Assembly: GCF_022846255.1 (NCBI RefSeq) | Contig: NZ_AP025682.1 | Length of the DNA stretch: 64,000 nucleotides | DNA from: Escherichia coli | GTDB lineage: Bacteria > Pseudomonadota > Gammaproteobacteria > Enterobacterales > Enterobacteriaceae | Strand: one strand, 5' to 3' | Shown: positions 1 through 64,000 of the stretch, piece by piece | Layout: each line of letters opens with the position of its first letter | Position numbering within the stretch: the first letter of the stretch is position 1 | The notes under the pieces: model-generated | Seen by the model: only the letters and a program-made list of their open reading frames with translations | Told to the model about the DNA's origin: nothing | The model's database searches: none | Position numbers and translations under genes: made by a program

Positions 1-277
1 GACCACGAAGGAGAGAGGAGTATTGCGTCATAAATGCCACCCGAGTATCCATTCAAAAAAAATACGTTATATCGCCGTATGATAAGTTCGGTGATTAATA
101 ACGCACACACAAACTTAAAGAAACCGTAAGTTGGTAAAGTTTTTAAAGTTTATGCAATATCCTGCCGCTTCGCTGCTTCTGGTGTCATTTTTTTGCCAGC
201 TGTTGCTTAAAAGTTAACTTTACTTCACCATCGGAGTCCTGTTCAGCCTGTGGCTGCCTGTCGGAAAAGGGGTGAGT

Positions 278-904
278 ATGATTACGCTGTGGGGTCGGAA
301 TAATTCAACCAACGTAAAAAAAGTATTGCTGACGCTCGAAGAACTGGAACTACCTTATGAGCAAATTCTCGCGGGCCGTGAGTTTGGGATAAATCACGAT
401 GCTGATTTTCTGGCGATGAACCCTAACGGGCTGGTGCCGTTGTTGCGTGACGACGAAAGTGATCTCATTCTTTGGGAATCAAACGCCATTGTCCGCTATC
501 TGGCGGCACAGTACGGGCAAAAACGCCTGTGGATCGACTCACCGGCACGTCGTGCGGAAGCAGAAAAATGGATGGACTGGGCAAACCAGACGCTCAGTAA
601 TGCTCATCGCGGGATCCTGATGGGATTAGTCAGAACACCACCGGAAGAGCGCGATCAGGCCGCCATTGATGCCAGTTGCAAAGAGTGCGACGCCCTGTTT
701 GCCCTGCTCGATGCGGAACTGGCAAAAGTAAAATGGTTCTCAGGCGACGAGTTTGGCGTGGGCGATATCGCTATCGCACCGTTCATCTACAATTTGTTTA
801 ACGTTGGCCTGACCTGGACACCGCGACCAAATCTGCAACGCTGGTATCAGCAACTCACTGAACGCCCCGCAGTGCGCAAAGTGGTGATGATTCCCGTTAG
901 CTAA
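278..904 (+). CDS. gstB: glutathione S-transferase GstB (208 aa)
   Basis: ORF track 272..904; internal ATG at 278 gives [16 protein letters not shown]-terminus with GGGGTGAG RBS upstream; GST fold; synteny next to yliI. Confidence 0.9.
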
Positions 905-2016
905 TTGCGTGGGCTAACTTTAAGTAATTCCCCACTGGACTCGTCGGTGAGAACGTATAAATAACCGTCGGGTCCAGTGCGAACATCACGAATTCGCTGC
1001 CCTCTGTCCGTTAAAATACGGCCATCTTCTGTCACTTTGTCGCCGTTGACGCTCATCACAATGACATCTTTATCTTTCAGCGCGCCAATAAATAATTTTT
1101 GCTGCCACTGGGGGAATTTGTCGCTGTTATAGAAGGCCATGCCGCTCACGGCGGGCGAATCTTTCCAGTAAAAAACAGGTTGCTCGGTCCCGGCGACGAT
1201 CTCCCCTTTCGCTTCCGGTATCTTAAAGCCCGAATAGTTGATTCCCCAGGTTGCCAGCGGCCAGCCGTAGTTTTTGCCTTTTTGCGGAATATTAATTTCA
1301 TCACCACCGCGCGGGCCATGTTCATTCAGCCATAGTGCATTACTCCACGGATTCATCGCCATTCCTTGCGGATTACGAATGCCATAAGACCAGATCTCGG
1401 CGCGCACACCGGATTCCTTTATAAAAGGATTATCATCCGGGATTTCTCCCAGGTCGGTCAGACGCACCAGTTTGCCCTGTAATTTATCCAGATCCTGCGC
1501 CGTCGGGCGCTGATTGTTTTCGCCCAGAGCAATAAAAAGATAACCTTTACCGTCAAATACCATCCGCCCGCCAAAATGGTTGCCGGTAGACAGTTTTGGC
1601 ATCTGACGAAAGACGGTGCGGAAGTCGGTCACTTTTGAGAGATCATCACTTAAGCGGCCATAACCCACAGCAGTTCCGGCTTTGCCATCATCGCCAACTT
1701 CGGAATAACTTAACCAGATGCGGCGCGACTGAGCAAAATCGGGCGCTAAAACCACGTCCAGCAGGCCGCCCTGCCCGTGCGCCCAAACGTCCGGCACTCC
1801 GGAAAGCGGCGCAGATAATCCTTTTCCTGCTTGCCAGTGACGCAACTCGCCGCCGCGCAGAGTGATTAACATACCGTGATTATCGGGTAAAAAGGCCAGC
1901 GCCCAGGGATGGTCGAGTTTGTCTTGCAGTACTTCGACATTTACCGTTGCAGGAGCTGCCCAGAGAGCGGAAGAAAGACAAATAAGGGGCACAAGGAAAA
2001 AGGATTGTCGATGCAT
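901..2016 (-). CDS. yliI: soluble aldose sugar dehydrogenase, PQQ-dependent beta-propeller (371 aa)
   Basis: ORF track; signal-peptide-like N-terminus [20 protein letters not shown]; length and synteny. Confidence 0.9.
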
Positions 2017-2084
2017 AACGCCTCCGGATTGACTCTGGCTTAAAGCGTAGTCAGTGGAGGAGATAACAAATTCATTTTTACAAA

Positions 2085-2122
2085 AACTTAAACATGAAGG
2101 GGGAGACGCTTTCTCCCCCTTA
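2085..2122 (-). terminator. hairpin plus T-rich tract downstream of bssR
   Basis: inverted repeat aagggggaga/tctccccctt immediately 3' of the bssR stop, followed on the minus strand by a T-rich run. Confidence 0.6.
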
Positions 2123-2126
2123 GTTT

Positions 2127-2510
2127 TCAGGCCTTCTCAAGCATGGCGTGCTTCTGCAGGCTCTGGATACTCAGCGTTAAGCTCATCAGACAATTTTCAA
2201 GCTTATCGGCGTTGACGGTAATAACAGTCGGGCAATCATGGTGCCCACTCATCAAACATACTGCGGCTGTCGCTAATGCTTCTTCAGCATGATGAAGAGC
2301 ACTCCACTCTTCCTGATCCAGATGAAGATTCAACCGCAGCGATTTGTCGTGCAGTTCGCGATTCAGTTTAAAAAAGTTATCTCGTAGATGATTGCTTTCG
2401 CTGACGGACATGTATCCTTTTGCCTTCCTCAGTTGCACGTATGCGGCGAGGTCAACGCGTGCGTCGATCAACCTGTTCAGCAGATCGATTCGCTGTCTGT
2501 CAACGAACAT
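2127..2510 (-). CDS. bssR: biofilm regulator BssR (127 aa)
   Basis: ORF track 2127..2543 trimmed to internal Met (MFVDRQRIDLL) to match the 127-aa length; synteny. Confidence 0.85.
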   Translation of the reverse strand: MFVDRQRIDLLNRLIDARVDLAAYVQLRKAKGYMSVSESNHLRDNFFKLNRELHDKSLRLNLHLDQEEWSALHHAEEALATAAVCLMSGHHDCPTVITVNADKLENCLMSLTLSIQSLQKHAMLEKA

Positions 2511-2722
2511 ACTTCGATCCTCCTCTTTCCAGCCTTGTTGCAACTAAATAGTATGGCTGTTTTTTGAGCAAAATGCTGTCCAGGATCAATTCTTCACGCC
2601 GAATTAACAAAATTTACATTTCCTTCAACTCCGCCAGCGAATGAGATTGCGATACAAATTTTATCCAGAACTCTGTAGAATCCCTGCCCTGACCTTTCCT
2701 GTAACTGAATATTTTTTAAGCT

Positions 2723-4048
2723 ATGAGCAAAGTAACTCCCCAGCCGAAAATCGGCTTTGTTTCCCTTGGCTGTCCGAAAAACCTTGTCGATTCAGAGCGT
2801 ATTCTCACCGAACTACGCACTGAAGGTTATGACGTGGTACCGAGCTATGATGATGCGGACATGGTGATCGTCAACACCTGCGGCTTTATTGACAGCGCGG
2901 TACAAGAATCACTGGAAGCCATTGGTGAAGCGTTGAATGAAAACGGCAAGGTAATTGTGACCGGTTGTCTGGGGGCAAAAGAAGATCAGATCCGCGAAGT
3001 CCACCCGAAAGTGCTGGAAATCACCGGGCCTCATAGCTATGAGCAGGTTCTGGAGCACGTTCATCACTACGTGCCAAAACCGAAACACAACCCATTCCTG
3101 AGCCTGGTGCCAGAACAAGGTGTGAAACTGACGCCGCGTCATTATGCCTATCTGAAAATTTCTGAAGGCTGTAATCACCGCTGCACCTTCTGCATTATTC
3201 CGTCTATGCGCGGCGATCTGGTGAGCCGTCCGATTGGCGAAGTGTTAAGTGAAGCGAAACGTCTGGTTGATGCGGGCGTTAAAGAAATTCTGGTGATCTC
3301 GCAGGATACTTCCGCGTATGGCGTCGATGTTAAACATCGTACTGGCTTCCACAACGGCGAGCCGGTAAAAACCAGCATGGTCAGCCTGTGCGAACAGTTA
3401 TCGAAACTGGGGATCTGGACACGTCTGCACTACGTTTACCCTTATCCGCATGTGGACGACGTCATCCCACTGATGGCAGAGGGCAAAATCCTGCCGTATC
3501 TGGACATTCCGTTGCAGCACGCCAGCCCGCGCATTCTCAAACTGATGAAACGTCCGGGTTCTGTAGATCGCCAACTGGCGCGCATCAAACAGTGGCGCAA
3601 AATCTGCCCGGAACTGACCCTACGCTCAACCTTTATTGTTGGCTTCCCTGGCGAGACGGAAGAAGATTTCCAGATGCTACTCGACTTCCTGAAAGAAGCA
3701 CGTCTGGATCGCGTTGGCTGCTTTAAATACAGCCCGGTTGAAGGTGCAGACGCCAATGCCCTGCCTGACCAGGTTCCGGAAGAAGTGAAAGAAGAACGCT
3801 GGAACCGTTTCATGCAGTTGCAGCAGCAAATTTCCGCCGAGCGCCTGCAAGAGAAAGTGGGCCGTGAAATTCTGGTGATTATCGACGAAGTGGACGAAGA
3901 AGGCGCGATTGGTCGCAGCATGGCAGATGCACCGGAAATCGACGGCGCGGTTTATCTCAATGGTGAAACCAACGTTAAGCCGGGTGATATCCTGCGAGTG
4001 AAAGTCGAGCACGCCGATGAGTACGATTTGTGGGGTAGCCGGGTTTAA
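2723..4048 (+). CDS. rimO: ribosomal protein S12 methylthiotransferase RimO (radical SAM, 441 aa)
   Basis: ORF track; radical-SAM CNHRCTFC motif and C-terminal TRAM-like region. Confidence 0.95.
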
Positions 4049-4054
4049 TTAATT

Positions 4055-4084
4055 CAGGCCGGGCAAAATCATTTGTCCGGCCTG
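4055..4084. terminator. hairpin between convergent rimO and dgcI
   Basis: inverted repeat caggccgggc ... gtccggcctg in the 46-nt gap between convergent stops; no strong T-run. Confidence 0.4.
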
Positions 4085-4094
4085 CGAATAATGA

Positions 4095-5423
4095 TTACTG
4101 CCAGCTAATCTGCGCCCTGCCGTTTTTCTTACTCTTATACAGCCGCTCATCCGCCAGCATTTTCAAACGTTCAACGGTAGTACATTCATTTGAATGCGCT
4201 ACACCGATACTGGTGCTTAAATTAATGCTTCCCACCTGGAAATGAACGATTTCTTTTAGAATCGATAGCAACTCTTCCAGCGTGCCGCCAGTATAAATCA
4301 CCGCAAATTCGTCACCTCCGAAGCGGTAAACTTTACCTTTATCTACCGGGATCTGTGATTTAAGGATTTTCACCACTTTCATCAACACTTCATCGCCCAG
4401 CAAATGACCGAAGGTGTCGTTAATGTTTTTGAATTTATCGACGTCAAACAGGCACAAATAACCGCCTTTTTCCGGCAGCGCTTTTAAATCTTCGTCAAAA
4501 GATTTTCTGCCCATCGCTTTGGTCAGATCGTCCAGGAATGCCGAGTTATACATACTGTAGAGTTTTTTGACATCGGCAGCCGAAAAGAAAAGCCCGCCAT
4601 CCAGTACGCGTTCAAAATGGTTATTAATAATGGCTTCTTTCTCCACAATACCACGATTAATCACTCTGCGTACCAGATAGAGGCAACTGGCACCCGATAT
4701 CACTGCCACCAATGCGGCAAAGAAAATAATCAATGTACATACCTGAAAATAAACGTCTTTTTTATAAGCAAATACGTACAACCCGGTCGGCAAATAGGAG
4801 AAGTGCTCCATTGCTTCCGAAACGGTGAAGATGGCGTTTTTAGCGTTATATTCATCACCGGTCACCGATTTACCGTTCTTGAACAGGGAGAACATCAGGT
4901 TCTCGCTATCCATCGCCAGCGATTTTGACAGTAAAGAAAAACGTTCCAGACCAAGCAAAAATATCAGACTACGATTGTGAGTTACCGGATAGAGGTAATA
5001 GACGAAGGTTTTACCATCAAAAGAGATAAACCCTGTATTTTTGACATGTCGATACTTAACAACCTGCATAATATCTGCACAATAATTTTTCTCGAACTCC
5101 TTTACCTGAATACATTCGTCACTGGAAATCAGATAAGGACCGACATCGTACAAATAAGAGGGTGAAACCGAGTCGGCGTAAGCTGTGCGTAAGCCAACCA
5201 ACAGCTGTTCCTCCGTAGGATTTAGCGTGTTGATGAGATCAATTGCCACACTACGCCGATATTCAGCAATATTTGCCACCGCAAAAGCAGTATCAATAAC
5301 GGACTGTTTCAGGCCATACACCCGTTCCTTTACCATTTGAGTGTAGATCCCGCAGGCAACTGCTGAAATCATGATAAAAATCAGCAGACTGACTGTAAGT
5401 ACGAATTTATTGATTCTGGACAT
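4095..5423 (-). CDS. dgcI: diguanylate cyclase (GGDEF) DgcI/YliF, membrane-anchored (442 aa)
   Basis: ORF track; N-terminal TM segment, C-terminal GGDEF domain with RFGGDEF motif. Confidence 0.9.
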
Positions 5424-5430
5424 ACGTAAA

Positions 5431-7779
5431 CTACTCTTTTACTAATTTTCCACTTTTATCCCAGGCGGAGAATGGCATGGGTTTCTGGTACAGATACCCC
5501 TGAGCCTGAACACATCCTAATTTGATTAATTCACGCGCAACGTCTTCGCTCTCTACGCCTTCCGCAATCACCGGGATCCGGTTATAGCGTGCCAGATCGA
5601 AAATAATGCGCACAATTTTTCCCGCAGTACCGAAAATATCGCCGGTAAATTGCGAATCCACCTTTATACTGTCTGGATTAATTTCATAAAAACGTTTCAG
5701 GTTTGACAAACCGGTGCCAAAGTCATCAATCGATACCCGTACCCCTTGTTTACGCAGTTGTTCAATATTGAGATAGAAATGTTCATTAATTCGCTCGATC
5801 ACGGTTTCGGTGATCTCAACACAAAGGCTGTTCGCCTTCAGGCCATTTTCTTTCATGATGGTAGTAAAACGCTCATGAAAGTGTGGTTCGTTTAACTGCC
5901 AGGGCGAAACATTAATATGCAGTAAGAAATCATCCTTCAGCGACGCACGCTGACTAAAATGTCTGAATTCACCCATCGCGGTTTTAATAATTTGATAGCC
6001 CAGCTCATTGATAAACCCGATATCTTCAGCAATGGTAATGAACTTCAGCGGTGAAATAATCCCCCGCTCCGCAGACACCCAACGGCACAACGCCTCCGCG
6101 CCCAAAATGGTGCGGGTGTTAATATCAACAATCGGTTGATAGACCAGGAATAGTTCGCCAATTTCCATTGCATGGCGAATATTACGCGCAATCCAGATAT
6201 TCTCTTCTATTTCGTTGAGTTTCGCATCATCACAGAAAATAAACTCTGAGAACATATGGTTGCGGATACTGGAAATCGCCAGTTTCAGCTTTTCTGCGTA
6301 ACTCCAGGCGTTTTCCCCCTGCAAAGGTTCACAAATAGCAGACTTATGGATGCGCAGATTGCGGTAGCCAAAACTGCTGTCAAAATCGTTTACCGTCGCT
6401 ATCTTACGGGTAAACGTCTGTACATTTTCCCGGCACAGGAGTAAATAGAGATCGGCATTAAATGTCACGATATCGCAGCATTGCGCATATTTCTCGGCAA
6501 TTCGCTGACACAATTTCCTGACGATTTTATTGCGTTCATCAACACCAAACACCGCTTCCACAGCTTCCAGACCACACAGTTTGATGATCCCCACAGCCAG
6601 ATACTGATTATTGTTGGACTCAATAATCGCCATATTTTTAATAAAACCGCTTTCCTGATCGTAAGAGATCAGCGAGAGCAATTTATTTGCCCGTTCAATT
6701 TCAGCATCTTTCATTTCCGCGATCGAATTTTTGATGCTGATAATCTCTTTCGCATCGCCTTCACGAATCTTCAGGGCCTCGATTTGATCCGTAGAGTCAG
6801 GCAAAAACGCCAGCGTATTGACCAAATCTGTCATTTCAGAAAATTGCCGACGGAACACTCGAGTGGTCATTAAATAAACCACCAGCAATACGATAATAAT
6901 GAAAGCAAACGGCAGATAAAAAAGTTTATCTGATGCGTTCAATAAATTACCACCAGGATAATAAAAATAGATTTCGAATAATGCGTTGTTTGGCACCGCT
7001 GATGTTTTTTCAATATATTCCGTATCGACAGAATCAATAATATTATAATTACCTTCGCTATTATAAATAATCAATTTTTCACGAGCGAGTTGATTCTTAG
7101 CAATGATCTCATGACCTTGCTTTAAAAATAGAACTTCATCATTAGCGCTGATGTGATCAAGATACTCGTTCAGATATCGCCAGTTTAAATCGACATGAAT
7201 TTTATCTACCGCTAACAAATCATGATCTTTGCCGTTGATGTGTAGCGTAAAAGAGATACATTTTTTACCCGGACGATCAAAGCAATTGTATGCCGGGTTC
7301 CAGCTGTTGTTAGAGTCATCTGAAGCCATCGACCACGGTCGTTTCGATGGGTTAAAATCGGCAAAAATAACCCGCCCTGACTCGTCGACAAGCGGTCCAT
7401 TTACTTGTTCCTGATGATAAACAACGATTTTATTATTCGCCCTCCGCGAAAAGAGATAATATTTATTATCATCAAGTACCAGTCCCACCGAGTCTAAAAA
7501 TGGCATCATTTCCATTTTCAGAATTACGGCGCGTTGAATCTCCTCTGTATTTTTTAATAAATACAGTGAGTCCTTTAATGTCAGGGCCGAACGTTCAATA
7601 TCTTTAAAGAAATAGCCAACGTTTTTCTGAATAAGTTCAAAGCGGCTATCGGCACGTTTTACCGCGCGTTCCGATACCAGTTGATAGTTAATGATGAAAA
7701 AAAGACCAATAAATGACAGTGCTGCCAATAAAAATAAAATTATCAGCCTTATCTTTATCTTTTCGTATAAACTCAGCAT
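5431..7779 (-). CDS. pdeI: c-di-GMP phosphodiesterase (EAL) PdeI/YliE with periplasmic sensor region (782 aa)
   Basis: ORF track; TM segments flanking a large N-terminal domain; C-terminal EAL domain; synteny with dgcI. Confidence 0.9.
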
Positions 7780-7955
7780 GTTAATACATTTAACAAAATA
7801 ACTGTCTGAACGCTGTGCCGCTGCAAAATAGTCCCTTGCTGCGGCTTTTTAACCAAATTACCCGATTCTACAAAATCAGCAGAAAGTTACAACACTTGCT
7901 TAGGGCAATAATTTCCTGTGAGGTGATTACCCTTTCAAGCAATATTCAAACGTAA

Positions 7956-8867
7956 CTATCCTTTAATTTTCGGATCCAGCGCATCGCGTAAACCATCGCC
8001 CAACAAATTGAACGCCAGTACGGTCAGAAAAATAGCCAGGGCCGGAAAAACAGCGACATGCGGCGCGATAACCATATCCGCTCGTGCCTCATTGAGCATT
8101 GCTCCCCACTCTGGTGTCGGCGGCTGCGCACCGAGGCCGAGAAATGACAGGCTGGCGGCAGAGATAATCGAGGTGCCAATGCGCATGGTGAAAAACACCA
8201 CGATAGAAGAGACGGTCCCAGGCAAGATATGACGCAACAAAATGGTCATATCGCTGGCACCAATACTGCGTGCTGACTCGATAAAGGTTTGCTGTTTCAA
8301 CACCAGCGTGTTGCCGCGCACCAGCCGGGCAAACGCGGGGATGGAAAAAATGGCGACTGCGATAATCACGTTAGCAATGCCGCTTCCCAACACCGCAACA
8401 ACAGCGATCGCCAGTAAAATACCCGGGAAGGCAAACAGCACATCGCAAATACGCATGATCAGCCGATCCCACCAGCCTTCATAATATCCAGCCAGCAAGC
8501 CCAGCAACGTCCCGATCGCCGCACCGATAAATACGGCAAACACGCCCGCCGCCAGCGAGATTTGCGCACCAACCAGGACACGGCTGAAAATGTCGCGCCC
8601 CAGTGAATCGACACCAAACCAGTGCTGCAAAGAAGGTCCGTTATTCAGATTGTCATAATCAAAATAATTTTCGGCGTCATAGGGAGCGATCCAGCGTGCA
8701 AAAATGGCCACCACAATCAATAAAATAACGAACAATGCGGCGGTCATCGCCATATGCTGACGGCGAAATCGTCGCCAGAATTCATGCCACGGTGTACGTA
8801 CCTGGTCAGGTTTGACCAGTGGCATGGCGTTTAACACCGCCTGACGTCGCCAGTTAAATAGTCGCAT
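7956..8867 (-). CDS. gsiD: glutathione ABC transporter permease GsiD (303 aa)
   Basis: ORF track; Dpp/Opp-type permease; synteny. Confidence 0.92.
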
Positions 8868-8869
8868 CC

Positions 8870-9790
8870 TTACTTGTACCTGATAGCCGGGTTAATGGCG
8901 GCGTAAAGCACATCCACCACTAAGTTGATAAGAATAAATTCCAGCGAGAAAAGCAGAATTTCCGCCTGAATCACCGGGTAATCGCGCATTTCAACGGAGT
9001 CAACGAGTAAGCGTCCAAGTCCGGGCCAGTTGAAAACTTTCTCCACCACGATGGAACCACCGAGTAAAAATCCAAACTGTAAGCCCATCATGGTCACTAC
9101 CGGGATCATCGCGTTGCGTAGCCCGTGTTTGAGGACAACCCAGGTTTCGCTCACCCCTTTCGCCCTCGCGGTACGCATATAATCTTCGCTTAAAACGTCG
9201 ACAAACGACGCGCGGGTAAAGCGCGCCATCACGGCGGCCACTGCCGCGCCGAGCGTCAGGGAGGGTAAAATGTAGTGCTGCCAACTGTCTGCTCCCACGG
9301 TAGGCAGCCAGCCCAGTTCAACGGAGAATACCTGAATTAAAAGCATCCCCAGAGCAAATGCCGGAAACGAGATCCCCGACACCGCAATGGTCATACTCAA
9401 TCGATCCGGCCAACGGTTACGCCAGACGGCGGCGATAATTCCCGCCGCCATACCAAATATCACCGCCCAGACCATACTGGTTATGGTCAGCCACAGCGTT
9501 GGCATAAAGCGGCTGGCAATCTCATCGGCAACCGGACGACGCGACACCATCGACAGGCCAAAATCCCCCTGCACAGCATTGCTGATATAGTGCCAGAACT
9601 GGTGATACAGCGGCTGATCCAACCCCAGCTGCTGACGCACCAGTTCTATAACCTGCGCATCAGCTTCGGGCCCGGCAATCAATCGCGCCGGATCGCCGGG
9701 CAGCATATGGACAAATAAAAACACCAGCACCGAGACGATAAACAGCGTCGGAATCAACCCCAGTAAGCGTTTGATAACGTAATTAAGCAT
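8870..9790 (-). CDS. gsiC: glutathione ABC transporter permease GsiC (306 aa)
   Basis: ORF track; permease; synteny. Confidence 0.92.
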
Positions 9791-9807
9791 TCCACTCCCT
9801 GCGTTGC

Positions 9808-11346
9808 TTATTGCAAATCCGCATCTTCAAAGCTGAAGCCGGTGTCTGGCATGATCCAAAAACCGGTCAGGTTTTTACTGTGTGCCGACACCAGTTTTTC
9901 TACCACCAGCGGGATCCACGGCGACTCTTGCCAGATGATATCCTGCGCCGCCTTATACAAGCGGGTCTTTTCCGCCGGATCATTAGTTTTCAGTGCCTGA
10001 GCCAGGAAGTCATCCACCTGTTTATTGCTGTAAAACGCGGTATTAAACAGCGTTGGTGGCCAGTTCTGCGAGGCAAACAGCGGCGATAGAGCCCAGTCGG
10101 CTTCGCCGGTTGAAGCCGACCAGCCAGTGTAGAACATCCGCACGCCGCTCTCTTTTTGCCCTTTACCTTCAACTTCTGCCGCCCGCTGTCCGGCATCCAT
10201 CGCAGTCACCTGGGCTTTAATCCCAACCTGCGCTAACTGCTGCTGGGTAAATTGCAGCACTTTCTGCGCGGTGCTGTGGTTATGTGACGACCACAGCGTG
10301 GTACTGAAACCGTTGGGATATCCCGCCTCTTTCAGTAATTCGCGCGCTTTCACTGGATCGTAAGGCCACGGTTTATAACTTTGCGCGTAGGCGATACTCG
10401 GCGGTACCACACCAGTAGCTGGCGTTGCATAGCCCGCGAAGGCCACTTTCACCAGCGCCGGGCGGTTAATGGCGTAATTCAGCGCCTCACGGACCTTCGG
10501 GTTATCGAACGGCTTTTGCGTCACGTTCATACTGATATAACGCTGCATAATTGACGGACTGGCCATCAACTCGATATTTTTGTTTTTCTCCAGCAGTGCG
10601 GCCTGCTCGTAGGGAATGGGGAAAGCAAACTGCGCTTCACCGGTTTGCAGCATTGCCGCGCGGGTGTTGTTATCCGCCACCGGACGCCAGGTTATGCTGT
10701 CCAGTTTGGGCAATCCTGGCTGCCAGTAACCCGCGAATTTTTTCACCTTCACAAAATCGGTCTGATTCCAGGTATCCAGTTCATACGGCCCGGTTCCCAC
10801 CGGATGAAAACCAATCTCCTTGCCATATTTTTCCAGCGCTGCCGGTGAAATCATCGCGGTCGCCGGATGGGCAAGAATATTAATAAACGCTGAGAATGGC
10901 TGTTTGAGGGTAATCTTTACCGTTGTCGGATCGATCGCTTCCGTTTTGGCAATATTCTTATACAGGTTATAGCGTTTAAGATGATTCGCCGGATCGCTGG
11001 CCCGGTCCAGATTCGCTTTCACCGCCGCTGCGTTGAAATCGGTGCCATCCTGGAATTTAATGCCTTCCCGCAATTTCACGGTGTAAGTAAGGCCGTCATC
11101 GGAAACGGTGTAACTCTCCGCCAGCACGTTTTTCAGTTTCATCTCTTTATCCAGACCGAACAGCCCCTGGTAAAACGATTTCGCTACGGCCTGAGATAAC
11201 GTGTCATTTGCGTCATACGGATCGAGCGTGGTGAAGTTCGAGCCCACCGCCACCACCACATTTTTGGCAGCGAATGCACAAGATGCCATCAACGCTGTCG
11301 CAATGCCCAGCGCCACTAACCCACTACGGTGTACAGCTCTTGCCAT
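9808..11346 (-). CDS. gsiB: glutathione-binding periplasmic protein GsiB (512 aa)
   Basis: ORF track 9808..11613 trimmed to the Met starting [26 protein letters not shown] (signal peptide); the 601-aa extension overlaps gsiA and is rejected. Confidence 0.9.
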
Positions 11347-11365
11347 TTTATTCTCCGCCTGAATG

Positions 11366-13237
11366 TTATCTACGCATGAATGCGTATTCTGATTGTGGTT
11401 GTGCGACGTAATGCCCCGGCCCGACGCATTGCAACGAGACGACTGCAACTTCTTCGCCACGCAGATGAATATTGCTGGGAAGATCGTCCGACAGCAGTAC
11501 ACGCTGCGGTCGTTGTCGGGACGGTTCAGCGACCGGAACTGCCGCCAGTAATTTACGCGTATAAGGATGCTGCGGATTTTCAAAGACCGCGCGCCGTGGA
11601 CCAATTTCAACAACTTGCCCGAGATACATCACCGCCACACGATGACTAATCCGCTCAACCACGGCCATATCGTGGGAGATAAACAGATACGCAATGCCGA
11701 AATCACGCTGGAGATCGAGCAACAAGTTGATAATCTGCCCGCGAATAGAAACATCCAGCGCCGAGACGGCTTCGTCGGCAATGATCACTTTTGGATTCAA
11801 TGCCAACGCGCGAGCAATGCAGATGCGCTGGCGCTGACCGCCGGAAAACTCATGAGGGTAACGCCAGGCATGTTCCGGTAACAGACCCACGCGCTCCAGC
11901 AACCACGCAACGCGTGCAGCCGCTTCTTTACCTGGCAATAAACCGTGTACGCGCAGCGGTTCGAGAATCGAATCACCGATGGTCTGACGTGGGTCCAGCG
12001 AAGCGTAAGGGTCCTGAAAAATAAACTGAATATCGCGGCGCAATGCCTGAAGTTTACCGGGTGACAAGGTATCGATTCGCTGACCGTTAAAGATAATTTC
12101 GCCGCCTTGCGATTCGACCAGGCGCAGCAACGCCCGCCCGGTGGTGGATTTACCGCTGCCAGACTCGCCCACCAGCGATAGCGTTTCACCAGGCCAGAGA
12201 TCAAAACTGACTTTCTCAACGGCATGCACTTCCCGCGTTACGCGATTCAACAAACCGCTGCGCAAAGGGAAACGGGTGACCAGATTACGCACCCGTAAAA
12301 CAGGTTCGCCATCCACCACCGTTTTCTGCTCGATGGGTGGCTCCTGTTTCGCTGGATGTTCAAGCGATATCAATGGGAAACGTCGGGGATAATCTAACCC
12401 TTTCATCGCACCAAGTTGCGGAACAGCAGCTAACAGCGCACGGGTATAAGGATGTTGCGGTGCATGAAAAATCTGTTCGACGCTACCCGTTTCCACCGCC
12501 TCGCCCTGATACATCACCAGTACCCGATCGGCAATCTCTGCCACCACACCCATATCGTGAGTGATAAAGATAACGCCCATCGACATCTCTTTTTGCAATA
12601 CTTTGATTAATTGCAGGATCTGCGCCTGAATAGTGACATCCAGCGCGGTGGTTGGCTCATCGGCAATCAGCACCGCCGGGCGGCATGACAGCGCCATCGC
12701 AATCATCACTCGCTGGCGCATCCCGCCAGAGAGTTGATGCGGATAACGTGAAAGAATGGTTTGTGCCTCCGGAATGCGTACCTGATCCAGCATCCGCTTC
12801 GCCTCGACCATCGCTTCTTCACGACTGGCGTTCTGATGCAGACGAATAGATTCGGCAATCTGTTCACCCACAGCAAATACCGGGTTCAGCGATGTCATCG
12901 GCTCCTGAAATATCATCGCCATATCCGCCCCGCGCACATGGCGCATTTGTGCAGCACTCTGCTCGCTAAGTTCAATTACTTCGCGACTGCGCCGCTGCAA
13001 CAGCATTTTATCGCACTGCACTAAACCGCCCGCCTGTTCCAACAGGCGCATCAATGCCAGCGCAGTCACTGACTTACCGGAGCCGGATTCGCCAACAATT
13101 GCCAGCGTCTCACCACGTTGCAGGCTAAAAGAGAGATTGCGGACCGCAGCTATTTTCTGCTGCTCCTGCATAAAGGCAATATTCAGATTTTCAACCGCCA
13201 GCACATCACCGGCATCAAGTTCATCACTGTGTGGCAA
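11366..13237 (-). CDS. gsiA: glutathione ABC transporter ATPase GsiA, two nucleotide-binding domains (623 aa), TTG start
   Basis: two Walker A motifs ([18 protein letters not shown]); start placed at the TTG encoding L of ..[10 protein letters not shown] to match the 623-aa length; overlaps the iaaA 3' end by 14 nt. Confidence 0.85.
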
Positions 13238-14189
13238 CGGTGTCCCCTCTTTCACGGTAGATACCGGTGGTTGGCGTATCGCCTGCGTAGCCCCAGGCGC
13301 GATACATTCCTTCGGTGTTAAACGGTAGCGCGACATTCCCTTCATGGTCGATAGCGATTAAGCCACCGCTACCGCCAAGCGCAGGGAGTTTTTCCATTAC
13401 TACCCGCTCGCAGGCTTCCGCGAGACTTAATCCGCCGTAATCCATTAACGCGGCGATATCATATGCCGCCAACGCGCGGATGAAGACTTCGCCCGTGCCG
13501 GTACAGGAAACCGCCACACTGGCGTTATTGGCATAGCATCCGGCCCCCACTAAGGGACTATCGCCAACTCGTCCGGGTAATTTATTGGTCATTCCGCCCG
13601 TGGACGTGGCTGCCGCCAGATTGCCGTCTAAATCCAACGCCACGGCCCCCACGGTGCCCATTTTCTGTTTTTCATCCAGTGGCGCACCGCTATGGTCGAG
13701 AACCATTGCCCCTTCCTCGCGCGCTGCCAGTAGTTGTTCATAACGCAAAGGCGTGGAGAAAATCTCCGGCGAGACGCGCTCCATGCCATGAGCAAACGCA
13801 AAATTTTCTGCCCCTTCGCCAATCATCATCACATGCGGGCTTTGCTCCATCACCAGCCGGGCGGCAAGAACCGGATTACGCAGATGACTAACGCCTGCCA
13901 CCGCACCGGCTTTCAGGGTGTTACCATCCATCACACAGGCGTCCAGTTCATGGGTTTCATCACGCGTAAAGACAGCGCCAATTCCGGCGTTAAACAGTGG
14001 ACACTCTTCCAGCAGACGCACCGCTTCCGTCACCACATCCAGCGCACTTTCGCCCGCTTCCAGCATTTTCTGCCCGGTTTCAACAATGGCAGACAGCGCC
14101 TCGATGTAGCGTAATTCCTGTTGCAGACTCATCTGCGCGCGGCTAATTGCACCTGCGCCGCCATGAATTGCAATGACTGCTTTGCCCAT
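13224..14189 (-). CDS. iaaA: isoaspartyl dipeptidase / asparaginase-like Ntn hydrolase IaaA (321 aa)
   Basis: ORF track; [16 protein letters not shown]-terminus; GTVGAVALD autoprocessing region. Confidence 0.92.
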
Positions 14190-14392
14190 AGTATTCGTCC
14201 ATTAAGGGTGGCTCGCCACTTTTGCTATAAATATCAGAATTTTTATGAATGACTCATTCAATTTTTGAATATAGAAAGATGGATATGGCATGTAAAGGCA
14301 GGAGCCAACGCTACGCCCGAGGTGGCATACAGTCTGTGGCGTTTTTCTGACATAATAGGCAAATTCGATTTTGCCTCCGCAGGAGTGTTTTC

Positions 14393-15628
14393 ATGGAATT
14401 TACCACCGGATTGATGTCGCTCGACACCGCGCTTAATGAGATGCTTTCTCGCGTTACCCCACTGACCGCCCAGGAAACGCTGCCACTGGTTCAGTGTTTT
14501 GGTCGTATTCTGGCGAGCGATGTCGTTTCGCCACTGGATGTCCCGGGGTTTGATAACTCCGCTATGGACGGCTACGCGGTGCGTTTAGCCGATATTGCCT
14601 CCGGGCAACCGCTGCCCGTTGCCGGTAAATCCTTTGCCGGTCAGCCGTACCATGGTGAATGGCCTGCGGGTACCTGCATTCGTATTATGACCGGTGCGCC
14701 GGTGCCAGAAGGCTGCGAAGCGGTGGTGATGCAGGAGCAGACTGAACAAACGGACAATGGCGTGCGTTTTACTGCTGAAGTGCGTAGCGGGCAAAATATT
14801 CGCCGTCGCGGTGAAGATATCTCTGCAGGTGCGGTTGTTTTCCCGGCGGGAACTCGCCTGACTACCGCGGAACTGCCAGTGATTGCTTCACTGGGGATTG
14901 CCGAAGTTCCGGTGATTCGTAAAGTGCGTGTAGCGCTGTTTTCTACCGGTGATGAACTCCAGTTGCCTGGTCAGCCACTGGGCGATGGCCAAATCTACGA
15001 TACCAACCGTCTCGCCGTACACCTGATGTTAGAACAGCTGGGTTGCGAGGTAATCAACTTAGGGATTATCCGCGACGATCCCCATGCCCTGCGCGCCGCA
15101 TTTATTGAAGCCGACAGCCAGGCGGATGTAGTGATCAGTTCCGGCGGTGTTTCAGTGGGTGAAGCGGATTACACCAAAACCATTCTCGAAGAGCTGGGTG
15201 AAATCGCCTTCTGGAAGCTGGCGATTAAACCGGGTAAACCGTTCGCGTTCGGTAAACTCAGCAATAGCTGGTTCTGCGGCCTGCCGGGTAATCCGGTTTC
15301 AGCAACGCTGACCTTCTATCAACTGGTACAGCCGTTACTGGCAAAATTGAGCGGCAACACCGCCAGCGGCCTGCCCGCGCGTCAGCGCGTACGCACGACA
15401 TCGCCTCTGAAGAAATCGCCAGGACGCCTTGATTTCCAGCGCGGCGTGCTGCAACGTAATGCTGACGGTGAACTGGAAGTCACCACCACCGGGCATCAGG
15501 GCTCACATATATTTAGCTCTTTTAGCCTCGGCAACTGCTTTATCGTACTGGAACGCGAGCGCGGCAATGTAGAAGCGGGCGAATGGGTGGAAGTAGAACC
15601 ATTTAACGCGTTGTTCGGAGGCCTGTAA
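14393..15628 (+). CDS. moeA: molybdopterin molybdenumtransferase MoeA (411 aa)
   Basis: ORF track; MoeA family; synteny with moeB. Confidence 0.95.
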
Positions 15629-16377
15629 TGGCAGAACTCAGCGATCAGGAGATGCTGCGCTACAACCGGCAAATCATTCTGCGCGGTTTTGATTTTGACG
15701 GTCAGGAAGCATTGAAAGATTCCCGCGTGCTGGTCGTCGGCCTTGGTGGACTCGGCTGCGCAGCTTCGCAGTATCTGGCAAGCGCCGGTGTCGGCAACCT
15801 GACGCTGCTCGACTTCGACACGGTTTCGCTCTCCAATCTGCAACGCCAGACGCTGCACAGTGATGCCACGGTCGGGCAACCAAAGGTGGAATCCGCCCGT
15901 GACGCCCTGACGCGGATCAACCCACATATCGCGATTACGCCAGTCAATGCGCTGCTTGATGACGCTGAACTTGCTGCGATGATTGCAAAACACGATCTGG
16001 TGCTCGACTGTACGGATAACGTTGCAGTACGTAATCAACTGAACGCAGGCTGTTTTGCCGCGAAGGTGCCGCTGGTTTCCGGCGCGGCAATTCGTATGGA
16101 AGGGCAAATCACGGTCTTCACTTATCAGGACGGCGAACCGTGCTATCGCTGCCTTAGCCGTTTGTTTGGCGAGAACGCGTTAACCTGCGTAGAAGCAGGC
16201 GTGATGGCACCGTTGATCGGCGTAATTGGTTCGTTGCAGGCAATGGAAGCGATCAAACTGCTGGCAGGTTATGGCAAACCAGCCAGCGGGAAAATCGTGA
16301 TGTACGATGCGATGACCTGTCAGTTTCGCGAAATGAAACTGATGCGTAATCCGGGGTGTGAGGTGTGCGGGCAGTAA
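15628..16377 (+). CDS. moeB: molybdopterin-synthase adenylyltransferase MoeB (249 aa)
   Basis: ORF track; ThiF/MoeB fold GLGGLGC, C-terminal CxxC pairs; start overlaps the moeA stop (TAATG). Confidence 0.95.
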   Translation: MAELSDQEMLRYNRQIILRGFDFDGQEALKDSRVLVVGLGGLGCAASQYLASAGVGNLTLLDFDTVSLSNLQRQTLHSDATVGQPKVESARDALTRINPHIAITPVNALLDDAELAAMIAKHDLVLDCTDNVAVRNQLNAGCFAAKVPLVSGAAIRMEGQITVFTYQDGEPCYRCLSRLFGENALTCVEAGVMAPLIGVIGSLQAMEAIKLLAGYGKPASGKIVMYDAMTCQFREMKLMRNPGCEVCGQ

Positions 16378-16439
16378 CTGCCACCTCCAGGCCAGATAAG
16401 ACGCGGCACTCCGCCACGTCATCAGCAATTTATGAGGAT

Positions 16440-16469
16440 GCAGAACGTCCGGTTAAATCGACGTTCTGC
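16440..16469. terminator. hairpin spanning the fsaA stop between convergent moeB and fsaA
   Basis: 10-bp inverted repeat gcagaacgtc ... gacgttctgc. Confidence 0.35.
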
Positions 16470-17115
16470 CAAACGCTCCCAGCCAGTCCTGTTCAAACTT
16501 CGCCACAGCGGCATCAACTGCCGGATAGCTAATCATCTGTTGTGCCACATCCAGTGGCAGAGTAATTGATTCACACCCTGCCAGTAAGCAGTCCAGCGCC
16601 TGACGCGGGGTTTTGAAACTCGCGGCTAACACTTTCGCCTGCGGCGCATGCATTTTCAATAACTGGTGTAAGTCGGTCACAGTCTGAATACCGCTACCGC
16701 CCTGAGCATCAATACGATTAACGTAAGGCGCAACATATTCCGCACCTGCCAGCGCCGACAGTAGCCCTTGTGCTGCGCCATATACCGCGGTTCCCAGCGT
16801 CGGAATCCCTTCCGCTTTTAACATCTTAATAGCTGCCAGCCCCTCAGCGGTCACCGGAACTTTCACCACGATATCCGCAATAATAGAACGCAATTTACGT
16901 GCGTCATTCACCATCCCTTCAGCAGTGGTAGCCATTACCTGGGCAAATAGACGCCCCTGACCGCCCATCGCCTCGTGAAGTTGCGGAAGCACAACCTCCA
17001 GCGGTTTTTTACCCGCAGCGATAATGCTTGGGTTAGTGGTTACACCCGCCAGCGGAAAAATACGTGACAGCGCCTTCACCGCAACAACGTCTGAAGTATC
17101 CAGATACAGTTCCAT
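16453..17115 (-). CDS. fsaA: fructose-6-phosphate aldolase 1 (220 aa)
   Basis: ORF track trimmed to [10 protein letters not shown]; transaldolase-like TIM barrel. Confidence 0.92.
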
Positions 17116-17245
17116 AACCATCCTCAAAATGTACTTTTTGTCTGAATGTAGACTATCACGGGAAAACTCTCTGAACAGTTGACGTACATCAATCTAACTT
17201 TCATTCGAAAGTATTTTAATGTTTGAACGAAACAGAGAGGCAACT

Positions 17246-18145
17246 ATGATTTTCAATATTCAACGCTACTCGACCCATGATGGCCCCGGTATCCGCACGG
17301 TCGTATTTCTTAAAGGCTGTTCGCTGGGCTGCCGCTGGTGTCAGAACCCGGAAAGCCGCGCCCGCACGCAGGATCTGCTGTATGACCCACGACTCTGTCT
17401 GGAAGGCTGTGAACTGTGCGCTAAGACCGCACCGGAAGTGATTGAGCGCGCGTTGAATGGTTTGCTTATTCATCGGGAAAAGTTAACCCCGGAGCATTTT
17501 ACGGCGCTAACCGACTGCTGCCCGACACAGGCGTTAACCGTGTGTGGTGAAGTGAAAAGCGTTGAGGAGATCATGGCAACCGTTTTGCGCGATAAACCGT
17601 TTTACGAGCGCAGCGGCGGCGGCTTAACGCTTTCTGGCGGTGAACCGTTTATGCAGCCGGAAATGGCGACGGCGCTGCTGCAAGCCAGCCACGAGGCCGG
17701 CATTCATACTGCGGTAGAAACCTGTCTGCATGTGCCGTGGAAATATATCGCCCCTTCTCTGCCCTATATCGATCTGTTTCTTGCCGATTTAAAACACGTT
17801 GCCGACGCGCCGTTTAAACAGTGGACCGACGGTAACGCCGCCAGGGTGCTGGATAACCTGAAAAAACTCGCCGCAGCCGGCAAAAAAATCATTATCCGCG
17901 TGCCACTGATTCAAGGCTTTAATGCCGACGAAACTTCTGTGAAAGCCATTACCGATTTTGCCGCCGACGAGCTGCACGTTAGCGAAATTCATTTTCTGCC
18001 CTACCACACACTGGGCATCAACAAATATCACTTACTTAATCTGCCCTATGACGCCCCGGAAAAACCGCTTGATGCGCCAGAACTGCTCGACTTTGCCCAG
18101 CAGTATGCCTGCCAGAAAGGGTTAACCGCGACCTTACGAGGATAA
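17246..18145 (+). CDS. ybiY: glycyl-radical enzyme activating protein YbiY (radical SAM, 299 aa)
   Basis: ORF track trimmed to ATG preceded by GAGAGG RBS; CxxxCxxC motif (CSLGCRWC) plus extra ferredoxin-like Cys clusters. Confidence 0.88.
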
Positions 18146-18150
18146 CAATC

Positions 18151-20583
18151 ATGACAACACTAAAACTGGATACGCTCAGCGACCGCATTAAAGCGCACAA
18201 AAATGCGCTGGTGCATATTGTGAAACCGCCGGTCTGTACCGAACGAGCACAACACTATACCGAGATGTATCAACAACATCTCGATAAGCCAATCCCGGTA
18301 CGTCGCGCGCTGGCACTGGCGCATCACCTGGCGAATCGCACCATCTGGATCAAACATGATGAATTGATCATTGGCAACCAGGCAAGCGAAGTTCGCGCCG
18401 CGCCGATCTTCCCGGAATATACTGTCTCATGGATCGAAAAAGAGATTGATGATCTGGCAGATCGTCCCGGTGCTGGCTTTGCGGTGAGCGAAGAGAACAA
18501 ACGCGTTCTGCATGAAGTGTGCCCGTGGTGGCGCGGTCAGACCGTACAGGATCGCTGCTACGGCATGTTTACCGATGAGCAAAAAGGTCTGCTGGCGACC
18601 GGCATCATTAAAGCGGAAGGCAATATGACCTCCGGCGATGCGCACCTGGCGGTCAATTTCCCGCTGCTGCTGGAAAAAGGGCTTGATGGTCTGCGCGAGA
18701 AAGTAGCGGAACGTCGCTCGCGCATCAACCTGACGGTGCTGGAAGATTTACACGGTGAGCAATTCCTGAAAGCGATTGATATCGTGCTGGTGGCAGTCAG
18801 TGAACACATTGAACGTTTCGCTGCCCTGGCGCGTGAAATGGCCGCGACCGAAACCCGCGAAAGCCGTCGCGATGAACTGCTGACGATAGCAGAAAACTGC
18901 GATCTTATCGCCCACCAGCCGCCGCAGACTTTCTGGCAGGCGCTGCAACTATGTTACTTCATCCAGTTGATTTTGCAGATCGAATCTAACGGTCACTCGG
19001 TATCGTTTGGTCGTATGGACCAGTATCTCTACCCATACTATCGCCGCGACGTTGAACTGAACCAGACACTGGATCGCGAACACGCCATCGAGATGCTGCA
19101 TAGCTGCTGGTTGAAATTGCTGGAAGTGAACAAAATCCGCTCCGGCTCACACTCAAAAGCCTCTGCGGGAAGTCCGCTATATCAGAACGTCACCATTGGC
19201 GGGCAAAATCTGGTTGATGGTCAACCGATGGACGCGGTAAATCCACTCTCTTATGCGATCCTCGAATCTTGCGGTCGCCTGCGTTCGACTCAGCCTAACC
19301 TCAGCGTGCGTTACCATGCGGGTATGAGTAACGATTTCCTCGACGCCTGTGTGCAGGTGATCCGCTGCGGCTTCGGGATGCCGGCGTTCAACAACGATGA
19401 AATCGTCATCCCGGAATTTATTAAACTCGGTATTGAACCGCAGGACGCTTACGACTACGCAGCAATTGGTTGTATCGAAACCGCCGTCGGTGGCAAATGG
19501 GGCTATCGCTGTACCGGCATGAGCTTTATCAACTTCGCCCGCGTGATGCTGGCGGCGCTGGAAGGTGGTCGTGATGCCACCAGCGGCAAAGTGTTCCTGC
19601 CACAAGCAAAAGCGTTGTCAGCGGGTAACTTCAACAACTTCGATGAAGTAATGGACGCATGGGATACGCAAATCCGTTACTACACGCGTAAATCAATCGA
19701 AATCGAATATGTCGTCGACACCATGCTGGAAGAGAACGTACACGATATTCTCTGCTCGGCGCTGGTCGATGACTGTATTGAGCGAGCGAAAAGTATCAAG
19801 CAAGGCGGCGCGAAATATGACTGGGTTTCTGGCCTGCAGGTCGGCATTGCTAACCTCGGCAACAGCCTGGCGGCAGTGAAGAAACTGGTATTTGAACAGG
19901 GAGCGATTGGTCAGCAACAGCTGGCTGCCGCACTGGCGGATGACTTCGACGGCCTGACTCACGAGCAGCTGCGTCAGCGGCTGATTAACGGTGCGCCGAA
20001 GTACGGCAACGACGATGATACTGTCGATACGCTGCTGGCTCGCGCTTATCAGACCTATATCGACGAACTAAAACAGTACCATAACCCGCGCTATGGTCGT
20101 GGTCCGGTTGGCGGCAATTATTACGCGGGTACGTCATCTATCTCCGCTAACGTACCCTTTGGCGCGCAGACGATGGCAACGCCGGACGGACGTAAAGCGC
20201 ATACCCCGCTGGCAGAAGGCGCTAGTCCGGCCTCCGGTACTGATCATCTTGGCCCTACTGCGGTCATTGGCTCAGTGGGTAAACTGCCTACGGCCGCGAT
20301 TCTCGGCGGCGTGCTGCTCAACCAGAAACTGAATCCAGCAACGCTGGAGAACGAATCTGACAAGCAGAAACTGATGATCCTGCTGCGTACCTTCTTTGAA
20401 GTGCATAAAGGCTGGCATATTCAGTACAACATCGTTTCCCGCGAAACGCTGCTGGAAGCGAAAAAACATCCGGATCAGTACCGCGATCTGGTAGTGCGCG
20501 TCGCGGGCTATTCCGCCTTCTTCACCGCGCTCTCTCCAGACGCTCAAGACGATATCATCGCCCGTACTGAACATATGCTGTAA
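18151..20583 (+). CDS. ybiW: pyruvate formate-lyase-like glycyl radical enzyme YbiW (810 aa)
   Basis: ORF track; C-terminal glycyl radical motif RVAGYSAFF; immediately downstream of its activase. Confidence 0.92.
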   Translation: MTTLKLDTLSDRIKAHKNALVHIVKPPVCTERAQHYTEMYQQHLDKPIPVRRALALAHHLANRTIWIKHDELIIGNQASEVRAAPIFPEYTVSWIEKEIDDLADRPGAGFAVSEENKRVLHEVCPWWRGQTVQDRCYGMFTDEQKGLLATGIIKAEGNMTSGDAHLAVNFPLLLEKGLDGLREKVAERRSRINLTVLEDLHGEQFLKAIDIVLVAVSEHIERFAALAREMAATETRESRRDELLTIAENCDLIAHQPPQTFWQALQLCYFIQLILQIESNGHSVSFGRMDQYLYPYYRRDVELNQTLDREHAIEMLHSCWLKLLEVNKIRSGSHSKASAGSPLYQNVTIGGQNLVDGQPMDAVNPLSYAILESCGRLRSTQPNLSVRYHAGMSNDFLDACVQVIRCGFGMPAFNNDEIVIPEFIKLGIEPQDAYDYAAIGCIETAVGGKWGYRCTGMSFINFARVMLAALEGGRDATSGKVFLPQAKALSAGNFNNFDEVMDAWDTQIRYYTRKSIEIEYVVDTMLEENVHDILCSALVDDCIERAKSIKQGGAKYDWVSGLQVGIANLGNSLAAVKKLVFEQGAIGQQQLAAALADDFDGLTHEQLRQRLINGAPKYGNDDDTVDTLLARAYQTYIDELKQYHNPRYGRGPVGGNYYAGTSSISANVPFGAQTMATPDGRKAHTPLAEGASPASGTDHLGPTAVIGSVGKLPTAAILGGVLLNQKLNPATLENESDKQKLMILLRTFFEVHKGWHIQYNIVSRETLLEAKKHPDQYRDLVVRVAGYSAFFTALSPDAQDDIIARTEHML

Positions 20584-20728
20584 TCTTCTCAGCCCGGCGG
20601 CGGCGTCGCCGGGCTAAATCATTCACATCATCAATTTCAGCCTCGCTTTCATTCGAAATATAATTTGTGCTCTGCGTCACATTGTTATTACACTGTTACG
20701 GTTTCATTTTCGAGCCAGGAGCACACCT

Positions 20729-21544
20729 ATGAGCGTAAAAGTTATCGTCACAGACATGGACGGTACTTTTCTTAACGACGCCAAAACGTACAACCAACCA
20801 CGTTTTATGGCGCAATATCAGGAACTGAAAAAGCGCGGCATTGAGTTCGTTGTCGCCAGCGGTAATCAGTATTACCAGCTTATTTCGTTCTTTCCTGAGC
20901 TAAAGGATGAGATCTCTTTTGTCGCGGAAAACGGCGCACTGGTTTACGAACATGGCAAGCAGTTGTTCCACGGCGAACTGACCCGACATGAATCGCGGAT
21001 TGTTATTGGCGAGTTGCTAAAAGATAAGCAACTCAATTTTGTCGCCTGCGGTCTGCAAAGTGCATATGTCAGCGAAAATGCCCCCGAAGCATTCGTCGCA
21101 CTGATGGCAAAACACTACCATCGCCTGAAACCTGTAAAAGATTATCAGGAGATTGACGACGTACTGTTCAAGTTTTCGCTCAACCTGCCGGATGAACAAA
21201 TCCCGTTAGTGATCGACAAACTGCACATAGCGCTGGATGGCATTATGAAACCCGTCACCAGTGGTTTTGGCTTTATCGACTTGATTATTCCCGGTCTACA
21301 TAAAGCAAACGGTATTTCGCGGTTACTGAAACGCTGGGATCTGTCACCGCAAAATGTGGTAGCGATTGGCGACAGCGGTAACGATGCGGAGATGCTGAAA
21401 ATGGCCCGTTATTCCTTTGCGATGAGCAATGCTGCGGAAAACATTAAACAAATCGCCCGTTACGCTACCGATGATAATAATCATGAAGGCGCGCTGAATG
21501 TGATTCAGGCGGTGCTGGAAAATAAACCGCCGTTTAATCTTTGA
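20729..21544 (+). CDS. ybiV: HAD-family (Cof-type) sugar phosphatase YbiV (271 aa)
   Basis: ORF track; DMDGT HAD motif I at N-terminus, GDSGND motif near C-terminus. Confidence 0.9.
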
Positions 21545-21582
21545 TTATCGCCAATTCAGTTTATTGAGAAAGTGCATGTCAT

Positions 21583-21683
21583 TATGCCGGATACGGCGTA
21601 ACCGCCTTATTTGGCATACAAAATCATGAAAATTCAATATATTGCGATACACTGCCAGGCCTGATAAGCGTAGCGCACCAGGC
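21583..21683. repeat. BIME-1/RIP-like element: degenerate REP, IHF-like linker, REP
   Basis: gccggatacggcgtaaccgccttatttggc, then linker with tcaatatattg (IHF-like WATCAAnnnnTTR), then gcctgataagcgtagcgcaccaggc; followed by hairpin cagtagccctga...tcagggctactg at about 21709..21737. Confidence 0.75.
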
Positions 21684-21743
21684 AATCTTGCGTTTGTCAT
21701 CAGTTTCAGTAGCCCTGACCACATCAGGGCTACTGATAATAAC

Positions 21744-23336
21744 TTACTCGATCCCTTTACTACGCAGGTAATCTTCGTAATTACCGCTAAAGTCGATCAC
21801 GCGTTCCGGGGTGATTTCCAGAATACGGGTCGCCAGGGAGCTTACGAACTCACGGTCGTGTGAAACAAAGATCAGCGTGCCCTGATACAGTTCCAGCGCC
21901 ATGTTCAGCGACTCAATAGATTCCATATCCAGGTGGTTGGTCGGTTCGTCCATGATCAGAATGTTCGGCTTCTGCATCATTAACTTACCAAACAGCATCC
22001 GCCCTTTCTCCCCACCGGAAAGCACTTTCGCTGGCTTTTTGATGTCGTCCTGGCTGAACAGCAAACGACCGAGAATGCTGCGTACCGCCTGCTCGTCATC
22101 GCCTTCCTGCTTCCACTGGCTCATCCATTCGAACACGGTCAGATCATTTTCAAACTCATATTCGTGGTCCTGAGCGTAGTAACCAATGCGCGCGTTTTCA
22201 GACCATTTTACGGTGCCGCTGTCCGGTTGCAGATCGCCCACCAGCGTTTTCAGCAGCGTTGATTTACCGACGCCGTTGGTACCCAGTACCGCCAGTTTTT
22301 CACCCACTTCCAGCAGCAGGTTGAGATTTTTAAACAGTGGACCGTTATCAAACCCTTTAGTCAGACCTTCCACTTCCAGCGCGTTACGGAACAGTTTCTT
22401 ATCCTGCTCAAAACGGATGAACGGGTTCTGACGGCTGGAGGCTTTCACCTCTTCCAGTTTGATTTTATCAATCTGGCGCGCACGCGAAGTTGCCTGGCGA
22501 GATTTCGAGGCGTTGGCGCTAAAGCGGCTAACGAAAGATTGCAACTCAGCAATCTGCGCTTTCTTCTTGGCGTTATCAGCCAGCAGACGTTCACGCGCCT
22601 GAGTCGCCGCCGTCATGTACTCATCGTAGTTGCCCGGATAAACGCGCAGCTCGCCGTAATCCAGATCCGCCATGTGGGTACAAACCATGTTAAGGAAGTG
22701 ACGGTCGTGCGAGATGATGATCATGGTGCTGTCACGCTCGTTCAGCACCTGTTCCAGCCAGCGAATGGTGTCGATGTCGAGGTTGTTGGTCGGTTCGTCG
22801 AGCAGGAGAATGTCCGGATCAGCAAACAGCGCCTGAGCCAGCAGCACACGCAGCTTCCAGCCAGGAGCAACTTCACTCATCGGGCCGTAGTGCTGTTCCA
22901 CTGGAATTCCCACGCCAAGCAACAGTTCACCAGCGCGAGCTTCCGCAGAGTAACCGTCCATTTCGCCGTATTTCACTTCCAGATCGGCCACTTTATAGCC
23001 GTCTTCTTCACTCATTTCCGGCAAAGCATAGATGCGGTCACGCTCCTGCTTCACTTCCCACAACTCTTTATGCCCCATGATCACCGTATCCAGCACAGTG
23101 AACTCTTCAAAGGCAAACTGATCCTGACGCAGCTTACCAATGCGCTCGTTGGGATCGAGGGAAACGTTACCCAACGTCGGCTCTAAGTCGCCGCCGAGGA
23201 TCTTCATAAAGGTGGATTTACCACTACCGTTCGCGCCAATCAGGCCGTAACGGTTGCCGCCGCCGAATTTGACGGAAATGTTTTCAAACAACGGCTTACT
23301 GCCGAACTGCATGGTGACGTTACTGGAAACTAACAC
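21744..23336 (-). CDS. ybiT: ABC-F family ATPase YbiT, tandem ABC domains (530 aa)
   Basis: ORF track; two Walker A motifs ([18 protein letters not shown]); no TM domain. Confidence 0.92.
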
Positions 23337-23554
23337 AGGCGTATCCTGAAAAGAGATATGACAAACCGCGCATTATGCCATAAGTCTGAAAGAAGATCCT
23401 GCTCCTCGCTTAAGGTCTACACTCAAGCCAAAGGCAAAAAATGTGATTTCGTACACATCTGATTTCACTGTGAGCTGGAATGAACTTATAATGCACTTCC
23501 AATACTCTAATATTCTCAACCCAATGGCCTGCCAGGCACAAAATCTCGCTTAAC

Positions 23555-24475
23555 ATGAATATGAAATTGAAAACATTATTCGCAGCGGCCTTCGCTGTTG
23601 TCGGCTTTTGCAGTACCGCCTCTGCGGTAACTTATCCTCTGCCAACCGACGGGAGTCGCCTGGTTGGTCAGAATCAGGTGATCACCATTCCTGAAGGTAA
23701 CACTCAGCCGCTGGAGTATTTTGCCGCCGAGTACCAGATGGGACTTTCCAATATGATGGAAGCGAACCCGGGTGTGGATACCTTCCTGCCGAAAGGCGGT
23801 ACTGTACTGAACATTCCGCAGCAGCTGATCCTGCCGGATACCGTTCATGAAGGCATCGTCATTAACAGTGCAGAGATGCGTCTGTATTACTATCCGAAAG
23901 GGACCAACACCGTTATCGTGCTACCGATCGGCATTGGTCAGTTAGGCAAAGACACGCCTATCAACTGGACCACCAAAGTTGAGCGTAAAAAAGCAGGCCC
24001 GACCTGGACGCCGACCGCTAAAATGCACGCAGAGTACCGCGCTGCGGGCGAACCGCTTCCGGCGGTCGTTCCGGCTGGTCCGGATAACCCGATGGGGCTG
24101 TATGCACTCTACATCGGTCGCCTGTACGCTATCCATGGCACCAACGCCAACTTCGGTATCGGCCTGCGTGTAAGTCATGGTTGTGTGCGTCTGCGTAACG
24201 AAGACATCAAATTCCTGTTCGAGAAAGTACCGGTCGGTACCCGCGTACAGTTTATTGATGAGCCGGTAAAAGCGACCACCGAGCCAGACGGCAGCCGTTA
24301 TATTGAAGTCCATAACCCGCTGTCTACCACTGAAGCCCAGTTTGAAGGTCAGGAAATTGTGCCAATTACCCTGACGAAGAGCGTGCAGACAGTGACCGGT
24401 CAGCCAGATGTTGACCAGGTTGTTCTGGATGAAGCGATCAAAAATCGTTCCGGGATGCCGGTTCGTCTGAATTAA
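23555..24475 (+). CDS. ldtB: L,D-transpeptidase LdtB/YbiS (306 aa)
   Basis: ORF track; signal peptide; YkuD domain with SHGCVRL catalytic motif. Confidence 0.92.
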
Positions 24476-24492
24476 TCTTCAAAACGTAAAGC

Positions 24493-24520
24493 AAAGGCGG
24501 ACTCATAATCCGCCTTTTTA
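24493..24520. terminator. bidirectional rho-independent terminator between convergent ldtB and ybiR
   Basis: aggcgga-loop-tccgcct stem followed by TTTTT; A-rich on the other side. Confidence 0.7.
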
Positions 24521-24532
24521 ATTTGACAGACC

Positions 24533-25651
24533 TTATCCCGCCGGGATCATAACCAACAAAACATATCCCACCAGCGCCGCCCACAACAGCATCGGTATCG
24601 AATAAAGATGAAAACGCCACCAGATACGGCGATCGTTCGCCATCCGTAACGCAATCAAATTTGCCAGCGATCCGGGTAATAAACCAAAGCCACCTACGTT
24701 TACCGCCCATGCCAGTAATAAAGACGGTGGCACATAATTGAGCAGCAAAATGGTACTCGGCACGTTACTGATCACCTGCGATAAACCAATCGCCGTTAAC
24801 CATAATCCGGGGTCGGATAAATGACTCACGTTACTTAACACCCCCTGCAAAGCTGGCAGTTGGGTTAGTAAATGGACGTCGATAAACATCGCCATAAACA
24901 CCAGCAGCAGCGTCCAGTCCACACTGAGCACCACGCGACGCGCCAGCAGCGCAAAGCCCGCCGCCACAATCACCAGTCCCCACAGCTCTTGTTTTAACTC
25001 CAGCGCCGTCAGAAAGACGATATACAGCCCCAGACAACTCCACACCAGCCGCGGTTTCCACTCCGGCGTTTGCACCCCCGTATGGTATTGCAGCGCCTTT
25101 CCAGGGAAACAACACCAGCACAACAGCAGGAGTGTCAGCATCATTGCGCCAGCCAGCGGTGCCATTTGGGCAATAAATCCGGCAAACGAAAGACCAGAAC
25201 GTCCCCAGATAAGAATATTTTGCGGGTTGCCAATTGGCGTCAGTAGCGAACCAGCGTTGACTGCCAGCGCCTCAAAAATAATCAGCCGATTAACCGGGAT
25301 CTCACACAGTCTTTTTAGCGTGATAGTCAGCGGAACAACTATAAACAGCGCGACATCGTTGGTCAGAAAGGTAGAAAGCAGCGCTGCCGCCAGTACCATA
25401 AACATCGCCAGCCGACGCTCCGTAGCAAAACGGCGCACCATTTTGCGCCCCAGCACATCAAAATAACCGCTTAACTCGACACCTTTGGTCAGCAGCATCA
25501 GGCCGCTTAAGGTGATGATGGTGTGCCAGTCGATAGCAGCAGGCCAGGATTTCGGTGCAAAGGGAACGAAAAAACTTAATCCGATGCCAACAAGAATTAA
25601 TAACTGAAAAAAACGATCGCCTTGCAGCGTGCGTAAAAAAGGCAGGCTCAT
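24533..25651 (-). CDS. ybiR: putative anion/ion transporter YbiR (372 aa)
   Basis: ORF track; polytopic membrane protein; synteny downstream of mntR. Confidence 0.88.
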
Positions 25652-26115
25652 TTGGCACCGTGTTTCTGGGTAAACAAACGAAAGGCATCCAGCGTCTCTT
25701 CACTAACATGGTGCTCCATACCTTCCGCGTCGCGACGGGCGATTTCCGGACTGACGCCCAACACCAACAAGAAATTTTCGACTATCTGATGTCGCTCGCG
25801 GCTTTCCTGCGCCAGCTTCTCTCCTTCTGCCGTTAAAAACACGCCACGCCAGGGGATCATTTCAATCAGCCCCATGGTTGCCAGTCGCTTAAGCATTTTA
25901 GCCACCGTCGGTTGCGAAACTCCCAAACGAGCAGCCATGTCTACCTGACGAGCTTCCCCCACTTCCCTGATCAAGTCAGAAATCAGCTCAACGTAATCAT
26001 CAATAAGCTCGCGCCGATGCGCCTCTCTGACCTGGCGGAACCCTTCAACGTGCTCTTCCACGTTCACTAACTGCGTCACTTTTTTTGCTGTTGGCGTACC
26101 TGCGCGACGACTCAT
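25648..26115 (-). CDS. mntR: manganese-responsive transcriptional regulator MntR (155 aa)
   Basis: ORF track; DtxR-family HTH; overlaps ybiR start by 4 nt. Confidence 0.92.
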
Positions 26116-26226
26116 TGTGCTTCCTCATTATGGTGACGCATACCTAGCGTTCTCATTTCGTGCGCACATTGTAAACCAGAGTTGCGAAGGTACAAAAAAT
26201 TAACGTTTTAGCAATAGCTATATAAT

Positions 26227-26240
26227 ATAGCCTGTGCTAT
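26227..26240. promoter_or_regulatory. candidate MntR operator (ATAGC-N4-GCTAT palindrome) upstream of mntS
   Basis: atagcctgtgctat palindrome about 60 nt upstream of the mntS ATG in the mntR-mntS divergent region. Confidence 0.5.
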
Positions 26241-26300
26241 ATCTGTATGTAATGCAATCATCCCTCAAGGATCGACGGGATTAGCAAGTCAGGAGGTCTT

Positions 26301-26429
26301 ATGAATGAGTTCAAGAGGTGTATACGCGTGTTTAGTCATTCTCCCTTTAAAGTACGGTTAATGCTGCTCTCTATGTTGTGCGATATGGTCAACAACAAAC
26401 CGCAGCAGGATAAACCTTCCGATAAATAG
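26301..26429 (+). CDS. mntS: small protein MntS (42 aa), manganese homeostasis
   Basis: ATG preceded by AGGAGG; translation MNEFKRCIRVFSHSPFKVRLMLLSMLCDMVNNKPQQDKPSDK; not in the ORF track because it is below the length cut-off. Confidence 0.85.
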   Translation: MNEFKRCIRVFSHSPFKVRLMLLSMLCDMVNNKPQQDKPSDK

Positions 26430-26700
26430 CGGCGTCGCGGTACGCCGCTTCACTCCTGCTTTTATGCAGGCACAACGCGTTTTGGTCTGAAAAACCCCAC
26501 TTTTTGTCGGATTTGCAATCCCCTTCGCAAAAGATTTGTTCGTCGGTAGTTGACCTGAACAGCAGCTCGCTCTATCTTCTTGCAGCCCTGCGTATATTGC
26601 GGCTCGCGGATGCGGACCCCTTTCCCCTCTTCACGCACTCTTGCAGGTATTGACCCTTGACGCCAGGGTAAGCACATGGCGTTTGTTACAATAGTGGCAT

Positions 26701-28284
26701 ATGAATTTAACCCTCAAAGAATCGCTTGTTACCCGTAGCCGGGTATTTAGCCCGTGGACTGCGTTCTACTTTTTACAGTCGCTATTAATTAACCTCGGCT
26801 TAGGTTACCCCTTCAGTTTGCTCTACACCGCTGCGTTTACGGCTATTTTGCTTTTGCTATGGCGAACATTGCCTCGCGTACAAAAAGTTCTGGTCGGTAT
26901 CAGCTCGCTGGTGGCGGCTTGTTATTTCCCTTTTGCTCAGGCCTACGGCGCGCCTAACTTCAATACATTGCTGGCATTGCACTCCACCAATATGGAAGAG
27001 TCGACCGAAATCCTGACGATTTTTCCATGGTACAGCTACCTGGTCGGCATATTTATTTTTGCGCTCGGCGTAATAGCGATCAGGCGAAAAAAAGAGAGTG
27101 AAAAAGCGCGCTGGAATACCTTCGACAGCCTGTGCCTGGTATTCAGTGTGGCGACATTTTTTGTTGCTCCCGTGCAAAACCTGGCCTGGGGCGGCGTATT
27201 TAAACTGAAAGATACTGGCTATCCGGTATTTCGTTTTGCTAAGGATGTCATCGTCAATAATAACGAGGTGATTGAAGAGCAAGAACGGATGGCAAAACTT
27301 TCCGGAATGAAAGATACCTGGACGGTCACTGCCGTTAAGCCGAAGTATCAGACCTATGTGGTGGTGATCGGAGAAAGCGCGCGTCGCGATGCCCTCGGTG
27401 CCTTTGGCGGTCACTGGGACAATACCCCGTTTGCCAGCAGCGTTAACGGTTTGATATTTGCTGACTACATTGCCGCCAGTGGCTCCACGCAGAAATCGCT
27501 TGGCTTAACGCTCAATCGCGTTGTCGATGGCAAACCACAGTTTCAGGATAACTTTGTCACCCTGGCAAATCGCGCGGGCTTCCAGACCTGGTGGTTTTCC
27601 AACCAGGGTCAAATCGGCGAATACGATACCGCCATCGCCAGCATCGCCAAACGAGCAGATGAAGTGTACTTCCTGAAAGAAGGTAATTTTGAAGCAGATA
27701 AAAACACGAAAGACGAAGCGTTACTGGATATGACCGCTCAAGTGCTGGCGCAAGAGCACTCGCAACCGCAGCTGATTGTTCTACATCTGATGGGCTCGCA
27801 TCCGCAGGCCTGCGACCGGACACAAGGCAAATACGAAACCTTTGTGCAATCAAAAGAAACGTCGTGCTATCTCTATACCATGACGCAAACAGACAATTTA
27901 CTGCGCAAGCTGTACGATCAGTTACGCAACAGCGGCAGCAGCTTCTCGCTGGTTTACTTTTCCGACCACGGTCTGGCCTTTAAAGAGCGCGGCAAAGACG
28001 TGCAATACCTTGCCCATGATGATAAGTATCAGCAAAATTTCCAGGTGCCTTTTATGGTCATTTCCAGCGACGATAAAGCGCATCGGGTGATTAAAGCCCG
28101 CCGCTCGGCGAATGACTTCTTAGGCTTTTTCTCGCAGTGGACGGGAATTAAAGCGAAGGAAATAAATATCAAATACCCGTTTATTTCTGAGAAGAAAGCC
28201 GGGCCGATATACATCACCAACTTCCAGTTACAGAAGGTGGATTACAACCATCTCGGAACCGATAATTTCGACCCGAAACCTTAA
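26701..28284 (+). CDS. opgE: phosphoethanolamine transferase OpgE/YbiP (527 aa)
   Basis: ORF track; N-terminal TM helices plus sulfatase-like periplasmic domain. Confidence 0.9.
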   Translation: MNLTLKESLVTRSRVFSPWTAFYFLQSLLINLGLGYPFSLLYTAAFTAILLLLWRTLPRVQKVLVGISSLVAACYFPFAQAYGAPNFNTLLALHSTNMEESTEILTIFPWYSYLVGIFIFALGVIAIRRKKESEKARWNTFDSLCLVFSVATFFVAPVQNLAWGGVFKLKDTGYPVFRFAKDVIVNNNEVIEEQERMAKLSGMKDTWTVTAVKPKYQTYVVVIGESARRDALGAFGGHWDNTPFASSVNGLIFADYIAASGSTQKSLGLTLNRVVDGKPQFQDNFVTLANRAGFQTWWFSNQGQIGEYDTAIASIAKRADEVYFLKEGNFEADKNTKDEALLDMTAQVLAQEHSQPQLIVLHLMGSHPQACDRTQGKYETFVQSKETSCYLYTMTQTDNLLRKLYDQLRNSGSSFSLVYFSDHGLAFKERGKDVQYLAHDDKYQQNFQVPFMVISSDDKAHRVIKARRSANDFLGFFSQWTGIKAKEINIKYPFISEKKAGPIYITNFQLQKVDYNHLGTDNFDPKP

Positions 28285-28285
28285 A

Positions 28286-28318
28286 ACAAAAAAATCCGCC
28301 CCGAGAGGCGGATTTTTA
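28286..28318. terminator. bidirectional rho-independent terminator between convergent opgE and ompX
   Basis: A-run, atccgcc-loop-ggcggat stem, T-run. Confidence 0.8.
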
Positions 28319-28332
28319 TATCACCGAAGTGA

Positions 28333-28848
28333 TTAGAAGCGGTAACCAACACCGGCAATCCAGGTGCCTACGTCAACGCTACGAATACGGCTCTGCTCGT
28401 AAGAGAAGTCCAGAGCAACGTTTTCCATCGGGTTGAACTGCAAACCAGCACCGTAGGAGAAACCGTAGTCGCTGGTGTCGTGTTTGTAGGTCGGGTATTC
28501 AGTGGTCTGGAATTTACCATAACCCACACCCACTACACCGTAGATGCTTGCCCAGTCGTTAATGCGGTAAGCCGGACCAGCAGTGATGCCGTAGTACTGG
28601 TTTTTGTTGTAGTCACCAGAGCTTGCAGTACGGCTTTTCTCGGTGTAAGTGAAAGAACCGATCACACCCAGCGGGCTGTTGTCTTCTTCATAGCGGTATT
28701 TCAGGTTGAAACCGCCCATTTTGTTCATTTGGCCCTGAGCGTCGCTTTGTGCGTAACCGCCAGTTACGGTAGAAGTCGCAGCTACGGAAGTACCTGCGGT
28801 GAAAGCCAGAACTGCGGCCAGTGCTGAAAGACATGCAATTTTTTTCAT
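28333..28848 (-). CDS. ompX: outer membrane protein OmpX (171 aa)
   Basis: ORF track trimmed to MKKIACLSALAAVLAFTAGTSVA; C-terminal ...GYRF beta-barrel signature. Confidence 0.95.
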   Translation of the reverse strand: MKKIACLSALAAVLAFTAGTSVAATSTVTGGYAQSDAQGQMNKMGGFNLKYRYEEDNSPLGVIGSFTYTEKSRTASSGDYNKNQYYGITAGPAYRINDWASIYGVVGVGYGKFQTTEYPTYKHDTSDYGFSYGAGLQFNPMENVALDFSYEQSRIRSVDVGTWIAGVGYRF

Positions 28849-29200
28849 AACCACCTCAAATGTGATTCAAATAAGTCCTAAGTTTTAAATATATCAAAAA
28901 TTAATGGGAAACTCTTCGCGATTTATGATGTCTAACGGGCCATTTCATGTAACAGAACGTTTCCATACACCGCTATCCATCTAAATTTAAATCACTTTTT
29001 CAGAGAACTGCGTAAGTATTACGCATGTTTTCCCTGTCATTCATCCAGATTATTCCTAATCACCAGACTAATGATTCCATCAATCCTGGCGCATTTTAGT
29101 CAAAACGGGGGAAAATTTTTTCAACAAATGCTCAACCAGCATTGGGTATATCCAGTACACTCCACGCTTTACTTAGGTTTAGATATTTGTGGGAGAAAGG

Positions 29201-30088
29201 ATGCCTGGTTCATTACGTAAAATGCCGGTCTGGTTACCAATAGTCATATTGCTCGTTGCCATGGCGTCTATTCAGGGTGGAGCCTCGTTAGCTAAGTCAC
29301 TTTTTCCTCTGGTGGGCGCACCAGGGGTCACTGCGCTGCGTCTGGCATTAGGCACGCTGATCCTCATCGCGTTCTTTAAGCCATGGCGACTGCGCTTTGC
29401 CAAAGAGCAACGATTACCGCTGTTGTTTTACGGCGTTTCGCTGGGTGGAATGAATTATCTTTTTTATCTTTCTATTCAGACGGTACCGCTGGGTATTGCG
29501 GTGGCGCTGGAGTTCACCGGACCACTGGCGGTGGCACTGTTCTCTTCTCGTCGCCCGGTAGATTTCGTCTGGGTTGTGCTGGCGGTTCTTGGTCTGTGGT
29601 TCCTGCTACCGCTGGGGCAAGACGTTTCCCATGTCGATTTAACCGGCTGTGCGCTGGCACTGGGGGCCGGGGCTTGTTGGGCTATTTACATTTTAAGTGG
29701 GCAACGCGCAGGAGCGGAACATGGCCCTGCGACGGTGGCAATTGGTTCGTTGATTGCAGCGTTAATTTTCGTGCCAATTGGAGCGCTTCAGGCTGGTGAA
29801 GCACTCTGGCACTGGTCGGTTATTCCATTGGGTCTGGCTGTCGCTATTCTCTCGACCGCTCTGCCTTATTCGCTGGAAATGATTGCCCTCACCCGTTTGC
29901 CAACACGCACATTTGGTACGCTAATGAGCATGGAACCTGCGCTGGCTGCCGTTTCCGGGATGATTTTCCTCGGAGAAACACTGACACCCATACAGCTGCT
30001 GGCGCTCGGCGCTATCATCGCCGCTTCAATGGGTTCTACGCTGACAGTACGCAAAGAGAGCAAAATAAAAGAATTAGACATAAATTAA
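29201..30088 (+). CDS. rhtA: threonine/homoserine exporter RhtA (DMT superfamily, 295 aa)
   Basis: ORF track trimmed to MPGSLRKMPVW with GGGAGAAAGG RBS; 10-TM EamA-type. Confidence 0.9.
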   Translation: MPGSLRKMPVWLPIVILLVAMASIQGGASLAKSLFPLVGAPGVTALRLALGTLILIAFFKPWRLRFAKEQRLPLLFYGVSLGGMNYLFYLSIQTVPLGIAVALEFTGPLAVALFSSRRPVDFVWVVLAVLGLWFLLPLGQDVSHVDLTGCALALGAGACWAIYILSGQRAGAEHGPATVAIGSLIAALIFVPIGALQAGEALWHWSVIPLGLAVAILSTALPYSLEMIALTRLPTRTFGTLMSMEPALAAVSGMIFLGETLTPIQLLALGAIIAASMGSTLTVRKESKIKELDIN

Positions 30089-30213
30089 ATTTACATTTCT
30101 GCATGGTTATGCATAACCATGCAGATTTTCTCGCTACTTTTCCTCTACACCGTCTTTATATATCGAATTATGCAAAAGCATATTTATTCCGAAAATTCCT
30201 GGCGAGCAAATAA

Positions 30214-30891
<678 letters not shown>

Positions 30892-30929
30892 ATCCATCGC
30901 TGATGGTGCAGAACTTTAGTACACGATAA

Positions 30930-30965
30930 AAGCGGCTTCCTGACAGGAGGCCGTTTTGTTTTGTA
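30930..30965 (+). terminator. dps terminator hairpin plus T-tract
   Basis: ggcttcct...aggaggcc imperfect stem followed by ttttgttttg. Confidence 0.55.
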
Positions 30966-31107
30966 GCCCGCCTCAACGCACTTATTTAGTGCATCCATCT
31001 GCTATCCCCAGCTGGTTAAGTAAATTTTTTGTATCCACATCATCACACAATCGTTACATAAAGATTGTTTTTTCATCATGTTTTACGCTAAATAATCACT
31101 GTGTTGA

Positions 31108-31240
31108 GTGCACAATTTTAGCGCACCAGTTTGGTGCCCCAGAATGGTGCATCTTCAGGGTATTGCCCTATAAATCGTGCATCACGTTTTTGCCGCATCT
31201 CGAAAAATCAATGAGTTGCAAAACTGGCACGATTTTTTCA
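31108..31240 (+). promoter_or_regulatory. glnH regulatory region: NtrC-type sites and sigma54 promoter
   Basis: gcaccagtttggtgc palindrome (about 31123..31137) and overlapping tgcaccattctgggg-like half-sites; TGGCAC-N5-TTTCA at about 31225..31240, about 55 nt upstream of the glnH ATG. Confidence 0.7.
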
Positions 31241-31279
31241 TATATGTGAATGTCACGCAGGGGATCGTCCCGTGGATAG

Positions 31280-32041
<762 letters not shown>

Positions 32042-32069
32042 TAACGCTGCGCCTGTAAAGCGCACTGGC

Positions 32070-32135
32070 AGTTCCCTCTCCCCGCCGGGGAGAGGATTAG
32101 GGTGAAGGGCGCAAACCCGCTCCGGGGCCATTAAT
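32070..32135 (+). other. intercistronic GC-rich stem-loop(s) between glnH and glnP
   Basis: ccctctcccc-gcc-ggggagagg perfect 9-10 bp stem followed by a gggtgaagggcg...ccgctccggggcc segment. Confidence 0.6.
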
Positions 32136-32179
32136 TACCCTGAATTTGATTATTTACACCACGGTAACAGGAACAACAT

Positions 32180-32839
32180 ATGCAGTTTGACTGGAGTGCC
32201 ATCTGGCCTGCCATTCCGCTTCTGATTGAAGGTGCCAAAATGACCCTGTGGATTTCGGTCCTCGGTCTGGCTGGCGGTCTGGTGATCGGATTGTTGGCAG
32301 GTTTTGCACGCACCTTCGGTGGTTGGATAGCCAACCACGTCGCGCTGGTCTTTATTGAAGTGATCCGCGGCACACCTATCGTCGTCCAGGTGATGTTTAT
32401 CTATTTCGCCCTGCCGATGGCGTTTAACGATTTACGCATCGACCCGTTTACTGCGGCGGTGGTCACCATCATGATCAACTCCGGCGCGTACATTGCGGAA
32501 ATCACGCGTGGTGCGGTGCTGTCTATTCACAAAGGTTTTCGTGAAGCAGGACTGGCGCTCGGTCTTTCACGTTGGGAAACCATTCGCTACGTCATTTTAC
32601 CGCTGGCACTGCGTCGTATGCTGCCGCCGCTGGGTAACCAGTGGATCATCAGCATTAAAGACACTTCGCTGTTTATTGTTATCGGCGTGGCTGAGCTGAC
32701 CCGTCAGGGGCAAGAAATTATTGCCGGTAACTTCCGCGCCCTGGAGATCTGGAGCGCCGTGGCGGTGTTCTATCTGATTATTACCCTGGTGCTGAGCTTT
32801 ATTCTGCGTCGTCTGGAAAGAAGGATGAAAATCCTGTGA
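32180..32839 (+). CDS. glnP: glutamine ABC transporter permease GlnP (219 aa)
   Basis: ORF track; polar amino-acid permease. Confidence 0.95.
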
Positions 32840-33558
32840 TTGAATTTAAAAACGTCTCCAAGCATTTTGGTCCAACCCAGGTGCTGCACAATATCGATTT
32901 GAACATTGCTCAGGGCGAAGTCGTGGTGATTATCGGGCCGTCCGGTTCCGGTAAATCGACCCTGCTGCGCTGCATCAACAAACTGGAAGAAATCACCTCC
33001 GGCGATCTGATTGTCGATGGCCTGAAGGTTAACGATCCGAAAGTTGATGAGCGCCTGATTCGCCAGGAAGCGGGTATGGTGTTCCAGCAGTTTTACCTCT
33101 TCCCGCATCTGACGGCGCTGGAAAACGTCATGTTTGGCCCGCTACGCGTGCGTGGCGCGAATAAAGAAGAGGCGGAAAAACTGGCGCGTGAGCTGCTGGC
33201 GAAAGTCGGTCTGGCAGAGCGTGCACATCACTACCCTTCCGAACTTTCTGGTGGTCAACAGCAGCGTGTGGCGATTGCCCGCGCGCTGGCGGTGAAGCCG
33301 AAAATGATGCTGTTTGATGAACCGACTTCCGCTCTTGACCCGGAACTGCGCCATGAAGTGCTGAAGGTTATGCAGGATCTGGCTGAAGAAGGGATGACGA
33401 TGGTGATCGTGACCCACGAAATCGGTTTTGCCGAGAAAGTAGCTTCGCGCCTGATCTTTATCGACAAAGGCCGGATTGCAGAAGATGGCGATCCGCAGGT
33501 GTTGATCAAGAACCCGCCGAGCCAGCGCTTGCAGGAATTTTTGCAGCACGTCTCTTAA
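32836..33558 (+). CDS. glnQ: glutamine ABC transporter ATPase GlnQ (240 aa), GTG start overlapping glnP stop
   Basis: ORF track; GPSGSGKST Walker A, LSGGQQQR signature. Confidence 0.95.
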
Positions 33559-33565
33559 CTTCTCT

Positions 33566-33591
33566 GCCTCCCTTTCCCCCGAAAGGGAGGC
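33566..33591 (+). terminator. strong hairpin 3' of glnQ
   Basis: 11-bp stem gcctccctttc / gaaagggaggc; weak T-tract. Confidence 0.5.
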
Positions 33592-33674
33592 ACACCAGAT
33601 TCCTCTCATTTAAAATCGCCCAGCCTCCAGCATCTATACTTATCTTTTTGCTCTGTTTTCTCACTGGAGGAGTC

Positions 33675-35900
33675 ATGCGGTGGATCCTGTTCATCCTCTT
33701 CTGCCTGTTGGGCGCACCTGCCCACGCGGTATCCATACCCGGCGTTACAACCACAACGACAACGGACTCAACGACTGAACCGGCCCCGGAACCGGATATC
33801 GAACAAAAAAAAGCGGCCTATGGCGCACTGGCGGATGTGCTGGATAATGACACCTCGCGTAAAGAGTTGATCGACCAGTTGCGCACCGTCGCCGCGACGC
33901 CCCCTGCGGAACCCGTACCGAAGATCGTGCCGCCGACGCTGGTTGAAGAGCAAACCGTGCTGCAAAAGGTCACCGAAGTCAGCCGCCATTATGGTGAAGC
34001 CCTTTCCGCCCGCTTCGGGCAACTTTATCGCAATATCACCGGCTCCCCGCATAAGCCGTTTAATCCACAAACCTTCAGCAATGCGCTGACCCACTTTTCA
34101 ATGTTAGCGGTATTAGTGTTTGGTTTTTACTGGCTGATTCGTCTGTGCGCACTGCCGCTGTATCGCAAAATGGGCCAGTGGGCGCGGCAAAAAAATCGTG
34201 AGCGCAGTAACTGGTTGCAGCTTCCGGCGATGATCATCGGGGCGTTTATTATCGACCTGCTGTTACTGGCACTGACATTATTTGTCGGCCAGGTATTAAG
34301 CGACAACCTGAATGCGGGCAGTCGCACCATCGCTTTCCAACAAAGTTTGTTTCTCAACGCCTTTGCCCTGATTGAATTTTTCAAAGCCGTACTACGCCTG
34401 ATTTTTTGCCCAAACGTGGCTGAACTGCGCCCGTTCACGATTCATGACGAGACCGCCCGTTACTGGAGTCGTCGCCTGAGCTGGTTAAGCAGCCTGATTG
34501 GCTATGGTCTGATTGTGGCTGTGCCGATTATCTCTAATCAGGTGAATGTACAGATAGGTGCGCTGGCAAACGTCATCATTATGCTGTGCATGACCGTCTG
34601 GGCGTTGTACCTGATTTTTCGTAATAAAAAAGAGATCACCCAGCATTTGCTCAACTTTGCGGAGCATTCGCTGGCCTTTTTCAGCCTGTTTATCCGCGCC
34701 TTTGCGCTGGTGTGGCACTGGCTGGCAAGCGCCTATTTTATCGTGCTGTTTTTCTTTTCGTTGTTCGATCCGGGCAACAGCCTGAAATTTATGATGGGTG
34801 CAACGGTGCGCAGCCTGGCGATTATTGGTATCGCAGCATTTGTTTCCGGTATGTTTTCCCGCTGGCTGGCAAAAACCATCACCCTCTCGCCACATACTCA
34901 GCGTAACTATCCAGAACTGCAAAAACGGCTGAATGGCTGGCTTTCGGCGGCGCTGAAAACGGCGCGTATTCTGACCGTCTGCGTGGCGGTAATGTTGCTG
35001 TTGAGCGCATGGGGATTGTTCGATTTCTGGAACTGGCTGCAAAACGGCGCGGGGCAGAAAACCGTAGATATCCTGATCCGTATCGCACTCATTCTTTTCT
35101 TCTCGGCGGTTGGCTGGACGGTGCTCGCCAGTTTGATCGAAAACCGGCTGGCTTCGGATATTCATGGCCGCCCGCTACCCAGCGCCCGTACGCGAACCCT
35201 GCTGACGCTGTTCCGTAACGCGCTGGCGGTGATTATCAGTACCATCACCATCATGATTGTGTTGTCGGAAATCGGCGTCAATATCGCGCCATTGCTGGCA
35301 GGTGCCGGGGCATTAGGTCTGGCTATCTCGTTTGGTTCGCAAACGCTGGTGAAAGATATCATTACCGGAGTATTTATTCAGTTTGAAAACGGCATGAACA
35401 CTGGAGATTTGGTGACTATCGGGCCGTTGACCGGCACTGTGGAACGGATGTCGATTCGCTCCGTGGGCGTGCGCCAGGATACCGGGGCGTATCACATCAT
35501 TCCGTGGTCTTCGATAACCACCTTTGCTAACTTCGTCCGCGGTATTGGTTCGGTAGTGGCAAATTATGATGTTGATCGCCATGAAGATGCTGATAAAGCC
35601 AATCAGGCACTGAAAGATGCGGTAGCGGAATTAATGGAAAACGAAGAAATTCGCGGGCTGGTTATTGGTGAACCGAACTTTGCCGGGATTGTCGGCTTAA
35701 GCAATACCGCGTTTACACTGCGTGTTTCGTTCACCACGCTGCCACTCAAACAGTGGACGGTCCGCTTTGCCCTCGACAGCCAGGTGAAAAAACATTTCGA
35801 CCTGGCGGGTGTTCGCGCGCCGGTGCAGACTTATCAGGTGCTGCCAGCTCCGGGCGCGGCCCCGGCTGAACCGTTGCCGCCGGGGGAGCCAACGCTTTAA
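33675..35900 (+). CDS. ybiO: MscS-family mechanosensitive channel YbiO (741 aa)
   Basis: ORF track trimmed to [18 protein letters not shown] (signal peptide, GGAGGAG RBS); multiple TM helices plus MscS C-terminal domain. Confidence 0.9.
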
Positions 35901-36823
35901 CGCTGGCGATTGACAAAACGGCGGCGCTGCTCGTCGTTCATAAAGGTCCAGGCTATAAAGCGGCTCTGCTTTTGCCCCTGGGCCATCTCTTTTTTTACCA
36001 CCTTCACCGCACCTACGTCCGTCAGAGCACGATACAACGGCGGTAAGTTTTCACCACGAGATACCAGCGAGGTAAACCACATCACCTGCTTCGCGAAGCC
36101 TTTGCTCTCTTCAATCATCTTTTTGATAAAAGCGACCTCACCGCCTTCACACCACAACTCCTGTTGCTGACCACCAAAGTTCAGTGCATCGTCTTTGTTC
36201 AGCCCCAGGTTACGGCGTTTACGTTCACTACCTGCCCGTGCCGCAGCGGCGGAATCGTGGAATGGCGGGTTACACAAGGTCGCATCGTATTGCTCGTTTT
36301 TATGGATGATGCCGTTAAAAATCGCCCCACTCTCTTTTTGCCGACGCAGACGAATAGCGCGGTTAAGCCCCGGATTAGCACTGATGATCGCCTGCGCACT
36401 GCTTAACGCCTGGCTGCTGGTTTCACTACCGGTAAAACGCCAGCCATATTCATGTACGCCAATCAGCGGATAAATACAGTTCGCACCAACGCCGATATCC
36501 AGAATGCTGGCATTAGCTGGAATTGTTCCGCTTGCTTCAGCCAGTAAATCGGCAAGGTGATGAATATAATCCGCCCGGCCCGGTACTGGCGGGCAGAGAA
36601 AACCGTCCGGGATATCCCAGTTCGCTACGGCGTAAAAATGGGCCAGCAACGCCTTATTGAGCGCCTTCACCGCCAGCGGATTGGCAAAGTCTACGCTTTG
36701 CTCCCCGGTGGGTGTAAGCGTGAGGAATTGCCTGAGTTCAGGATTGACCTGACAAAGCGTGGCGAGATCGTAGCGGCTGTGATGACGGTTGCGCGGATGC
36801 AACCCCGGTTTCTGGGCGGACAT
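35897..36823 (-). CDS. rlmF: 23S rRNA m6A1618 methyltransferase RlmF (308 aa)
   Basis: ORF track trimmed to [20 protein letters not shown]; NPPF motif (LCNPPFH). Confidence 0.9.
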
Positions 36824-37098
36824 AGCATTCTCCTTTAAGCAGCGGCGTAAGATACTCGCATAACGCGACAGGGTAAATATCTGGCTGCGTTTATCATTTC
36901 TAAAAACCTTCACATGGATATGGTTTATGGCAATTCACCATAAAAATCATCATCATGCATGTCATTGATTTGTCTTATTTTGTAAAAATATATCGTTCAA
37001 AAAATAAGCGCATCTCTGTCAATTTTTTGCGTCATTTTCATCGCGCAGGCGACCTACACTTATCTGGCACTACCCGTTGTATTTATGAGGATGTCATT

Positions 37099-37359
37099 AT
37101 GAAAAAGTGCCTCACACTACTGATTGCCACCGTCCTGAGCGGAATCTCTCTCACGGCTTATGCCGCGCAACCGATGAGTAACCTGGACAGAGGTCAACTA
37201 CGGCCCGCCGGTACCGTTTCGGCAACTGGCGCATCAAACCTAAGCGATCTGGAGGATAAACTGGCAGAAAAAGCGCGCGAACAAGGCGCGAAAGGTTATG
37301 TCATTAATTCCGCAGGCGGAAATGACCAGATGTTCGGTACTGCAATCATCTACAAATAA
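37099..37359 (+). CDS. mcbA: DUF1471/YhcN-family small periplasmic protein McbA/YbiM (86 aa)
   Basis: ORF track trimmed to MKKCLTLLIATVLSGISLTAYA with GAGGA RBS; C-terminal GTAIIYK. Confidence 0.85.
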   Translation: MKKCLTLLIATVLSGISLTAYAAQPMSNLDRGQLRPAGTVSATGASNLSDLEDKLAEKAREQGAKGYVINSAGGNDQMFGTAIIYK

Positions 37360-37494
37360 CCCCACCAACGTAACTGCATTCGTCTCTGGATGCAGTTTTC
37401 GTCCGATTTGTAAGCAAAAAACATCAAATATGAACGCAATGTAAATAAATGTATTTCTTTTTCGCGCAATGGGTGATAGAAAATCGCGCCAAGT

Positions 37495-37519
37495 GATAAT
37501 GCTTATCAAAATTATTATC
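37495..37519 (+). promoter_or_regulatory. Fur box upstream of fiu
   Basis: gataatgcttatcaaaattattatc, close to GATAATGATAATCATTATC, about 105 nt upstream of the fiu ATG. Confidence 0.8.
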
Positions 37520-37623
37520 ACTTGCACGTACGCTATCACGGGATTAACAGTGGCATCGCATCCGCAGAGATGCTTTCTCGTGACAGTGAAAATTTCACCA
37601 TATAAGAAAAAGTCACCTGCAAA

Positions 37624-39906
37624 ATGGAAAACAATCGCAATTTCCCTGCCAGACAATTTCATTCGCTCACGTTCTTTGCCGGTCTTTGTATTGGTATTAC
37701 GCCTGTGGCACAGGCACTCGCTGCCGAAGGGCAAGCTAACGCGGATGACACGCTGGTTGTCGAAGCATCAACGCCTTCGCTTTATGCGCCACAACAATCT
37801 GCCGATCCGAAATTCTCGCGTCCGGTAGCGGATACTACCCGCACGATGACGGTGATTTCTGAACAAGTGATTAAAGATCAGGGTGCAACCAACCTTACCG
37901 ACGCACTCAAAAACGTCCCCGGCGTGGGTGCGTTTTTTGCGGGTGAGAACGGTAACTCCACCACTGGCGACGCCATTTATATGCGCGGTGCCGATACCTC
38001 TAACAGTATTTATATCGATGGCATTCGCGATATCGGCAGCGTCTCGCGCGACACCTTCAATACCGAGCAGGTCGAAGTAATTAAAGGGCCGTCCGGCACC
38101 GACTACGGGCGCAGCGCACCGACAGGCTCGATCAATATGATCAGCAAACAGCCGCGCAATGATTCCGGCATTGACGCCTCCGCCAGTATTGGCAGCGCCT
38201 GGTTCCGCCGCGGCACGCTGGACGTCAATCAGGTCATTGGTGATACCACTGCGGTGCGCCTGAATGTAATGGGCGAAAAAACGCACGATGCCGGACGCGA
38301 CAAAGTCAAAAATGAGCGTTACGGCGTCGCCCCTTCTGTCGCTTTTGGCCTTGGTACAGCGAATCGTTTGTATCTTAATTATCTGCATGTCACCCAGCAC
38401 AACACGCCAGACGGCGGCATTCCGACCATCGGTTTACCGGGTTATTCTGCCCCATCTGCGGGAACAGCAGCCCTGAATCATTCCGGAAAAGTTGATACTC
38501 ATAACTTTTACGGCACAGATTCCGATTACGACGATTCGACCACCGACACCGCTACCATGCGTTTTGAGCACGACATCAACGATAACACCACCATTCGCAA
38601 CACTACGCGTTGGTCGCGCGTAAAGCAGGATTACCTGATGACGGCGATTATGGGTGGAGCGTCGAATATTACCCAGCCCACCAGCGATGTGAATAGCTGG
38701 ACGTGGTCACGCACGGCGAATACCAAAGATGTGAGTAACAAAATTCTCACCAACCAGACCAACCTGACCTCGACGTTCTATACCGGCGCTATCGGTCATG
38801 ATCTCAGTACCGGCGTGGAATTTACCCGCGAAACACAGACTAACTATGGCGTTAATCCGGTGACGTTACCGGCGGTAAATATTTATCATCCTGACAGCAG
38901 CATTCATCCCGGCGGCCTGACGCGCAACGGCGCAAACGCCAATGGTCAGACGGATACCTTCGCAATTTATGCCTTCGATACGCTGCAAATCACCCGTGAT
39001 TTTGAGCTGAACGGCGGGATCCGTCTGGATAATTATCATACTGAATATGACAGTGCTACCGCCTGCGGCGGCAGCGGGCGCGGTGCCATCACCTGCCCTG
39101 CTGGCGTGGCAAAAGGTTCTCCGGTCACCACCGTCGACACCGCCAAGTCGGGCAATCTGGTGAACTGGAAAGCCGGGGCGCTGTATCACCTGACGGAAAA
39201 CGGCAATGTCTATATTAACTATGCCGTTTCCCAGCAGCCGCCGGGCGGCAACAACTTCGCCCTTGCGCAGTCTGGCAGCGGTAACAGTGCCAACCGCACC
39301 GATTTTAAACCACAAAAAGCCAACACCAGCGAGATTGGCACCAAATGGCAGGTTCTGGATAAACGCCTGCTACTTACCGCCGCGCTGTTCCGTACTGATA
39401 TTGAAAATGAAGTTGAGCAAAATGATGACGGGACTTATTCGCAATATGGTAAGAAACGTGTCGAAGGCTACGAGATATCCGTGGCCGGGAATATCACCCC
39501 CGCATGGCAGATGATTGGCGGCTATACCCAGCAAAAAGCAACTATCAAAAACGGCAAAGATGTTGCCCAGGATGGTTCCTCATCGCTGCCGTATACCCCG
39601 GAACACGCCTTCACCTTATGGAGCCAGTATCAGGCAACCGATGATATTTCTGTTGGTGCGGGCGCACGGTATATCGGCAGTATGCATAAAGTTTCAGACG
39701 GCGCGGTGGGGACGCCAGCATTTACCGAAGGTTATTGGGTCGCCGACGCCAAACTGGGGTATCGGGTTAATCGCAATCTCGACTTCCAGCTAAACGTCTA
39801 CAACCTGTTTGATACCGATTACGTCGCCTCAATCAATAAGAGCGGCTACCGTTATCACCCGGGCGAGCCAAGAACCTTCTTGCTCACAGCTAATATGCAT
39901 TTCTGA
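37624..39906 (+). CDS. fiu: TonB-dependent catecholate siderophore receptor Fiu (760 aa)
   Basis: ORF track; signal peptide, TonB box, C-terminal aromatic residue ...NMHF. Confidence 0.95.
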   Translation: MENNRNFPARQFHSLTFFAGLCIGITPVAQALAAEGQANADDTLVVEASTPSLYAPQQSADPKFSRPVADTTRTMTVISEQVIKDQGATNLTDALKNVPGVGAFFAGENGNSTTGDAIYMRGADTSNSIYIDGIRDIGSVSRDTFNTEQVEVIKGPSGTDYGRSAPTGSINMISKQPRNDSGIDASASIGSAWFRRGTLDVNQVIGDTTAVRLNVMGEKTHDAGRDKVKNERYGVAPSVAFGLGTANRLYLNYLHVTQHNTPDGGIPTIGLPGYSAPSAGTAALNHSGKVDTHNFYGTDSDYDDSTTDTATMRFEHDINDNTTIRNTTRWSRVKQDYLMTAIMGGASNITQPTSDVNSWTWSRTANTKDVSNKILTNQTNLTSTFYTGAIGHDLSTGVEFTRETQTNYGVNPVTLPAVNIYHPDSSIHPGGLTRNGANANGQTDTFAIYAFDTLQITRDFELNGGIRLDNYHTEYDSATACGGSGRGAITCPAGVAKGSPVTTVDTAKSGNLVNWKAGALYHLTENGNVYINYAVSQQPPGGNNFALAQSGSGNSANRTDFKPQKANTSEIGTKWQVLDKRLLLTAALFRTDIENEVEQNDDGTYSQYGKKRVEGYEISVAGNITPAWQMIGGYTQQKATIKNGKDVAQDGSSSLPYTPEHAFTLWSQYQATDDISVGAGARYIGSMHKVSDGAVGTPAFTEGYWVADAKLGYRVNRNLDFQLNVYNLFDTDYVASINKSGYRYHPGEPRTFLLTANMHF

Positions 39907-39956
39907 TTCAGATGTGGGGCGCAAGGCTCACTAATGTTGATGGCGAGAGCAGGACT

Positions 39957-40054
39957 GCCTGATGCGCTGCGCTTATCAGGCCTACAAGGTTGTGCAATAC
40001 ACTGAATTCACATCATTTGGTAGGCCGGATAAGGCGTTCACGCCGCATCCGGCA
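39957..40054. repeat. BIME: two inverted REP units with a roughly 34-nt linker
   Basis: gcctgatgcgctgcgcttatcaggcctac ... gtaggccggataaggcgttcacgccgcatccggca. Confidence 0.85.
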
Positions 40055-40084
40055 CCTGAGCACCATTGCCTGCTGTTAAAAATC

Positions 40085-40110
40085 GGTGTGGGGCGCAGGC
40101 CCCACTTTTT
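40085..40110 (+). terminator. hairpin plus T5 just upstream of ybiX
   Basis: gtgggg-cgcag-gcccca-c stem followed by TTTTT, 12 nt before the ybiX ATG. Confidence 0.5.
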
Positions 40111-40121
40111 GGAGAACTTGT

Positions 40122-40799
40122 ATGATGTACCACATTCCCGGCGTGTTATCGCCACAGGACGTCGCCCGTTTTCGCGAACAACTGGAACAAGCCGAATGGG
40201 TGGATGGGCGCGTCACCACCGGCGCACAAGGTGCGCAAGTTAAGAACAATCAACAAGTAGACACCCGCAGCGCCCTGTACGCCGCCCTGCAAAATGAGGT
40301 GCTGAACGCGGTTAACCAACATGCTTTGTTCTTTGCCGCGGCCTTGCCGCGTACCCTTTCCACGCCGCTGTTTAATCGCTATCAGAACAATGAAACCTAT
40401 GGTTTTCATGTGGATGGCGCAGTACGCAGCCATCCACAAAACGGCTGGATGCGCACTGACCTTTCTGCCACGCTGTTTTTAAGCGATCCAGAAAGCTACG
40501 ACGGCGGCGAACTGGTCGTTAATGACACCTTCGGGCAACATCGGGTAAAACTCCCGGCAGGCGATCTGGTGTTGTATCCCTCCAGCAGCCTGCATTGCGT
40601 GACACCCGTAACCCGCGGCGTGCGAGTGGCATCATTTATGTGGATCCAGTCGATGATCCGCGATGATAAAAAGCGCGCCATGCTGTTTGAACTGGACAAC
40701 AATATTCAGTCGCTGAAAAGCCACTACGGCGAAAGTGAAGAGATCCTGTCGCTGCTCAATCTTTATCATAATCTGCTGCGGGAATGGTCGGAGATCTGA
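40122..40799 (+). CDS. ybiX: Fe(II)/2-oxoglutarate-dependent PKHD-type hydroxylase YbiX (225 aa)
   Basis: ORF track trimmed to [12 protein letters not shown]; HxD...H iron motif (FHVDGAV ... SSLHCVT). Confidence 0.9.
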
Positions 40800-40872
40800 C
40801 GCTTGAACTGCCCGAGTTCGTCCCTATATTAGCTACACTTAACTGTACAAGCATTGATATGGGGAGGACGAT

Positions 40873-41139
40873 ATGGCATCCGGTTGGGCTAATGATGACG
40901 CCGTCAACGAACAGATCAACAGTACAATTGAAGATGCGATTGCCCGCGCTCGGGGTGAAATTCCGCGTGGCGAAAGCCTGTATGAATGTGAAGAGTGCGG
41001 AGCCCTCATCCCGCAGGCCCGTCGGGAAGCCATTCCTGGCGTGCGCTTATGCATTCATTGTCAGCAGGAGAAAGATTTACAAAAACCAGATTATACAGGA
41101 TATAATCGCAGAGGTTCGAAAGACAGCCAGTTACGTTAA
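40873..41139 (+). CDS. ybiI: DksA/TraR-family C4 zinc-finger protein YbiI (88 aa)
   Basis: ORF track; CxxC-N17-CxxC (YECEECGALI...LCIHCQQ). Confidence 0.9.
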   Translation: MASGWANDDAVNEQINSTIEDAIARARGEIPRGESLYECEECGALIPQARREAIPGVRLCIHCQQEKDLQKPDYTGYNRRGSKDSQLR

Positions 41140-41403
41140 CTACAACTGGCGGGATGTATAGCGAATATAATTTGGATTTTGCGTGGCATTCCGTGCCTTT
41201 AACGCTACCGTGACTGCCACGCGGTATAAAACAAGTTCATAAGTACAACAAATAAATGGTTTATCAGTATGTTAGATATCAATCAATTTATTTGAACAAG
41301 GCGGTCAATTCTCTTCGATTTTATCTCTCGAAAAAAAACGTGATACTCATCACATCGACGAAACAACGTCACTTATACAAAAATCACCTGCGAGAGATTA
41401 ATT

Positions 41404-41664
41404 ATGAAAACTATCAATACTGTTGTTGCTGCTATGGCTCTTTCAACTCTGTCATTTGGCGTGTTCGCGGCGGAACCGGTAACGGCATCCCAGGCACAGA
41501 ACATGAATAAAATCGGCGTGGTTTCTGCCGATGGCGCATCCACCCTCGATGCCCTGGAAGCGAAACTGGCTGAGAAAGCCGCGGCGGCCGGTGCCAGTGG
41601 ATACAGCATTACTTCCGCCACCAACAACAATAAATTAAGCGGTACTGCGGTAATTTATAAGTAA
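41404..41664 (+). CDS. ybiJ: DUF1471/YhcN-family small periplasmic protein YbiJ (86 aa)
   Basis: ORF track; signal peptide; C-terminal GTAVIYK; paralog of mcbA. Confidence 0.9.
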   Translation: MKTINTVVAAMALSTLSFGVFAAEPVTASQAQNMNKIGVVSADGASTLDALEAKLAEKAAAAGASGYSITSATNNNKLSGTAVIYK

Positions 41665-41667
41665 TTC

Positions 41668-41744
41668 GTAGGACGGATAAGGCGTTTACGCCGCATCCGG
41701 CAACAGATGCCTGATGCGACGCTACCGCGTCTTATCAGACCTAC
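41668..41744. repeat. BIME (two REP units, short linker), with a further partial REP about 20 nt downstream
   Basis: gtaggacggataaggcgtttacgccgcatccggca - acagat - gcctgatgcgacgctaccgcgtcttatcagacctac. Confidence 0.85.
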
Positions 41745-41864
41745 AAAATCCGAACCGTTGGCTGGATCAGGCGTTTACGCTACGTTCAGCACAAGTATTT
41801 CCCTGTCTGTTTGCCGACAGACGCATATGCTCTAACCCTCATTGATCCTATGTTACCCTTGTTT

Positions 41865-41892
41865 GCCCGTCCGCCACTGGACGGGCTTTTTT

Positions 41893-41894
<2 letters not shown>
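41865..41894 (+). terminator. rho-independent terminator (hairpin plus T8), overlapping the ybiC stop codon
   Basis: gcccgtcc-gccactg-gacgggc followed by tttttttt. Confidence 0.75.
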
Positions 41895-44081
<2,187 letters not shown>

Positions 44082-44108
44082 TTACGACTCCTTACCTGAC
44101 TCACATCA

Positions 44109-46259
44109 TTAACGCCGCCGACGGCGTGGGGATTTCGTTTTTTCTTTCTTTTTAACTATACCTTCAGGGACTTCCGGTTGCTCTATCGGAAATACCGGTA
44201 ATGCATCCAGTAGTCGCTTGCCATAATTTTTTGTCAGCAAGCGTTTGTCGTAGATAACCACTTCCCCCCAGCAACCGTGGCTTCGAATCAGTCGCCCAAC
44301 CTGCTGAATCAGGTTAAACGAAGCGCTCGGCAGGCTTTGCACCTCAAACGGATAGCGGTTGAGGCTTTTCAGCCATTCACCTTCGGTGATCACCACCGGG
44401 CTGTCGATGGGCGGAAAAGCGATCTTGTGGATATGCACCTGGCTGAGCAGATCGCCTTTCAGATCAAGACCTTCGGCAAAGGACTGTAAGCCCACCAGCA
44501 CGCTACGCTCACCGTTGGCAACGCGTTTGCGGTGCAGTTCAACTAAGCGATAACGTGGCTGATCGCCCTGCACCAGCAACATCAGGCGTAAATCCGTCAC
44601 ATAGTCGAGAAAGCGCTGCATCGCACGCCCGCTGGCAAACAGCACCAACATACCGAGATGTTTTTTGCTCTCCACCTGTTCACGGAAAAAGGCCGCCATT
44701 TCGGCAATGTGCTGCTCTTCGTTGTCGATGGAAGGCTCAACGCGCATCCGGGGAATAACAATTTTGCCCTGTTCACAGTGGTTAAAAGGGGAATCCAGTG
44801 CCACAAAACGGTCGCCCGCTTTCTCTTTCAGCCCACTCATCTCCTGCAAACGCGAAAAACTGTTCAGCGAACGCAAGGTTGCGGAGGTAACAATAATGTG
44901 CGGAATACTGCGCCACAGCAGCCTTTCCAGCTGATCGCTAACACGTATTCCCACGCAGTGAAACCAAAGGTGTAGCTGCCCTTCGCGCTCTTCCCGCGTC
45001 GCCCATTTGGTCACCGGCGCACCGGAAGATTGCGCCAGAGACGCCAGCCGCCAGAGTTTGCTTTGCGCCTCGAACATCCCCAATGCGCGGTTCATCTGCA
45101 AAATCAACCGATGCAGACGTACAATGTCATGGCTGCCGGTTTTCTCACTTAAATCGTTAAGAAATAACTCCGCCAGGCCACGCAGCATCTCGGTGAGTTT
45201 TGCCAGCCGCTGGCAGATCTCCAGCACTTCATCTGGCAGTTCGCCCATCGCAAAACGGTGCTCTGCCTCCTGCCCGGCAGGCATGTAGAGATTGAGAATG
45301 TTGTTTAACGAGGCGATAAGCTCATACAACTCTTCACAATGCGCATTCAAACGTTCAGGGATCGCCAGCGGCGGGATGGTCTTCGGGCGAAACTGCTCCA
45401 TGCAGGTAGCGACCAGTTTCGTGAACAAGTCCAGCTGTAGCCGATACCACGGCGCGGTGATTTCGGCGCTCATCTCCAGCGCATCCCGCGCCACATCCGG
45501 CAGGTGATGACCTTCGTCCAGCACCAGCAGTAAATTTTTCGGGTCAGGCAATACCGCTTCGCTTTCCATCGCCGCCATCACCAGCGCATGGTTTGCCACC
45601 ACCACTTCCGCTTCCTGAATTTCCCGACGAGCGACAAAAAACGGGCATTCGCGATAGTAATAACAGTTGCGGTTGAGGCAGCTGGCCTTGTCGGTACTCA
45701 AACGACGCCAGAGATCGTCATCAATGGCGATATCAGTATGATCGCGCAGACCATCCCATTTATAAGTGTCGAGATCGCCCTTCAGCTTCGCACAACGTTT
45801 TTGCTCTTCCTGATTGTTCGGCGTCAGTTCATCGTCAAGAAACGCCAGCAGATCCTGTTGCGTGGGCTCAGTGCTGGCGAGCGCTGTCAGATTACGCGGG
45901 CAAACGTAGCGCCCACGCCCAAAAGCGGCAGTGAATTTAAGATCGGGAATGATCTTTTTCAGCAGCGGTAAATCTTTGCTGTAGATCTGATCCTGCAATG
46001 CCACGTTGGCGGTACTTACCACCAGCGTTTTTTGCTCTTCGCGGGCAATGGCGATGCCGGGGATCAAATAGGAGAGCGTTTTCCCAACGCCGGTAGGGGC
46101 TTCAATCGCCAGATGCCGCCCTTCTTCTCCGGCCAGCGTTTTGGCGACGTCCGCAATCATCTGCCGCTGCGGCGCACGGGGAATAAAGTCGGGGATCTGT
46201 TCCTGAAGCGCCTTATACCAGGCGGCAATTTGCGCTTTAAGCGCGGCGGTTAATGCCAT
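44109..46259 (-). CDS. dinG: ATP-dependent DNA helicase DinG (716 aa)
   Basis: ORF track; MALTAALKAQIAAWYK N-terminus; Walker A APTGVGKT; DEGH box; Fe-S Cys cluster. Confidence 0.95.
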   Translation of the reverse strand: MALTAALKAQIAAWYKALQEQIPDFIPRAPQRQMIADVAKTLAGEEGRHLAIEAPTGVGKTLSYLIPGIAIAREEQKTLVVSTANVALQDQIYSKDLPLLKKIIPDLKFTAAFGRGRYVCPRNLTALASTEPTQQDLLAFLDDELTPNNQEEQKRCAKLKGDLDTYKWDGLRDHTDIAIDDDLWRRLSTDKASCLNRNCYYYRECPFFVARREIQEAEVVVANHALVMAAMESEAVLPDPKNLLLVLDEGHHLPDVARDALEMSAEITAPWYRLQLDLFTKLVATCMEQFRPKTIPPLAIPERLNAHCEELYELIASLNNILNLYMPAGQEAEHRFAMGELPDEVLEICQRLAKLTEMLRGLAELFLNDLSEKTGSHDIVRLHRLILQMNRALGMFEAQSKLWRLASLAQSSGAPVTKWATREEREGQLHLWFHCVGIRVSDQLERLLWRSIPHIIVTSATLRSLNSFSRLQEMSGLKEKAGDRFVALDSPFNHCEQGKIVIPRMRVEPSIDNEEQHIAEMAAFFREQVESKKHLGMLVLFASGRAMQRFLDYVTDLRLMLLVQGDQPRYRLVELHRKRVANGERSVLVGLQSFAEGLDLKGDLLSQVHIHKIAFPPIDSPVVITEGEWLKSLNRYPFEVQSLPSASFNLIQQVGRLIRSHGCWGEVVIYDKRLLTKNYGKRLLDALPVFPIEQPEVPEGIVKKKEKTKSPRRRRR

Positions 46260-46272
46260 GAGAAAACCTGAA

Positions 46273-46293
46273 ATACTGTATAAACAGCCAATA
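46273..46293. promoter_or_regulatory. LexA (SOS) box of dinG
   Basis: tactgtataaacagccaata (reverse complement tattggctgtttatacagta), CTG...CAG-type SOS-box-like, about 15 nt upstream of the dinG start. Confidence 0.75.
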
Positions 46294-46365
46294 TTGTGGC
46301 ATTTTTCGGTTTTCAGGGGTAATGGTTTTTCTGTTTCGGGAAAGCGGCTCGCAATAACCAGCAGG

Positions 46366-46563
46366 ATGATGCGTAAAGCGCTTCGCGCTAAATTCGAACA
46401 ACATGCAGAACTGCGTACACTCTTGCGGGCAACCGCGTCCGCAAAACTGGTTGAGCATACGCAAAATGATGCTTACTGGGGAGATGGCGGTAATGGTCAG
46501 GGCAAGAATCGCCTGGGGTACCTTTTAATGGCGTTGCGCGGACAATTGGCTGCGGAGAAGTAA
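46366..46563 (+). pseudogene. ybiA: 3' remnant of ybiA (DUF1768 N-glycosidase family); 5' two-thirds missing
   Basis: only the C-terminal roughly 65 codons (MMRKALRAKFEQHAEL...NDAYWGDGGNGQGKNRLGYLLMALRGQLAAEK) carry the family motif; the in-frame upstream open frame runs through the dinG LexA box and start codon. Confidence 0.7.
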
Positions 46564-46644
46564 CGCATCGGGTGGCTTGTGGGCGTTAAAACAGAGAAAT
46601 CTTTTTGCCGCGCTCGCAAATGGCTGACAAGTGCTTGTTGTGAA

Positions 46645-46746
46645 ATGCCGGATGCGGCGCGAGCGCCTTATCCGGCCTACAAAAACATGCACATTCAATA
46701 TATTGCAGAGTTCACGTAGGCCTGATAAGCGTAGCGCATCAGGCAG
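46645..46746. repeat. BIME-1/RIP-like element: REP, IHF-like linker, REP
   Basis: atgccggatgcggcgcgagcgccttatccggcctac - linker with tcaatatattg - gtaggcctgataagcgtagcgcatcaggc; followed by hairpin catgccgggcatagcccggcatg at about 46768..46789. Confidence 0.85.
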
Positions 46747-46814
46747 TTTTGTGTTTGTCATCAGTCTCATGCCGGGCATAGCCCGGCATAAAAGATTACT
46801 GCGCAGCGGCAGGT

Positions 46815-48149
46815 TTACGCGGACGGCGGCGACGTTGTTGTTCGCCTGCCGGTTTGGCATCGACGAGACGGTTTTTCTGCGGGCTTCGCGTTACCAGACT
46901 TCGCACCACTTTCCGTACGGCGTGGTTGCTGTTGACCGCGACCACCGCCCTGTCCACGACCGCCGCCACGTTGCTGGCGACCGTTCTGGATCGGTTCGGC
47001 TTTGATTGACGGGTCCGGCTCATACCCCGGAATCGCAATGCGCGGGATCTCTTTTTTCAGCAGTTTTTCGATATCACGCAGCAGTTTGTGTTCATCAACA
47101 CACACCAGCGACAATGCTTCGCCAGTTGCCGCCGCACGGCCAGTACGCCCGATACGGTGAACATAATCTTCCGGTACGTTTGGTAACTCATAGTTGACGA
47201 CGTGCGGCAACTCTTCGATATCCAGACCGCGCGCAGCGATGTCAGTTGCCACCAGTACACGAATATCGCCCGATTTAAAATCGGCCAGCGCACGAGTACG
47301 CGCACCTTGCGATTTATTACCGTGGATCGCCGCACTACGGATGCCGTCTTTATTAAGCTGTTCAGCCAGATGGTTAGCGCCATGTTTGGTACGGGTAAAC
47401 ACCAGCACCTGCTGCCAGTTCCCTTTCCCAATCATATGCGACAGCAATTCGCGTTTGCGTTTCTTATCGACAAAGTGAACGTGCTGGGTCACCTGATCAG
47501 ACGCAGTATTGCGGCGTGCCACTTCGATTTCCAGCGGGTTGTGCAACAGTTTTTCCGCCAGGGCTTTAATATCGTCAGAGAAGGTCGCGGAGAACAACAG
47601 GTTCTGGCGCTTCGCTGGCAGTTTTGTTAACACGCGACGGATATCGTGGATAAAGCCCATGTCGAGCATGCGGTCAGCTTCATCAAGGACGAGGATTTCA
47701 ACCTGATCCAGCTTCACTGCATTTTGATGTTCCAGGTCCAGCAGACGTCCCGGCGTTGCCACCAGCACATCAACGCCGCCGCGCAACTTCATCATTTGTG
47801 GGTTAATGCTGACACCGCCAAACACCACCAGCGAACGAATGTTCAGATATTTGCTGTAATCACGGACGTTTTCGCCAATCTGCGCCGCCAGTTCACGGGT
47901 CGGGGTAAGAATGAGCGCGCGTACCGGACGACGCCCTTTGGCGTGCGGCTGGCGAGTGATCAGGTGTTGCAACAACGGCAGCGTAAAGCCCGCTGTTTTG
48001 CCGGTACCGGTCTGGGCGCTGGCCATCAGGTCGCGGCCTTCCAGCACCGCAGGGATCGCCTGCTGCTGAATAGGGGTGGGTTCACGGTAACCCTGCTCGG
48101 CAACGGCGCGCAGGATATCAGGGCTTAAACCCAAAGAATCGAAAGACAT
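46815..48149 (-). CDS. rhlE: DEAD-box RNA helicase RhlE; reading frame shifted near the 3' end (444-aa ORF; expected C-terminal tail is in another frame ending at 46796)
   Basis: ORF track; [17 protein letters not shown]-terminus, [23 protein letters not shown] motifs; Arg-rich tail ...[23 protein letters not shown] is encoded out of frame in ORF 46796..47038. Confidence 0.85.
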
Positions 48150-48377
48150 AACTACTCCGAACCGCCCCGACCGTTACCGGTGTAGTTTTCAGGGAGATAC
48201 TGAAAAGGAAAATGACAAAAACCACAATGTCATGAGGGAGCGGAGTGTAGCAGTTTTTGTGACGCAGCGCATAAATTATCCCTGTGACTGGCGTAGCTAA
48301 AATTCTTAGCCATACTGGACAACTCCCCTATGGAGTCATAATCTTAATCAATCATTTGATTAAGAATGGACTGTGCG

Positions 48378-51768
<3,391 letters not shown>

Positions 51769-51776
<8 letters not shown>

Positions 51777-52902
51777 TCCGATCCTGTCCTGGCGTCGCGT
51801 GCGGGCGCTGTGCGTCAAAGAGACGCGGCAGATCGTTCGCGATCCGAGTAGCTGGCTGATTGCGGTGGTGATCCCGCTGCTACTGCTGTTTATTTTTGGT
51901 TACGGCATTAACCTCGACTCCAGCAAGCTGCGGGTCGGGATTTTACTGGAACAGCGTAGCGAAGCGGCGCTGGATTTCACCCACACCATGACCGGTTCGC
52001 CCTACATCGACGCCACCATCAGCGATAACCGTCAGGAATTGATCGCCAAAATGCAGGCGGGGAAAATTCGCGGTCTGGTGGTTATTCCCGTGGATTTCGC
52101 CGAACAGATGGAGCGCGCCAACGCCACCGCACCGATTCAGGTGATCACCGACGGCAGTGAGCCGAATACCGCTAACTTTGTGCAGGGGTATGTCGAAGGG
52201 ATCTGGCAGATCTGGCAAATGCAGCGAGCGGAGGATAACGGGCAGACTTTTGAACCGCTTATTGATGTACAAACCCGCTACTGGTTTAACCCGGCGGCGA
52301 TTAGCCAGCACTTTATTATCCCCGGTGCGGTGACCATTATCATGACGGTCATCGGCGCGATTCTCACCTCGCTGGTGGTGGCGCGAGAATGGGAACGCGG
52401 CACCATGGAGGCTCTGCTCTCTACGGAGATTACCCGCACGGAGCTGCTGCTGTGTAAGCTGATCCCTTATTACTTTCTCGGGATGCTGGCGATGTTGCTA
52501 TGTATGCTGGTGTCGGTGTTTATTCTCGGCGTGCCGTATCGCGGGTCGCTGCTGATTCTGTTTTTTATCTCCAGCCTATTTTTACTCAGTACCCTGGGGA
52601 TGGGGCTGCTGATTTCCACGATTACCCGCAACCAGTTCAACGCCGCTCAGGTGGCCCTGAACGCGGCTTTTCTGCCGTCGATTATGCTTTCCGGCTTTAT
52701 ATTTCAGATAGACAGTATGCCCGCGGTGATCCGCGCGGTGACGTACATTATTCCCGCACGTTATTTCGTCAGCACCCTGCAAAGCCTGTTCCTCGCCGGG
52801 AATATTCCAGTGGTGCTGATAGTGAACGTGCTGTTTTTGATCGCTTCGGCGGTGATGTTTATCGGCCTGACGTGGCTGAAAACCAAACGTCGGCTGGATT
52901 AG
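51769..52902 (+). CDS. ybhS: ABC-2 type permease YbhS (377 aa)
   Basis: ORF track trimmed to [11 protein letters not shown]; overlaps the ybhF end. Confidence 0.9.
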
Positions 52903-52912
52903 GGAGAAGAGC

Positions 52913-54019
52913 ATGTTTCATCGCTTATGGACGTTAATCCGCAAAGAGTTGCAGTCGCTGCTGCGCGAACCGCAAACCCGCGCAATTCTGATTTTACCCG
53001 TGCTGATTCAGGTGATCCTGTTCCCGTTCGCCGCCACGCTGGAAGTGACCAACGCCACCATCGCCATCTACGATGAAGATAACGGCGAGCACTCGGTAGA
53101 ACTTACTCAACGTTTTGCCCGCGCCAGCGCCTTTACCCATGTGCTGCTGCTGAAAAGCCCGCAGGAGATCCGCCCGACCATCGACACACAAAAGGCGTTA
53201 CTACTGGTGCGTTTCCCGGCTGACTTCTCGCGCAAACTGGATACCTTCCAGACCGCGCCGTTGCAGTTGATCCTCGACGGGCGTAACTCCAACAGTGCGC
53301 AAATTGCCGCCAACTACCTGCAACAGATCGTCAAAAATTATCAGCAGGAGCTGCTGGAAGGAAAACCGAAACCCAACAACAGCGAGCTGGTGGTACGCAA
53401 CTGGTATAACCCGAATCTCGACTACAAATGGTTTGTGGTGCCGTCGCTGATCGCCATGATCACCACTATCGGCGTAATGATCGTCACTTCACTTTCCGTC
53501 GCCCGCGAACGTGAACAAGGTACGCTCGATCAGTTGCTGGTTTCGCCCCTCACCACCTGGCAGATATTCATCGGCAAAGCCGTACCGGCATTAATTGTCG
53601 CCACCTTCCAGGCCACCATTGTGCTGGCGATTGGTATCTGGGCGTATCAAATCCCCTTCGCCGGATCGCTGGCGCTGTTCTACTTCACGATGGTGATTTA
53701 CGGTTTATCGCTGGTGGGATTCGGTCTGTTGATTTCATCACTCTGTTCAACACAACAGCAGGCGTTTATCGGCGTGTTTGTCTTTATGATGCCCGCCATT
53801 CTCCTTTCCGGTTACGTTTCGCCGGTGGAAAACATGCCAGTGTGGCTGCAAAATCTGACGTGGATTAACCCTATTCGCCACTTTACGGACATTACCAAGC
53901 AGATTTATTTGAAGGATGCGAGTCTGGATATTGTGTGGAATAGTTTGTGGCCGCTACTGGTGATAACGGCCACGACAGGGTCAGCGGCGTACGCGATGTT
54001 TAGACGTAAGGTGATGTAA
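52913..54019 (+). CDS. ybhR: ABC-2 type permease YbhR (368 aa)
   Basis: ORF track; paralogous to ybhS. Confidence 0.9.
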
Positions 54020-54391
54020 CTTCTTATCTTTCGCCAGCAAAGACACTACCGCAGGGCCGGCAAGGATTGCCAGCCCTGCAATTGCCAGCACAAAGTTGTT
54101 TTCCAGTACGCGGGACAACAGCCACAGAACAATCAGCGCTGCGCCAAAATACCAGGTCGTGGTCAGCTCTTCCAGCACGTCTGCCACCTCACGCCAGCGT
54201 TGCTCGGGGTGGCGCTGAAACACCAGCATCATCACTACCGTGACACAATACAGTGCGCATAATCCTACGCCGACGTGAACCAGAGTTTTACTCATCCAGC
54301 CCACCACCAGCAGCGCCACTACCAGTAAATGCAACATAATCTGCCAGCAACTTAGGCCAGTTGCGACACGAACACGTTGTTGCCACTTCAT
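53981..54391 (-). CDS. ybhQ: inner membrane protein YbhQ (136 aa)
   Basis: ORF track; 4 predicted TM helices; 3' end overlaps the ybhR 3' end by 39 nt on the opposite strand. Confidence 0.85.
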
Positions 54392-54523
54392 GGCTTCTCT
54401 CCTGAAGAATTTATCTCTACTTATTCAGAGTACCGAACTTTACGGAAAATTCCGTAAGACCGCACCTTTTTGTGACGCCGACTACACTATTTCAATGAGA
54501 TAAGAGGCAAAGACAGGAAAATT

Positions 54524-55285
54524 ATGCCCGATCAAACACAACAATTTTCGTTCAAGGTGCTCACCATCAATATTCACAAAGGCTTTACCGCGTTTAACCG
54601 ACGCTTCATTTTGCCGGAACTTCGCGACGCCGTGCGTACCGTCAGCGCCGATATTGTTTGCCTGCAGGAAGTGATGGGCGCGCACGAAGTTCATCCGCTG
54701 CATGTGGAAAACTGGCCCGATACCTCGCACTACGAGTTTCTCGCCGACACCATGTGGAGCGATTTCGCCTACGGTCGCAATGCCGTATACCCGGAAGGAC
54801 ATCACGGTAACGCCGTTCTTTCACGTTATCCCATTGAACATTATGAGAATCGTGATGTTTCGGTCGATGGTGCGGAAAAGCGCGGCGTGCTCTACTGCCG
54901 CATTGTGCCGCCGATGACCGGGAAAGCGATTCATGTGATGTGCGTACATCTGGGCCTGCGTGAGGCGCACCGTCAGGCGCAGCTTGCGATGCTCGCCGAA
55001 TGGGTGAATGAGCTACCGGACGGCGAACCGGTATTGGTAGCGGGTGATTTCAACGACTGGCGGCAAAAAGCTAATCATCCGTTAAAAGTGCAGGCCGGGC
55101 TGGATGAGATTTTTACCCGCGCCCACGGACGCCCGGCGCGCACGTTTCCGGTGCAATTTCCTCTACTACGTCTGGACAGGATCTACGTCAAAAATGCCAG
55201 CGCCAGCGCGCCAACCGCGTTGCCGCTGCGGACATGGCGACACCTTTCTGATCATGCCCCTTTAAGTGCGGAGATTCATTTATGA
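54524..55285 (+). CDS. ybhP: endonuclease/exonuclease/phosphatase-family protein YbhP (253 aa)
   Basis: ORF track; EEP fold motifs; first gene of the ybhP-clsB-ybhN cluster. Confidence 0.88.
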
Positions 55286-56523
55286 AATGTAGCTGGCGCG
55301 AAGGCAATAAGATCCAGTTGCTGGAAAACGGCGAGCAATATTATCCCGCGGTGTTTAAGGCGATTGGCGAGGCGCAAGAACGCATCATTCTTGAAACGTT
55401 TATCTGGTTTGAGGATGACGTCGGCAAACAGCTGCATGCGGCGCTATTGGCAGCAGCGCAACGCGGGGTAAAAGCGGAAGTCTTGCTGGATGGCTACGGT
55501 TCGCCGGATCTCAGCGATGAGTTTGTCAATGAACTGACGGCAGCTGGCGTGGTGTTCCGCTACTACGATCCCCGCCCTCGCCTTTTTGGTATGCGCACCA
55601 ATGTGTTTCGCCGGATGCATCGCAAAATTGTGGTGATCGACGCGCGTATCGCCTTTATTGGCGGGCTGAATTACTCCGTCGAGCATATGTCCAGCTACGG
55701 CCCGGAGGCCAAACAGGATTACGCGGTACGCCTCGAAGGGCCGATTGTCGAAGATATTCTCCAGTTTGAGCTGGAAAACCTGCCAGGACAAAGCGCGGCG
55801 CGACGCTGGTGGCGACGTCATCATAAAGCGGAAGAGAACCGCCAGCCGGGAGAAGCGCAGGTATTGCTGGTCTGGCGCGATAACGAAGAACATCGCGATG
55901 ATATCGAACGTCACTATCTGAAAATGCTCACTCAGGCGCGGCGGGAAGTGATTATCGCCAACGCCTACTTCTTCCCCGGCTATCGTTTTTTACACGCCTT
56001 GCGTAAAGCGGCACGGCGCGGGGTGCGGATCAAACTGATCATTCAGGGCGAACCGGATATGCCGATTGTCAGAGTCGGCGCGCGTTTGCTGTATAACTAT
56101 CTGGTTAAAGGTGGCGTTCAGGTGTTTGAGTACCGCCGCCGCCCGCTCCACGGCAAAGTGGCATTGATGGACGATCACTGGGCGACAGTAGGGTCCAGTA
56201 ATCTCGATCCGCTCAGTTTGTCACTGAATCTCGAAGCAAATGTCATCATCCACGATCGTAATTTTAACCAGACGCTGCGCGATAATCTGAACGGCATTAT
56301 CGCCGCAGATTGTCAGCAGGTCGATGAGACCATGCTGCCGAAACGCACCTGGTGGAACCTGACCAAAAGCGTGCTGGCGTTCCACTTTTTACGCCACTTC
56401 CCGGCGCTGGTGGGCTGGCTTCCGGCGCACACGCCACGTCTGGCGCAGGTTGATCCCCCCGCACAACCGACAATGGAAACGCAGGATCGGGTAGAAACTG
56501 AAAACACGGGGGTAAAACCCTGA
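55282..56523 (+). CDS. clsB: cardiolipin synthase B, phospholipase D family (413 aa)
   Basis: ORF track; two HKD motifs ([16 protein letters not shown]); ATGA overlap with ybhP. Confidence 0.92.
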
Positions 56524-57479
56524 TGAGTAAATCACACCCGCGCTGGCGCTTAGCAAAGAAGATCCTCACCTGGCTGTTTTTTATCGCGGTGATTGTGTTG
56601 CTGGTGGTCTACGCCAAAAAAGTGGACTGGGAAGAGGTCTGGAAGGTCATCCGCGACTACAATCGCGTTGCGCTGCTTAGTGCGGTCGGGCTGGTGGTCG
56701 TCAGTTATCTGATTTACGGTTGCTACGACCTGCTCGCCCGTTTCTACTGCGGTCACAAACTGGCGAAGCGCCAGGTGATGCTGGTGTCGTTTATCTGCTA
56801 CGCCTTCAACCTGACACTCAGTACCTGGGTCGGCGGCATTGGTATGCGCTATCGTTTGTACTCCCGACTGGGGTTACCGGGCAGCACTATTACGCGGATT
56901 TTTTCGCTCAGTATTACCACCAACTGGCTAGGCTATATTTTGCTAGCGGGGGTTATCTTTACCGCAGGCGTGGTGGAGTTGCCGGATCACTGGTATGTCG
57001 ATCAAACTACGCTGCGTATTCTCGGTATTGGCTTACTGATGATTATCGCGGTTTATTTGTGGTTTTGCGCTTTCGCGAAGCACCGCCATATGACCATCAA
57101 AGGGCAAAAGCTGGTGCTGCCTTCGTGGAAATTCGCCCTCGCCCAGATGCTGATTTCCAGCGTTAACTGGATGGTAATGGGAGCGATTATCTGGCTGTTA
57201 CTTGGTCAAAGCGTGAACTATTTCTTTGTACTGGGCGTGTTGCTGGTTAGTAGTATTGCTGGCGTCATCGTGCATATTCCGGCGGGAATTGGTGTGCTGG
57301 AAGCGGTGTTTATCGCGCTACTGGCTGGGGAGCATACCTCCAAAGGCACAATTATCGCCGCCCTGCTCGCTTACCGTGTGCTGTATTACTTTATCCCACT
57401 GCTGCTGGCGCTGATCTGTTACCTGTTGCTGGAAAGCCAGGCGAAGAAGCTACGGGCGAAAAATAAAGCGGCGATGTGA
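56523..57479 (+). CDS. ybhN: integral membrane protein YbhN (318 aa)
   Basis: ORF track; polytopic membrane protein; ATGA overlap with clsB. Confidence 0.88.
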   Translation: MSKSHPRWRLAKKILTWLFFIAVIVLLVVYAKKVDWEEVWKVIRDYNRVALLSAVGLVVVSYLIYGCYDLLARFYCGHKLAKRQVMLVSFICYAFNLTLSTWVGGIGMRYRLYSRLGLPGSTITRIFSLSITTNWLGYILLAGVIFTAGVVELPDHWYVDQTTLRILGIGLLMIIAVYLWFCAFAKHRHMTIKGQKLVLPSWKFALAQMLISSVNWMVMGAIIWLLLGQSVNYFFVLGVLLVSSIAGVIVHIPAGIGVLEAVFIALLAGEHTSKGTIIAALLAYRVLYYFIPLLLALICYLLLESQAKKLRAKNKAAM

Positions 57480-57514
57480 AGTATAGTTAAGTTCTTTAGT
57501 ATGTGCATTTACGG

Positions 57515-58228
57515 CTAATGAAAAAACCGCGTATGCCTTTGCCAGACAAGCGTTATAGCTATAGTGGCAAGAATCCCAAAGAAGCCGATAAAATAGTAAT
57601 AGAGTGTTAATGCACCTATAAAAGCACAACGAACTGAACTCCATAATTCTTCACTATGGCTTTTTCCTGTCAGTTCAAGGAGCTTATTTCGTCCATGCGA
57701 GATAATGCCTGACCATAAGACAATCATTAAACAACTTATTACCCAAATGGGTCGTTCACTCATTAATGTGGCATTCACGATGATTACCAGGGCCAACCCT
57801 GTCAACGTCATCATAATGATAAAACGGTGAGAACCAGGATCAAATTTAAACAATAGACCTGCCAGCATACTGATTAAAAACATCGATCCCGCAGTGCTGA
57901 ACACGACGATAATGGCAGATACAGGCGCTAAACTCGCAACGACAATCGCCACCAAAGAGATTAAAAACAAATATATTACGCCCGCGATGGCGGTATTTAT
58001 CTTGTTGATATCTTTACTTAAGCCATACATAGAAAGTAATAATAATCCTATAGCAACATACATTTGCGGTGAATCATATTTTGTTGCCGTAATTTCGAGA
58101 TACTTAGCGCCCCAGGCCAGCCCTGCGGTTGCCACCAAACCCAAAGCGGTAATGAGCCATATGCCGTTTAATATCCTGGCTTCGTGCTGAAAATCTACTT
58201 TATTGCTATTTTGCGAGTATGATTCCAT
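57515..58228 (-). CDS. ybhM: BAX-inhibitor-1/TMBIM-family membrane protein YbhM (237 aa)
   Basis: ORF track trimmed to MESYSQNSNKVDF; 7 TM helices. Confidence 0.85.
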   Translation of the reverse strand: MESYSQNSNKVDFQHEARILNGIWLITALGLVATAGLAWGAKYLEITATKYDSPQMYVAIGLLLLSMYGLSKDINKINTAIAGVIYLFLISLVAIVVASLAPVSAIIVVFSTAGSMFLISMLAGLLFKFDPGSHRFIIMMTLTGLALVIIVNATLMSERPIWVISCLMIVLWSGIISHGRNKLLELTGKSHSEELWSSVRCAFIGALTLYYYFIGFFGILATIAITLVWQRHTRFFH

Positions 58229-58432
58229 TCTTTTAGTTGTCCTTAGAAAAAACATTAATATTCACCATCAATAAATTTAAAACTACGCATACAAAATACT
58301 TTTGCATTTATGGATACAGAAAACGCTTCCACTCGTCCATAAGGCATATTTTATACCTGGTACTTGTTAAGTGTCGTTTTTAATAAGAAAAAAATCCCGA
58401 CACATGGCCGGGATATTGATGGTGAAAAAGAA

Positions 58433-59137
58433 TTAACGGCGGTTGCCGAAGATCCGCAGCAACATCAGGAACAGGTTGATGAAGTCCAGATACAAGGTTA
58501 ACGCGCCAAGAATGGAATATTTGCGCAGGTTCGACGTGTCGCGAGTATCAATCTGCTCACCCATATTTTTCAGTTTCTGGGTGTCATACGCCGTCAATCC
58601 GACAAAGACAATCACGCCGATGTAGGTGACTGCCCACATCAATGCTTCGCTTTTCAGCCAGAAGTTAACCAGCGATGCCAGCACAATGCCGATTAACGCC
58701 ATAAACAGCATATTGCCAAAGCCGCTTAGATCGCGCTTCGTGGTGTAACCGTACAGGCTCATTGCGCCGAACATCCCGGCAGTAACGACGAAAGTACTGG
58801 CGATAGAAGCAGCCGTATAGACAATGAAAATACTGGAAAGCGTAAGACCCGTCAGCGCCGAATAAAGCATAAAGAGCATCGTCGTTACACCTGCGCTCAG
58901 CTTTTGAATCATCGCTGATAACACAATAACCAATGCTAATTGCGCGATGATCAGACCGATTAAAAAGACACGGTTAGTAAACAACAGCTCCATCACGGCC
59001 GCGGAATTAGCCGCATACCAGGCAACAAATGCTGTCAGCAACAAGCCAACGGTCATCCAGCCATAGACTTGCGCCATATAAGTTTGCAAGCCAGCCCGGG
59101 GTTGTACGATTGAATCAGAACGTGGGAATCTGTCCAT
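58433..59137 (-). CDS. ybhL: BAX-inhibitor-1/TMBIM-family membrane protein YbhL (234 aa)
   Basis: ORF track; 7 TM helices; paralogous family to ybhM. Confidence 0.88.
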   Translation of the reverse strand: MDRFPRSDSIVQPRAGLQTYMAQVYGWMTVGLLLTAFVAWYAANSAAVMELLFTNRVFLIGLIIAQLALVIVLSAMIQKLSAGVTTMLFMLYSALTGLTLSSIFIVYTAASIASTFVVTAGMFGAMSLYGYTTKRDLSGFGNMLFMALIGIVLASLVNFWLKSEALMWAVTYIGVIVFVGLTAYDTQKLKNMGEQIDTRDTSNLRKYSILGALTLYLDFINLFLMLLRIFGNRR

Positions 59138-59236
59138 GACTTTCTCCTGAAGATATAAGGAATATCTTAAGGATACTGCAAAATGATGAGGCTGTGCATC
59201 GACGCAGCGTAAACGTATGTACTGAGCGGTGAAATT

Positions 59237-59263
59237 GCCGGACGCAGCGGTGCCTTATCCGGC
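59237..59263. repeat. single REP element 3' of the moa operon
   Basis: gccggacgcagcggtgccttatccggc. Confidence 0.8.
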
Positions 59264-59273
59264 TAACAATAAA

Positions 59274-59726
59274 CTACCAGCGTTTTGCCGCCTGCTGATC
59301 GCTCTCCCGAGCTTCGACCCAGCGGTCGCCTTCCGGCGTGGCTTCGCGCTTCCAGAACGGTGCGCGGGTTTTGAGATAATCCATAATAAACTGCCCGGCT
59401 TCAAACGCACTGCTGCGATGCGCACTGGTAACACCGACAAAAACAATTTCATCGCCCGGCCATAATTCACCAATGCGGTGAATTACCGTGACGCGCCCCA
59501 GCGGCCAGCGGTTACGCGCTTCATCAACGATTTCTGCCAGTGCTTTTTCTGTCATTCCCGGATAGTGTTCGAGGGTTAATGCTTTGACGCTGTCGCCCAG
59601 GTTATGGTTGCGCACCTTACCGGTAAAGGTGACTACCGCACCGTCTTCGTCACGCTCAGCCAGCCACGGGTACTCTTCTCCTACGCTGAACGGCTGCGGG
59701 CCGACAACAATTTTGGTTTCTGCCAT
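59274..59726 (-). CDS. moaE: molybdopterin synthase catalytic subunit MoaE (150 aa)
   Basis: ORF track; synteny. Confidence 0.95.
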   Translation of the reverse strand: MAETKIVVGPQPFSVGEEYPWLAERDEDGAVVTFTGKVRNHNLGDSVKALTLEHYPGMTEKALAEIVDEARNRWPLGRVTVIHRIGELWPGDEIVFVGVTSAHRSSAFEAGQFIMDYLKTRAPFWKREATPEGDRWVEARESDQQAAKRW

Positions 59727-59727
59727 C

Positions 59728-59973
59728 TTAACCTCCGGTTACCGGCGGGAAGAAAGCCACTTCGTCGCCGTCAGTCAGCGAATGGTCAAAACTCACCAGC
59801 GTCTGGTTGACAGCTGCCAGCAATTTGCCATCTTCCAGCGCCAGCGCCCAGCGATCGCTCTGCGCAGCCAGATGCTGGCGTAACGCTTCAACGGTTGGGA
59901 AATCTGCAGCCACTTCGGTTGCATCTGTTCCCACCAACTCGCGCACCTGGGCGAAAAAAAGAACGTTAATCAT
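59728..59973 (-). CDS. moaD: molybdopterin synthase sulfur-carrier subunit MoaD (81 aa)
   Basis: ORF track trimmed to [13 protein letters not shown]; C-terminal Gly-Gly. Confidence 0.92.
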
Positions 59974-60451
59974 CCGCTTCCACCTTAAAGTCACCCGACT
60001 TGCCGCCGCTCTTCGCCAGCAAACGTACCGGACCAATCACCATATCTTTTTGCACCGCTTTGCACATGTCATAAATGGTCAGCGCCGCCACGGAGGCCGC
60101 GGTTAACGCTTCCATTTCGACACCGGTTTTCCCGGTCAGGCGGCATAAGGTTTCTATACGTACCCGATTGTGCTCCGGCTCGGCCTGTAAATTGACTTCA
60201 ACTTTGCTGAGCATCAGCGGGTGACACAGCGGGATCAGATCCCAGGTGCGTTTTGCCGCCTGAATACCGGCGATACGCGCAGTGGCAAATACGTCGCCTT
60301 TGTGGTGGCGACCATCAATAATCATCGCCAGCGTCTCGCTGCGCATGGTGACAAAGGCTTCGGCGCGCGCTTCACGCACGGTTTCCGCTTTGGCGGAGAC
60401 ATCCACCATGTGCGCTTCGCCAGCGGCGTTGATATGGGTCAGTTGCGACAT
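59966..60451 (-). CDS. moaC: cyclic pyranopterin monophosphate synthase accessory protein MoaC (161 aa)
   Basis: ORF track; synteny. Confidence 0.95.
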
Positions 60452-60453
60452 AC

Positions 60454-60966
60454 TTATTTCTTCAAATGTGGATGGAAATTACACGGACGCGTACGGGCAT
60501 CCAGCTGCGGCGCAATGATATTTTCCCATGCGGTACGGCACGCTTTGGTCGAACCCGGCATGGCGAAAATCAGCGTTTTGTTAGCGACGCCCGCTACCGC
60601 ACGAGATTGCAACGTGGAAGTGCCAATCTCTTCGAACGACAACATCCGGAACACTTCACCAAAACCTTCAACTTCACGGTCGAACAACGGCAGCAGCGCT
60701 TCGGGAGCCTGATCTCCTTCCGTCAGGCCAGTACCACCCGTAATCAACACCACTTGTACATCGTCGCTGGCGATCCACGCAGATACCTGAGCGCGAATAG
60801 CGTAGCGGTTTTCTTTCACAATGGCTTTATCGACAACGTGATGGCCCGCTTCTTGCGCCGAGTCGCGCAGATAGTGACCGGAGGTATCGTCTTCTTCACC
60901 GCGACGATTAGAAACCGTAAGAATAGCAATACGGGTCGGGATAAATTCAGTGCTTACCTGACTCAT
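60454..60966 (-). CDS. moaB: MoaB, MogA-like molybdopterin-binding protein (170 aa)
   Basis: ORF track; synteny. Confidence 0.95.
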
Positions 60967-60987
60967 CTGATCTCTCCTTTTGACGTT

Positions 60988-61977
60988 TTAGCCACCAATG
61001 TACGATAAGTTTTGCGTAATACCGGTGTTATTTTGATGCAGGAAATGGGTCTGTTTTTTCTCCCGCAGCGCCGCTGAAATACGCGCTTCCAGCGCCTGTT
61101 GCTGGGTATCGTCTTCCAGCAGATCGCGCAGGTTAACGCCGCCTTCACCAAACAGGCAGAGATGGAGTTTACCAATGGAGGAAACGCGCAGGCGGTTGCA
61201 AGTGGCGCAGAAGTCTTTTTCATACGGCATGATAAGGCCAATCTCTCCGGCGTAATCCGGATGACAAAAGACTTGCGCGGGACCGTCGCTGCGTTGACGT
61301 AATTGGTGGATCCAGCCGCGACGCAGTAGCTCGTCACGCAGAACCTGACCAGAGATGTGATGCTTACGGAAGAGCTCGCTGCCCTCGCCCGTTTCCATCA
61401 ATTCGATGAAACGCAGCTGGATAGGGCGATGCTGGATCCAGTTCAGAAAGGTGTCGAGCTGATGATGATTAACATCACGCATCAGCACGGTATTGACTTT
61501 GACCTTCTCAAAACCGGCCTCAAATGCAGCATCGATTCCTGCCATGACCTGGTTGAATTTATCCTGCCCGGTAATGGCATGAAACTGGCGAGCGTCAAGG
61601 CTATCAACGCTGACGTTGATGCCAGTAAGTCCAGCATCGCGCCAGTTCGCCACATCGCGTTCCAGACGGTAACCATTGGTGGTGACCGCAATCTGGCGGA
61701 TAGCGTCGTTTTCCCGCACAGCGGCGATGATATCGGTAAAGTCGCGGCGTAAAGATGGCTCACCGCCCGTCAGACGGACTTTTTCGGTGCCAAGACTGGC
61801 GAAGGCGCGCGTAACCCGGCGAATTTCATCGACGGTAAGAAAGCCTTTATTGGTGACGCCGCTCGGTTTGTAGCCATCCGGCAGGCAGTAGGTGCAACGA
61901 AAGTTACACACATCGGTAATCGACAGGCGCAAGTAGTAAAACTTACGCGCAAATGCATCAGTCAGTTGTGAAGCCAT
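60988..61977 (-). CDS. moaA: GTP 3',8-cyclase MoaA (radical SAM, 329 aa)
   Basis: ORF track 60988..62058 trimmed to [31 protein letters not shown]; the longer ORF would read through the leader. Confidence 0.93.
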
Positions 61978-61984
61978 GTACACC

Positions 61985-62125
61985 TTTCCAGATACGGGAG
62001 GCGAAGTCATTTCTTCCTTCGCCCTGGTGGCAATCTTTACAAGCATTGTCACGGCCAAAGCACCGTATCAGTTGACCCAGGTGCAGAGGCTAGAGTGTTT
62101 AGTGGTTAAGCCGATACTAGCGTGT
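61985..62125 (-). ncRNA. Moco riboswitch (moaA 5' leader RNA)
   Basis: minus-strand sequence ...aaacactctagcctctgcacctgggtcaactgatacggtgctttggccgtgacaatgcttgtaaagattgccaccagggcgaaggaagaaatgacttcgcctcc... immediately upstream of the moaA ATG; boundaries approximate. Confidence 0.7.
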
Positions 62126-62147
62126 AAATGAGATTTTTACCATCCAC

Positions 62148-62178
62148 ACTTTCGCTATGTAATCATGTATATAGCGTC
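62148..62178. promoter_or_regulatory. candidate ModE operator in the moaA promoter region
   Basis: tcgctatgtaatcatgtatatagcg, a CGCTAT...ATAGCG palindrome. Confidence 0.55.
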
Positions 62179-62313
62179 ATGATCGTGCTATTTCGCTACA
62201 GAATAAGGGAAAATGGCGGTTTTACTTTGATATACATCATCAGGGATGCATAGCGTGCATCGTCCTTTAGAGGTAGAAGAAAATAGTTTGTATCCTCAAT
62301 ATTGGCAGGTTAA

Positions 62314-63282
<969 letters not shown>

Positions 63283-63284
63283 CA

Positions 63285-63311
63285 CGAAGCCGGAAGAATA
63301 TTCCGGCTTCG
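63285..63311. terminator. hairpin between convergent ybhK and uvrB
   Basis: 10-bp stem gaagccggaa / ttccggcttc in the 37-nt gap between the two stops. Confidence 0.5.
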
Positions 63312-63319
63312 TCATCTTG

Positions 63320-64000
63320 TCACGACGCGGCAATAAACAGCTCACGCAACTGATGCAACTGGTCACGAATTTGCGCCGCTTCTTCGAACTCCAGATTCTG
63401 CGCGTGTTGCATCATCAACCCTTCCAGTTCATGGATCTTCTGCTGTAACGCTTTAGGCGACATATCCATCGGCACATTATCCGGTTCAACAATCGGGCGC
63501 GATTTTCCTCTGCCCTTCGCTTTGGTTTTGGCAATGTTCTGCCCCAGCGCCAGGATATCGACCACTTTCTTGTTCAAGCCTTGCGGCGTAATGCCGTGTT
63601 CTTCGTTGTACTTCTGCTGTTTCTCGCGGCGACGTTCGGTTTCGCCAATCGCTTTCGCCATTGATGGGGTGATCTTATCGCCGTAGAGAATCGCTTTACC
63701 GTTAACGTTACGTGCCGCACGACCAATGGTCTGGATCAACGAACGTTCGGAACGCAGGAAGCCTTCTTTGTCAGCGTCGAGGATCGCCACCAGCGAAACT
63801 TCCGGCATATCCAGACCTTCGCGCAGTAAGTTGATCCCTACCAATACGTCGAACTCACCCAGACGCAAGTCGCGGATAATCTCCATACGTTCGACGGTGT
63901 CGATATCTGAGTGAAGATAACGCACGCGCTCACCGTGTTCTTCGAGATATTCAGTGAGATCTTCCGCCATCCGCTTGGTCAGAGTTGTAACCAGTACGCG
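63320..64000 (-). CDS. uvrB: excinuclease ABC subunit B, C-terminal part only (gene continues beyond the window end)
   Basis: ORF track fragment; helicase motif VI (QTIGRAARN) and C-terminal UvrB/UvrC interaction coiled coil. Confidence 0.9.

Follow-up and report, generated by a model that had tools for sequence, protein, structure and literature searches.

The adjacent pdeI and dgcI genes of Escherichia coli as a candidate make-and-break unit for c-di-GMP

Introduction

When a gene for an enzyme that breaks down c-di-GMP directly precedes one for an enzyme that makes it, the question arises whether the two products act as a unit and, if so, which signals control them. Such a locus lies in a 64,000-nt stretch of Escherichia coli DNA (contig NZ_AP025682.1), hereafter called the window. 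A preliminary description, made from the sequence, identified the genes as pdeI and dgcI and proposed a locally coupled module with an input that could not be deduced. Here, we examine the genes, their domains and active sites, their junction and their relatives in other genomes and on plasmids, and weigh the explanations for their adjacency.

Results

A core-genome pair under purifying selection

The proposed tandem of a membrane EAL gene followed by a membrane GGDEF gene was found exactly as described, in the form of two minus-strand open reading frames on whose nature Pfam and hydropathy agree (Table 1), and the ATG of dgcI (5423) indeed begins 8 nt past the last base of the pdeI stop codon. 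The two genes are the core-genome pair pdeI (yliE) and dgcI (yliF) of E. coli: RefSeq gives these names to the same coordinates in a 99.9% identical genome, the pair region shares 97.1% DNA identity with b0833/b0834 of MG1655, and the order gsiD-pdeI-dgcI-rimO is the same as in that strain. All but one of 5426 complete E. coli genomes (5425) carry the pair between gsiD and rimO. Both genes are under purifying selection, with dN/dS values of ~0.04 relative to K-12 and <=0.08 relative to E. fergusonii. The observation is therefore real and confirmed but ordinary. The pair is already annotated, both products are among the 29 catalogued GGDEF/EAL proteins of E. coli, and most of its description has been published, making it minor as a discovery.

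Table 1. Features of the pdeI-dgcI locus, with positions counted from the first nucleotide of the window.
Feature	Position	Strand	Description
rimO-dgcI spacer	4049..4094	.	46 nt between convergent genes; strong hairpin
dgcI (yliF)	4095..5423	-	442-aa ORF, ATG start; inner-membrane diguanylate cyclase; Pfam GAPES2 and GGDEF; RefSeq
DgcI GGDEF domain	4113..4541	-	aa 295-437; Pfam and TIGR00254; GGDEF at aa 369-373
DgcI periplasmic GAPES2 domain	4737..5348	-	aa 26-229
pdeI-dgcI spacer	5424..5430	-	7 nt (TTTACGT) between pdeI stop TAG (5433-5431) and dgcI ATG (5423)
pdeI (yliE)	5431..7779	-	782-aa ORF, ATG start; inner-membrane c-di-GMP phosphodiesterase; Pfam CHASE9 and EAL; RefSeq
PdeI EAL domain	5479..6186	-	aa 532-767; full catalytic and metal-binding residue set
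PdeI degenerate GGDEF-fold domain	6235..6645	-	about aa 379-515
PdeI periplasmic sensor domain	6916..7680	-	about aa 34-288; Pfam CHASE9 at aa 35-150
Candidate sigma-70 promoter of the pair	7865..7892	-	TTGTAA, 16 nt, TAGAAT; in the 176-nt gsiD-pdeI spacer

PdeI combines an intact EAL site with a degenerate GGDEF fold

PdeI is composed of a first transmembrane segment, a periplasmic dCache-like sensor (CHASE9), a second transmembrane segment, a helical linker, a degenerate GGDEF fold and an EAL domain, with hydropathy placing the two membrane segments around a periplasmic domain of ~255 aa. The EAL domain matches PF00563 over its full length (from position 2 to 236 in a model of 236 positions) with an E value of 2.6e-69 and a score of 233.7 bits (cut-off 31.3), can be aligned to solved active EAL domains and contains the motifs YQPIV (547-551), EALCR (562-566), INVSP (622-626), EITET (655-659), DDFGTG (685-690), IKVD (705-708), AEGVES (739-744) and QAQGY (758-762). 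Within these motifs, Q548, E562/R566, N623, E655/T657/E658, D685/D686, K706/D708, E740/E743 and Q760 are invariant in eight homologues, down to 31% identity. Judged by these residues, the catalytic site is intact.

Between the membrane and the EAL domain, PdeI carries a GGDEF-fold domain that had been overlooked in the preliminary description. It was established by its fold and by extended NCBIfam GepA and DosP alignments rather than by Pfam, whose GGDEF model gave no match in this region even at E 10, ruling out a GGDEF domain at the sequence level. The fold is present but the GG(D/E)EF motif is not: its position is occupied by FNADLY (aa 440-445) and, across lineages, by FNADLY, LSSDLY, LSPYKY, ISDKRF or LSPTMI, and the metal-binding Asp positions are substituted (IIKLCGLE). 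By its motifs, this domain is degenerate and catalytically dead. The residue G412, which has featured in previous studies of PdeI, is present in the window protein.

DgcI has an intact GGDEF site without an inhibitory site

DgcI is built more simply, with a periplasmic dCache-like sensor (GAPES2) between two transmembrane segments and a C-terminal GGDEF domain; its periplasmic part spans ~200 aa (about aa 29-228) by hydropathy. The GGDEF domain is recognized by PF00990 (E 2.9e-25; 89.4 bits, cut-off 23.8) and TIGR00254 (91.6 bits, cut-off 37.4), is alignable to DgcZ and DosC and has both metal-/GTP-binding motif segments (aa 326-344 and aa 423-436). Its catalytic and binding residues are kept in five aligned lineages, with substitutions at non-catalytic positions only, and on this evidence its active site is intact. 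An RxxD inhibitory site, common among diguanylate cyclases but not defining for them, is absent from the position five residues before GGDEF, where DgcI has VDKG (aa 360-363). An independently compiled residue table for strain CFT073 likewise lists no I-site for yliF and agrees on the catalytic residues of the pair (PMC3484386). The recommended check of catalytic residues thus came out positively for both enzymes and, since the EAL and GGDEF motifs are intact, motif degeneration does not argue against their activity.

Two predicted double-Cache sensors without sequence similarity

The suggestion of a CSS-motif domain in PdeI was not borne out. Pfam gave no match to PF12792 at E values up to 0.1 and the CSS tripeptide is absent from both PdeI and DgcI, which rules out this reading; the periplasmic domain of PdeI is instead CHASE9 (E 6e-63), with a dCache-like fold, and that of DgcI is GAPES2 (E 7e-140). 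Both sensors are predicted to be double-Cache folds, in which a long N-terminal helix and two PAS-like alpha/beta modules are positioned between two transmembrane helices. At the sequence level, Pfam reports only CHASE9 and GAPES2, with no match to its dCache models and no ligand-binding motif. Invariant residues comprise the Cys pair C166/C174 and W160 in PdeI and N51, E54-Y55-R56, Y90, C104, C115 and Y142 in DgcI. Small molecules are the typical ligands of the dCache class, so the input is not wholly opaque: the preliminary view that it could not be deduced holds for the actual ligands but not for their probable class. A profile-profile comparison of the two periplasmic domains detected no similarity (probability 0.2%, E 0.37), which speaks against their common ancestry and, therefore, gives no indication of a shared signal.

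The junction is compatible with co-transcription

The short spacer between the genes forms no hairpin (fold z-score -0.57), and no terminator-like site was found at the junction. Upstream of pdeI, a consensus scan, in which the number of such sites was not above chance, returned a candidate sigma-70 promoter that lies inside CTGATTTTGTAGAATC, the sole block of the gsiD-pdeI spacer conserved with E. fergusonii. Downstream of dgcI, the spacer towards rimO contains a hairpin that likely marks the 3' end of the pair's transcript; RNA folding predicts -20.3 kcal/mol (z -4.5) for its minus-strand form and -25.2 kcal/mol (z -5.0) for its plus-strand form. The hairpin has no T-run, and its terminator function is putative. 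With both genes on one strand, a short spacer, no terminator between them and a terminator-like structure after dgcI, the arrangement is that of an operon. Based on spacing and conserved adjacency, pdeI and dgcI are probably co-transcribed.

The pairing is retained in distant and mobile relatives

The pair is syntenic in E. fergusonii, where the spacer measures 9 nt. Gene order, tight spacing (-11 to +39 nt between the pdeI-like and the following dgcI-like gene) and catalytic residues are also retained in at least four more lineages whose identity to the window pair is only 23-41%. Among them, three distant PdeI homologues (P0049, P0061 and P0077) are each encoded directly before a GAPES2-GGDEF gene in mobile contexts. 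IncHI1B plasmids carry a pdeI-like gene, a dgcI-like gene overlapping it by 11 nt, bcsA and bcsB in that order, and a Salmonella IncFII plasmid contains the pair with a 9-nt spacer; more generally, the plasmid pairs of Escherichia and Salmonella are often found immediately 5' of the cellulose synthase genes bcsA-bcsB. The occurrence of mobile relatives near accessory cellulose clusters has already been described in a preprint (bioRxiv 10.1101/2025.05.09.653004). Order and offset are maintained in all 19 plasmids common to the hit lists for the two genes, and the identity matrices of PdeI and DgcI mirror one another across lineages. In some plasmids, the pdeI-like gene has been removed by IS1, leaving the dgcI-like gene beside bcsA.

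These distant lineages were found by an exhaustive HMMER search, as a word-indexed homologue search returned close Escherichia sequences only. Among 1.84 billion representative proteins, the exhaustive search yielded only 54 matches which, together with the plasmid counts, show that the pair is almost confined to Escherichia. Its GC content (0.417) is lower than that of the rest of the window (0.523), with values of 0.305-0.352 in the mobile copies. Because the pair is both AT-rich and almost restricted to Escherichia, its composition and distribution suggest a foreign origin.

Discussion

Taken as a whole, these observations are explained best, and in our estimate rather probably, by a pair that acts as a signal-gated make-and-break unit, a reading drawn from the genes and their relatives. 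PdeI would then serve as the sink, its intact EAL domain hydrolysing c-di-GMP, and DgcI as the source, its GGDEF domain making c-di-GMP without product inhibition at an RxxD site. Small-molecule or possibly redox signals in the periplasm would tip the pair towards synthesis or breakdown, and the EAL domain of PdeI may be under the control of its dead GGDEF neighbour, by analogy with other GGDEF-EAL phosphodiesterases. The probable ancestor of the pair is a mobile AT-rich cassette with a c-di-GMP-dependent exopolysaccharide synthase as its putative output, given that many plasmid copies are situated just upstream of bcsA-bcsB; no exopolysaccharide genes are found beside the chromosomal pair. 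The comparative data thus support the coupling originally proposed in the sense of a conserved gene unit, but do not extend to a complex between the two proteins or to a c-di-GMP pool of their own. The value left in this locus resides in the comparative picture of strict pairing, a PdeI whose EAL domain is intact and whose GGDEF motif is dead and not conserved, invariant Cys pairs in the dCache-like sensors and an AT-rich foreign origin, which offers concrete and cheap ways to settle the function of the pair.

It is possible, although we consider it unlikely, that PdeI and DgcI are independent enzymes, adjacent by shared descent, which have their own promoters and signals and act uncoupled on the global c-di-GMP pool. 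In K-12, yliF expression is very low and DgcI escaped detection in a survey that detected 25 of the 29 GGDEF/EAL proteins (PMC5635695), so that PdeI and DgcI may not be present together under laboratory conditions. Moreover, gSELEX revealed binding peaks of the RpoN and FliA holoenzymes at the yliE/yliF junction (PMC8743547, PMC5493296), which would permit dgcI to be transcribed apart from pdeI. Motif searches run to account for these peaks identified no sigma-28-like site near the junction and a sigma-54-like TGGCACCGGTTTGTCA at positions 5704-5719, 285 nt upstream of the dgcI ATG. The latter is simply the stretch that encodes DDFGTG and is treated as unproven; across the window, sigma-54-like matches are no more frequent than by chance, with 273 found against 329 expected from shuffled sequence. 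Independence would also be in line with the unrelated sequences of the two sensors and with the IS1-truncated plasmid variants, in which the dgcI-like gene alone remains. However, adjacency, order and tight spacing persist at 23-41% identity in unrelated genomic contexts and in every plasmid shared by the two hit lists, a degree of pairing not expected without selection on the unit. In addition, both genes are upregulated at 37 C in CFT073 (PMC12890032), and BolA raises the expression of both (PMC5605933).

Published data on the net effect of PdeI on c-di-GMP conflict. Its overexpression was reported to increase c-di-GMP levels ~11-fold (PMC11651652), which is unexpected of a simple phosphodiesterase, whereas in another study pdeI overexpression blocked phage N4, like that of five other phosphodiesterases (PMC7553319). 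These results would be reconciled if PdeI and DgcI formed a physical sensor complex in which the dead GGDEF domain of PdeI gates DgcI, such that overproduced PdeI raises c-di-GMP through DgcI, and the EAL domain lowers it in other settings. In this scenario, C166/C174 of PdeI and C104/C115 of DgcI would let both proteins respond to one redox or disulfide signal, in the manner of CSS-domain phosphodiesterases, and the pair would represent a mobile regulatory unit that plugs into accessory cellulose synthase systems. Taken jointly, these propositions appear improbable.

More doubtful still is the notion that PdeI in effect raises c-di-GMP, with its divergent GGDEF domain serving as the cyclase, in which case the pair would not be a make-and-break unit. 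Both the increase in c-di-GMP upon overexpression and a positive single-cell correlation were lost in a G412S variant (PMC11651652), and the window protein has this glycine. However, the position of the catalytic motif is freely variable among PdeI homologues, the metal-binding Asp residues are replaced and Pfam recognizes no GGDEF domain, while every catalytic residue of the EAL site is in place and invariant, and the resistance to N4, a phage that requires c-di-GMP, matches the effect of known phosphodiesterases (PMC7553319). The rise could also be indirect, for instance via chromosomal dgcI. G412S itself was isolated by Reinders et al. (2016), as relayed by later reports (PMC11651652, PMC12890032), as a suppressor that restores motility and lowers c-di-GMP in a pdeH mutant, a phenotype that, in this second-hand form, fits a release of EAL autoinhibition. 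Finally, that PdeI and/or DgcI are enzymatically dead receptors or trigger proteins is highly improbable, even though PdeI has one dead domain and single deletions cause few phenotypes (PMC3484386), as the signature residues of both catalytic domains, EAL in PdeI and GGDEF in DgcI, are all present and conserved under purifying selection, the yliF deletion phenotype is complemented by the foreign cyclase WspR (PMC3484386) and pdeI overexpression acts like that of an active phosphodiesterase (PMC7553319).

The make-and-break unit favoured here has a close counterpart in the DosC-DosP (DgcO-PdeO) operon, which also combines the genes for a cyclase and a phosphodiesterase that have separate sensor domains. 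DosP, a top structural and NCBIfam match of PdeI, likewise has a degenerate GGDEF domain before its EAL domain. In the Dos system, both proteins are soluble haem-based sensors of oxygen and form a complex, and the cyclase gene comes first, whereas PdeI and DgcI are membrane proteins with periplasmic dCache-like sensors and the phosphodiesterase gene in the leading position. The CSS-domain phosphodiesterases PdeC, PdeB, PdeD, PdeG and PdeN resemble PdeI in having two transmembrane segments, a periplasmic domain and an EAL domain, and their conserved periplasmic Cys pair has a counterpart in C166/C174. PdeI differs from them by lacking the CSS-motif domain and by possessing a dCache-like sensor and an additional degenerate GGDEF domain. 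Compared with the GGDEF-EAL tandem enzymes of the PA0575 and MorA type from Pseudomonas aeruginosa, its GGDEF half has neither the motif nor the metal-binding residues.

The nearest relatives are the K-12 orthologues PdeI (YliE, b0833) and DgcI (YliF, b0834), which share the protein lengths of 782 and 442 aa, the 7-nt spacer, the gsiD and rimO flanks and the Pfam architecture. The window proteins differ from them by nine (PdeI) and six (DgcI) amino acid substitutions, all of which spare the catalytic motifs, and the upstream spacer by a 1-nt deletion and substitutions. The plasmid-borne YliE/YliF homologues near bcsA2-4 in Escherichia (bioRxiv 10.1101/2025.05.09.653004), on IncHI1B and IncFII replicons, are more distant (23-41% identity; GC content of 30-35% against 42% for the window pair), yet they have the same order, architecture and catalytic motifs and, as in the window pair, conserved periplasmic Cys pairs.

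Identity and surroundings of the gene pair

Both genes are already known. In K-12 (MG1655), b0833 and b0834 are annotated in the same order as "putative cyclic di-GMP phosphodiesterase PdeI" and "putative diguanylate cyclase DgcI", and the 4.1-kb stretch harboring them was found by megablast in 5,425 of 5,426 complete E. coli genomes, annotated as pdeI and dgcI throughout. The window pair shares 97.1% DNA identity with K-12, the 9 amino-acid substitutions in PdeI and 6 in DgcI leaving the catalytic motifs untouched. Two long minus-strand reading frames in the ORF listing exactly match the gene limits given in the preliminary description, whose count of 8 nt between the genes is acceptable, with seven nucleotides (TTTACGT) separating the pdeI stop codon (TAG, 5433-5431) from the dgcI ATG. 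Over its first 32 kb, from dacC to glnH, the window agrees gene by gene with the closest genome's annotation and is ordinary E. coli core chromosome. The biofilm regulator gene bssR lies two genes away from the pair. An Rfam scan of the window gave only two matches, a Moco riboswitch upstream of moaA and naRNA4, neither of them within the pdeI-dgcI region or its vicinity.

Features of the pdeI-dgcI locus and other elements of the window (nucleotide positions refer to the window, residues to the respective protein)
Feature	Position	Strand	Description
pdeI	7779..5431	-	long ORF, 782 aa
dgcI	5423..4095	-	long ORF, 442 aa
gsiD	8867..7956	-	flanking gene, same strand as pair
rimO	2723..4048		flanking gene, convergent with pair
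bssR (yliH)	2127-2543	-	ORF call, TTG start at 2543, 138 aa; RefSeq 2127-2510, 127 aa
rimO/dgcI spacer	4049-4094		46 nt, hairpin AGGCCGG...CCGGCCT
Candidate pdeI promoter	7892..7865	-	sigma-70-like, TTGTAA-16-TAGAAT
gsiD-pdeI spacer hairpin	7817-7845	-	-15.9 kcal/mol, z -3.1
Sigma-54-type motif in pdeI	5704-5719	-	TGGCACCGGTTTGTCA, 2 mismatches
Moco riboswitch	61965-62109	-	Rfam, 103 bits
naRNA4	41671-41741	+	Rfam, 72.7 bits
PdeI CHASE9	residues 35-150		Pfam, E 6e-63
PdeI EAL	residues 532-767		Pfam, E 3e-69
DgcI GAPES2	residues 26-229		Pfam, E 7e-140
DgcI GGDEF	residues 295-437		Pfam, E 3e-25

Catalytic domains and the sign of the PdeI effect

All EAL signatures (YQP, EALxR, the N of INVSP, EITE, DDFGTG, KxD, EGVE and QG) were found in PdeI, align to solved active EAL domains and are invariant across eight homologues with identities down to 31%. 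DgcI contains GGDEF at residues 369-373, the upstream DxD..K..N..D block and the C-terminal K/R pair; its RxxD inhibitory site is absent, with VDKG at this position. A residue table for E. coli CFT073 leads to the same conclusions on the motifs (PMC3484386). Because these residues are present, the motif degeneracy that had been named as evidence against a module making and breaking c-di-GMP is not seen in the EAL domain of PdeI or the GGDEF domain of DgcI.

The preliminary description overlooked the ~220 PdeI residues between TM2 and EAL. This region has no Pfam match even at an E-value of 10; the NCBIfam models GepA and DosP, which represent GGDEF-EAL enzymes, align to PdeI from residue 378/388 onward. 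Based on an AlphaFold2 model built from an 8-sequence alignment (mean pLDDT 75.7 overall, about 68-82 within the middle domain), the region is predicted to adopt a GGDEF fold. The motif position reads FNADLY in the window protein and LSSDLY, LSPYKY, ISDKRF or LSPTMI in other lineages, so that this predicted fold lacks a conserved active site and represents a dead GGDEF domain.

Overexpression of PdeI leads to phage N4 resistance, like that of other phosphodiesterases (PMC7553319), and G412S is described as a c-di-GMP-lowering suppressor in the citing passages of PMC11651652 and PMC12890032. PMC11651652, in contrast, reports that PdeI raises c-di-GMP and terms it a synthetase; the non-conserved motif of its GGDEF fold and the invariance of its EAL site speak against direct synthesis. 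The reported rise may instead come about indirectly, for instance through DgcI.

Periplasmic sensor domains

Hydropathy analysis places two transmembrane segments in each protein, enclosing ~255 periplasmic residues in PdeI and ~200 in DgcI, consistent with the membrane location and large periplasmic N-terminal domain proposed previously. The suggested CSS-motif domain was not found in a Pfam scan of either protein, PdeI containing CHASE9 instead. Both sensors look like double-Cache (dCache) domains in their predicted folds, a likeness missed earlier; profile-profile comparison detected no similarity between the two. PdeI has an invariant cysteine pair (C166/C174), as does DgcI (C104/C115, together with an N..EYR motif). 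The predicted fold class points to small-molecule binding, which softens the earlier view that the input signal cannot be deduced.

Conservation of the pair as a unit

E. fergusonii maintains the order gsiD-pdeI-dgcI-rimO with a 9-nt spacer, at 70% (PdeI) and 78% (DgcI) protein identity. An exhaustive HMMER search of 1.84 billion representative proteins with PdeI residues 1-533 returned only 54 hits, mostly Escherichia fragments and a few homologues at 22-32% identity, and a GAPES2-GGDEF gene directly follows each of the distant homologues inspected. These pairs adjoin TraI, UvrD and integrase genes in one context and IS200 and a bcsA gene in another, or lie among IS66 copies on a Rep3 plasmid. 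Among the plasmid records searched, 106 contain the GAPES2 sensor (105 from Escherichia, 1 from Salmonella) and 70 the PdeI sensor (69 and 1); in all 19 plasmids shared between the matches listed for each, the two lie on one strand and their offset is constant. On IncHI1B plasmids, a pdeI-like gene and then a dgcI-like gene (11-nt overlap) are followed by bcsA and bcsB, and a group II intron separates bcsB from bcsC. The pair on a Salmonella IncFII plasmid has a 9-nt spacer containing a Shine-Dalgarno sequence and lies beside sugar-utilisation genes. Between lineages, identity ranges from 29-37% for PdeI and 32-42% for DgcI, with mirrored identity matrices, and both sets of catalytic motifs are retained in every lineage aligned. 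Both window genes evolve faster than their neighbors, yet under purifying selection (dN/dS ~0.04 against K-12, <=0.08 against E. fergusonii).

Several variants were noted. In three IncHI1B plasmids (L011, L012, L013), ltrA, encoding the group II intron reverse transcriptase/maturase, lies between bcsB and bcsC, downstream of the pair. In Rep3 plasmid contigs from two metagenome samples (L008, 6001-8304, and L009), the pdeI-like gene is identically split into three ORFs (CHASE9, middle and EAL parts), followed by an intact dgcI-like gene. Damaged E. coli alleles include a frameshifted DgcI of 399 aa, truncated after residue 395 and representing a cluster of 1305 sequences, a PdeI truncation at residue 445, and internal deletions of the periplasmic domain or N-terminal truncations (DgcI P0014, P0016, P0020, P0024, P0041; PdeI P0004, P0005). 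Both window copies are intact.

The pdeI/dgcI junction shows no secondary structure (z -0.57). The spacer between the convergent rimO and dgcI genes forms a strong hairpin (-20.3 kcal/mol, z -4.5, on one strand and -25.2 kcal/mol, z -5.0, on the other) with no T-run, a possible shared bidirectional terminator. The candidate pdeI promoter sits in the sole block of the upstream spacer conserved with E. fergusonii. Downstream of it lies a hairpin that lacks sequence conservation in E. fergusonii and whose loop, relative to K-12, carries a 1-nt deletion and an A-to-T substitution; K-12 has AGGGAC-N5-TTGCA here, a sigma-54-like GG-N10-GC, which becomes GG-N9-GC in the window. Sigma-54-like motifs occur at chance level in the window. 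The one inside pdeI, which precedes the dgcI ATG by about 285 nt, also codes for DDFGTGLS of the EAL domain.

The comparative evidence is stronger than these local signals, and the pair is a conserved unit. Against a single unit count the gSELEX peaks of RpoN and FliA holoenzymes at the yliE/yliF junction (PMC8743547, PMC5493296), where dgcI may have a promoter of its own, the undetectability of DgcI in K-12 (PMC5635695) and one plasmid with a dgcI-like gene alone after an IS1 insertion. The locally coupled module proposed earlier is partly supported: the two-gene unit stands, in the same order across lineages, whereas local coupling is a hypothesis.

Origin and relation to known systems

GC content is 41.7% in the pair and 52.3% elsewhere in the window, and it lies at 30.5-35.2% in the plasmid or mobile copies of the pair (L005, L006, L008, L011 and L016). 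Low GC and near-restriction to Escherichia together indicate a probable old acquisition of an AT-rich cassette, and the chromosomal pair looks like such foreign DNA, partly ameliorated. Putative silencing of such DNA by H-NS would fit its low laboratory expression and its reported induction at 37 C (PMC12890032). Plasmid homologues of YliE (PdeI) and YliF (DgcI) have been described previously, as has their association with accessory bcs clusters (bioRxiv 10.1101/2025.05.09.653004); beyond this known system, our analysis adds a small residue, namely the conserved cysteine pairs, the likely placement of GAPES2 among dCache domains and a proposed way to reconcile the conflicting results on PdeI.

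Follow-up and report, generated by a model that had tools for sequence, protein, structure and literature searches.

A glycyl radical enzyme (GRE) and its activase, encoded beside an aldolase and a sugar phosphatase, raise the question of which compound is processed by the products of fsaA, ybiY, ybiW and ybiV. These genes occupy positions 16453–21544 of the window, by which we mean the whole 64 kb stretch of E. coli DNA that was analysed. An earlier note made from the sequence had proposed an anaerobic sugar or sugar-phosphate route for them, and had ranked the locus among the less well-defined units, with a substrate that was not obvious.

Gene content of the locus

All four genes are intact according to the ORF listing and the RefSeq annotation of an E. 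coli genome 99.2% identical to the window (Table 1). Exactly 5 nt (18146–18150) separate the ybiY stop codon from the ybiW ATG, and fsaA lies divergently upstream, both as noted earlier. The mechanical ORF list had placed the start of fsaA at a TTG (17127), which was rejected in favour of the ATG given in the table. All but one of 5426 complete E. coli genomes (5425) contained the cluster. In K-12, the genes have the order and orientation seen in the window, and catalytic residues, promoter elements and operators are identical too; the proteins differ by 6 (YbiW), 7 (YbiY), 3 (FsaA) and 7 (YbiV) substitutions, none of those in YbiW affecting C441, E443 or G786. The ybiU gene (DUF1479), which K-12 has between ybiV and ybiT and which 4249 of the 5426 genomes carry, is missing from the window strain.

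Table 1. Genes and predicted regulatory elements of the fsaA-ybiYW-ybiV locus (window coordinates)
Feature	Position	Strand	Remarks
fsaA	16453-17115	-	220 aa; start ATG 17115
FNR-type box TTGACGTACATCAA	17179-17192	+	9/10 match to TTGAT-N4-ATCAA; centre 41.5 bp upstream of predicted TSS
Operator O1 CTTTCATTCGAAA, proposed YciT site	17198-17210	+	core TTTC-N4-GAAA; between -35 and -10 of ybiY promoter
-10 hexamer TTTAAT, ybiY promoter	17215-17220	+	at least 90% conserved
Second operator-like element TTTGAACGAAA	17222-17232	+	around predicted TSS; 60-90% conserved
ybiY, glycyl-radical-enzyme activase	17246-18145	+	299 aa; C25/C29/C32 radical-SAM cluster and extra Cys-rich insert
ybiW, glycyl radical enzyme	18151-20583	+	810 aa; G786 radical site, C441 thiyl site, E443 in GCIE
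GC-rich hairpin, no U-tract	20591-20615	+	directly 3' of ybiW stop; -22.5 kcal/mol, z = -4.9
Second operator copy CTTTCATTCGAAA	20646-20658	+	upstream of ybiV; exact 13-mer
CRP-like palindrome TGTGC-N6-TCACA	20666-20681	+	9/10 match; candidate regulator site in ybiV promoter region
Candidate ybiV -10 hexamer TACACT	20689-20694	+	putative; TAGAAT in most genera
ybiV (supH), Cof-type HAD-IIB sugar phosphatase	20729-21544	+	271 aa; D9-x-D11 motif

YbiW, its partner proteins and the substrate

YbiW contains the PFL-like (PF02901, 698 bits) and Gly_radical (PF01228, 112.6 bits) domains of Pfam, which confirmed the PFL-like assignment of the earlier note, and the RVAGYSAFF motif it had pointed out includes RVAGY at residues 783–787 with G786 as the radical glycine. 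R783, A785, G786 and Y787 were invariant across 80 distinct YbiW orthologues, as were C441 (within AIGCIETA) and E443. YbiW thus has the attributes of a GRE, namely the glycine loop RVxG[FWY] in a Gly_radical domain, a PFL-like barrel, a thiyl-forming Cys and an adjacent radical-SAM activase, while GCIE at 440–443, a single Cys followed by the general-base Glu, assigns it to the eliminase/dehydratase class. It scored 1408.7 bits with TIGR01774, the PFL2/glycerol dehydratase subfamily (cut-off 678), and stayed below every substrate-specific NCBIfam equivalog cut-off. The GRE eliminases of this kind (glycerol dehydratase 1r8w, 5i2a, HypD 6vxc and CutC) share with YbiW the subfamily, the single catalytic Cys with a Glu two residues on, and an activase of their own that carries a Cys-rich insert; their reactions release water or an amine from small diols, whereas the chemistry reported for YbiW is the cleavage of a ring C–O ether in a sugar phosphate.

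The name "putative pyruvate formate lyase" in the K-12 RefSeq annotation, the PFL-like Pfam domain and several PDB relatives called "formate C-acetyltransferase" would fit YbiW and YbiY being a spare pyruvate formate-lyase (PFL) and its activase. PflB and PflA do have the glycyl radical fold, the C-terminal glycine loop and radical-SAM activation in common with them. However, the adjacent Cys-Cys pair of PFL is absent from YbiW, which has GCIE instead; the PFL equivalog TIGR01255, with 161 bits, fell far short of its cut-off (994), and genuine PFL (1h16) matched only partially with 152 bits, compared with 551 bits for glycerol dehydratase. Since, in addition, the activity described for YbiW in a review is the cleavage of 1,5-anhydroglucitol-6-phosphate (PMC12441222), the chance that YbiW is a PFL is very small.

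YbiW is 99% identical to the protein in PDB entries 8id7 and 8yjn (1851 bits, residues 1–810), which are named only "Probable dehydratase YbiW". With reference to Ma et al. (JACS 146:26187, 2024), the review states that YbiW, an oxygen-sensitive radical enzyme, converts 1,5-anhydroglucitol-6-phosphate (1,5-AG6P, hereafter AG6P) and PflD converts 1,5-anhydromannitol-6-phosphate (1,5-AM6P) into 1-deoxyfructose-6-phosphate; the reaction requires the glycyl radical, and it enables growth of E. coli on 1,5-anhydroglucitol (1,5-AG) (PMC12441222). Orthology to the crystallised and biochemically characterised E. coli enzyme places the YbiW of the window in the AG6P lyase group. The published substrate, a 1-deoxy/anhydro sugar phosphate, bears out the proposed sugar-phosphate route and falls into the class of deoxy and anhydro sugars that had been suggested for phenotyping (PMC12441222). 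The description of the substrate as not obvious and of the unit as ill-defined no longer holds, as the substrate was published in 2024.

With YbiW, PflD shares no more than about 38% identity, but it also has GCxE and RVAGYSAFF, and its route (PflD/PflC with FsaB, GldA and the Frw PTS; PDB 8yjo) has the same architecture of GRE, activase and FSA-type aldolase and leads to the same product. Since K-12 also carries this paralogous fsaB/pflD set (gldA-fsaB-ptsA and frwCB-pflD-pflC-frwD), the pairing of a GRE with an FSA aldolase occurs twice in one genome. The pflD cluster has PTS components and gldA of its own, neither of which is present at the ybiW locus.

YbiY has the Radical_SAM and Fer4_12 domains and scored 369.8 bits with TIGR02494 (cut-off 174); its radical-SAM motif C25-X3-C29-X2-C32 was invariant across 82 distinct orthologues. 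The extra ferredoxin-like Cys clusters claimed by the earlier note were only partly recovered: there is a Cys-rich insert with six further Cys, arranged as C51-X3-C55-X2-C58 and C91-C92-X7-C100, five of which were invariant among the 82 orthologues, but no canonical ferredoxin CX2CX2CX3C motif was found in it, let alone two. These Cys would suffice for one auxiliary cluster, and a second one is uncertain. The nearest solved structure, PFL-AE (3c8f), matched YbiY with just 92 bits; it lacks the insert and aligns only to residues 101–268. FsaA is a class I fructose-6-phosphate aldolase of the TAL/FSA type (TAL_FSA; NF009296, 452 bits, cut-off 306) with the Schiff-base K85 and a full-length match to 1l6w (456 bits). 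YbiV is a Cof-type HAD-IIB protein (TIGR00099, 219.8 bits, cut-off 137) with D9-M-D11 and a match to 1rlm/2hf2 (588 bits).

These assignments fit the following route. 1,5-AG, a dietary and host sugar analogue, would be imported by the PTS and become AG6P, which cannot be isomerised as glucose-6-phosphate is because the C1 hydroxyl is absent. YbiY would take a hydrogen from Gly786, the radical would pass to Cys441 with Glu443 as general base, and YbiW would open the ring by radical-mediated C–O cleavage to give 1-deoxyfructose-6-phosphate. FsaA would then split this product into glyceraldehyde-3-phosphate and hydroxyacetone, as suggested by the gene context and by the FsaA and GldA steps that the abstract of Ma et al. 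reportedly describes. YbiV, a broad-specificity sugar phosphatase, may hydrolyse AG6P or some related sugar phosphate.

YbiW could also be a dehydratase or eliminase of another diol or sugar with AG6P cleavage as a side activity, fsaA and ybiV then pointing to a different sugar phosphate. The PDB name, the B12-independent glycerol dehydratase 1r8w as the closest characterised sequence relative, the merely generic naming of YbiV as a sugar phosphatase in the annotation and the PDB, and the ORF listing and annotation, which include no 1,5-AG transporter or kinase at the locus, would agree with this. On the other hand, YbiW fell below the equivalog cut-offs for all specific substrates; FSA accepts hydroxyacetone as a donor, and 1-deoxyfructose-6-phosphate is its expected reverse-aldol substrate. 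The review also reports that E. coli grows on 1,5-AG by the YbiW pathway and has a parallel PflD route for the mannitol epimer, both of which speak against this alternative (PMC12441222); we regard it as very improbable. We read the locus as the set of E. coli genes that degrades 1,5-AG (1-deoxyglucose) anaerobically, repressed by YciT and served by an FNR-type promoter, with a probability of about 0.9. The published reaction and the YciT co-regulation agree with the comparative analysis; the function of the locus is already known, and what the earlier note had inferred was right but is explained in the literature.

Promoter region and YciT regulation

The region upstream of ybiY has the layout of a class II FNR-dependent promoter, with the box near −41.5 and the −10 hexamer TTTAAT, from which the TSS was predicted. 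In 62 distinct orthologous intergenic regions the half-sites of the box were at least 90% conserved, whereas its 4-nt spacer was variable (40–60%). In Salmonella, a 100-bp fragment of the orthologous region with the FNR-type box was induced by hypoxia while a 50-bp fragment without it was silent, the promoter showed 150-fold hypoxic induction, and changing TTTAAT to TGTCAT abolished expression (PMC3326293). The papers found document anaerobic or hypoxic induction only, and no FNR experiment on the ybiY promoter was found among them; from the conserved box we infer FNR as the activator, and a class II FNR-type promoter, on only without oxygen, would drive ybiYW. According to a Reg-Seq preprint (bioRxiv 10.1101/2025.05.13.653802), activity of the ybiYW promoter was confined to anaerobic conditions; a pull-down with promoter DNA recovered YciT, which was placed near −5 of the preprint's own predicted TSS.

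O1 is found at a fixed position and is conserved across about 60 loci. The exact 13-mer CTTTCATTCGAAA occurs twice, at O1 and upstream of ybiV, and nowhere else in the window; that the two upstream spacers have any 13-mer in common by chance has a probability of about 5e-4 to 8e-4. The second operator-like element of the ybiY promoter appears as TTCATATGAA or TTTATACGAAA in other genera, K-12 has a third operator copy at ybiU, and no TTTC-N4-GAAA operator was found at the pflD locus. In K-12, YciT ChIP-exo peaks were reported at ybiY/fsaA and at ybiV, and deletion of yciT changed expression by +7.7 (ybiY), +7.0 (ybiU), +2.2 (ybiV) and +1.8 (fsaA) log2 units, ybiW being also raised, by roughly +3 (PMC8464067). 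The published peak coordinates are about 100 bp off the proposed operators. YciT, a DeoR-type repressor encoded elsewhere in E. coli, would hold the ybiYW promoter off through the TTTC-N4-GAAA operators, and it is the inferred binder of the exact CTTTCATTCGAAA sequence. These data argue against unrelated regulation of the genes, as all of ybiY, ybiW, ybiV and fsaA are de-repressed by the yciT deletion (PMC8464067) and one operator lies upstream of both ybiY and ybiV.

The position of ybiV and the distribution of the module

The earlier note had ybiV following ybiW. It does lie downstream on the same strand, but not simply in the same operon: the two genes are separated by 145 nt with a stable hairpin, and ybiV has its own conserved promoter region. 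In other genera, hairpins followed by T-runs are present at the position 3' of ybiW. In about 58 loci, a TTTC-N4-GAAA palindrome stands at a constant 81–87 nt from the ATG of ybiV; it occurs in both orientations (TTTCATTCGAAA, TTTCGAATGAAA, TTTCATATGAAA). The arms of the CRP-like palindrome are at least 90% conserved and its spacer is variable. A perfect TATAAT at 20659–20664 is an alternative to the candidate −10 hexamer of ybiV.

In other species, ybiY and ybiW were adjacent in 80 of 80 loci, with fsaA divergently adjacent in most of them. With unrelated flanks, fsaA-ybiYW occurs in Serratia, Atlantibacter, Brenneria, Rouxiella, Buttiauxella and Mangrovibacter, and there are five or more different arrangements with a yciT homologue right next to the module. 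Across Enterobacterales, the three genes of fsaA-ybiYW behave as a module that can relocate as a whole, often with yciT beside it, and they co-occur outside E. coli even in relocated copies. Klebsiella/Raoultella, Phytobacter, some Kosakonia and the Yersinia enterocolitica group have no fsaA beside ybiYW, so a locally encoded aldolase is not a requirement. Co-occurrence of the four genes holds for fsaA-ybiYW, but ybiV is the least constant of them, being found with the module solely where the ancestral synteny of the chromosome (moeAB...ybiT) persists and missing from every relocated copy, those of Mixta and Yersinia included. The uncharacterised ybiU travels with the module, which may be a new observation.

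This distribution, together with the hairpin and the 145-nt spacer and a search of the available literature that found no link of ybiV to anhydroglucitol, would suit ybiV being a syntenic neighbour without a role in the pathway, the unit then consisting of fsaA-ybiYW, plus yciT and ybiU in other species. We consider this unlikely, as the 13-mer operator of ybiY recurs exactly before ybiV, with constant spacing across about 58 loci, and ybiV is de-repressed, if modestly (4.6-fold), by the yciT deletion and has a YciT ChIP-exo peak assigned to it (PMC8464067). The operator before ybiV would place the sugar phosphatase in the YciT-repressed regulon of ybiYW.

In the Yersinia enterocolitica, frederiksenii and alsatica group, ybiY-ybiW take the place of sgrT: they are flanked by the conserved, SgrR-dependent promoter of sgrS on one side and by the base-pairing core and the terminator of SgrS on the other, and thereby lie within the sgrS (sugar-phosphate stress) transcription unit. 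This arrangement may be new.

Beyond 1,5-AG breakdown, it is possible, albeit tentative, that the module exceeds catabolism and is part of a defence against a dead-end glucose-6-phosphate analogue. AG6P formed by the glucose PTS would act as a sugar-phosphate stressor, to be removed without oxygen by YbiW and FsaA, and in air by the co-regulated YbiV, plus the oxygenase-like YbiU where it is carried, while YciT would sense AG6P or its product. The strongest hint of such a defence is the Yersinia arrangement, because there ybiY-ybiW sit inside the sgrS unit. If this is true, the AG6P lyase would be transcribed within a sugar-phosphate-stress RNA in the Yersinia enterocolitica group, with SgrS as its 3' end.

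Gene content and chemistry of the fsaA-ybiYWV locus

The four genes placed by the earlier note between 16,453 and 21,544 were all recovered there from the ORF list and from the annotation of an E. coli chromosome sharing 99.2% identity with the window region across 6 kb (see the table). They are flanked by moeA-moeB on one side and by ybiT-ldtB on the other, and since the 6-kb region was found in 5425 of 5426 complete E. coli genomes, it belongs to core E. coli DNA. As had been noted, 5 nt separate the ybiY stop from the ybiW start, and the glycyl motif RVAGYSAFF is present in YbiW with Gly786 as the radical site. FsaA, YbiY, YbiW and YbiV scored above curated family cut-offs, near-perfect matches to solved E. 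coli structures were obtained for YbiW (8id7/8yjn), FsaA (1l6w) and YbiV (1rlm/2hf2), and the catalytic residues of the enzymes are intact in this strain. Its YbiW carries six substitutions relative to K-12: E184K, A245T, M246I, H474R, E486A and D769E. YbiY carries the radical-SAM CX3CX2C motif (C25/C29/C32). The extra ferredoxin-like clusters ascribed to it held in part: six additional Cys residues, five of them invariant, are present, but they do not make up two textbook ferredoxin motifs. An Rfam scan of 13,000–25,000 gave nothing credible.

Features of the locus and of comparison loci in other genera (L numbers; other positions are those of the window)
Feature	Location	Strand	Context or basis
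fsaA	16453-17115	-	ORF list; RefSeq annotation of near-identical E. coli chromosome
ybiY	17246-18145	+	ORF list; RefSeq annotation of near-identical E. coli chromosome
ybiW	18151-20583	+	ORF list; RefSeq annotation of near-identical E. coli chromosome
ybiV	20729-21544	+	ORF list; RefSeq annotation of near-identical E. coli chromosome
Shared 13-mer CTTTCATTCGAAA, two copies	17198-17210; 20646-20658		upstream of ybiY; upstream of ybiV
CRP-like palindrome TGTGC-N6-TCACA	20666-20681		between ybiV operator and candidate -10 hexamer
ybiV-ybiT spacer (199 nt)	21545-21743		REP-like repeats
Relocated module, Serratia, Buttiauxella, Franconibacter			adjoining yciT-osmB-yciH-pyrF
Relocated module, Atlantibacter			between orn and queG, then three tRNA genes
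tRNA genes, Atlantibacter	L086:12654-13020		directly 3' of ybiW
Relocated module, Brenneria, Rouxiella, Mangrovibacter, Mixta			flanks unlike E. coli moeAB...ybiT
Relocated module, Y. pseudotuberculosis	L093:5295-11158		adjoining phage-integrase fragment
ybiU homologue, Mixta	L094:3807-5075		with relocated fsaA-ybiYW(-yciT)
ybiU homologue, Rouxiella	L067:5978-7237		with relocated fsaA-ybiYW(-yciT)
ybiU homologue, Mangrovibacter	L076:14867-16129		with relocated fsaA-ybiYW(-yciT)
ybiYW between sgrS promoter and SgrS core, Y. frederiksenii	L082:8972-12557
ybiYW between sgrS promoter and SgrS core, Y. alsatica	L080
ybiYW between sgrS promoter and SgrS core, Y. enterocolitica	L091:2440-6000

YbiW carries a lone Cys441 followed two positions later by Glu443 (GCIE), scored 1409 bits against TIGR01774, and its closest characterised relative is the B12-independent glycerol dehydratase; its sequence fits the glycyl radical enzymes of the eliminase class. 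Assignment as a pyruvate formate-lyase was rejected, as the Cys-Cys pair is missing and the TIGR01255 score of 161 bits falls short of the cut-off of 994. The K-12 RefSeq annotation (L089) still labels YbiW 'putative pyruvate formate lyase', an annotation lag, and a preprint version dated May 2026 still gives ybiYW no functional annotation (bioRxiv 10.1101/2025.05.13.653802).

The anaerobic sugar-phosphate route anticipated from the neighbourhood agrees with the published YbiW reaction. According to a review (PMC12441222, citing Ma et al., JACS 2024), a PTS phosphorylates 1,5-anhydroglucitol (1,5-AG) and 1,5-anhydromannitol, and 1-deoxyfructose-6-phosphate is then formed from 1,5-anhydroglucitol-6-phosphate (AG6P) by YbiW and from 1,5-anhydromannitol-6-phosphate by PflD; this chemistry is glycyl-radical-dependent and strictly anaerobic, and through it 1,5-AG supports the growth of E. 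coli and many gut bacteria. The earlier description of the locus as one of the less well-defined functional units could not be upheld, since the AG6P pathway was recently solved and its repressor YciT had already been mapped. Ma et al. reportedly found that FsaA or FsaB splits 1-deoxyfructose-6-phosphate into glyceraldehyde-3-phosphate and hydroxyacetone, the latter of which is said to be then reduced by GldA. The second K-12 cluster, gldA-fsaB-ptsA / frwCB-pflD-pflC-frwD, follows the same logic as fsaA-ybiYW. The function of the locus is thus already known, the regulon having been described in 2021 and the chemistry and structures in 2024, and what looked undefined from sequence alone is a solved pathway, a housekeeping result for the window. 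The review (PMC12441222) also notes that 1,5-AG serves clinically as a glycaemic marker and that AG6P is the toxic metabolite in G6PC3/GSD-Ib neutropenia, which lends some medical interest to the sensing and removal of 1,5-AG by gut bacteria.

Control by oxygen and YciT

A consensus scan of 16,300–21,800 for promoters and terminators gave counts no higher than those of shuffled controls and missed the real promoter elements, and it was replaced by phylogenetic footprinting with about 60 distinct orthologous spacers upstream of ybiY. These spacers contain a fixed array consisting of an FNR-type box, TTGAY-N4-RTCAA, whose half-sites are conserved and whose spacer varies, followed after 5 nt by CTTTCATTCGAAAG, then by TTTAAT and by a less exact second copy, TTCATATGAA or TTTGAACGAAA. 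If TTTAAT is the -10 hexamer, the centre of the FNR-type box falls at -41.5, the class II activating position. In Reg-Seq, the ybiYW promoter was active only anaerobically (bioRxiv 10.1101/2025.05.13.653802), and the orthologous Salmonella promoter (pflE) was induced 150-fold by hypoxia (Leschner et al. 2012, PMC3326293). In the latter study, a 100-bp fragment that contains the FNR-type box sufficed, a 50-bp fragment starting at the operator was silent, and the TTTAAT to TGTCAT mutant was dead, which supports TTTAAT as the -10 hexamer and a requirement for the box upstream of it. The literature search found no FNR experiment on the ybiY promoter, and the cited YciT and promoter papers do not name FNR; the position of the box makes FNR a putative activator of ybiYW. 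Eight FNR-consensus matches with at most one mismatch were found in the window against 2.5 expected (none of 100 shuffles reached eight), the seven besides that at 17,179 lying at 7,090, 7,462, 8,925, 35,572, 41,273, 62,227 and 63,831.

The two intergenic regions have in common an exact 13-mer, CTTTCATTCGAAA, which occurs only twice in the 64 kb window (probability of any such shared 13-mer < 1e-3). Upstream of ybiV, a TTTC-N4-GAAA palindrome was found in orthologous loci at a fixed distance of 81–87 nt from the ATG, in either orientation (TTTCATTCGAAA or TTTCGAATGAAA) or as the perfect palindrome TTTCATATGAAA, as would be expected of a site bound by a dimeric repressor. In K-12, a third copy lies 19 nt upstream of the ybiU ATG, and none was found in the K-12 pflD/fsaB locus, so this regulator site is not common to the two paralogous routes. 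For YciT, a protein of the DeoR family, ChIP-exo peaks were reported at ybiY/fsaA and ybiV together with a palindromic motif, and yciT deletion de-repressed ybiY, ybiU, ybiW, ybiV and fsaA, five genes that were proposed to form one unknown pathway (Gao et al. 2021, PMC8464067). YciT was also recovered on ybiYW promoter DNA by mass spectrometry in Reg-Seq (bioRxiv 10.1101/2025.05.13.653802). The published peak coordinates are ~100 bp away from the conserved operators. Unrelated regulation, which the earlier note had raised as an argument against a functional unit, is contradicted by the published de-repression of ybiY, ybiW, ybiV and fsaA and by the operator common to ybiY and ybiV. We infer that the TTTC-N4-GAAA sequence is the YciT operator and that the YciT ligand may be AG6P or its product. 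The sugar-analogue catabolic module would then be under dual control, by oxygen through FNR and by its own dedicated repressor of the DeoR type. The enzymology and regulation literatures have remained apart, and joined they give a coherent picture.

The position of ybiV downstream of ybiW was confirmed, but the gene forms its own transcription unit, with conserved promoter elements in the 145-nt spacer, which also contains a hairpin of -22.5 kcal/mol. The CRP-like palindrome in this spacer (9/10 match) has arms at least 90% conserved across genera and a variable spacer. CRP was rejected as an activator of ybiV, because, measured from the TSS that the best -10 candidate predicts, the palindrome sits ~27 bp upstream, which is not a usual activating position for CRP. 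No link between ybiV and anhydroglucitol was found in the literature search; YbiV may act as a phosphatase on AG6P or on a sugar phosphate related to it.

Mobility of the module and its companions

The neighbourhood scan covered one genome per species and 80 loci encoding YbiW at 85–99% identity, all from Enterobacterales; the best 120 matches listed in the YbiW protein search were all at least 86% identical, and the named ones also belonged to this order. The expected co-occurrence outside E. coli was found, with ybiY and ybiW adjacent in 80/80 loci and fsaA divergent upstream in most, even where the flanks are unrelated to the moeAB...ybiT context. As fsaA stays with ybiYW in unrelated flanks, fsaA-ybiYW behaves as a transferable three-gene module, and this joint mobility independently supports the aldolase link. 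The 80-locus scan showed ybiYW with no neighbouring fsaA in Klebsiella/Raoultella, Phytobacter, some Kosakonia and the Y. enterocolitica group. The three tandem tRNA genes next to the minimal three-gene module of Atlantibacter are identical and may mark an insertion hot spot. The complete fsaA / ybiY ybiW - yciT-like module of Y. pseudotuberculosis lies close to mutS/rpoS and adjoins a phage-integrase fragment, a setting that points to possible horizontal acquisition, and the activase of this strain is probably inactive because ybiY is broken into two ORFs of 135 and 164 aa.

A YciT homologue (59–100% identity to the Serratia copy; 415 bits with the NCBIfam YciT model) was found beside the module in Serratia, Buttiauxella, Franconibacter, Affinibrenneria, Brenneria, Rouxiella, Mangrovibacter, Mixta and Y. 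pseudotuberculosis, located after ybiW (at the native yciT locus or in other contexts), after fsaA, after fsaA-ybiU or convergent with ybiW. Adjacency in several arrangements independently supports YciT as the dedicated regulator. Among the 80 loci, ybiV accompanies the module only where the ancestral synteny is kept and is therefore its weakest member on context alone. In contrast, ybiU also accompanies it in relocated contexts, an association that may be new. This gene (DUF1479) lies between ybiV and ybiT in K-12, unlike in this strain, where the ybiV-ybiT spacer contains no ybiU; it is present in 4249 of 5426 complete E. coli genomes (78%), and homologues (Pfam PF07350, Gig2-like) occur in 59 loci. 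In the K-12 yciT deletion ybiU was de-repressed 130-fold, its repression by YciT being as strong as that of ybiY (PMC8464067). No function for it was found in the searchable literature; one idea is that YbiU acts as an oxygen-dependent counterpart on the substrate of YbiW.

Probable position of ybiYW within the sgrS unit in a Yersinia clade

In Y. frederiksenii, Y. alsatica and Y. enterocolitica, sgrR is followed by ybiY-ybiW and then by a setA-like exporter, and no fsaA, FNR box or TTTC-N4-GAAA operator was found at these loci. Up to and including the SgrS transcription start, the sgrR-ybiY spacer lines up base by base with the promoter between sgrR and sgrS in E. coli, and the only copy of the conserved sgrS promoter box in the locus lies upstream of ybiY. 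The base-pairing core and terminator of SgrS start directly 3' of the ybiW stop codon (Rfam match of 28.8 bits, E = 3.8e-5), and the SgrS terminator is the sole strong downstream terminator. A relative with an 82%-identical SgrR carries the usual sgrT at the position of ybiYW. Given the sgrS promoter upstream, the SgrS core and terminator downstream and sgrT in the relative, it appears that ybiYW has taken the place of sgrT within the transcription unit for sugar-phosphate stress. The literature search found no link between SgrS and anhydroglucitol, and the arrangement may be new. It suggests that in this Yersinia clade the AG6P lyase is expressed as part of a sugar-phosphate-stress RNA, which ties the enzyme to the response against non-metabolisable glucose-phosphate analogues.

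What the first reader, a model, noticed from the sequence alone, without database searches (positions are those of the whole stretch)
21545..21743. ybiU is absent: only a 200-bp repeat-filled spacer separates ybiV and ybiT
The ybiV stop (21544) and the ybiT stop (21744) are separated by 199 nt containing a RIP/BIME-like element and a hairpin, with no room for a coding gene. In the K-12 order as I remember it (ybiT-ybiU-ybiV-ybiW-ybiY), a roughly 1.3-kb gene, ybiU (DUF1479, oxygenase-like), sits here. Either this genome has lost it, perhaps by repeat-mediated deletion, or it never acquired it.
Basis: partly seen in the sequence, partly recalled or inferred. Interest (0 to 1): 0.45.

Follow-up and report, generated by a model that had tools for sequence, protein, structure and literature searches.

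The report
Old ybiU-less ybiV–ybiT junction
The gene ybiU really is missing between ybiV and ybiT, but this is an old, common gene-loss variant found in about a fifth of E. coli genomes and in the sister species E. albertii, so it is ordinary strain-to-strain variation.

Summary
ybiV ends at 21544 and ybiT at 21744. The 199-nt spacer between them holds a BIME-1/RIP repeat (two inverted REPs around an IHF-site linker) and a perfect 13-bp hairpin, with no room for a gene. K-12 has ybiU here.

The same junction is present, in single copy, in 1053 of 5426 complete E. coli genomes (19.4%). About 4090 of the others carry K-12-type ybiU.

ybiU next to ybiV is the ancestral enterobacterial state: 36 of 38 non-Escherichia enterobacterial loci have it. 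K-12 ybiU differs from Citrobacter ybiU about as much as the flanking genes do. So the absence is a loss, not a failure to acquire.

The loss is old. E. albertii has the same junction at 89% identity. Within the roughly 230-nt block the window is closer to E. albertii than to K-12, and in the flanking genes the reverse holds.

A simple repeat-to-repeat deletion is not supported. The right breakpoint abuts a REP. The left one lies inside the last 9 codons of ybiV, which are replaced by a very divergent tail, and there is no repeat there in K-12.

The interval has at least six alternative contents across Escherichia. Verdict: real, explained and ordinary.

The parts
20729..21544 (+). ybiV (sugar phosphatase, 271 aa), intact. 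The body 20729-21512 is 98.7% identical to K-12.
21518..21544 (+). Divergent 3' tail of ybiV, ENKPPFNL*, against K-12 DNTSPFNS*. Only 17 of 27 nt match K-12. The tail is shared with E. albertii and with the other haplotypes that lack ybiU. This is the left edge of the haplotype block.
21545..21583 (.). 39-nt linker specific to this haplotype. Together with 21538-21544 it forms the 46 nt that replace 1504 bp of K-12, including ybiU. It is single-copy and found only at this junction in E. coli genomes.
21584..21618 (+). First REP of the BIME-1/RIP element. It is partly decayed in this lineage (TTTGG where relatives have CCGG). The K-12 alignment resumes exactly at its outer edge.
   Evidence: (I3); weak REP-derived naRNA4 match
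21619..21656 (.). Long (L) linker of the BIME-1 element with the conserved IHF-site motif (core 21630-21647).
   Evidence: definition in PMC3333891
21657..21700 (-). Second REP, in inverse orientation, plus the conserved element end (TTGCGTTTGTCAT).
21706..21736 (-). Perfect 13-bp stem and 5-nt loop immediately 3' of the ybiT stop. Its position is conserved, and the stem shows compensatory changes between haplotypes. No U-run follows it.
   Evidence: (I4)
21744..23336 (-). ybiT (ABC-F ATPase, 530 aa), intact, 98.3% identical to K-12.

Best explanation
The window carries one allele of a multi-allelic ybiV-ybiT junction. I call this allele haplotype B. The allele is a block of about 230 nt (21513-21743) made of four pieces:
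- a divergent ybiV tail;
- a 39-nt linker;
- a BIME-1/RIP element;
- the ybiT 3' hairpin.

In it, the ancestral gene ybiU, its upstream region and the original ybiV terminator are gone.

Shown:
- ybiU is ancestral at this position.
- The junction is identical by descent in about 19% of E. coli genomes and in E. albertii.
- Its divergence between the two species equals that of the flanking genes, so the loss happened once, around or before the species split.
- The neighbouring genes ybiY, ybiW, ybiV and ybiT are intact.

Inferred:
- The allele reached this strain by descent within its lineage. I take that lineage to be phylogroup B2, from the names of the best-matching strains.
- Recombination has homogenised the flanks within E. 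coli.
- The block arose by allelic replacement or illegitimate recombination, with one end inside the ybiV tail and the other at a REP edge. It did not arise by crossover between two repeats.
- The REPs and the hairpin now serve as the 3'-end structures for the two convergent transcription units.
For: Coordinates and annotation.

Breakpoints: window 21538-21583 (46 nt) stands against 1504 bp in K-12.

Frequency:
- 1052 genomes hold the 401-nt junction.
- 1053 of 5426 hold the junction-specific 78 nt, always once and always at ybiV.
- 4249 genomes have a ybiU match, about 4090 of them at 80% identity or more. There are only 4271 places in all, so extra copies are rare.

ybiU is ancestral:
- 36 of 38 non-Escherichia enterobacterial loci have ybiV-ybiU, often followed by LacI-MFS-GH31.
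- The DNA identity of K-12 ybiU to Citrobacter matches that of the flanking genes.
- The K-12 ybiV tail and its terminator hairpin match those of Citrobacter.
- E. coli strains that keep LacI-MFS-GH31 have a Citrobacter-like sequence after ybiT.

The loss is old and happened once:
- The E. albertii type strain and four further assemblies at E. albertii-level divergence have the same 199-nt spacer, 88.7-89.5% identical.
- Tail plus linker: window to E. albertii 91.5%.
- RIP: window to E. albertii 87.2%, window to K-12 82.4%.
- Hairpin: window to E. albertii 93.0%, window to K-12 65.1%.
- ybiV body and ybiT: window to K-12 98.7% and 98.3%, window to E. albertii 89.5% and 92.5% (all).

BIME-1 identity: with the definition.
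Against: - The mechanism of the original event cannot be reconstructed. No donor with an ENKPPF-type ybiV tail was found among 46 species loci.
- The 39-nt linker matches nothing else.
- Ancestral polymorphism and old introgression between E. coli and E. albertii cannot be told apart with these data.
- Phylogroup membership of the 1053 carriers was not typed. It rests on strain names only (ATCC 11775, ATCC 25922, O25b:H4-ST131, M1/5).
- The rest of the source genome is not available, so a ybiU copy elsewhere in it is not formally excluded.
- The role of the REPs and hairpin as 3'-end structures is inference. The consensus scan finds no canonical intrinsic terminator.
Confidence: 0.85

Rival explanations
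1. Never acquired. The repeat-only junction is the original Escherichia state, and ybiU was inserted later in the K-12-like lineages.
For: - E. albertii, an early-branching Escherichia, lacks ybiU at this site.
- Several other Escherichia species carry something other than K-12-type ybiU here.
Against: - ybiV-ybiU adjacency holds in 36 of 38 non-Escherichia enterobacterial loci.
- K-12 ybiU is 80-86% identical in DNA to Citrobacter ybiU, like ybiW and ybiT, so there is no sign of recent import.
- The K-12 ybiV tail and terminator are collinear with Citrobacter's, whereas the window's tail is the outlier.
- E. coli strains with ybiU-LacI-MFS-GH31 keep the Citrobacter-like right junction.
Confidence: 0.05
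2. A recent deletion in this strain or clone, caused by recombination between two REP/BIME repeats flanking ybiU.
For: - The right breakpoint coincides exactly with the outer edge of a REP.
- REPs are known sites of recombination and IS insertion (PMC1525189).
- E. coli W has IS621 inserted in this same intergenic region.
Against: - In K-12 there is no REP or other repeat at the left breakpoint. What lies there is the ybiV tail and a terminator.
- The window has 46 nt of non-K-12 sequence plus a diverged tail in place of a clean junction.
- The identical junction is in 1053 genomes and in E. albertii at about 89% identity, so it is not recent.
Confidence: 0.04
3. Interspecies introgression. 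The ybiU-less block arose in one species (E. albertii or a relative) and was later moved into the E. coli lineage of this window by homologous recombination, rather than persisting as an ancestral polymorphism.
For: - The block is short, about 230 nt, and sharply bounded by flanks that follow the species tree.
- The divergent ybiV tail suggests a foreign allele.
- Other alleles at this site (a divergent ybiU at 75-77% identity, and the DUF6960 cassette) are also shared between Escherichia species.
Against: Divergence of the block between the window and E. albertii (7-13%) is as large as that of the flanking genes (7.5-10.5%). Any transfer would therefore have to be about as old as the species split.
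Confidence: 0.3
4. Assembly or reading artefact: ybiU collapsed out of the sequence.
For: None.
Against: 1053 independent complete genomes, among them the E. coli type strain and ATCC 25922, have the same junction.
Confidence: 0.01

Closest known systems
BIME-1 / RIP (RIB) elements of E. coli: two inverted REPs separated by the long L linker that carries an IHF site
   Same: The architecture matches: REP, a roughly 38-nt linker with the conserved AATTCAATATATTGC motif, then an inverted REP. It is a single unit, lies outside genes at the 3' ends of two convergent genes, and has another copy in the same window at 46636-46761. The definition is from PMC3333891.
   Different: The first REP is partly decayed in this lineage: GGATACGG and TTTGG where E. 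albertii and K-12 have GGATGCGG and CCGG. IHF binding was not tested.
K-12 MG1655 ybiT-ybiU-ybiV locus (b0820-b0822)
   Same: The flanking genes, their orientation, the BIME-1 element and a hairpin after ybiT are the same.
   Different: 1504 bp are absent from the window: the ybiV terminator, the ybiU upstream region, ybiU itself and 81 nt downstream of it. The ybiV tail and the stem sequence of the ybiT hairpin differ.
Accessory-gene presence/absence polymorphism at a conserved chromosomal 'hotspot' between core genes in E. coli
   Same: One interval between two core genes holds alternative contents in different strains:
- nothing;
- ybiU;
- ybiU plus IS621;
- ybiU-LacI-MFS-GH31;
- a divergent ybiU;
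- hyp93 plus DUF6960;
- DUF4261.

   Different: The cargo is small, from 0 to about 6.5 kb. No integrase, tRNA or phage genes are involved. The alleles are shared across species boundaries.

Membership tests
BIME-1 / RIP repeat element | Two REP palindromes in inverse orientation | tested here: met
   Palindrome at 21583-21618 (I3). The second REP, from 21657, aligns with the inverted REP of the copies in K-12, in E. albertii and at window 46.7 kb. Both fold as hairpins.
BIME-1 / RIP repeat element | Long, conserved L linker carrying the IHF-site motif | tested here: met
   The linker 21619-21656 has the motif AAATTCAATATATTGCGA. The motif is conserved in all four aligned copies. Definition.
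BIME-1 / RIP repeat element | Dispersed multi-copy family in extragenic positions | tested here: met
   A second full copy lies at window 46636-46761. The motif search gave 3 matches against 0.21 expected. Genome-wide copy number could not be counted from a 64-kb window.
BIME-1 / RIP repeat element | Binding of IHF | not testable with these tools
   Needs a gel-shift or ChIP experiment.
ybiU (Gig2-like, formerly DUF1479; Pfam PF07350) gene present | An ORF with PF07350 homology between ybiV and ybiT or elsewhere in the window | tested here: not met
   K-12 YbiU matches PF07350 at E = 2.4e-154. tblastn of it against the window gives nothing better than E = 1.3. The spacer is 199 nt.
Intrinsic (Rho-independent) terminator | G+C-rich stem-loop followed by a U-run | tested here: not met
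   The hairpin at 21706-21736 is strong, but the scan finds no terminator-like site on either strand. No T-run follows the stem.

The most novel reading that the evidence does not exclude
The ybiV-ybiT interval may be a long-lived, multi-allelic exchange site. At least three alleles are each shared between E. coli and other Escherichia species: the empty one, the DUF6960 cassette and a xenologous ybiU. This pattern could reflect balancing or niche-dependent selection on accessory partners of the YbiW/YbiY 1,5-anhydroglucitol-6-phosphate pathway, rather than neutral decay. On that reading, the ybiU-less allele would mark a real metabolic difference of B2 strains and E. albertii.
Probability: 0.15. 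Interest if true: 0.4.

Novelty: already known. Interest (0 to 1): 0.15.

Why it matters
It matters little in itself. The finding is a correct call of a strain-specific gene absence that is already visible in more than a thousand annotated genomes.

It is useful as a marker: the junction-specific 78 nt is single-copy and diagnostic of one haplotype class.

It is also a small worked example of how a sugar-related cluster was eroded stepwise in Escherichia. The ancestral ybiY-ybiW-ybiV-ybiU-lacI-MFS-GH31 became ybiU only, and then nothing. Short haplotype blocks survived across a species boundary while recombination homogenised the flanks.

YbiU has solved structures (2dbi, 2csg) but no assigned function in the papers found. 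Natural ybiU-less lineages with intact ybiYWV are ready-made material for asking what it does. YbiW has been assigned to anaerobic 1,5-anhydroglucitol-6-phosphate cleavage, according to PMC12441222.

Tried and rejected
- Rfam scan of 20500-23600 at a permissive threshold gave only a weak sub-threshold match to REP-derived naRNA4 (21.5 bits against a gathering score of 59.5). There is no RNA gene in the spacer.
- A strict 37-nt REP consensus with up to 3 mismatches found nothing in the window. The REPs here are too diverged for that pattern, so alignment to other copies was used instead.
- The promoter/terminator scan found nothing in 21300-21950.
- A search for the origin of the 46-nt junction filler found no other copy in any of 5426 genomes or in 50 related loci. 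A 17-nt stretch (21553-21569) resembles the RIP linker motif at 14 of 17 positions (D1). That is too weak to claim a second decayed BIME.
- The alternative cargo proteins (DUF4261, DUF6960, the 93-aa ORF) and YbiU were scanned against the NCBIfam and PADLOC libraries, with no hits.
- The literature search turned up 13 papers that mention ybiU. None concerns its absence in particular lineages. The primary paper on YbiW function is not in the library.
- I first suspected that K-12 ybiU came from Citrobacter, because its protein is 91-96% identical to Citrobacter's but only 82-84% identical to that of other Escherichia species. DNA identities showed the opposite. K-12 ybiU is at normal vertical distance from Citrobacter, and the 75%-identity ybiU of the other Escherichia species is the xenologue.
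- The E. coli genome search does not allow intersecting hit lists. So I could not test directly whether any ybiU-less genome has ybiU elsewhere. The counts (1053 + 4249 + 41 is no more than 5426) are compatible with no overlap but do not prove it.

Full report
**1. The observation**

The ORF list gives ybiV at 20729..21544 (+, 271 aa) and ybiT at 21744..23336 (-, 530 aa). The sequence between them, 21545-21743, is 199 nt. In K-12 MG1655 the order is ybiT, ybiU (1266 bp, DUF1479), ybiV, ybiW, ybiY. The window has ybiY, ybiW, ybiV and ybiT in the opposite orientation, without ybiU.

RefSeq annotation of the closest complete genome, the E. coli type strain ATCC 11775, shows exactly the same arrangement. 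The match is 99.5% over ybiV-ybiT. K-12 YbiU belongs to Pfam PF07350 (Gig2-like, formerly DUF1479) and has solved structures. tblastn of it against the whole 64-kb window finds nothing (best E = 1.3).

**2. What the spacer is made of**

Going left to right:

- A 39-nt linker (21545-21583).
- A REP palindrome (about 21584-21618).
- A linker of about 38 nt containing AAATTCAATATATTGCGA.
- A second REP in inverse orientation (from 21657).
- A perfect 13-bp hairpin (21706-21736), 7 nt from the ybiT stop codon.

The REP-linker-REP unit aligns along its whole length with another copy in the same window (46636-46761). It also aligns with the copies at the same position in K-12 and E. albertii. The linker motif occurs 3 times in the window against 0.21 expected. 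This is the architecture of BIME-1, also called RIP or RIB, as defined in PMC3333891.

The spacer is much more structured than shuffled sequence, with z = -5.8 and -5.3 on the two strands. There is no canonical intrinsic terminator or promoter and no Rfam family above threshold.

**3. Breakpoints relative to K-12**

The alignment to K-12 runs up to window 21537 and resumes at 21584. Between these points 46 nt of the window stand in place of 1504 bp of K-12. That K-12 stretch holds the ybiV terminator hairpin, the ybiU upstream region, ybiU itself and 81 nt downstream of it.

The right breakpoint is exactly the outer edge of the first REP. The left breakpoint is not clean. The last nine codons of ybiV, counting the stop, are homologous but very different. 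The window has ENKPPFNL* and K-12 has DNTSPFNS*, with 17 of 27 nt identical. The other 784 nt of ybiV are 98.7% identical.

K-12 has no repeat at the left breakpoint. The 46 nt match nothing else in 5426 genomes or in the related loci. A simple crossover between two repeats therefore does not explain the junction.

**4. Frequency in E. coli**

Counts among 5426 complete genomes:

| State of the ybiV-ybiT interval | Genomes |
|---|---|
| 401-nt junction of the window, in one piece | 1052 |
| Junction-specific 78 nt, once per genome and always at ybiV | 1053 (19.4%) |
| Any ybiU match | 4249 |
| ybiU at 80% identity or more | about 4090 |
| Divergent ybiU at 60-80% identity, shown to be at the same locus in the one genome examined | 159 |
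| ybiU followed by LacI-MFS-GH31 | 576-578 |
| 93-aa ORF plus a DUF6960 gene instead of ybiU | 36 |
| DUF4261 gene instead of ybiU | a few |
| IS621 in the REP region after ybiU | E. coli W |

ybiU has only 4271 places in 4249 genomes, so extra or relocated copies are rare.

Genomes with the empty junction have ybiV and ybiT alleles about 99.0-99.5% identical to the window. In the spread sample, ybiU carriers are at 97.3% or below. So the allele sits on one haplotype background.

The named carriers include ATCC 11775, ATCC 25922 and O25b:H4-ST131 strains. From my own knowledge these are phylogroup B2.

**5. Lost or never acquired?**

A scan of one genome per species found 46 loci with a YbiV relative. 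Of the 38 non-Escherichia enterobacterial loci, 36 have ybiU directly after ybiV. Most of them continue with LacI-MFS-GH31.

K-12 ybiU is 80-86% identical in DNA to Citrobacter ybiU. The same comparison gives 84-86% for ybiW and 86-88% for ybiT. The K-12 ybiV tail (DNTSPFN-) and the CCGGAGC...GCTCCGGTTTT hairpin after it are shared with Citrobacter.

E. coli strains that still have LacI-MFS-GH31 also have a Citrobacter-like sequence after the ybiT stop. All other Escherichia alleles except the DUF6960-cassette allele have the 'GTTATTATC + hairpin' type.

So ybiU was inherited vertically, and the likely order is:

1. ybiU-LacI-MFS-GH31, the ancestral state.
2. ybiU alone, with a BIME-1 element and a new hairpin next to ybiT.
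3. No ybiU.

The window's state is a loss.

**6. Age of the loss**

The E. albertii type strain has the same junction, with the same tail (ENKPPFTL), linker, BIME-1 element, hairpin and 199-nt spacer. Four more assemblies carry the identical E. albertii YbiV protein and have ybiW 92.8-93.2% identical to K-12. They have the same junction at 88.7-89.5% identity to the window. Four others with the same YbiV have the DUF6960 cassette instead.

Identities by segment:

| Segment | Window vs E. albertii | Window vs K-12 |
|---|---|---|
| Tail plus linker | 91.5% | not alignable |
| BIME-1 | 87.2% | 82.4% |
| Hairpin | 93.0% | 65.1% |
| ybiV body | 89.5% | 98.7% |
| ybiT | 92.5% | 98.3% |

Inside the 230-nt block the window groups with E. 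albertii, at ordinary between-species distance. Outside the block it groups with K-12.

The deletion or replacement therefore happened once, around or before the split of the two species, or it was exchanged between them about that long ago. Recombination has since homogenised the flanks within E. coli. These data cannot separate ancestral polymorphism from old introgression.

**7. How it most likely arose and works**

The ENKPPF-type tail is further from K-12's tail (17/27) than K-12's is from Citrobacter's (23-25/27). No sampled species outside Escherichia has this tail. It is shared by all three alleles that lack ybiU: the empty one, DUF6960 and DUF4261.

The divergent-ybiU allele also changes at the ybiV tail. 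This suggests that alleles at this site are swapped by homologous recombination, with crossovers in the conserved body of ybiV and in or next to ybiT. On that view the ybiU-less allele began as an imported or illegitimately rearranged block. This step is inference, and the donor is unknown.

ybiYWV and ybiT are intact. YbiW is reported to be the glycyl-radical enzyme that cleaves 1,5-anhydroglucitol-6-phosphate (PMC12441222). ybiU has been grouped with ybiVWY and fsaA as an uncharacterised pathway (PMC8464067).

The ancestral ybiV terminator is gone. The REPs and the hairpin are the only strong structures left between the convergent genes.

The hairpin keeps its position after ybiT in the empty, ybiU-only, divergent-ybiU and DUF4261 alleles, with compensatory stem changes:
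- window: CAGTAGCCCTGA / TCAGGGCTACTG
- K-12: CCGTCACCCCGA / TCGGGGTGACGG
- strain HYM1: CTGTAACCCCGA / TCGGGGTTACAG

This argues that the hairpin is a functional 3' structure of ybiT.

**8. ybiU has been hit repeatedly**

- Escherichia sp. MOD1-EC7003 has an 836-bp internal deletion that removes the 5' part of ybiU.
- Strain HH97 has ybiU disrupted, with about 2.6 kb of unannotated sequence between ybiV and ybiT.
- Two other Escherichia species and 159 E. coli genomes carry a ybiU only 75-77% identical in DNA.

The gene seems dispensable in Escherichia. This fits an accessory role that was tied to partners already lost, but that link is speculative.

**9. Verdict**

Of the two alternatives offered, 'lost' is right. 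The loss is ancient and lineage-wide rather than strain-specific, and a simple repeat-mediated deletion is not supported.

This is ordinary accessory-gene variation plus a standard BIME-1 element, present in more than a thousand public annotated genomes. The only mildly notable points are that the allele crosses a species boundary and that the interval has many alternative states. Interest is low.

Noticed in passing
window 46636-46761: A second complete BIME-1/RIP element (REP, IHF-motif linker, inverted REP) very similar to the one at 21584-21700.
   Followed up: partly
L051 2505-8993 (E. coli Ecol_316); L007, L023, L027 and many other species loci: The ancestral enterobacterial content of this interval is ybiU followed by a convergent, slightly overlapping LacI-family regulator, an MFS transporter and a GH31 glycosidase. 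About 577 of 5426 E. coli genomes still have it, with a Citrobacter-like sequence after ybiT. Its substrate, and any link to the YbiW 1,5-anhydroglucitol pathway, are unknown.
   Followed up: partly
L052 3965-5224 (E. coli 13P477T); L004 6969-8222; L006 6971-8224: A xenologous ybiU, only 75-77% identical in DNA to K-12 ybiU while the flanks are 93-99% identical, sits at the same locus in 159 E. coli genomes and in two other Escherichia species. It comes with its own variant ybiV tail (DNIAPFNC / DNLAPFNS).
   Followed up: partly
L003 2817-3848 (EcPF16), L037 (E. whittamii), L056/L057/L059/L060 (E. albertii-level assemblies); L054 7029-7772 (HYM1): Small cassettes of unknown function replace ybiU: a 93-aa ORF plus a DUF6960 protein, or a DUF4261 protein on the opposite strand. 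EcPF16 keeps a 126-nt remnant of the DUF4261 gene. The DUF6960 cassette is shared by E. coli, E. whittamii and E. albertii. There are no NCBIfam or PADLOC hits.
   Followed up: partly
window 21706-21736 and the equivalent positions in L001, L054, L004, L052: The hairpin just after the ybiT stop keeps its position but differs in stem sequence between haplotypes, with compensatory changes on both arms. This suggests a selected RNA or DNA structure, although no U-run follows it.
   Followed up: partly
L050 7829-8809 (E. coli W): IS621, an IS110-family element known to target REP sequences, is inserted between ybiU and ybiT, where the BIME-1 element lies.
   Followed up: no
L043 6955-7400 (Escherichia sp. 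MOD1-EC7003); L053 3850-6470 (E. coli HH97): Independent inactivations of ybiU: an 836-bp internal deletion of its 5' part in L043, and a disrupted gene with about 2.6 kb of unannotated sequence between ybiV and ybiT in HH97.
   Followed up: partly
window 1-20000: The best match to any of 5426 complete E. coli genomes is only 99.3% over 20 kb. The source strain is therefore not closely represented in that collection, although it clearly carries B2-type alleles here.
   Followed up: no

Follow-up and report, generated by a model that had tools for sequence, protein, structure and literature searches.

A conserved candidate promoter and leader in front of opgE, adjoining the mntS/rybA unit of Escherichia coli

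Results

Two adjoining units between mntR and opgE

Positions 26116-26700 of the window, the 64,000-nucleotide stretch of Escherichia coli DNA that we analysed, correspond to the E. coli mntR | mntS-opgE locus, and all sequence features listed there by the original prediction were found within 1 nt of their predicted places. On the minus strand, divergent from mntS, a 155-aa ORF (25648-26115) encodes the manganese-responsive repressor MntR; its product matches the NCBIfam MntR equivalog NF008273 with 269 bits (cutoff 153), and both K-12 and the closest genome carry it as an annotated gene. On the plus strand, mntS (26301-26429) is followed by opgE (ybiP; 26701-28284), identified by its ORF and annotation, whose product is the phosphoethanolamine transferase for periplasmic glucans (PMC3818809). 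The spacer between the two, put at roughly 270 nt beforehand, measures 271 nt (26430-26700). The order mntR-mntS-opgE is kept in 77 of 80 species loci, where the spacer is 247-300 nt long, and compared with K-12 the locus has about 11 differing sites over 26100-26720 and zero indels. Two further ORFs were rejected as coding: a 71-aa minus-strand ORF (26462-26677), across which other genera carry 13- and 24-nt deletions, and a 16-codon ORF starting at ATG 26610, a codon that Enterobacter lacks. As developed below, 26116-26700 probably holds two adjoining but separate units, the mntS/rybA unit and an opgE promoter/leader unit.

The mntS/rybA unit and its MntR-type boxes

The 42-codon ORF at 26301-26429 translates to MNEFKRCIRVFSHSPFKVRLMLLSMLCDMVNNKPQQDKPSDK, carries a RefSeq annotation and matches NCBIfam NF033226 with 96.6 bits (cutoff 36, E = 4e-28). 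It is identical to K-12 MntS apart from M8I, and I8 is frequent in other genera. A Shine-Dalgarno sequence AGGAGG (26291-26296, plus strand) stands 4 nt before the ATG, with a mean pairing energy to the anti-Shine-Dalgarno sequence of -11.7 kcal/mol over 78 sequences, and the ORF is intact in 77 species loci, in each of which it forms a stand-alone reading frame of about 42 aa divergent from and adjoining mntR. The identification of this ORF, with its strong ribosome-binding site, as MntS was thus correct, and its absence from the ORF track is explained by the shortness of the gene alone. The strong Shine-Dalgarno sequence drives synthesis of the 42-aa MntS, a published inhibitor that binds the manganese exporter MntP (preprint 10.1101/2023.06.02.543501).

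A -10 hexamer TATAAT for mntS/rybA (26221-26226, plus strand), ending 7 nt before the RybA 5′ end at 26234, is flanked by two MntR-type boxes. Box 1, TTAGCAATAGCTAT (26208-26221, about -26 to -13 of the mntS promoter), has one mismatch to ATAGC-N4-GCTAT and lies within a block (26192-26260) that is 92% identical outside Escherichia. Box 2, ATATAGC-CTGT-GCTATAT (26225-26242, about -9 to +9), has perfect 7-bp arms (26225-26231 and 26236-26242) and is invariant across genera; its ATAGC-N4-GCTAT core (26227-26240) is the palindrome expected about 60 nt upstream of mntS and is centred 67 nt before the ATG. Box 2 sits on the mntS/rybA start at 26234, and the MntR-type boxes are placed where they could block RNA polymerase. 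The exact motif occurs twice in the 64 kb against 0.06 expected, and none of 100 shuffles reached two. The second occurrence (30325-30338) lies in the dps promoter, a published MntR target, 49 nt before the dps ATG. It has the same exact core overlapping the -10 region as the mntS box, but it is a single box where mntS has two, and the flanking bases differ.

The reading of an MntR-type operator therefore held, enlarged by the 7-bp arms and the second, one-mismatch box; repression of mntS by MntR and expression of the MntS protein have already been published (PMC4361602). Both genes, mntS and rybA, carry an annotation in K-12 RefSeq, and with K-12 mntS/RybA (b4705/b4416) of the MntR regulon the present unit shares locus, neighbours, promoter, boxes, Shine-Dalgarno sequence and hairpin, with no difference of substance beyond the two tandem boxes visible where one had been listed. 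The mntS gene and its MntR operator are previously known, and nothing in the mntS part is new; it does show that reading the sequence alone is enough to find a 42-codon gene together with its operator.

The GC hairpin as the probable RybA terminator

RybA, the RNA that contains mntS, spans 26234-26573 on the plus strand when its K-12 annotation (852725-853064) is carried over by the indel-free alignment, and Northern blots have resolved seven RybA species, 205 to about 400 nt long, that have their 5′ end in common (PMC4361602). The whole RNA gave no fold-energy signal (z = -0.6, single sequence). The GC hairpin gcggcg...cgccgc is indeed present, as an 8-bp stem of AGCGGCGU (26428-26435) and ACGCCGCU (26442-26449) closed by the loop CGCGGU, with a folding energy of -13.8 kcal/mol (z = -2.0) and 92% identity across genera. 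The original prediction had assigned it to the opgE leader, a placement that did not survive: the hairpin starts within the mntS stop codon and lies 100 nt upstream of the candidate opgE promoter, and a published Term-seq 3′ end (K-12 852845, which is 26453; PMC7815308 supplement) falls 4 nt past its stem. The hairpin with this 3′ end (26428-26453, plus strand) is most probably the mntS/RybA intrinsic terminator and stands outside the opgE leader.

Among the 10 nt after the stem, 57 of 75 species have at least 6 T, and a TTCATTTTTC tail occurs in other genera. Most Escherichia, including the window, have 4 T there, one strain has 2, and in E. coli the tail, TTCACTCCTG, falls short of the T-run rule of the terminator scan. 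Past it, a second, Escherichia-specific hairpin CCUGC/GCAGG was predicted by folding (26455-26482, plus strand), with a 3′ end placed at 26482 by Term-seq of LB cultures (PMC7815308 supplement), in a stretch (26454-26499) that is only 34% identical across genera. Decay of the U-tail in Escherichia would account for the ladder of RybA read-through products seen in published work, and the long E. coli isoforms most likely arise from this decayed terminator tail, not from a conserved RNA domain.

A candidate sigma70 promoter for opgE

A TTGACC-17-TATCTT element occupies 26550-26578 of the plus strand (candidate -35 at 26550-26555, candidate -10 at 26573-26578), where it was picked out by promoter scan and conservation. 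It lies 1 nt from its predicted position and agrees with consensus at 9 of 12 positions, which makes it a good sigma70 promoter-like site but not the near-consensus one first described. The description of the spacer as promoter-rich was not borne out: this is the sole plus-strand promoter-like site between mntS and opgE, and a scan of 1 kb on both strands gave 3 sites against 1.2 expected. The evidence for the element is its conservation. The -35 reads TTGACC in 69 of 78 sequences, TTGATC in 6 and TTGATA in 3 (97% identity across genera), the -10 reads TATCTT in 75 of 78 (99% identity), and all 78 sequences keep a distance of exactly 17 bp between the two, although the intervening sequence is only 54% identical. 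Upstream, at about -85 to -50 of the promoter (26500-26535, plus strand), stand the conserved blocks TTTTT, TTTGCAA and TCGCAAAA, the A/T blocks among them recurring at intervals of about one helical turn, and 75 of 76 distinct sequences keep the 87 nt of 26496-26582 indel-free. Phylogenetic footprinting therefore strongly backs an independent sigma70-type promoter for opgE, which would start transcription near 26585 and yield a leader of about 116 nt (26585-26700). An independently transcribed leader had been suggested for the whole spacer; the promoter part of that suggestion gained support, but about half of the 270 nt (26430-26573) is not leader, since it consists of the annotated tail of RybA and of DNA upstream in the promoter.

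It could be objected that opgE has no separate promoter, the spacer being the 3′ tail of RybA and opgE being read through from the MntR-controlled mntS promoter, which would tie opgE to manganese status. The RybA annotation does extend to 26573, the Northern species of about 400 nt would end near 26634 (PMC4361602), the tail of the Escherichia terminator is weak, and scanning this stretch for terminators gives none. However, near-invariant hexamers held at a fixed 17-bp distance around a variable spacer have the appearance of a promoter, the U-tail of the mntS hairpin is good in most genera, and the stretch straight after that hairpin is unconserved (34%), and we regard read-through as quite unlikely.

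In the accessible literature we found no experimental opgE start site and no prior description of the opgE promoter or leader, and the Cappable-seq and SMRT-Cappable-seq supplements have no entry at the mntS-opgE locus. The one opgE start found in print is computational, although the enzyme has been identified: RegulonDB gives a predicted start at K-12 852626, equivalent to 26672. In Reg-Seq, the ybiP construct was reported to show no transcription-factor sites, but it is centred on a predicted start and lacks the -35, and two tables in the paper disagree on its coordinate; the result was set aside as evidence for these reasons.

The conserved blocks were compared with the consensus sequences of PurR, CytR, the OmpR/PhoB family, RcsB, the marbox and the CsrA GGA motif, all of which mismatch.

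A conserved predicted leader with two putative interlocking helices

The predicted leader is 77% identical across genera, compared with a baseline of 34%, and 5421 of 5426 E. coli genomes carry exactly one copy of it. It contains a near-invariant core (26653-26687, plus strand) in which alignment pairing defines two helices followed by a U-rich run. Helix S1 joins ACCCU (26653-26657) to AGGGU (26665-26669) and is 97.5% paired, with one covarying pair (A:U to C:G) and 6 sequences unpaired at that position; this single pair may reflect only one or two evolutionary events. Helix S2 joins ACGCC (26660-26664) to GGCGU (26678-26682) and is 98.6% paired, all its changes being one-sided and preserving pairing through wobble; RNAalifold predicts S2 only, with zero compensatory changes. 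The two helices interlock, sharing bases, and are mutually exclusive as simple hairpins. The folding energy of the leader is unremarkable (z = +0.8; 155 of 200 shuffled sequences reach an equal or better energy).

Several other signals were put aside. An all-against-all covariation screen returned many isolated, clade-driven pairs and was distrusted; the helices CCUGC/GCAGG and a GCGG mid-hairpin are unproven, since they are 91-92% paired but show no compensatory changes, and Kluyvera and Klebsiella have lost them by deletion; and seed pairing of RybB with AGUGGC, ahead of the opgE AUG, lacks conservation in Enterobacter. The only distant OpgE relative (56% identity) has a different neighbourhood and no similar leader and gave no help for covariation. 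A search of 25600-27200 against Rfam returned two matches, PinT and sR4 (E = 0.88 and 0.98), far below gathering scores and dismissed as chance-level; for the predicted leader itself (26585-26700) Rfam gave none at E <= 1.

The indel-free run of 26496-26582, the helical-turn spacing of the A/T blocks and the lack of a thermodynamic structure signal in the leader would also suit conserved blocks that act as DNA, that is, as regulator sites upstream of the opgE promoter and overlapping the region transcribed from it. The covarying pair in S1 and the one-sided, wobble-preserving changes in S2 fit a constraint on RNA instead, and conservation extends to the region of the upstream AUG described below; the Reg-Seq construct, with the reservations given above, showed no factor sites. 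We consider it doubtful, with a small chance only, that DNA sites account for the conservation.

S2 followed by the U-rich run recalls a terminator. In nearly all species the helix is succeeded by GUUUU or GUUUGUU, placing a would-be terminator 18 nt before opgE, S1, which excludes S2 by sharing its bases, shows the covarying pair, and the GCACA of the loop is conserved. The core could accordingly be a transcription attenuator or a riboswitch-like ligand sensor in which S2 and the U-run terminate, S1 competes and the mini-ORF is incidental. Yet PMC7815308 lists no Term-seq 3′ end inside the opgE leader, including at about K-12 852613 in three conditions, the S2 hairpin is weak (about -10 kcal/mol, z = -0.6), Rfam has no match, and the published termination here is Rho-dependent, so that an attenuator of this kind is unlikely. 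The same layout of a conserved promoter, a conserved body of about 100 nt and a terminal hairpin with U's also resembles a free-standing sRNA gene in front of opgE. We hold this to be very improbable: Term-seq shows no 3′ end at the S2 hairpin, the U-run is short, the element always adjoins opgE, 23-28 nt from its AUG, and it belongs to no Rfam family.

A putative mini-ORF, an opgE start without Shine-Dalgarno sequence and Rho-dependent termination

The preferred reading, a cis-acting opgE leader, takes in an upstream start codon within the core. It is present in all 78 sequences, as AUG or, in one species, UUG, and opens a putative mini-ORF that in Escherichia runs for 20 codons (26676-26738, plus strand) and overlaps the opgE start. 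In most other genera it has 3-5 codons and lies in frame, 24 nt upstream of the opgE AUG; as exceptions, frame and length are shifted in Escherichia, and the stop is missing, with fusion to opgE, in five species. The mini-ORF is shorter than a coding-constraint test needs. Before it stands an SD-like AGGG(U/G) with a mean pairing energy of -6.2 kcal/mol, a strength of -6 being reached by 7% of background windows. The opgE gene itself has no Shine-Dalgarno sequence: its mean pairing energy is -1.2 kcal/mol (background -1.8), and all 78 sequences fall short of -4.

The leader also contains a C-rich, G-poor tract (26616-26642, plus strand; 52% C, 4% G), a candidate rut site. The bias is conserved, the aligned 26613-26660 averaging 39% C and 18% G over 72 sequences. 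A published peak of Rho-dependent termination at 26738 (K-12 852560; PMC7815308, supplementary file 2) falls 37 nt inside opgE on the plus strand. Coverage downstream of this peak is 85 without and 534 with bicyclomycin, a 6-fold effect (Rho score 6.2, p = 5e-42; PMC7815308). The signal was calculated over 800-nt windows (PMC7815308) and could come from terminated RybA read-through and not from leader transcripts.

Discussion

The explanation that we consider best on the whole, and judge rather probable as a joint account, combines a first unit that is known with a second, opgE unit, deduced from the sequence, and its leader mechanism. A candidate opgE promoter with a leader of about 116 bases is, on comparative grounds, almost unchanged in 77 enterobacterial species, and the leader probably throttles opgE expression. 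From the sequence features, their conservation, the annotation, the published 3′ ends and the published sensitivity to bicyclomycin we infer promoter activity, a start site, translation of the mini-ORF, an RNA fold, the link between them and a signal that would open the fold.

The mechanism would work as follows. Since opgE lacks a Shine-Dalgarno sequence, we propose that its translation relies on ribosomes recruited at the tiny upstream ORF, whose signals would be the SD-like AGGG and the AUG at 26676. S1 would bury the SD-like sequence and S2 the upstream AUG, either as hairpins that alternate or, possibly, as one H-type pseudoknot. The folded core would keep ribosomes off the leader, and Rho could load on the C-rich tract and terminate just inside opgE. 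We advance only tentatively that the opgE leader is an Enterobacteriaceae-wide cis-regulatory RNA in which a pseudoknot-like core hides the Shine-Dalgarno sequence and AUG of the mini-ORF and, with the rut tract, sets Rho termination.

The mgtA/mgtL and corA leaders of Salmonella and E. coli are Rho-dependent leaders under the control of a short leader ORF or of RNA structure. In common with them, the opgE leader is long and conserved and includes a C-rich, G-poor tract and a tiny upstream ORF, and termination at the gene start is sensitive to bicyclomycin; unlike them, it comes with no identified signal, and its ORF has 3-5 codons and lies 24 nt before a start devoid of a Shine-Dalgarno sequence. 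To judge from this arrangement, the opgE mini-ORF looks more like a device for translational coupling than for codon-sensing. Riboswitches of the preQ1-II and SAM-II type are SD-sequestering H-type pseudoknots, and the opgE core likewise has two interlocking 5-bp helices, in which an SD-like sequence and a start codon would be hidden. Its loop lengths of 2, 0 and 8 nt are compatible with an H-type knot, which in opgE is a geometric possibility. The core differs from these riboswitches in having no Rfam match, no ligand and a single covarying pair.

The opgE leader offers an explanation for a Rho-termination signal that has gone unremarked in published data, and the defined promoter and leader give precise bases for mutation. 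The arrangement suggests that a gene for a membrane enzyme, devoid of a Shine-Dalgarno sequence of its own, may be driven through a tiny upstream ORF, which could matter modestly. If the proposal is true, some envelope or osmotic signal would control the phosphoethanolamine decoration of periplasmic glucans via the opgE leader.

Conservation of the mntS-opgE locus

The gene order around the finding is ldtB-ybiR-mntR on the minus strand, then mntS-opgE on the plus strand, followed by ompX and rhtA. Among complete E. coli genomes, 5421 of 5426 match the 585-nt interval at 95-99.5% identity. Since the alignment of K-12 MG1655 to 26100-26720 contains about 11 substitutions and no indels, K-12 coordinates could be transferred exactly (window position = 26301 + (852997 - K-12 position)). 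We fetched 80 loci with MntR, one genome per species; the order mntR/mntS-opgE was kept in 77, with an mntS-opgE spacer of 247-300 nt across about 25 genera. In the other three, L013 (Citrobacter sp. R56), L042 and L074, mntS and opgE were absent from the available stretch. In L042 and L074, mntR lies no more than about 150 nt from the locus edge (a contig end in L074) and the stretch stops before the upstream region; L013, from a complete genome, may have mntR in another context or carry a paralogue.

MntS, RybA and the MntR boxes

The 42-codon ORF named as mntS in the original prediction was found at 26301-26429, with AGGAGG (26291-96) 4 nt before its ATG and a pairing energy to the anti-Shine-Dalgarno (anti-SD) that averages -11.7 kcal/mol over 78 sequences. 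Its protein matches the NCBIfam MntS equivalog (96.6 bits, cutoff 36), and the divergent neighbour gene matches the MntR equivalog. K-12 RefSeq annotates the enclosing RNA as rybA (b4416, 852725..853064, window 26234-26573, plus strand), with mntS as b4705. The ORF in RybA is conserved and expressed, and is repressed by MntR:Mn (summarised in Martin et al. 2015, PMC4361602); on Northern blots RybA appears as seven species, 205 to about 400 nt long, all with the same 5' end (PMC4361602). MntS binds the exporter MntP and inhibits it; its ancestor was a SitA signal peptide with an existing link to MntR (preprint 10.1101/2023.06.02.543501). Residue 8 of MntS (26323) is isoleucine here and methionine in K-12, a change that is probably neutral because both residues are widespread in other genera. 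Another very short gene that the ORF track would overlook is the 21-codon yliM, between ompX and rhtA (K-12 850332..850397, window about 28901-28966, minus strand), at whose position the closest genome carries an annotated 66-nt hypothetical protein.

The predicted ATAGC-N4-GCTAT palindrome is present at 26227-40 and exceeds its description, having 7-bp arms. A second MntR-type box with one mismatch lies at 26208-21, 19 bp upstream of the exact box, and the two flank a perfect TATAAT (26221-26). The annotated RybA 5' end (26234) is 8 nt past TATAAT and falls within the exact box, so that the boxes cover about -26 to +9, the geometry of a repressor that would exclude RNA polymerase. In non-Escherichia genera the block at 26192-26260 shows 92% identity. 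A promoter-like ATTACA-18-TATATT (26253-26224, minus strand) is aimed at mntR from within this invariant block and overlaps both boxes; mntR may therefore be divergently transcribed and autoregulated via the same two boxes. In Leclercia adecarboxylata (L038:1-450) the mntR-mntS spacer is 432 nt vs the usual 185 or so, owing to an insertion of about 250 nt with internal repeats (GGCCTCGCC...GCCAGCGCAA) directly upstream of the MntR boxes, where the upstream box is replaced.

Two exact copies of ATAGC-N4-GCTAT lie in the 64-kb window, where chance predicts 0.06; none of the shuffles contained two. The other exact box (ATAGCTGGTGCTAT, 30325-30338) stands 49 nt upstream of the start codon of dps (30387) and shares bases with the GCTATACTT -10 region. 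As dps is a published MntR target, the exact pattern selects two known MntR targets only, mntS and dps.

A hairpin at the end of mntS

The GC hairpin, originally placed in the opgE leader, does exist (8-bp stem 26428-35/26442-49, -13.8 kcal/mol), but it belongs to mntS: the stem begins in the mntS stop codon, and a K-12 Term-seq 3' end in minimal medium maps to 852845 (26453), 4 nt beyond the stem (Adams et al. 2021, PMC7815308, supplementary file 1). A further 3' end in LB, at 852816 (26482), follows a second hairpin (PMC7815308, supplementary file 1). At least six T occur among the 10 nt past the stem in 57 of the 75 species with the hairpin (typical tail TTCATTTTTC); in most Escherichia sequences, the window among them, it is TTCACTCCTG. 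On the simplest reading, mntS ends in an intrinsic terminator of the classical type with a U-tail that decayed in Escherichia, which would explain the read-through ladder on Northern blots. The sequence just past it (26454-99), with 34% identity, is the least conserved part of the locus, so the long tails of RybA bear little resemblance to a conserved RNA domain.

The hairpin (26428-26449) is conserved in loop and stem alike: its GCGGCG and CGCCGC cores enclose the 8 nt TCGCGGTA in 56 of 75 species, a degree of conservation beyond the needs of a simple terminator. The annotated RybA 3' end (26573, K-12 852725) coincides with the first base of TATCTT, the conserved -10 hexamer proposed for opgE. 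It is not preceded by a terminator-like structure, and a roadblock by promoter-bound polymerase at 26573 is conceivable.

Wherever its features could be tested, this first unit belongs with the MntS/RybA and MntR-operator families. We are nearly certain of the mntS, MntR and terminator account, and this half of the locus is biology already known.

A conserved candidate promoter for opgE

The spacer before opgE had been called promoter-rich, which was overstated, as TTGACC-17-TATCTT (26550-78, 9 of 12 consensus positions) is its sole plus-strand promoter-like site. Conservation across the spacer is blocky. The -35 reads TTGACC in 69 of 78 sequences, TTGATC in six and TTGATA in three, and the -10 reads TATCTT in 75; their spacing is 17 bp in all 78, yet the sequence between them is only 54% identical. 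Hexamers that hold a constant distance while the sequence between them drifts are the pattern classically left by a working promoter. The 87 nt of 26496-26582 lack indels in 75 of 76 distinct sequences, and conserved A/T blocks (TTTTT, TTTGCAA and TCGCAAAA) stand at about -85 to -50 of the candidate promoter, for which no matching regulator was found. Conservation lends good support to the original guess that opgE has a promoter of its own, and such a promoter very probably operates. None of the start-site tables within reach covers the locus, and the sole recorded start of opgE (ybiP) is a computational prediction at 852626 (26672; Reg-Seq, PMC7567609). The Reg-Seq ybiP result was set aside: the construct would start at 26557, without the -35, and two of the study's own tables disagree on coordinates (PMC7567609).

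A predicted opgE leader

The promoter guess leads to a conserved leader of about 116 nt, bounded by a start predicted near 26585 and by the opgE ATG (26701); it is 77% identical across genera and single-copy in E. coli. It has no Rfam match and is not in any curated RNA family, and no published description of it was found in the literature within reach. The only other OpgE representative clustered at 50% identity (56% identical) has a different neighbourhood and no similar leader; the OpgE orthologue group is narrow, and for lack of such a leader in this distant member the element appears confined to the Enterobacteriaceae arrangement.

A tract of 52% C and 4% G (26616-42), whose bias is conserved, precedes a near-invariant core (26653-87) with two potential plus-strand helices: S1 (ACCCU 26653-57/AGGGU 26665-69), 97.5% paired in 72 distinct sequences, and S2 (ACGCC 26660-64/GGCGU 26678-82), 98.6% paired in the same number and followed by a U-rich run. 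One S1 pair covaries (A:U 51, C:G 13, G:U 1, U:G 1, unpaired 6), which may reflect one or two events; substitutions in S2 affect one strand of the helix at a time and leave it paired (A to G in 19 sequences, C to U in five). RNAalifold predicted S2 alone, with zero compensatory changes, and the leader's folding energy is ordinary (z = +0.8). The two helices interlock and, on thin support, might form either hairpins that exclude one another or a pseudoknot of the H type, whose loops would be 2, 0 and 8 nt long.

Within the core (26676), 77 of 78 sequences have an AUG and the remaining one has UUG. In most genera this AUG lies in frame with the opgE AUG, exactly 24 nt before it, and opens a mini-ORF that stops after 3-5 codons (MAFL, MAFS, MASF); the stop is missing in five species, and in Escherichia an extra base lengthens the ORF to 20 codons, carrying it across the opgE start to 26738. 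Before the core AUG, pairing to the 16S anti-SD averages -6.2 kcal/mol (-6 is attained in 7% of random windows). Before the opgE AUG it averages -1.2 against a background of -1.8 kcal/mol; being no better than background and weaker than -4 in all 78 sequences, it leaves opgE without a Shine-Dalgarno sequence across the family. If formed, S1 would sequester the SD-like sequence of the mini-ORF, and S2 its AUG.

Rho termination and a possible mechanism

In K-12, a Rho termination region peaks at 852560 (26738), 37 nt inside opgE (Adams et al., PMC7815308). Bicyclomycin raised downstream coverage from 85 to 534, with upstream coverage at 281 vs 285, for a Rho score of 6.2 (p = 5e-42; PMC7815308); the region is not discussed in the text of that paper. 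The 20-codon ORF of Escherichia ends exactly at this peak, an agreement that is possibly coincidental because the Rho analysis used 800-nt windows.

One tentative scheme would have the leader hold opgE expression low. With the core folded, ribosome entry would be blocked, and Rho would load on the C-rich tract and terminate transcription early within opgE. With the core open, on some putative signal, the mini-ORF would be translated, and its ribosomes could move to the SD-less opgE start, protecting the RNA from Rho. We regard this combination of translation and Rho as plausible, though somewhat less likely than not. Sequence features, their conservation, the annotation and the published RNA ends are observations; promoter activity, start site, fold, mini-ORF translation and any signal are inferred. 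If the scheme holds, the opgE unit would work like leaders of the mgtA and corA type, in which a short ORF or an RNA fold controls Rho-dependent termination; its likeness to SD-sequestering pseudoknots is one of geometry only.

All the sequence items listed in the original prediction are present; one hairpin was misassigned, and most of the remainder rediscovers annotated, published biology. The overall significance of the finding is modest.

Follow-up and report, generated by a model that had tools for sequence, protein, structure and literature searches.

The glnHp2 promoter region of the glutamine-uptake operon glnHPQ in an Escherichia coli genome, compared with K-12 and across the Enterobacterales

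Since 1991 the glnHp2 promoter has served as a model of an IHF-assisted promoter that depends on NtrC and sigma-54, and it has been used in synthetic-biology enhancer work. Its dependence on phosphorylated NtrC (NtrC-P) is described by Mao et al. 2007 (PMC1865078) and its requirement for an IHF-induced bend by Huo et al. 2009 (PMC2709558), and reporter work ranks it as a weak promoter. It resembles glnAp2, which is likewise an NtrC-P-activated sigma-54 promoter with upstream dyads, located for glnAp2 at -108 and -140 (Mao 2007), and which also stands in tandem with an upstream sigma-70 promoter, CRP modulating both. The two differ in that the NtrC sites are separate at glnAp2 but overlap at glnHp2. 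Moreover, glnAp2 lacks an obvious IHF site and functions independently of IHF (Huo 2009), is stronger in reporter tests and possesses low-affinity 'governor' sites (Schumacher 2013). The Klebsiella nifH/nifU and Pseudomonas Pu promoters likewise require IHF to bend the DNA that separates enhancer from core promoter if looping is to be productive (Huo 2009), although they respond to other activators, NifA and XylR, and belong to other regulons.

In the window, by which we mean the whole 64,000-nucleotide stretch of E. coli DNA that was analysed, the open reading frames flanking the feature encode OmpX, RhtA, Dps, GlnH, GlnP, GlnQ and YbiO, a gene order that is backed by the RefSeq annotation of matching K-12 loci. 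The dps gene ends at 30891 and its terminator forms the upstream limit of the glnH control region. A 441-base segment covering the spacer between dps and glnH matches E. coli Nissle 1917 completely (100%) and occurs as a single copy flanked by dps and glnH in 5,421 of 5,426 complete E. coli genomes, and across the spacer the window is 99% identical to K-12. In E. coli IAL7255 (NZ_CM130730.1) the match stops at query position 176, corresponding to about 31055 in the window, next to an 'integrase core domain-containing protein'; apparently an insertion sequence sits in the region of the upstream promoter glnHp1 there, with the glnHp2 module undisturbed.

A sequence-only reading had proposed that the interval 31100-31245 carries the nitrogen-regulated promoter of glnHPQ. 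Within it just two substitutions separate K-12 from the window, at 31130 (A to T) and 31212 (G to T), and both fall at degenerate positions. They are the only differences from K-12 glnHp2 within the feature and touch no consensus position, and the dyad half-sites, the IHF consensus positions, the TGGCACGATTTTTTCA core and the leader are all identical. By its orthologous placement between dps and glnH and its near-identical sequence, the locus is identified as glnHp2 itself, and the promoter of this B2-type strain is expected to be functionally equivalent to that of K-12. The features are collected in Table 1.

Table 1. Coordinates in the window of the elements of the glnH control region and of the operon that it regulates.
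Feature	Position	Strand	Remarks
dps intrinsic terminator	30929-30957	+	Terminator scan: 13-pair stem, then T run
Distal NtrC-like palindrome CGCACTTATTTAGTGCA	30977-30993	.	Centre 30985: -267 (glnHp2), about -116 (glnHp1)
glnHp1 (sigma-70)	31029-31101	+	CRP site, likely hexamers, +1 at about 31101
CRP site of glnHp1	31029-31050	+	Centre -61.5; sequence and position from Mao 2007
Likely -35 TTGTTT and likely -10 TAAATA of glnHp1	31065-31070 and 31089-31094	+	Inferred from spacing and conservation
NtrC site 1 CGCACCAGTTTGGTGCC	31122-31138	.	Centre 31130: -122 from glnHp2 start
NtrC site 2 TGCCCCAGAATGGTGCA	31135-31151	.	Centre 31143: -109; overlaps site 1
Conserved GTGCA half-site	31177-31181	.	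-75 to -71; alignment island across Enterobacteriaceae
IHF core AATCAATGAGTTG	31206-31218	+	Exact WATCAANNNNTTR match; -46 to -34
Sigma-54 core promoter TGGCAC-GATTT-TTTCA	31225-31240	+	GG -26/-25, TC -14/-13
glnHp2 transcription start (+1)	31252	+	From both ends of the -289 to +63 fragment, Mao 2007
Stem-loop, 5' end of glnHp2 leader	31252-31277	+	GGGG/UCCC core, outer CACG/CGUG
glnH	31295-32041	+	ORF, RefSeq K-12 annotation; regulated operon
glnP	32180-32839	+	ORF, RefSeq K-12 annotation; regulated operon
glnQ	32836-33558	+	ORF, RefSeq K-12 annotation; regulated operon
glnHPQ operon, overall span	31295-33558	+	

The transcription start could be transferred directly from published work, since Mao et al. 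2007 (PMC1865078) give both primers for a reporter spanning -289 to +63 of glnHp2. These map to 30963 and 31314 in the window, and each end yields +1 at 31252. The glnH ATG then lies at +44, the start falling 43 nt before it, in agreement with Bonocora 2015, where glnH is listed with a 'distance 44'. The core promoter TGGCACGATTTTTTCA at 31225-31240 is the sole match to TGGCAC-N5-TTKCW in the window. Its GG and its spacing conform to the sigma-54 consensus, in which GG and GC dinucleotides stand 10 bp apart, and its -12 dinucleotide is TC where the consensus has GC. The resulting TTTCA, rather than TTGCA, is that of the published glnH sequence, and the deviation has been kept across genera. 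From the C of this -12 element, at 31239, it is 13 nt to +1, in keeping with the roughly 11-13 nt expected between the -12 element and the start of a sigma-54 promoter. A TGGCAC-N5-TTTCA element with -24/-12 spacing is thus present as had been proposed, and the mapped start is compatible with it.

The sequence-only reading had also named palindromic GCACC-N5-GGTGC sites and these are present as two dyads. One is perfect (GCACCAGTTTGGTGC at 31123-31137, the core of site 1) but the second carries one mismatch (GCCCCAGAATGGTGC at 31136-31150, the core of site 2). They overlap, with their centres 13 bp apart, and relative to the NtrC consensus TGCACC-N5-GGTGCA they score 10/12 and 11/12, respectively. 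The substitution at 31130 (T in the window, A in K-12) lies in the spacer of site 1. Across the Enterobacteriaceae the half-sites of site 1 are kept and its spacer is free, while the GGTGCA half of site 2 constitutes the best-conserved distal block of the alignment described below. The distance of about 90 to 110 nt that had been proposed between the dyads and the sigma-54 element was roughly right: counted upstream from the T of TGGCAC, the dyad centres lie at 95 and 82 nt and the dyad starts at 102 and 89 nt. Claverie-Martin and Magasanik, in PNAS in 1991, are said to have footprinted NtrC sites at -122 and -109. In the window, where the values follow by arithmetic from the primers of Mao 2007, the two centres fall at these same positions and thereby provide the at least two dyads, about 100-140 bp upstream of the start, that are characteristic of an NtrC enhancer.

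A further NtrC-like match, TGCACAATTTTAGCGCA at 31109-31125 (9/12, centre -135), was set aside, being within chance expectation (by a binomial estimate a 9/12 match arises in about one in eight 350-nt regions) and unconserved outside Escherichia. It sits 13 bp upstream of site 1 and, together with sites 1 and 2, makes up a 13-bp periodic series found in Escherichia only.

Between the enhancer and the sigma-54 core promoter, where an IHF-assisted promoter should carry it, lies an IHF core. The sequence-only account of the promoter architecture omitted this element, together with the overlap with the sigma-70 promoter glnHp1 that is considered below and the mismatch in the second dyad, and the motifs that it did name are all present. 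The second substitution relative to K-12, T for G at 31212, occupies an N position of the IHF consensus, and the core is kept in other genera, mostly as AAAACAA-N4-TTG. Binding of IHF at glnH was observed by GeF-seq and ChIP-qPCR (Kasho 2021, PMC8407004), with an amplicon equivalent to 31143-31248 in the window that spans the IHF core, and it lies under the high threshold of one genome-wide study (PMC8407004). Over the whole window the consensus WATCAANNNNTTR is matched nine times against 2.6 expected, a number reached in none of 100 shuffles, and one pair of matches overlaps on opposite strands at 48346-48361.

Evidence for in vivo occupancy by sigma-54, NtrC and IHF, and for rpoN dependence, derives from published studies. 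Several of these use older MG1655 numbering, which is offset here by about 777, as established from comparison with NC_000913.3 and from the published motif centre. A sigma-54 ChIP-seq peak and the motif CTGGCACGATTTTTTCA, identical in sequence to the window motif, are both centred at 847290 (about 31232 in the window), and the site is flagged as confirmed, with a PSSM score of 10.8 for the glnH motif (Bonocora 2015). Zhao 2010 lists the identical sequence as the known glnH promoter at -70 to -53 from the ATG, the window motif also starting at -70, and reports glnH expression to be 8.3-fold lower in an rpoN deletion. An NtrC ChIP-seq peak, described as 'direct binding', extends over 847261-847341, or about 31181-31261 (Brown 2014); the interval is 30-110 bp downstream of the dyads and within ChIP resolution. 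The gSELEX peaks of RpoN and NtrC are both located at 847362, about 31160 (Shimada 2021), and in Salmonella an orthologous motif, TGGCATGATTTTTTCATT, was found at glnH by sigma-54 ChIP-chip (Samuels 2013).

Sigma-54 promoters are open to cross-activation, for example by DctD250 in Salmonella (Samuels 2013), and an enhancer-binding protein other than NtrC might in principle activate glnHp2. We consider this very improbable, given dyads that agree with the NtrC consensus at 10/12 and 11/12 positions, NtrC peaks from both ChIP-seq and gSELEX that map here, and the consistent naming of NtrC in the literature (Mao 2007, Bonocora 2015, Samuels 2013). The proposal that NtrC and sigma-54 activate glnH is, rather, supported by the identity with K-12 glnHp2, by the geometry of the elements, and by the published occupancy and rpoN dependence.

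Taken singly, the motifs are close to what chance would produce in 64 kb. Dyad matches with at most one mismatch number three against 2.62 expected, and there is one sigma-54-like match against 0.28 expected, such that neither scan reveals significant enrichment in the window. These figures are what could be cited for the view that the motifs are chance matches and that glnH is transcribed from a sigma-70 promoter only. Because single motifs lie near chance, a composite test and a phylogenetic test were employed. The composite was defined as a dyad and a sigma-54-like element sharing a strand, with the dyad 60-160 nt upstream. The window contains one such pair, and 300 dinucleotide-preserving shuffles yielded none.

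For the phylogenetic test, 120 loci were collected, one genome per species, using a 14-residue GlnH coding peptide as the search anchor, and 350 nt preceding every start codon were analysed; with an anchor in coding sequence, the search did not presuppose a conserved promoter. Of the 75 Enterobacterales-type orthologues, 67 carry a sigma-54 element that matches at 9 or more of 11 positions, compared with 46 of 1500 shuffles, and in 61/75 an NtrC-like dyad accompanies this element, spaced from it as in E. coli, compared with 1/1500. Burkholderia, Rhizobium, Pseudomonas and others contributed 38 orthologues, none with the architecture, and it was likewise not found in the 350 nt upstream of the seven Pectobacteriaceae orthologues (Brenneria, Dickeya, Pectobacterium, Samsonia and Prodigiosinella). 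The chance explanation, contradicted by both tests as well as by the published sigma-54 and NtrC occupancy and the rpoN dependence, is already refuted and we give it essentially no credence.

The five Yersinia loci carry a longer leader, with the sigma-54 motif 133, 210 or 275 nt before the ATG. In four of them NtrC-like dyads are retained at the same distance from the promoter as in E. coli; in the fifth (L005) none was detected. Retention of the dyad-promoter distance despite the longer leader argues that enhancer and promoter are under selection as one unit.

A finer picture was provided by a MAFFT alignment of 53 sequences, whose overall identity to the window is about 50% and which replaced an ungapped stacking anchored on the sigma-54 element that had blurred the distal sites. 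Conservation is restricted to islands that comprise the dyad half-sites, with free spacers, the IHF core, and the core promoter along with its spacer, and the sigma-54 core is near-invariant across the 53 aligned genera. In the Enterobacteriaceae, Erwiniaceae, Yersinia and Serratia the T of TTTCA is retained although it departs from the consensus; TTTCA is conserved in most Enterobacterales, and the consensus form TTGCA or TTGCT is present instead at eight loci from Rahnella, Rouxiella, Tatumella and Hafnia psychrotolerans. Conservation of this T points to selection for a weak, IHF-dependent promoter. More generally, the comparison shows that the module of overlapping dyads, IHF core, weak TTTCA and enhancer-promoter spacing is old within the Enterobacterales. 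The elements, their positions relative to the mapped start and their conservation are thus documented either here or in earlier papers.

The leader that follows the start may itself be structured. The stem-loop at its 5' end has a minimum free energy of -8.8 kcal/mol with z = -0.66, which is unexceptional alone. Its sequence is kept in the Enterobacteriaceae, and different complementary stems occur in Pantoea, Mixta and Erwinia (z to -3.9); per-sequence folding yielded no stem at that position in Yersinia, Rahnella or Tatumella. RNAalifold detected no consensus structure in the leader alignment, where the divergent stems are out of register, and the per-sequence folding lends only moderate support. 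The hairpin may be an mRNA-stabilising 5' element. A search of the dps-glnH spacer and leader against Rfam produced no match. Elsewhere in the window, matches above the gathering score were obtained for a Moco (molybdenum cofactor) riboswitch at 61965-62109 (-) and for the nucleoid-associated RNA naRNA4 at 41671-41741 (+).

Upstream of glnHp2, a sigma-70 consensus scan over 30850-31350 revealed no strong promoter, a result that fits the published weak E-sigma-70 binding at glnHp1. Since no hexamers matched, glnHp1 was placed from its published CRP site at -61.5. The interval 31100-31245 opens almost exactly at the glnHp1 start, and the dyads fall at about +22 to +50 of its transcript.

Directly past the dps terminator, outside that interval and 145 bp upstream of site 1 between centres, lies a distal palindrome. 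It matches the NtrC consensus at 9/12 positions in E. coli and at 10-12/12 in most other Enterobacteriaceae, the distance to the sigma-54 motif downstream being about 240 nt. Nearly all Enterobacteriaceae genera, and Hafnia paralvei, preserve both half-sites (TGCAC and GTGCA), with variable spacer and flanks. A change in one half-site is not matched by a compensating change in its partner, and this favours a putative protein-binding site over an RNA hairpin. The palindrome is missing from the Erwiniaceae and Yersiniaceae, in which an additional NtrC-like site is often present 19-33 nt upstream of site 1 instead. For the conserved GTGCA at -75 no partner half is recognisable in the alignment; NtrC might bind it with low affinity as a half-site, or it might serve another factor. 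Neither the palindrome sequence nor GTGCA at -75 is mentioned in the literature searched, the scope of which excluded the primary 1991 paper and RegulonDB/EcoCyc.

This arrangement raises the question of whether the dyads act mainly as operators for glnHp1, such that NtrC could block or loop out that promoter under nitrogen limitation, a role that would be added to the enhancer function. At glnA, NtrC represses p1. The glnH promoter architecture is considered to resemble that of glnAp1/p2 (Schumacher 2013); moreover, the dyads (31122-31151) and the distal palindrome flank the glnHp1 core, and the palindrome is conserved. We nevertheless consider such a role possible rather than probable: NtrC repression of glnHp1 is not reported in the literature searched, the palindrome reaches just 9/12 in E. 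coli, and independent evidence already establishes the proximal dyads as an enhancer.

Together, these results make it almost certain that glnHp2 in the window is the sigma-54-dependent, NtrC-activated and IHF-assisted promoter of glnHPQ and that it operates in the steps that follow. We infer their order from the general NtrC/sigma-54 model. Nitrogen limitation would lead to phosphorylation of NtrC (background in Mao 2007, PMC1865078), and NtrC-P would bind to the overlapping dyads at -122 and -109 and oligomerise there. IHF bound at about -40 would bend the intervening DNA, bringing the NtrC oligomer into contact with the closed complex of sigma-54 RNA polymerase on TGGCAC-N5-TTTCA, and ATP hydrolysis by NtrC would then generate the open complex, with transcription proceeding from 31252. 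The T that replaces the consensus G in the -12 element would result in weak polymerase binding and, in turn, in reliance on the IHF bend.

The stretch is, then, the already known glnHp2, the NtrC/sigma-54/IHF promoter of the glutamine-uptake operon glnHPQ, and an ordinary feature; its value as a discovery is small and the gain is a confirmed annotation of the window. We also raise, tentatively and with more doubt than conviction, the idea that the glnH control region holds NtrC-related elements beyond the two textbook sites, namely the distal palindrome and the GTGCA at -75. If true, these elements could repress glnHp1 through a DNA loop, help NtrC to load cooperatively, or restrain glnHp2 in the manner of the 'governor' sites described for glnAp2.

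Follow-up and report, generated by a model that had tools for sequence, protein, structure and literature searches.

A BoxC repeat hairpin in the glnH-glnP spacer of Escherichia coli and its possible role in setting an RNA 3' end

Between glnH and glnP of Escherichia coli lies a GC-rich stem-loop, and the question that it raises is what kind of element it is and whether it acts on the operon mRNA, on the DNA or on neither. We analysed this locus in a 64,000-nt stretch of E. coli DNA (hereafter the window), and comparisons with K-12 were made on NC_000913.3 (MG1655). A preliminary description of the window had placed the stem-loop between the two genes, and the list of open reading frames agrees: positions 32042-32179 are exactly the 138-nt spacer between the glnH stop codon (TAA, 32039-32041) and the glnP ATG at 32180. 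The 241 bases around the spacer have 100% identity to E. coli strain SK1144 and were found in 5420 of 5426 complete E. coli genomes, in 5401 of them with at least 80% query coverage; the BoxC repeat copy that we describe here occupies this spacer in nearly all E. coli genomes. The features of the locus are collected in Table 1.

Table 1. Features in and around the glnH-glnP spacer, in window coordinates
Feature	Position	Strand	Basis and remarks
glnH CDS, periplasmic glutamine-binding protein	31295..32041	+	ORF list; RefSeq annotation of E. coli records that are identical or nearly so
Small 5-bp hairpin TGCGC/ctgtaaa/GCGCA	32048..32064	+	Read from sequence; strain-specific (some strains)
BoxC repeat unit, type A, ~54 nt	32060..32113	+	C-rich arm transcribed first; aligned with 10 K-12 copies; PMC4666352 (consensus, Table 1)
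Watson-Crick hairpin of the BoxC unit	32075..32095	+	Sequence, fold, pattern search
Hairpin apex, equal to the 14-bp direct repeat TCCCCTCTGGGGAG flanking a ~40-kb island	32079..32092	+	Junctions in strain 23CRST013; island absent from the window
Position equivalent to the mapped K-12 RNA 3' end	32099	+	847200, minus strand; A of GGATTA, 4 nt after the stem
Third G-rich block GGGTGAAGG	32100..32108	+	G-to-A change versus consensus GGGTGAGGG
Second small hairpin CCCG/ctc/CGGG	32116..32126	+	Sequence and fold
A+U-rich unpaired stretch	32130..32158	+	Sequence and fold; candidate endonuclease entry site
GlnZ sRNA seed target CCACGGTAAC	32159..32168	+	Published pairing with compensatory mutants; just 5' of the glnP Shine-Dalgarno
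glnP Shine-Dalgarno AGGA	32169..32172	+	7 nt 5' of ATG 32180; conserved across 80 species
glnP CDS, permease	32180..32839	+	ORF list and RefSeq annotation
glnQ CDS	32836-33558	+	Overlaps glnP by 4 nt

The stem had been described as perfect, which is right, and its C-rich arm had been written with ten letters, one more than pairs. The arm CCTCTCCCC (32075-32083) pairs without mismatch with the arm GGGGAGAGG (32087-32095) around a GCC loop (32084-32086), and the stem has 9 bp because the tenth C (32074) stands opposite A32096 and is unpaired. The energy of the isolated hairpin as RNA is -18.3 kcal/mol, and in the folding of the spacer, a check that had been suggested beforehand, the hairpin appears in both the minimum-energy and the centroid structures. 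A change of GGGGAGAGG to GCGCAGAGG is an example of a substitution that would break this stem. An origin of the hairpin by chance is ruled out by pattern shuffles and Markov simulations: CCTCTCCCN5GGGAGAGG has a single match in the window and no match in 100 shuffles, and perfect stems of at least 9 bp with loops of 3-8 nt occur in the window as 24 stem/loop combinations at 14 sites, about 16-fold more than the mean of 1.5 in first-order Markov simulations. The BoxC hairpin is therefore part of a non-random population of hairpins in the window.

Further GC-rich pairing, also mentioned in the preliminary description, does exist at 32116-32126 (CCCG/CGGG, with GGC/GCC on either side), but the helix is short, and the divergent E. 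coli-like genome E69 has not kept it. The folding advantage of the whole spacer over its shuffles is modest (z = -1.86), and what stands out is the BoxC hairpin rather than an extended structured domain. The small hairpin at the glnH end of the spacer was flagged on the minus strand in the terminator scan and is absent in K-12, where the corresponding arms are TACAC and ACGCA.

We are highly confident that the stem-loop is a copy, type A and slightly degenerate, of BoxC, a GC-rich dispersed element of E. coli of about 56 bp that comprises a hairpin and a third G-rich block and is also named PIT (potential intrastrand triplex) or TMECO (Bergler 1992; Bachellier 1990s; Hoyne and Maher 2000/2002; all as cited in PMC4666352). 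The motif had been likened beforehand to a recurring GC-rich intergenic hairpin family other than REP, and the published consensus together with an alignment of 10 copies gives this family its name. It had escaped that description that the hairpin makes up two thirds of a three-block repeat of the triplex type. The strict TMECO consensus is CCCTCNCCC N3-6 GGGNGAGGG N3 GGGNGAGGG, and the second loop is TTA in type A and CCG in type B (PMC4666352). In the window the sequence reads CCCTCTCCC-cgccg-GGGAGAGGa-TTA-GGGTGAaGG, so that the second loop (32097-32099) is that of type A, and there are two departures from the strict consensus, namely A as the final base of block 2 and GAAGG in block 3. The K-12 copy has one mismatch to the consensus and the orthologue in E69 (L005) has none; because the latter fits the strict pattern, the window copy is a degenerate member by descent. 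Between the K-12 and window copies there are four differences, three in the loop and one in block 3, and the stems are identical. The commonest BoxC type, 'A mm', has a G-A mismatch in its stem, whereas the glnH-glnP stem is perfect, with T at position 6.

The similarity to the family covers the whole unit. When the window copy was aligned with 10 other K-12 copies at their published coordinates, blocks and flanks corresponded from GCGCAC..CAGT, 15 nt 5' of block 1, to just beyond block 3. The 5' flank GCGCAC(T/G)G(G/A)CAGT(T/C)CCCTC is common to the aligned K-12 copies, the flank of the E69 copy is identical to that of the adk-hemH copy, and on the 3' side GGGGCGCAAAC is common to the glnH-glnP and lldD copies; the resulting unit of ~54 nt (32060-32113) agrees with the 56 bp of the literature. 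The element is intergenic and multi-copy, with one copy in the window, in the glnH-glnP spacer, and 23 strict copies in MG1655. Its K-12 counterpart is absent from these 23 strict TMECOs, none of which lies near 847 kb in Table 1 of PMC4666352, most likely because block 2 ends in A; the older literature counted 32 BoxC copies of 56 bp, which may leave room for degenerate members. Neither glnH or glnP nor the sequence or coordinates of the K-12 copy occur in the text and accessible supplements of Holder et al. (PMC4666352).

Two other identities were considered and rejected. The REP consensus (GCCGGATG ... CATCCGGC, tail CCTAC; an imperfect palindrome of ~35 nt) is not in the spacer, and a G-quadruplex would need loops of 9 and 14 nt, while published NMR on the family shows a triplex. 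No Rfam family matches the spacer, and within 29000-36000 only weak chance matches were obtained elsewhere. A search with the 39-nt BoxC core gave many near-identical matches (87-94% identity, up to 19 per replicon) on plasmids and chromids of Azospirillum, Rhizobium, Sinorhizobium and Shinella, and these alpha-proteobacterial matches fit the published presence of the BoxC-type motif in >260 genomes. Within K-12, BoxC copies also lie between cistrons of other operons, at pstA-pstB (L091) and cstA-ybdD (L095), the former belonging to another ABC-transporter operon, pstSCAB.

The preliminary description had staked its proposal on RNA 3' ends being mapped in this region, and a strong one is present in K-12 Term-seq data, 4 nt past the stem. 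It maps to 847200 on the minus strand, the strand of glnH, and two sheets give it 30,331.8 and 130,459 reads (PMC7815308), the same order as the counts there for the neighbouring dps terminator (89,018 and 681,605 reads). Of the three growth-condition sheets, at least two list this end, which belongs to the K-12 allele and not to the window allele; Adams et al. (PMC7815308) class it as 'orphan', without discussion. Each entry of these tables prints 61 nt, with base 51 as the 3' end, a convention that we verified on thrL, and the assignment of 847200 to window position 32099 is supported by this convention and independently by coordinate mapping. In the K-12 allele, an RNA 3' end occurs in vivo at the base of the hairpin, and the presumably stable RNA species ends before block 3.

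Such ends are also found at other BoxC copies in the tables of PMC7815308 (NC_000913.3 coordinates; loci L093, L094 and L095). Copies with perfect stems have 3' ends 3-5 nt past the stem at 3781065(+), which lies after lldD, at 3959467(-) and at 164636(+), and the copy after cstA has one 11 nt past its stem, at 632098(+). With 3' ends at five or more BoxC sites, a repeat so far treated purely as a DNA triplex has an activity at the level of RNA. The sense-orientation consensus of 'A mm', GGAGAGGGTTA, occurs in no Term-seq entry of PMC7815308, and several such copies downstream of genes, among them those of adk, tauD and zntA, lack a 3' end there. The 3' ends at BoxC copies are therefore not universal, and they may depend on a perfect stem and on transcription.

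The 3' end of the spacer holds a target of the small RNA GlnZ, another point absent from the preliminary description. Two groups, using compensatory mutants, have shown that GlnZ, which derives from the glnA 3' UTR, pairs just 5' of the glnP Shine-Dalgarno and represses glnP, and a pulse of GlnZ in Salmonella lowered glnP and glnQ more than fourfold, these being the only genes of the operon named among the repressed genes. Nucleotides 6-15 of K-12 GlnZ (GUUGCCGUGG) are complementary to 32159-32168; only this terminal 10-bp helix was used, which agrees with the published site, and a whole-length RNAduplex of GlnZ with the spacer was set aside because it permits huge loops. The core CACGGT of the target is kept in 75 of 80 enterobacterial spacers. 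The spacer consists of two modules, a 5' hairpin that probably defines a glnH-only RNA and a 3' sRNA target controlling glnPQ, and the A+U-rich stretch between them (32130-32158) is a plausible candidate for endonuclease entry. Hairpin and GlnZ target together would account for repression of glnPQ without loss of glnH mRNA.

As to how the RNA 3' end arises, we lean towards the explanation that the BoxC hairpin blocks 3'-to-5' exonucleases and defines the glnH 3' end. The copy would be transcribed within the glnHPQ mRNA, and only its 9-bp hairpin would matter there; block 3 should be irrelevant to the RNA because purine-motif triplexes do not form in RNA (PMC4666352). An endonucleolytic cut in the A+U-rich part of the spacer, or GlnZ-triggered decay of the glnPQ part, would probably come first. 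PNPase or RNase II would shorten the longer transcripts from their 3' ends and would halt at the hairpin, leaving an abundant glnH-only mRNA that ends 4 nt past the stem, and this mRNA might outlive the glnPQ part and help the cell to make more binding protein than membrane components. A longer life of glnH mRNA and an excess of GlnH over GlnPQ are what the analogy with REP in malE-malF suggests, and the lowering of glnP and glnQ by the GlnZ pulse in Salmonella is indirect evidence in the same direction.

Exonuclease stalling, rather than termination, is favoured as the probable source of the end because four kinds of evidence agree. The stem is followed by AUUAGGGUGA and has no U tract, and a hairpin with the tail ATTAGGGTGA lacks this feature of a Rho-independent terminator; the Rho table of PMC7815308 has no Rho-dependent (bicyclomycin-sensitive) region at glnH-glnP-glnQ (8465xx-8472xx); PIT elements had neither terminator nor promoter activity in earlier reporter tests, as summarised in PMC4666352; and PNPase or RNase II, by trimming, produces the steady-state 3' ends that directly follow U-less stem-loops (Dar and Sorek 2018, PMC6061677). 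A promoter and terminator scan of 32042-32179 likewise gave no plus-strand site. Four points weigh against exonuclease stalling. The Term-seq end comes from the K-12 allele, which is four positions off the window copy, though the stem is identical; PNPase and RNase II stall at distances that exceed an overhang of 3-5 nt; several consensus type-A copies downstream of genes, with a G-A mismatch in the stem, gave no 3' end; and BoxC copies are inconsistent in their orientation and distance to genes.

The preliminary description had held that ABC operons often carry a hairpin at this position, and this holds for glnH-glnP beyond E. coli. A scan with GlnP gave 80 loci from different enterobacterial species, from which 79 spacers were extracted; with that of the window, 80 were compared. 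These spacers are 63 to 466 nt long and unrelated in sequence apart from a conserved 3' end, yet all 80 fold better than their dinucleotide shuffles (median z -3.55; 75 below -2, none above -1), and every one has a single hairpin of -14.9 kcal/mol or stronger (median -20.7). The hairpins are of unrelated kinds. REP-like CCCGG...CCGGG(CCTAC) units are present in 39 spacers, their holders being Citrobacter, Salmonella, the Enterobacter cloacae group, E. albertii, E. whittamii and a genome labelled E. coli (L002). A GGGGCG/CGCCCC hairpin is present in 25 spacers, in 17 of them followed by a T run and thus terminator-like, and other hairpins with T runs are found in Klebsiella, Raoultella and Kluyvera. 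BoxC is restricted, among the 80, to the window and E69. The spacers of Serratia sp. H1w (L079, 232 nt) and Intestinirhabdus alba (L031, 466 nt) hold a sequence (CCCCAGGAGCTTAC...GTAAGTGACTGGGGTGAG) that we take to be ERIC/IRU-like; judged by its sequence, ERIC would be a fourth repeat family at this position.

That a hairpin has been kept at one position despite complete turnover of its sequence is, in our view, the strongest argument that the structure itself is selected. The spacer is in effect a natural experiment, in which the position has been kept in 80 species and the hairpin swapped among four unrelated repeat or terminator types. L002 (NZ_JAATUR010000020.1, labelled E. coli SCPM-O-B-8794) has a GlnP identical to that of the window and a 91-nt spacer with a REP-like hairpin, like E. 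albertii and E. whittamii; the genome either belongs to a cryptic lineage of Escherichia or carries an allele that is rare in E. coli. From TTTGATTATTTACACC (about 32146) onwards its spacer and that of E. coli are again homologous, so the BoxC-bearing segment has replaced a REP-bearing one. Among seven E. coli alleles, a small sample, the stem is identical, the loop is GCC, TAT or TCT, and block 3 shows a substitution or a 1-nt deletion.

The hairpin is also used at the DNA level. In E. coli 23CRST013 (L096, NZ_AP045773.1 1759500-1809000), ~40 kb of foreign DNA lies between glnH and glnP, with a tyrosine integrase adjoining glnH, sugar-utilisation cargo in the middle and, at the far end, a CP4-like module (DUF4942, CbtA/YeeU, RadC, antirestriction). 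The 14-bp sequence TCCCCTCTGGGGAG is present at both island junctions, and the same junction was found in 19 of 5426 complete E. coli genomes; a search for the island end at other BoxC copies or other sites found none, the full-coverage matches being only at the glnH-glnP junction of these 19 genomes. The hairpin apex is the attachment site for one island family, which is compatible with an RNA role in island-free strains.

These data bear on three other explanations. The hairpin might be a partial terminator, or attenuator, after whose stem some RNA polymerases stop, so that fewer transcripts reach glnPQ. A 3' end just 4 nt past a strong GC stem would suit this, as would the T run after the spacer hairpin in 26 of the 80 species (17 of the GGGGCG/CGCCCC, 7 of the CAGAGG and 2 of the CCCCAGC type), on which ground attenuation may be the ancestral function of the position. 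The attenuating option of the preliminary description is nevertheless probably wrong, since the tail is not a U tract, the plus-strand terminator scan is empty, no bicyclomycin-sensitive region was called and PIT elements showed no terminator activity in earlier tests; we judge attenuation improbable. It is somewhat less improbable, though still unlikely, that the element is a neutral passenger, a selfish or decaying repeat whose 3' end is a harmless decay intermediate without effect on expression. BoxC copies have no bias in orientation, gene distance or gene class, the triplex blocks of the glnH-glnP copy are degenerate, and spacer content turns over freely between species, all of which speaks for a passenger; against it, a hairpin in 80 of 80 spacers is difficult to account for unless hairpins are selected, the E. 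coli alleles examined differ in loop and block 3 but not in the stem, and the 3' end is abundant.

An action of the element as DNA, either through a triplex (H-DNA) or as a recombination or integration site, would make the RNA hairpin incidental. In vitro, TMECO oligonucleotides fold into stable intrastrand triplexes, and variation between strains is higher at TMECO loci (PMC4666352); the tyrosine-integrase island sits exactly in the hairpin apex, within its direct repeat. DMS footprinting, however, found no triplex in vivo (PMC4666352), the glnH-glnP copy, as read from its sequence, keeps 7 of the 9 canonical triads against 9 of 9 in the consensus, and the locus is intact in 5401 of 5426 genomes and therefore not an unstable site. 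Use as an attachment site, moreover, does not exclude an RNA role, and we hold a purely DNA-level function to be very improbable.

Several known systems resemble the locus to a different degree. With BoxC/PIT/TMECO it has in common the motif of three blocks, TTA as the second loop, the 5' flank, a place between genes and the occurrence in multiple copies in E. coli. The REP/BIME between malE and malF (Newbury et al. 1987, as cited in PMC6061677) is likewise a repeat hairpin directly after the gene of an ABC binding protein, with a 3' end at its base, but it belongs to another repeat family, and the glnH-glnP hairpin has no REP consensus; stabilisation of glnH would be an extension of that case by analogy. 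The U-less protective stem-loops of Dar and Sorek (2018, PMC6061677) likewise combine a stable stem that lacks a U tract with a 3' end just past it, yet they stand at the ends of transcription units after Rho termination, whereas the BoxC hairpin is inside an operon where no Rho region was called. The terminator-like spacer hairpins of Kosakonia, Buttiauxella, Cedecea, Leclercia and others occupy the same operon position with comparable stem strength; they are of the GGGGCG/CGCCCC type, 17 of 25 with a T run, and the E. coli element is a dispersed repeat without one.

The finding alone is of little weight: the repeat type is catalogued, no bacterial genome has been studied better, and textbooks describe hairpins downstream of binding-protein genes. 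The element itself is not new; new are only the RNA 3' ends at BoxC hairpins, the turnover of hairpins at one and the same place in the operon, and the attachment site of the island. Joining these, we tentatively put forward a wider proposal, which we regard as possible but doubtful: BoxC copies with perfect stems may be used as RNA elements, acting like REP as exonuclease barriers that set mRNA 3' ends, and the glnH-glnP copy may have been recruited in place of an earlier REP or terminator hairpin that tuned the ratio of binding protein to permease, the same hairpin being the attachment site of the ~40-kb island. Since the orientation of BoxC copies and their distance to genes are inconsistent, without bias for gene class, any RNA role would be a local use and not a family-wide function. 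If the proposal is true, BoxC, seen for 30 years as a DNA triplex motif without function, gains a role in RNA; in the literature on intrastrand triplexes and PIT, we found nothing on function after 2015, and searches on a glnHPQ hairpin gave nothing relevant.

Two further observations concern the outer parts of the operon. The Term-seq tables have a 3' end with 47,250 reads at the equivalent of window position 31242 (K-12 848057, minus strand), which is inside the glnH 5' leader, 53 nt 5' of the start codon, and could reflect a leader attenuator or a short leader RNA. At the other end, starting 7 nt past the glnQ stop codon, a perfect 12-bp hairpin TGCCTCCCTTTC/CCCC/GAAAGGGAGGCA occupies 33565-33592 of the window, and as it has no T run, the operon end also resembles a U-less protective stem-loop.
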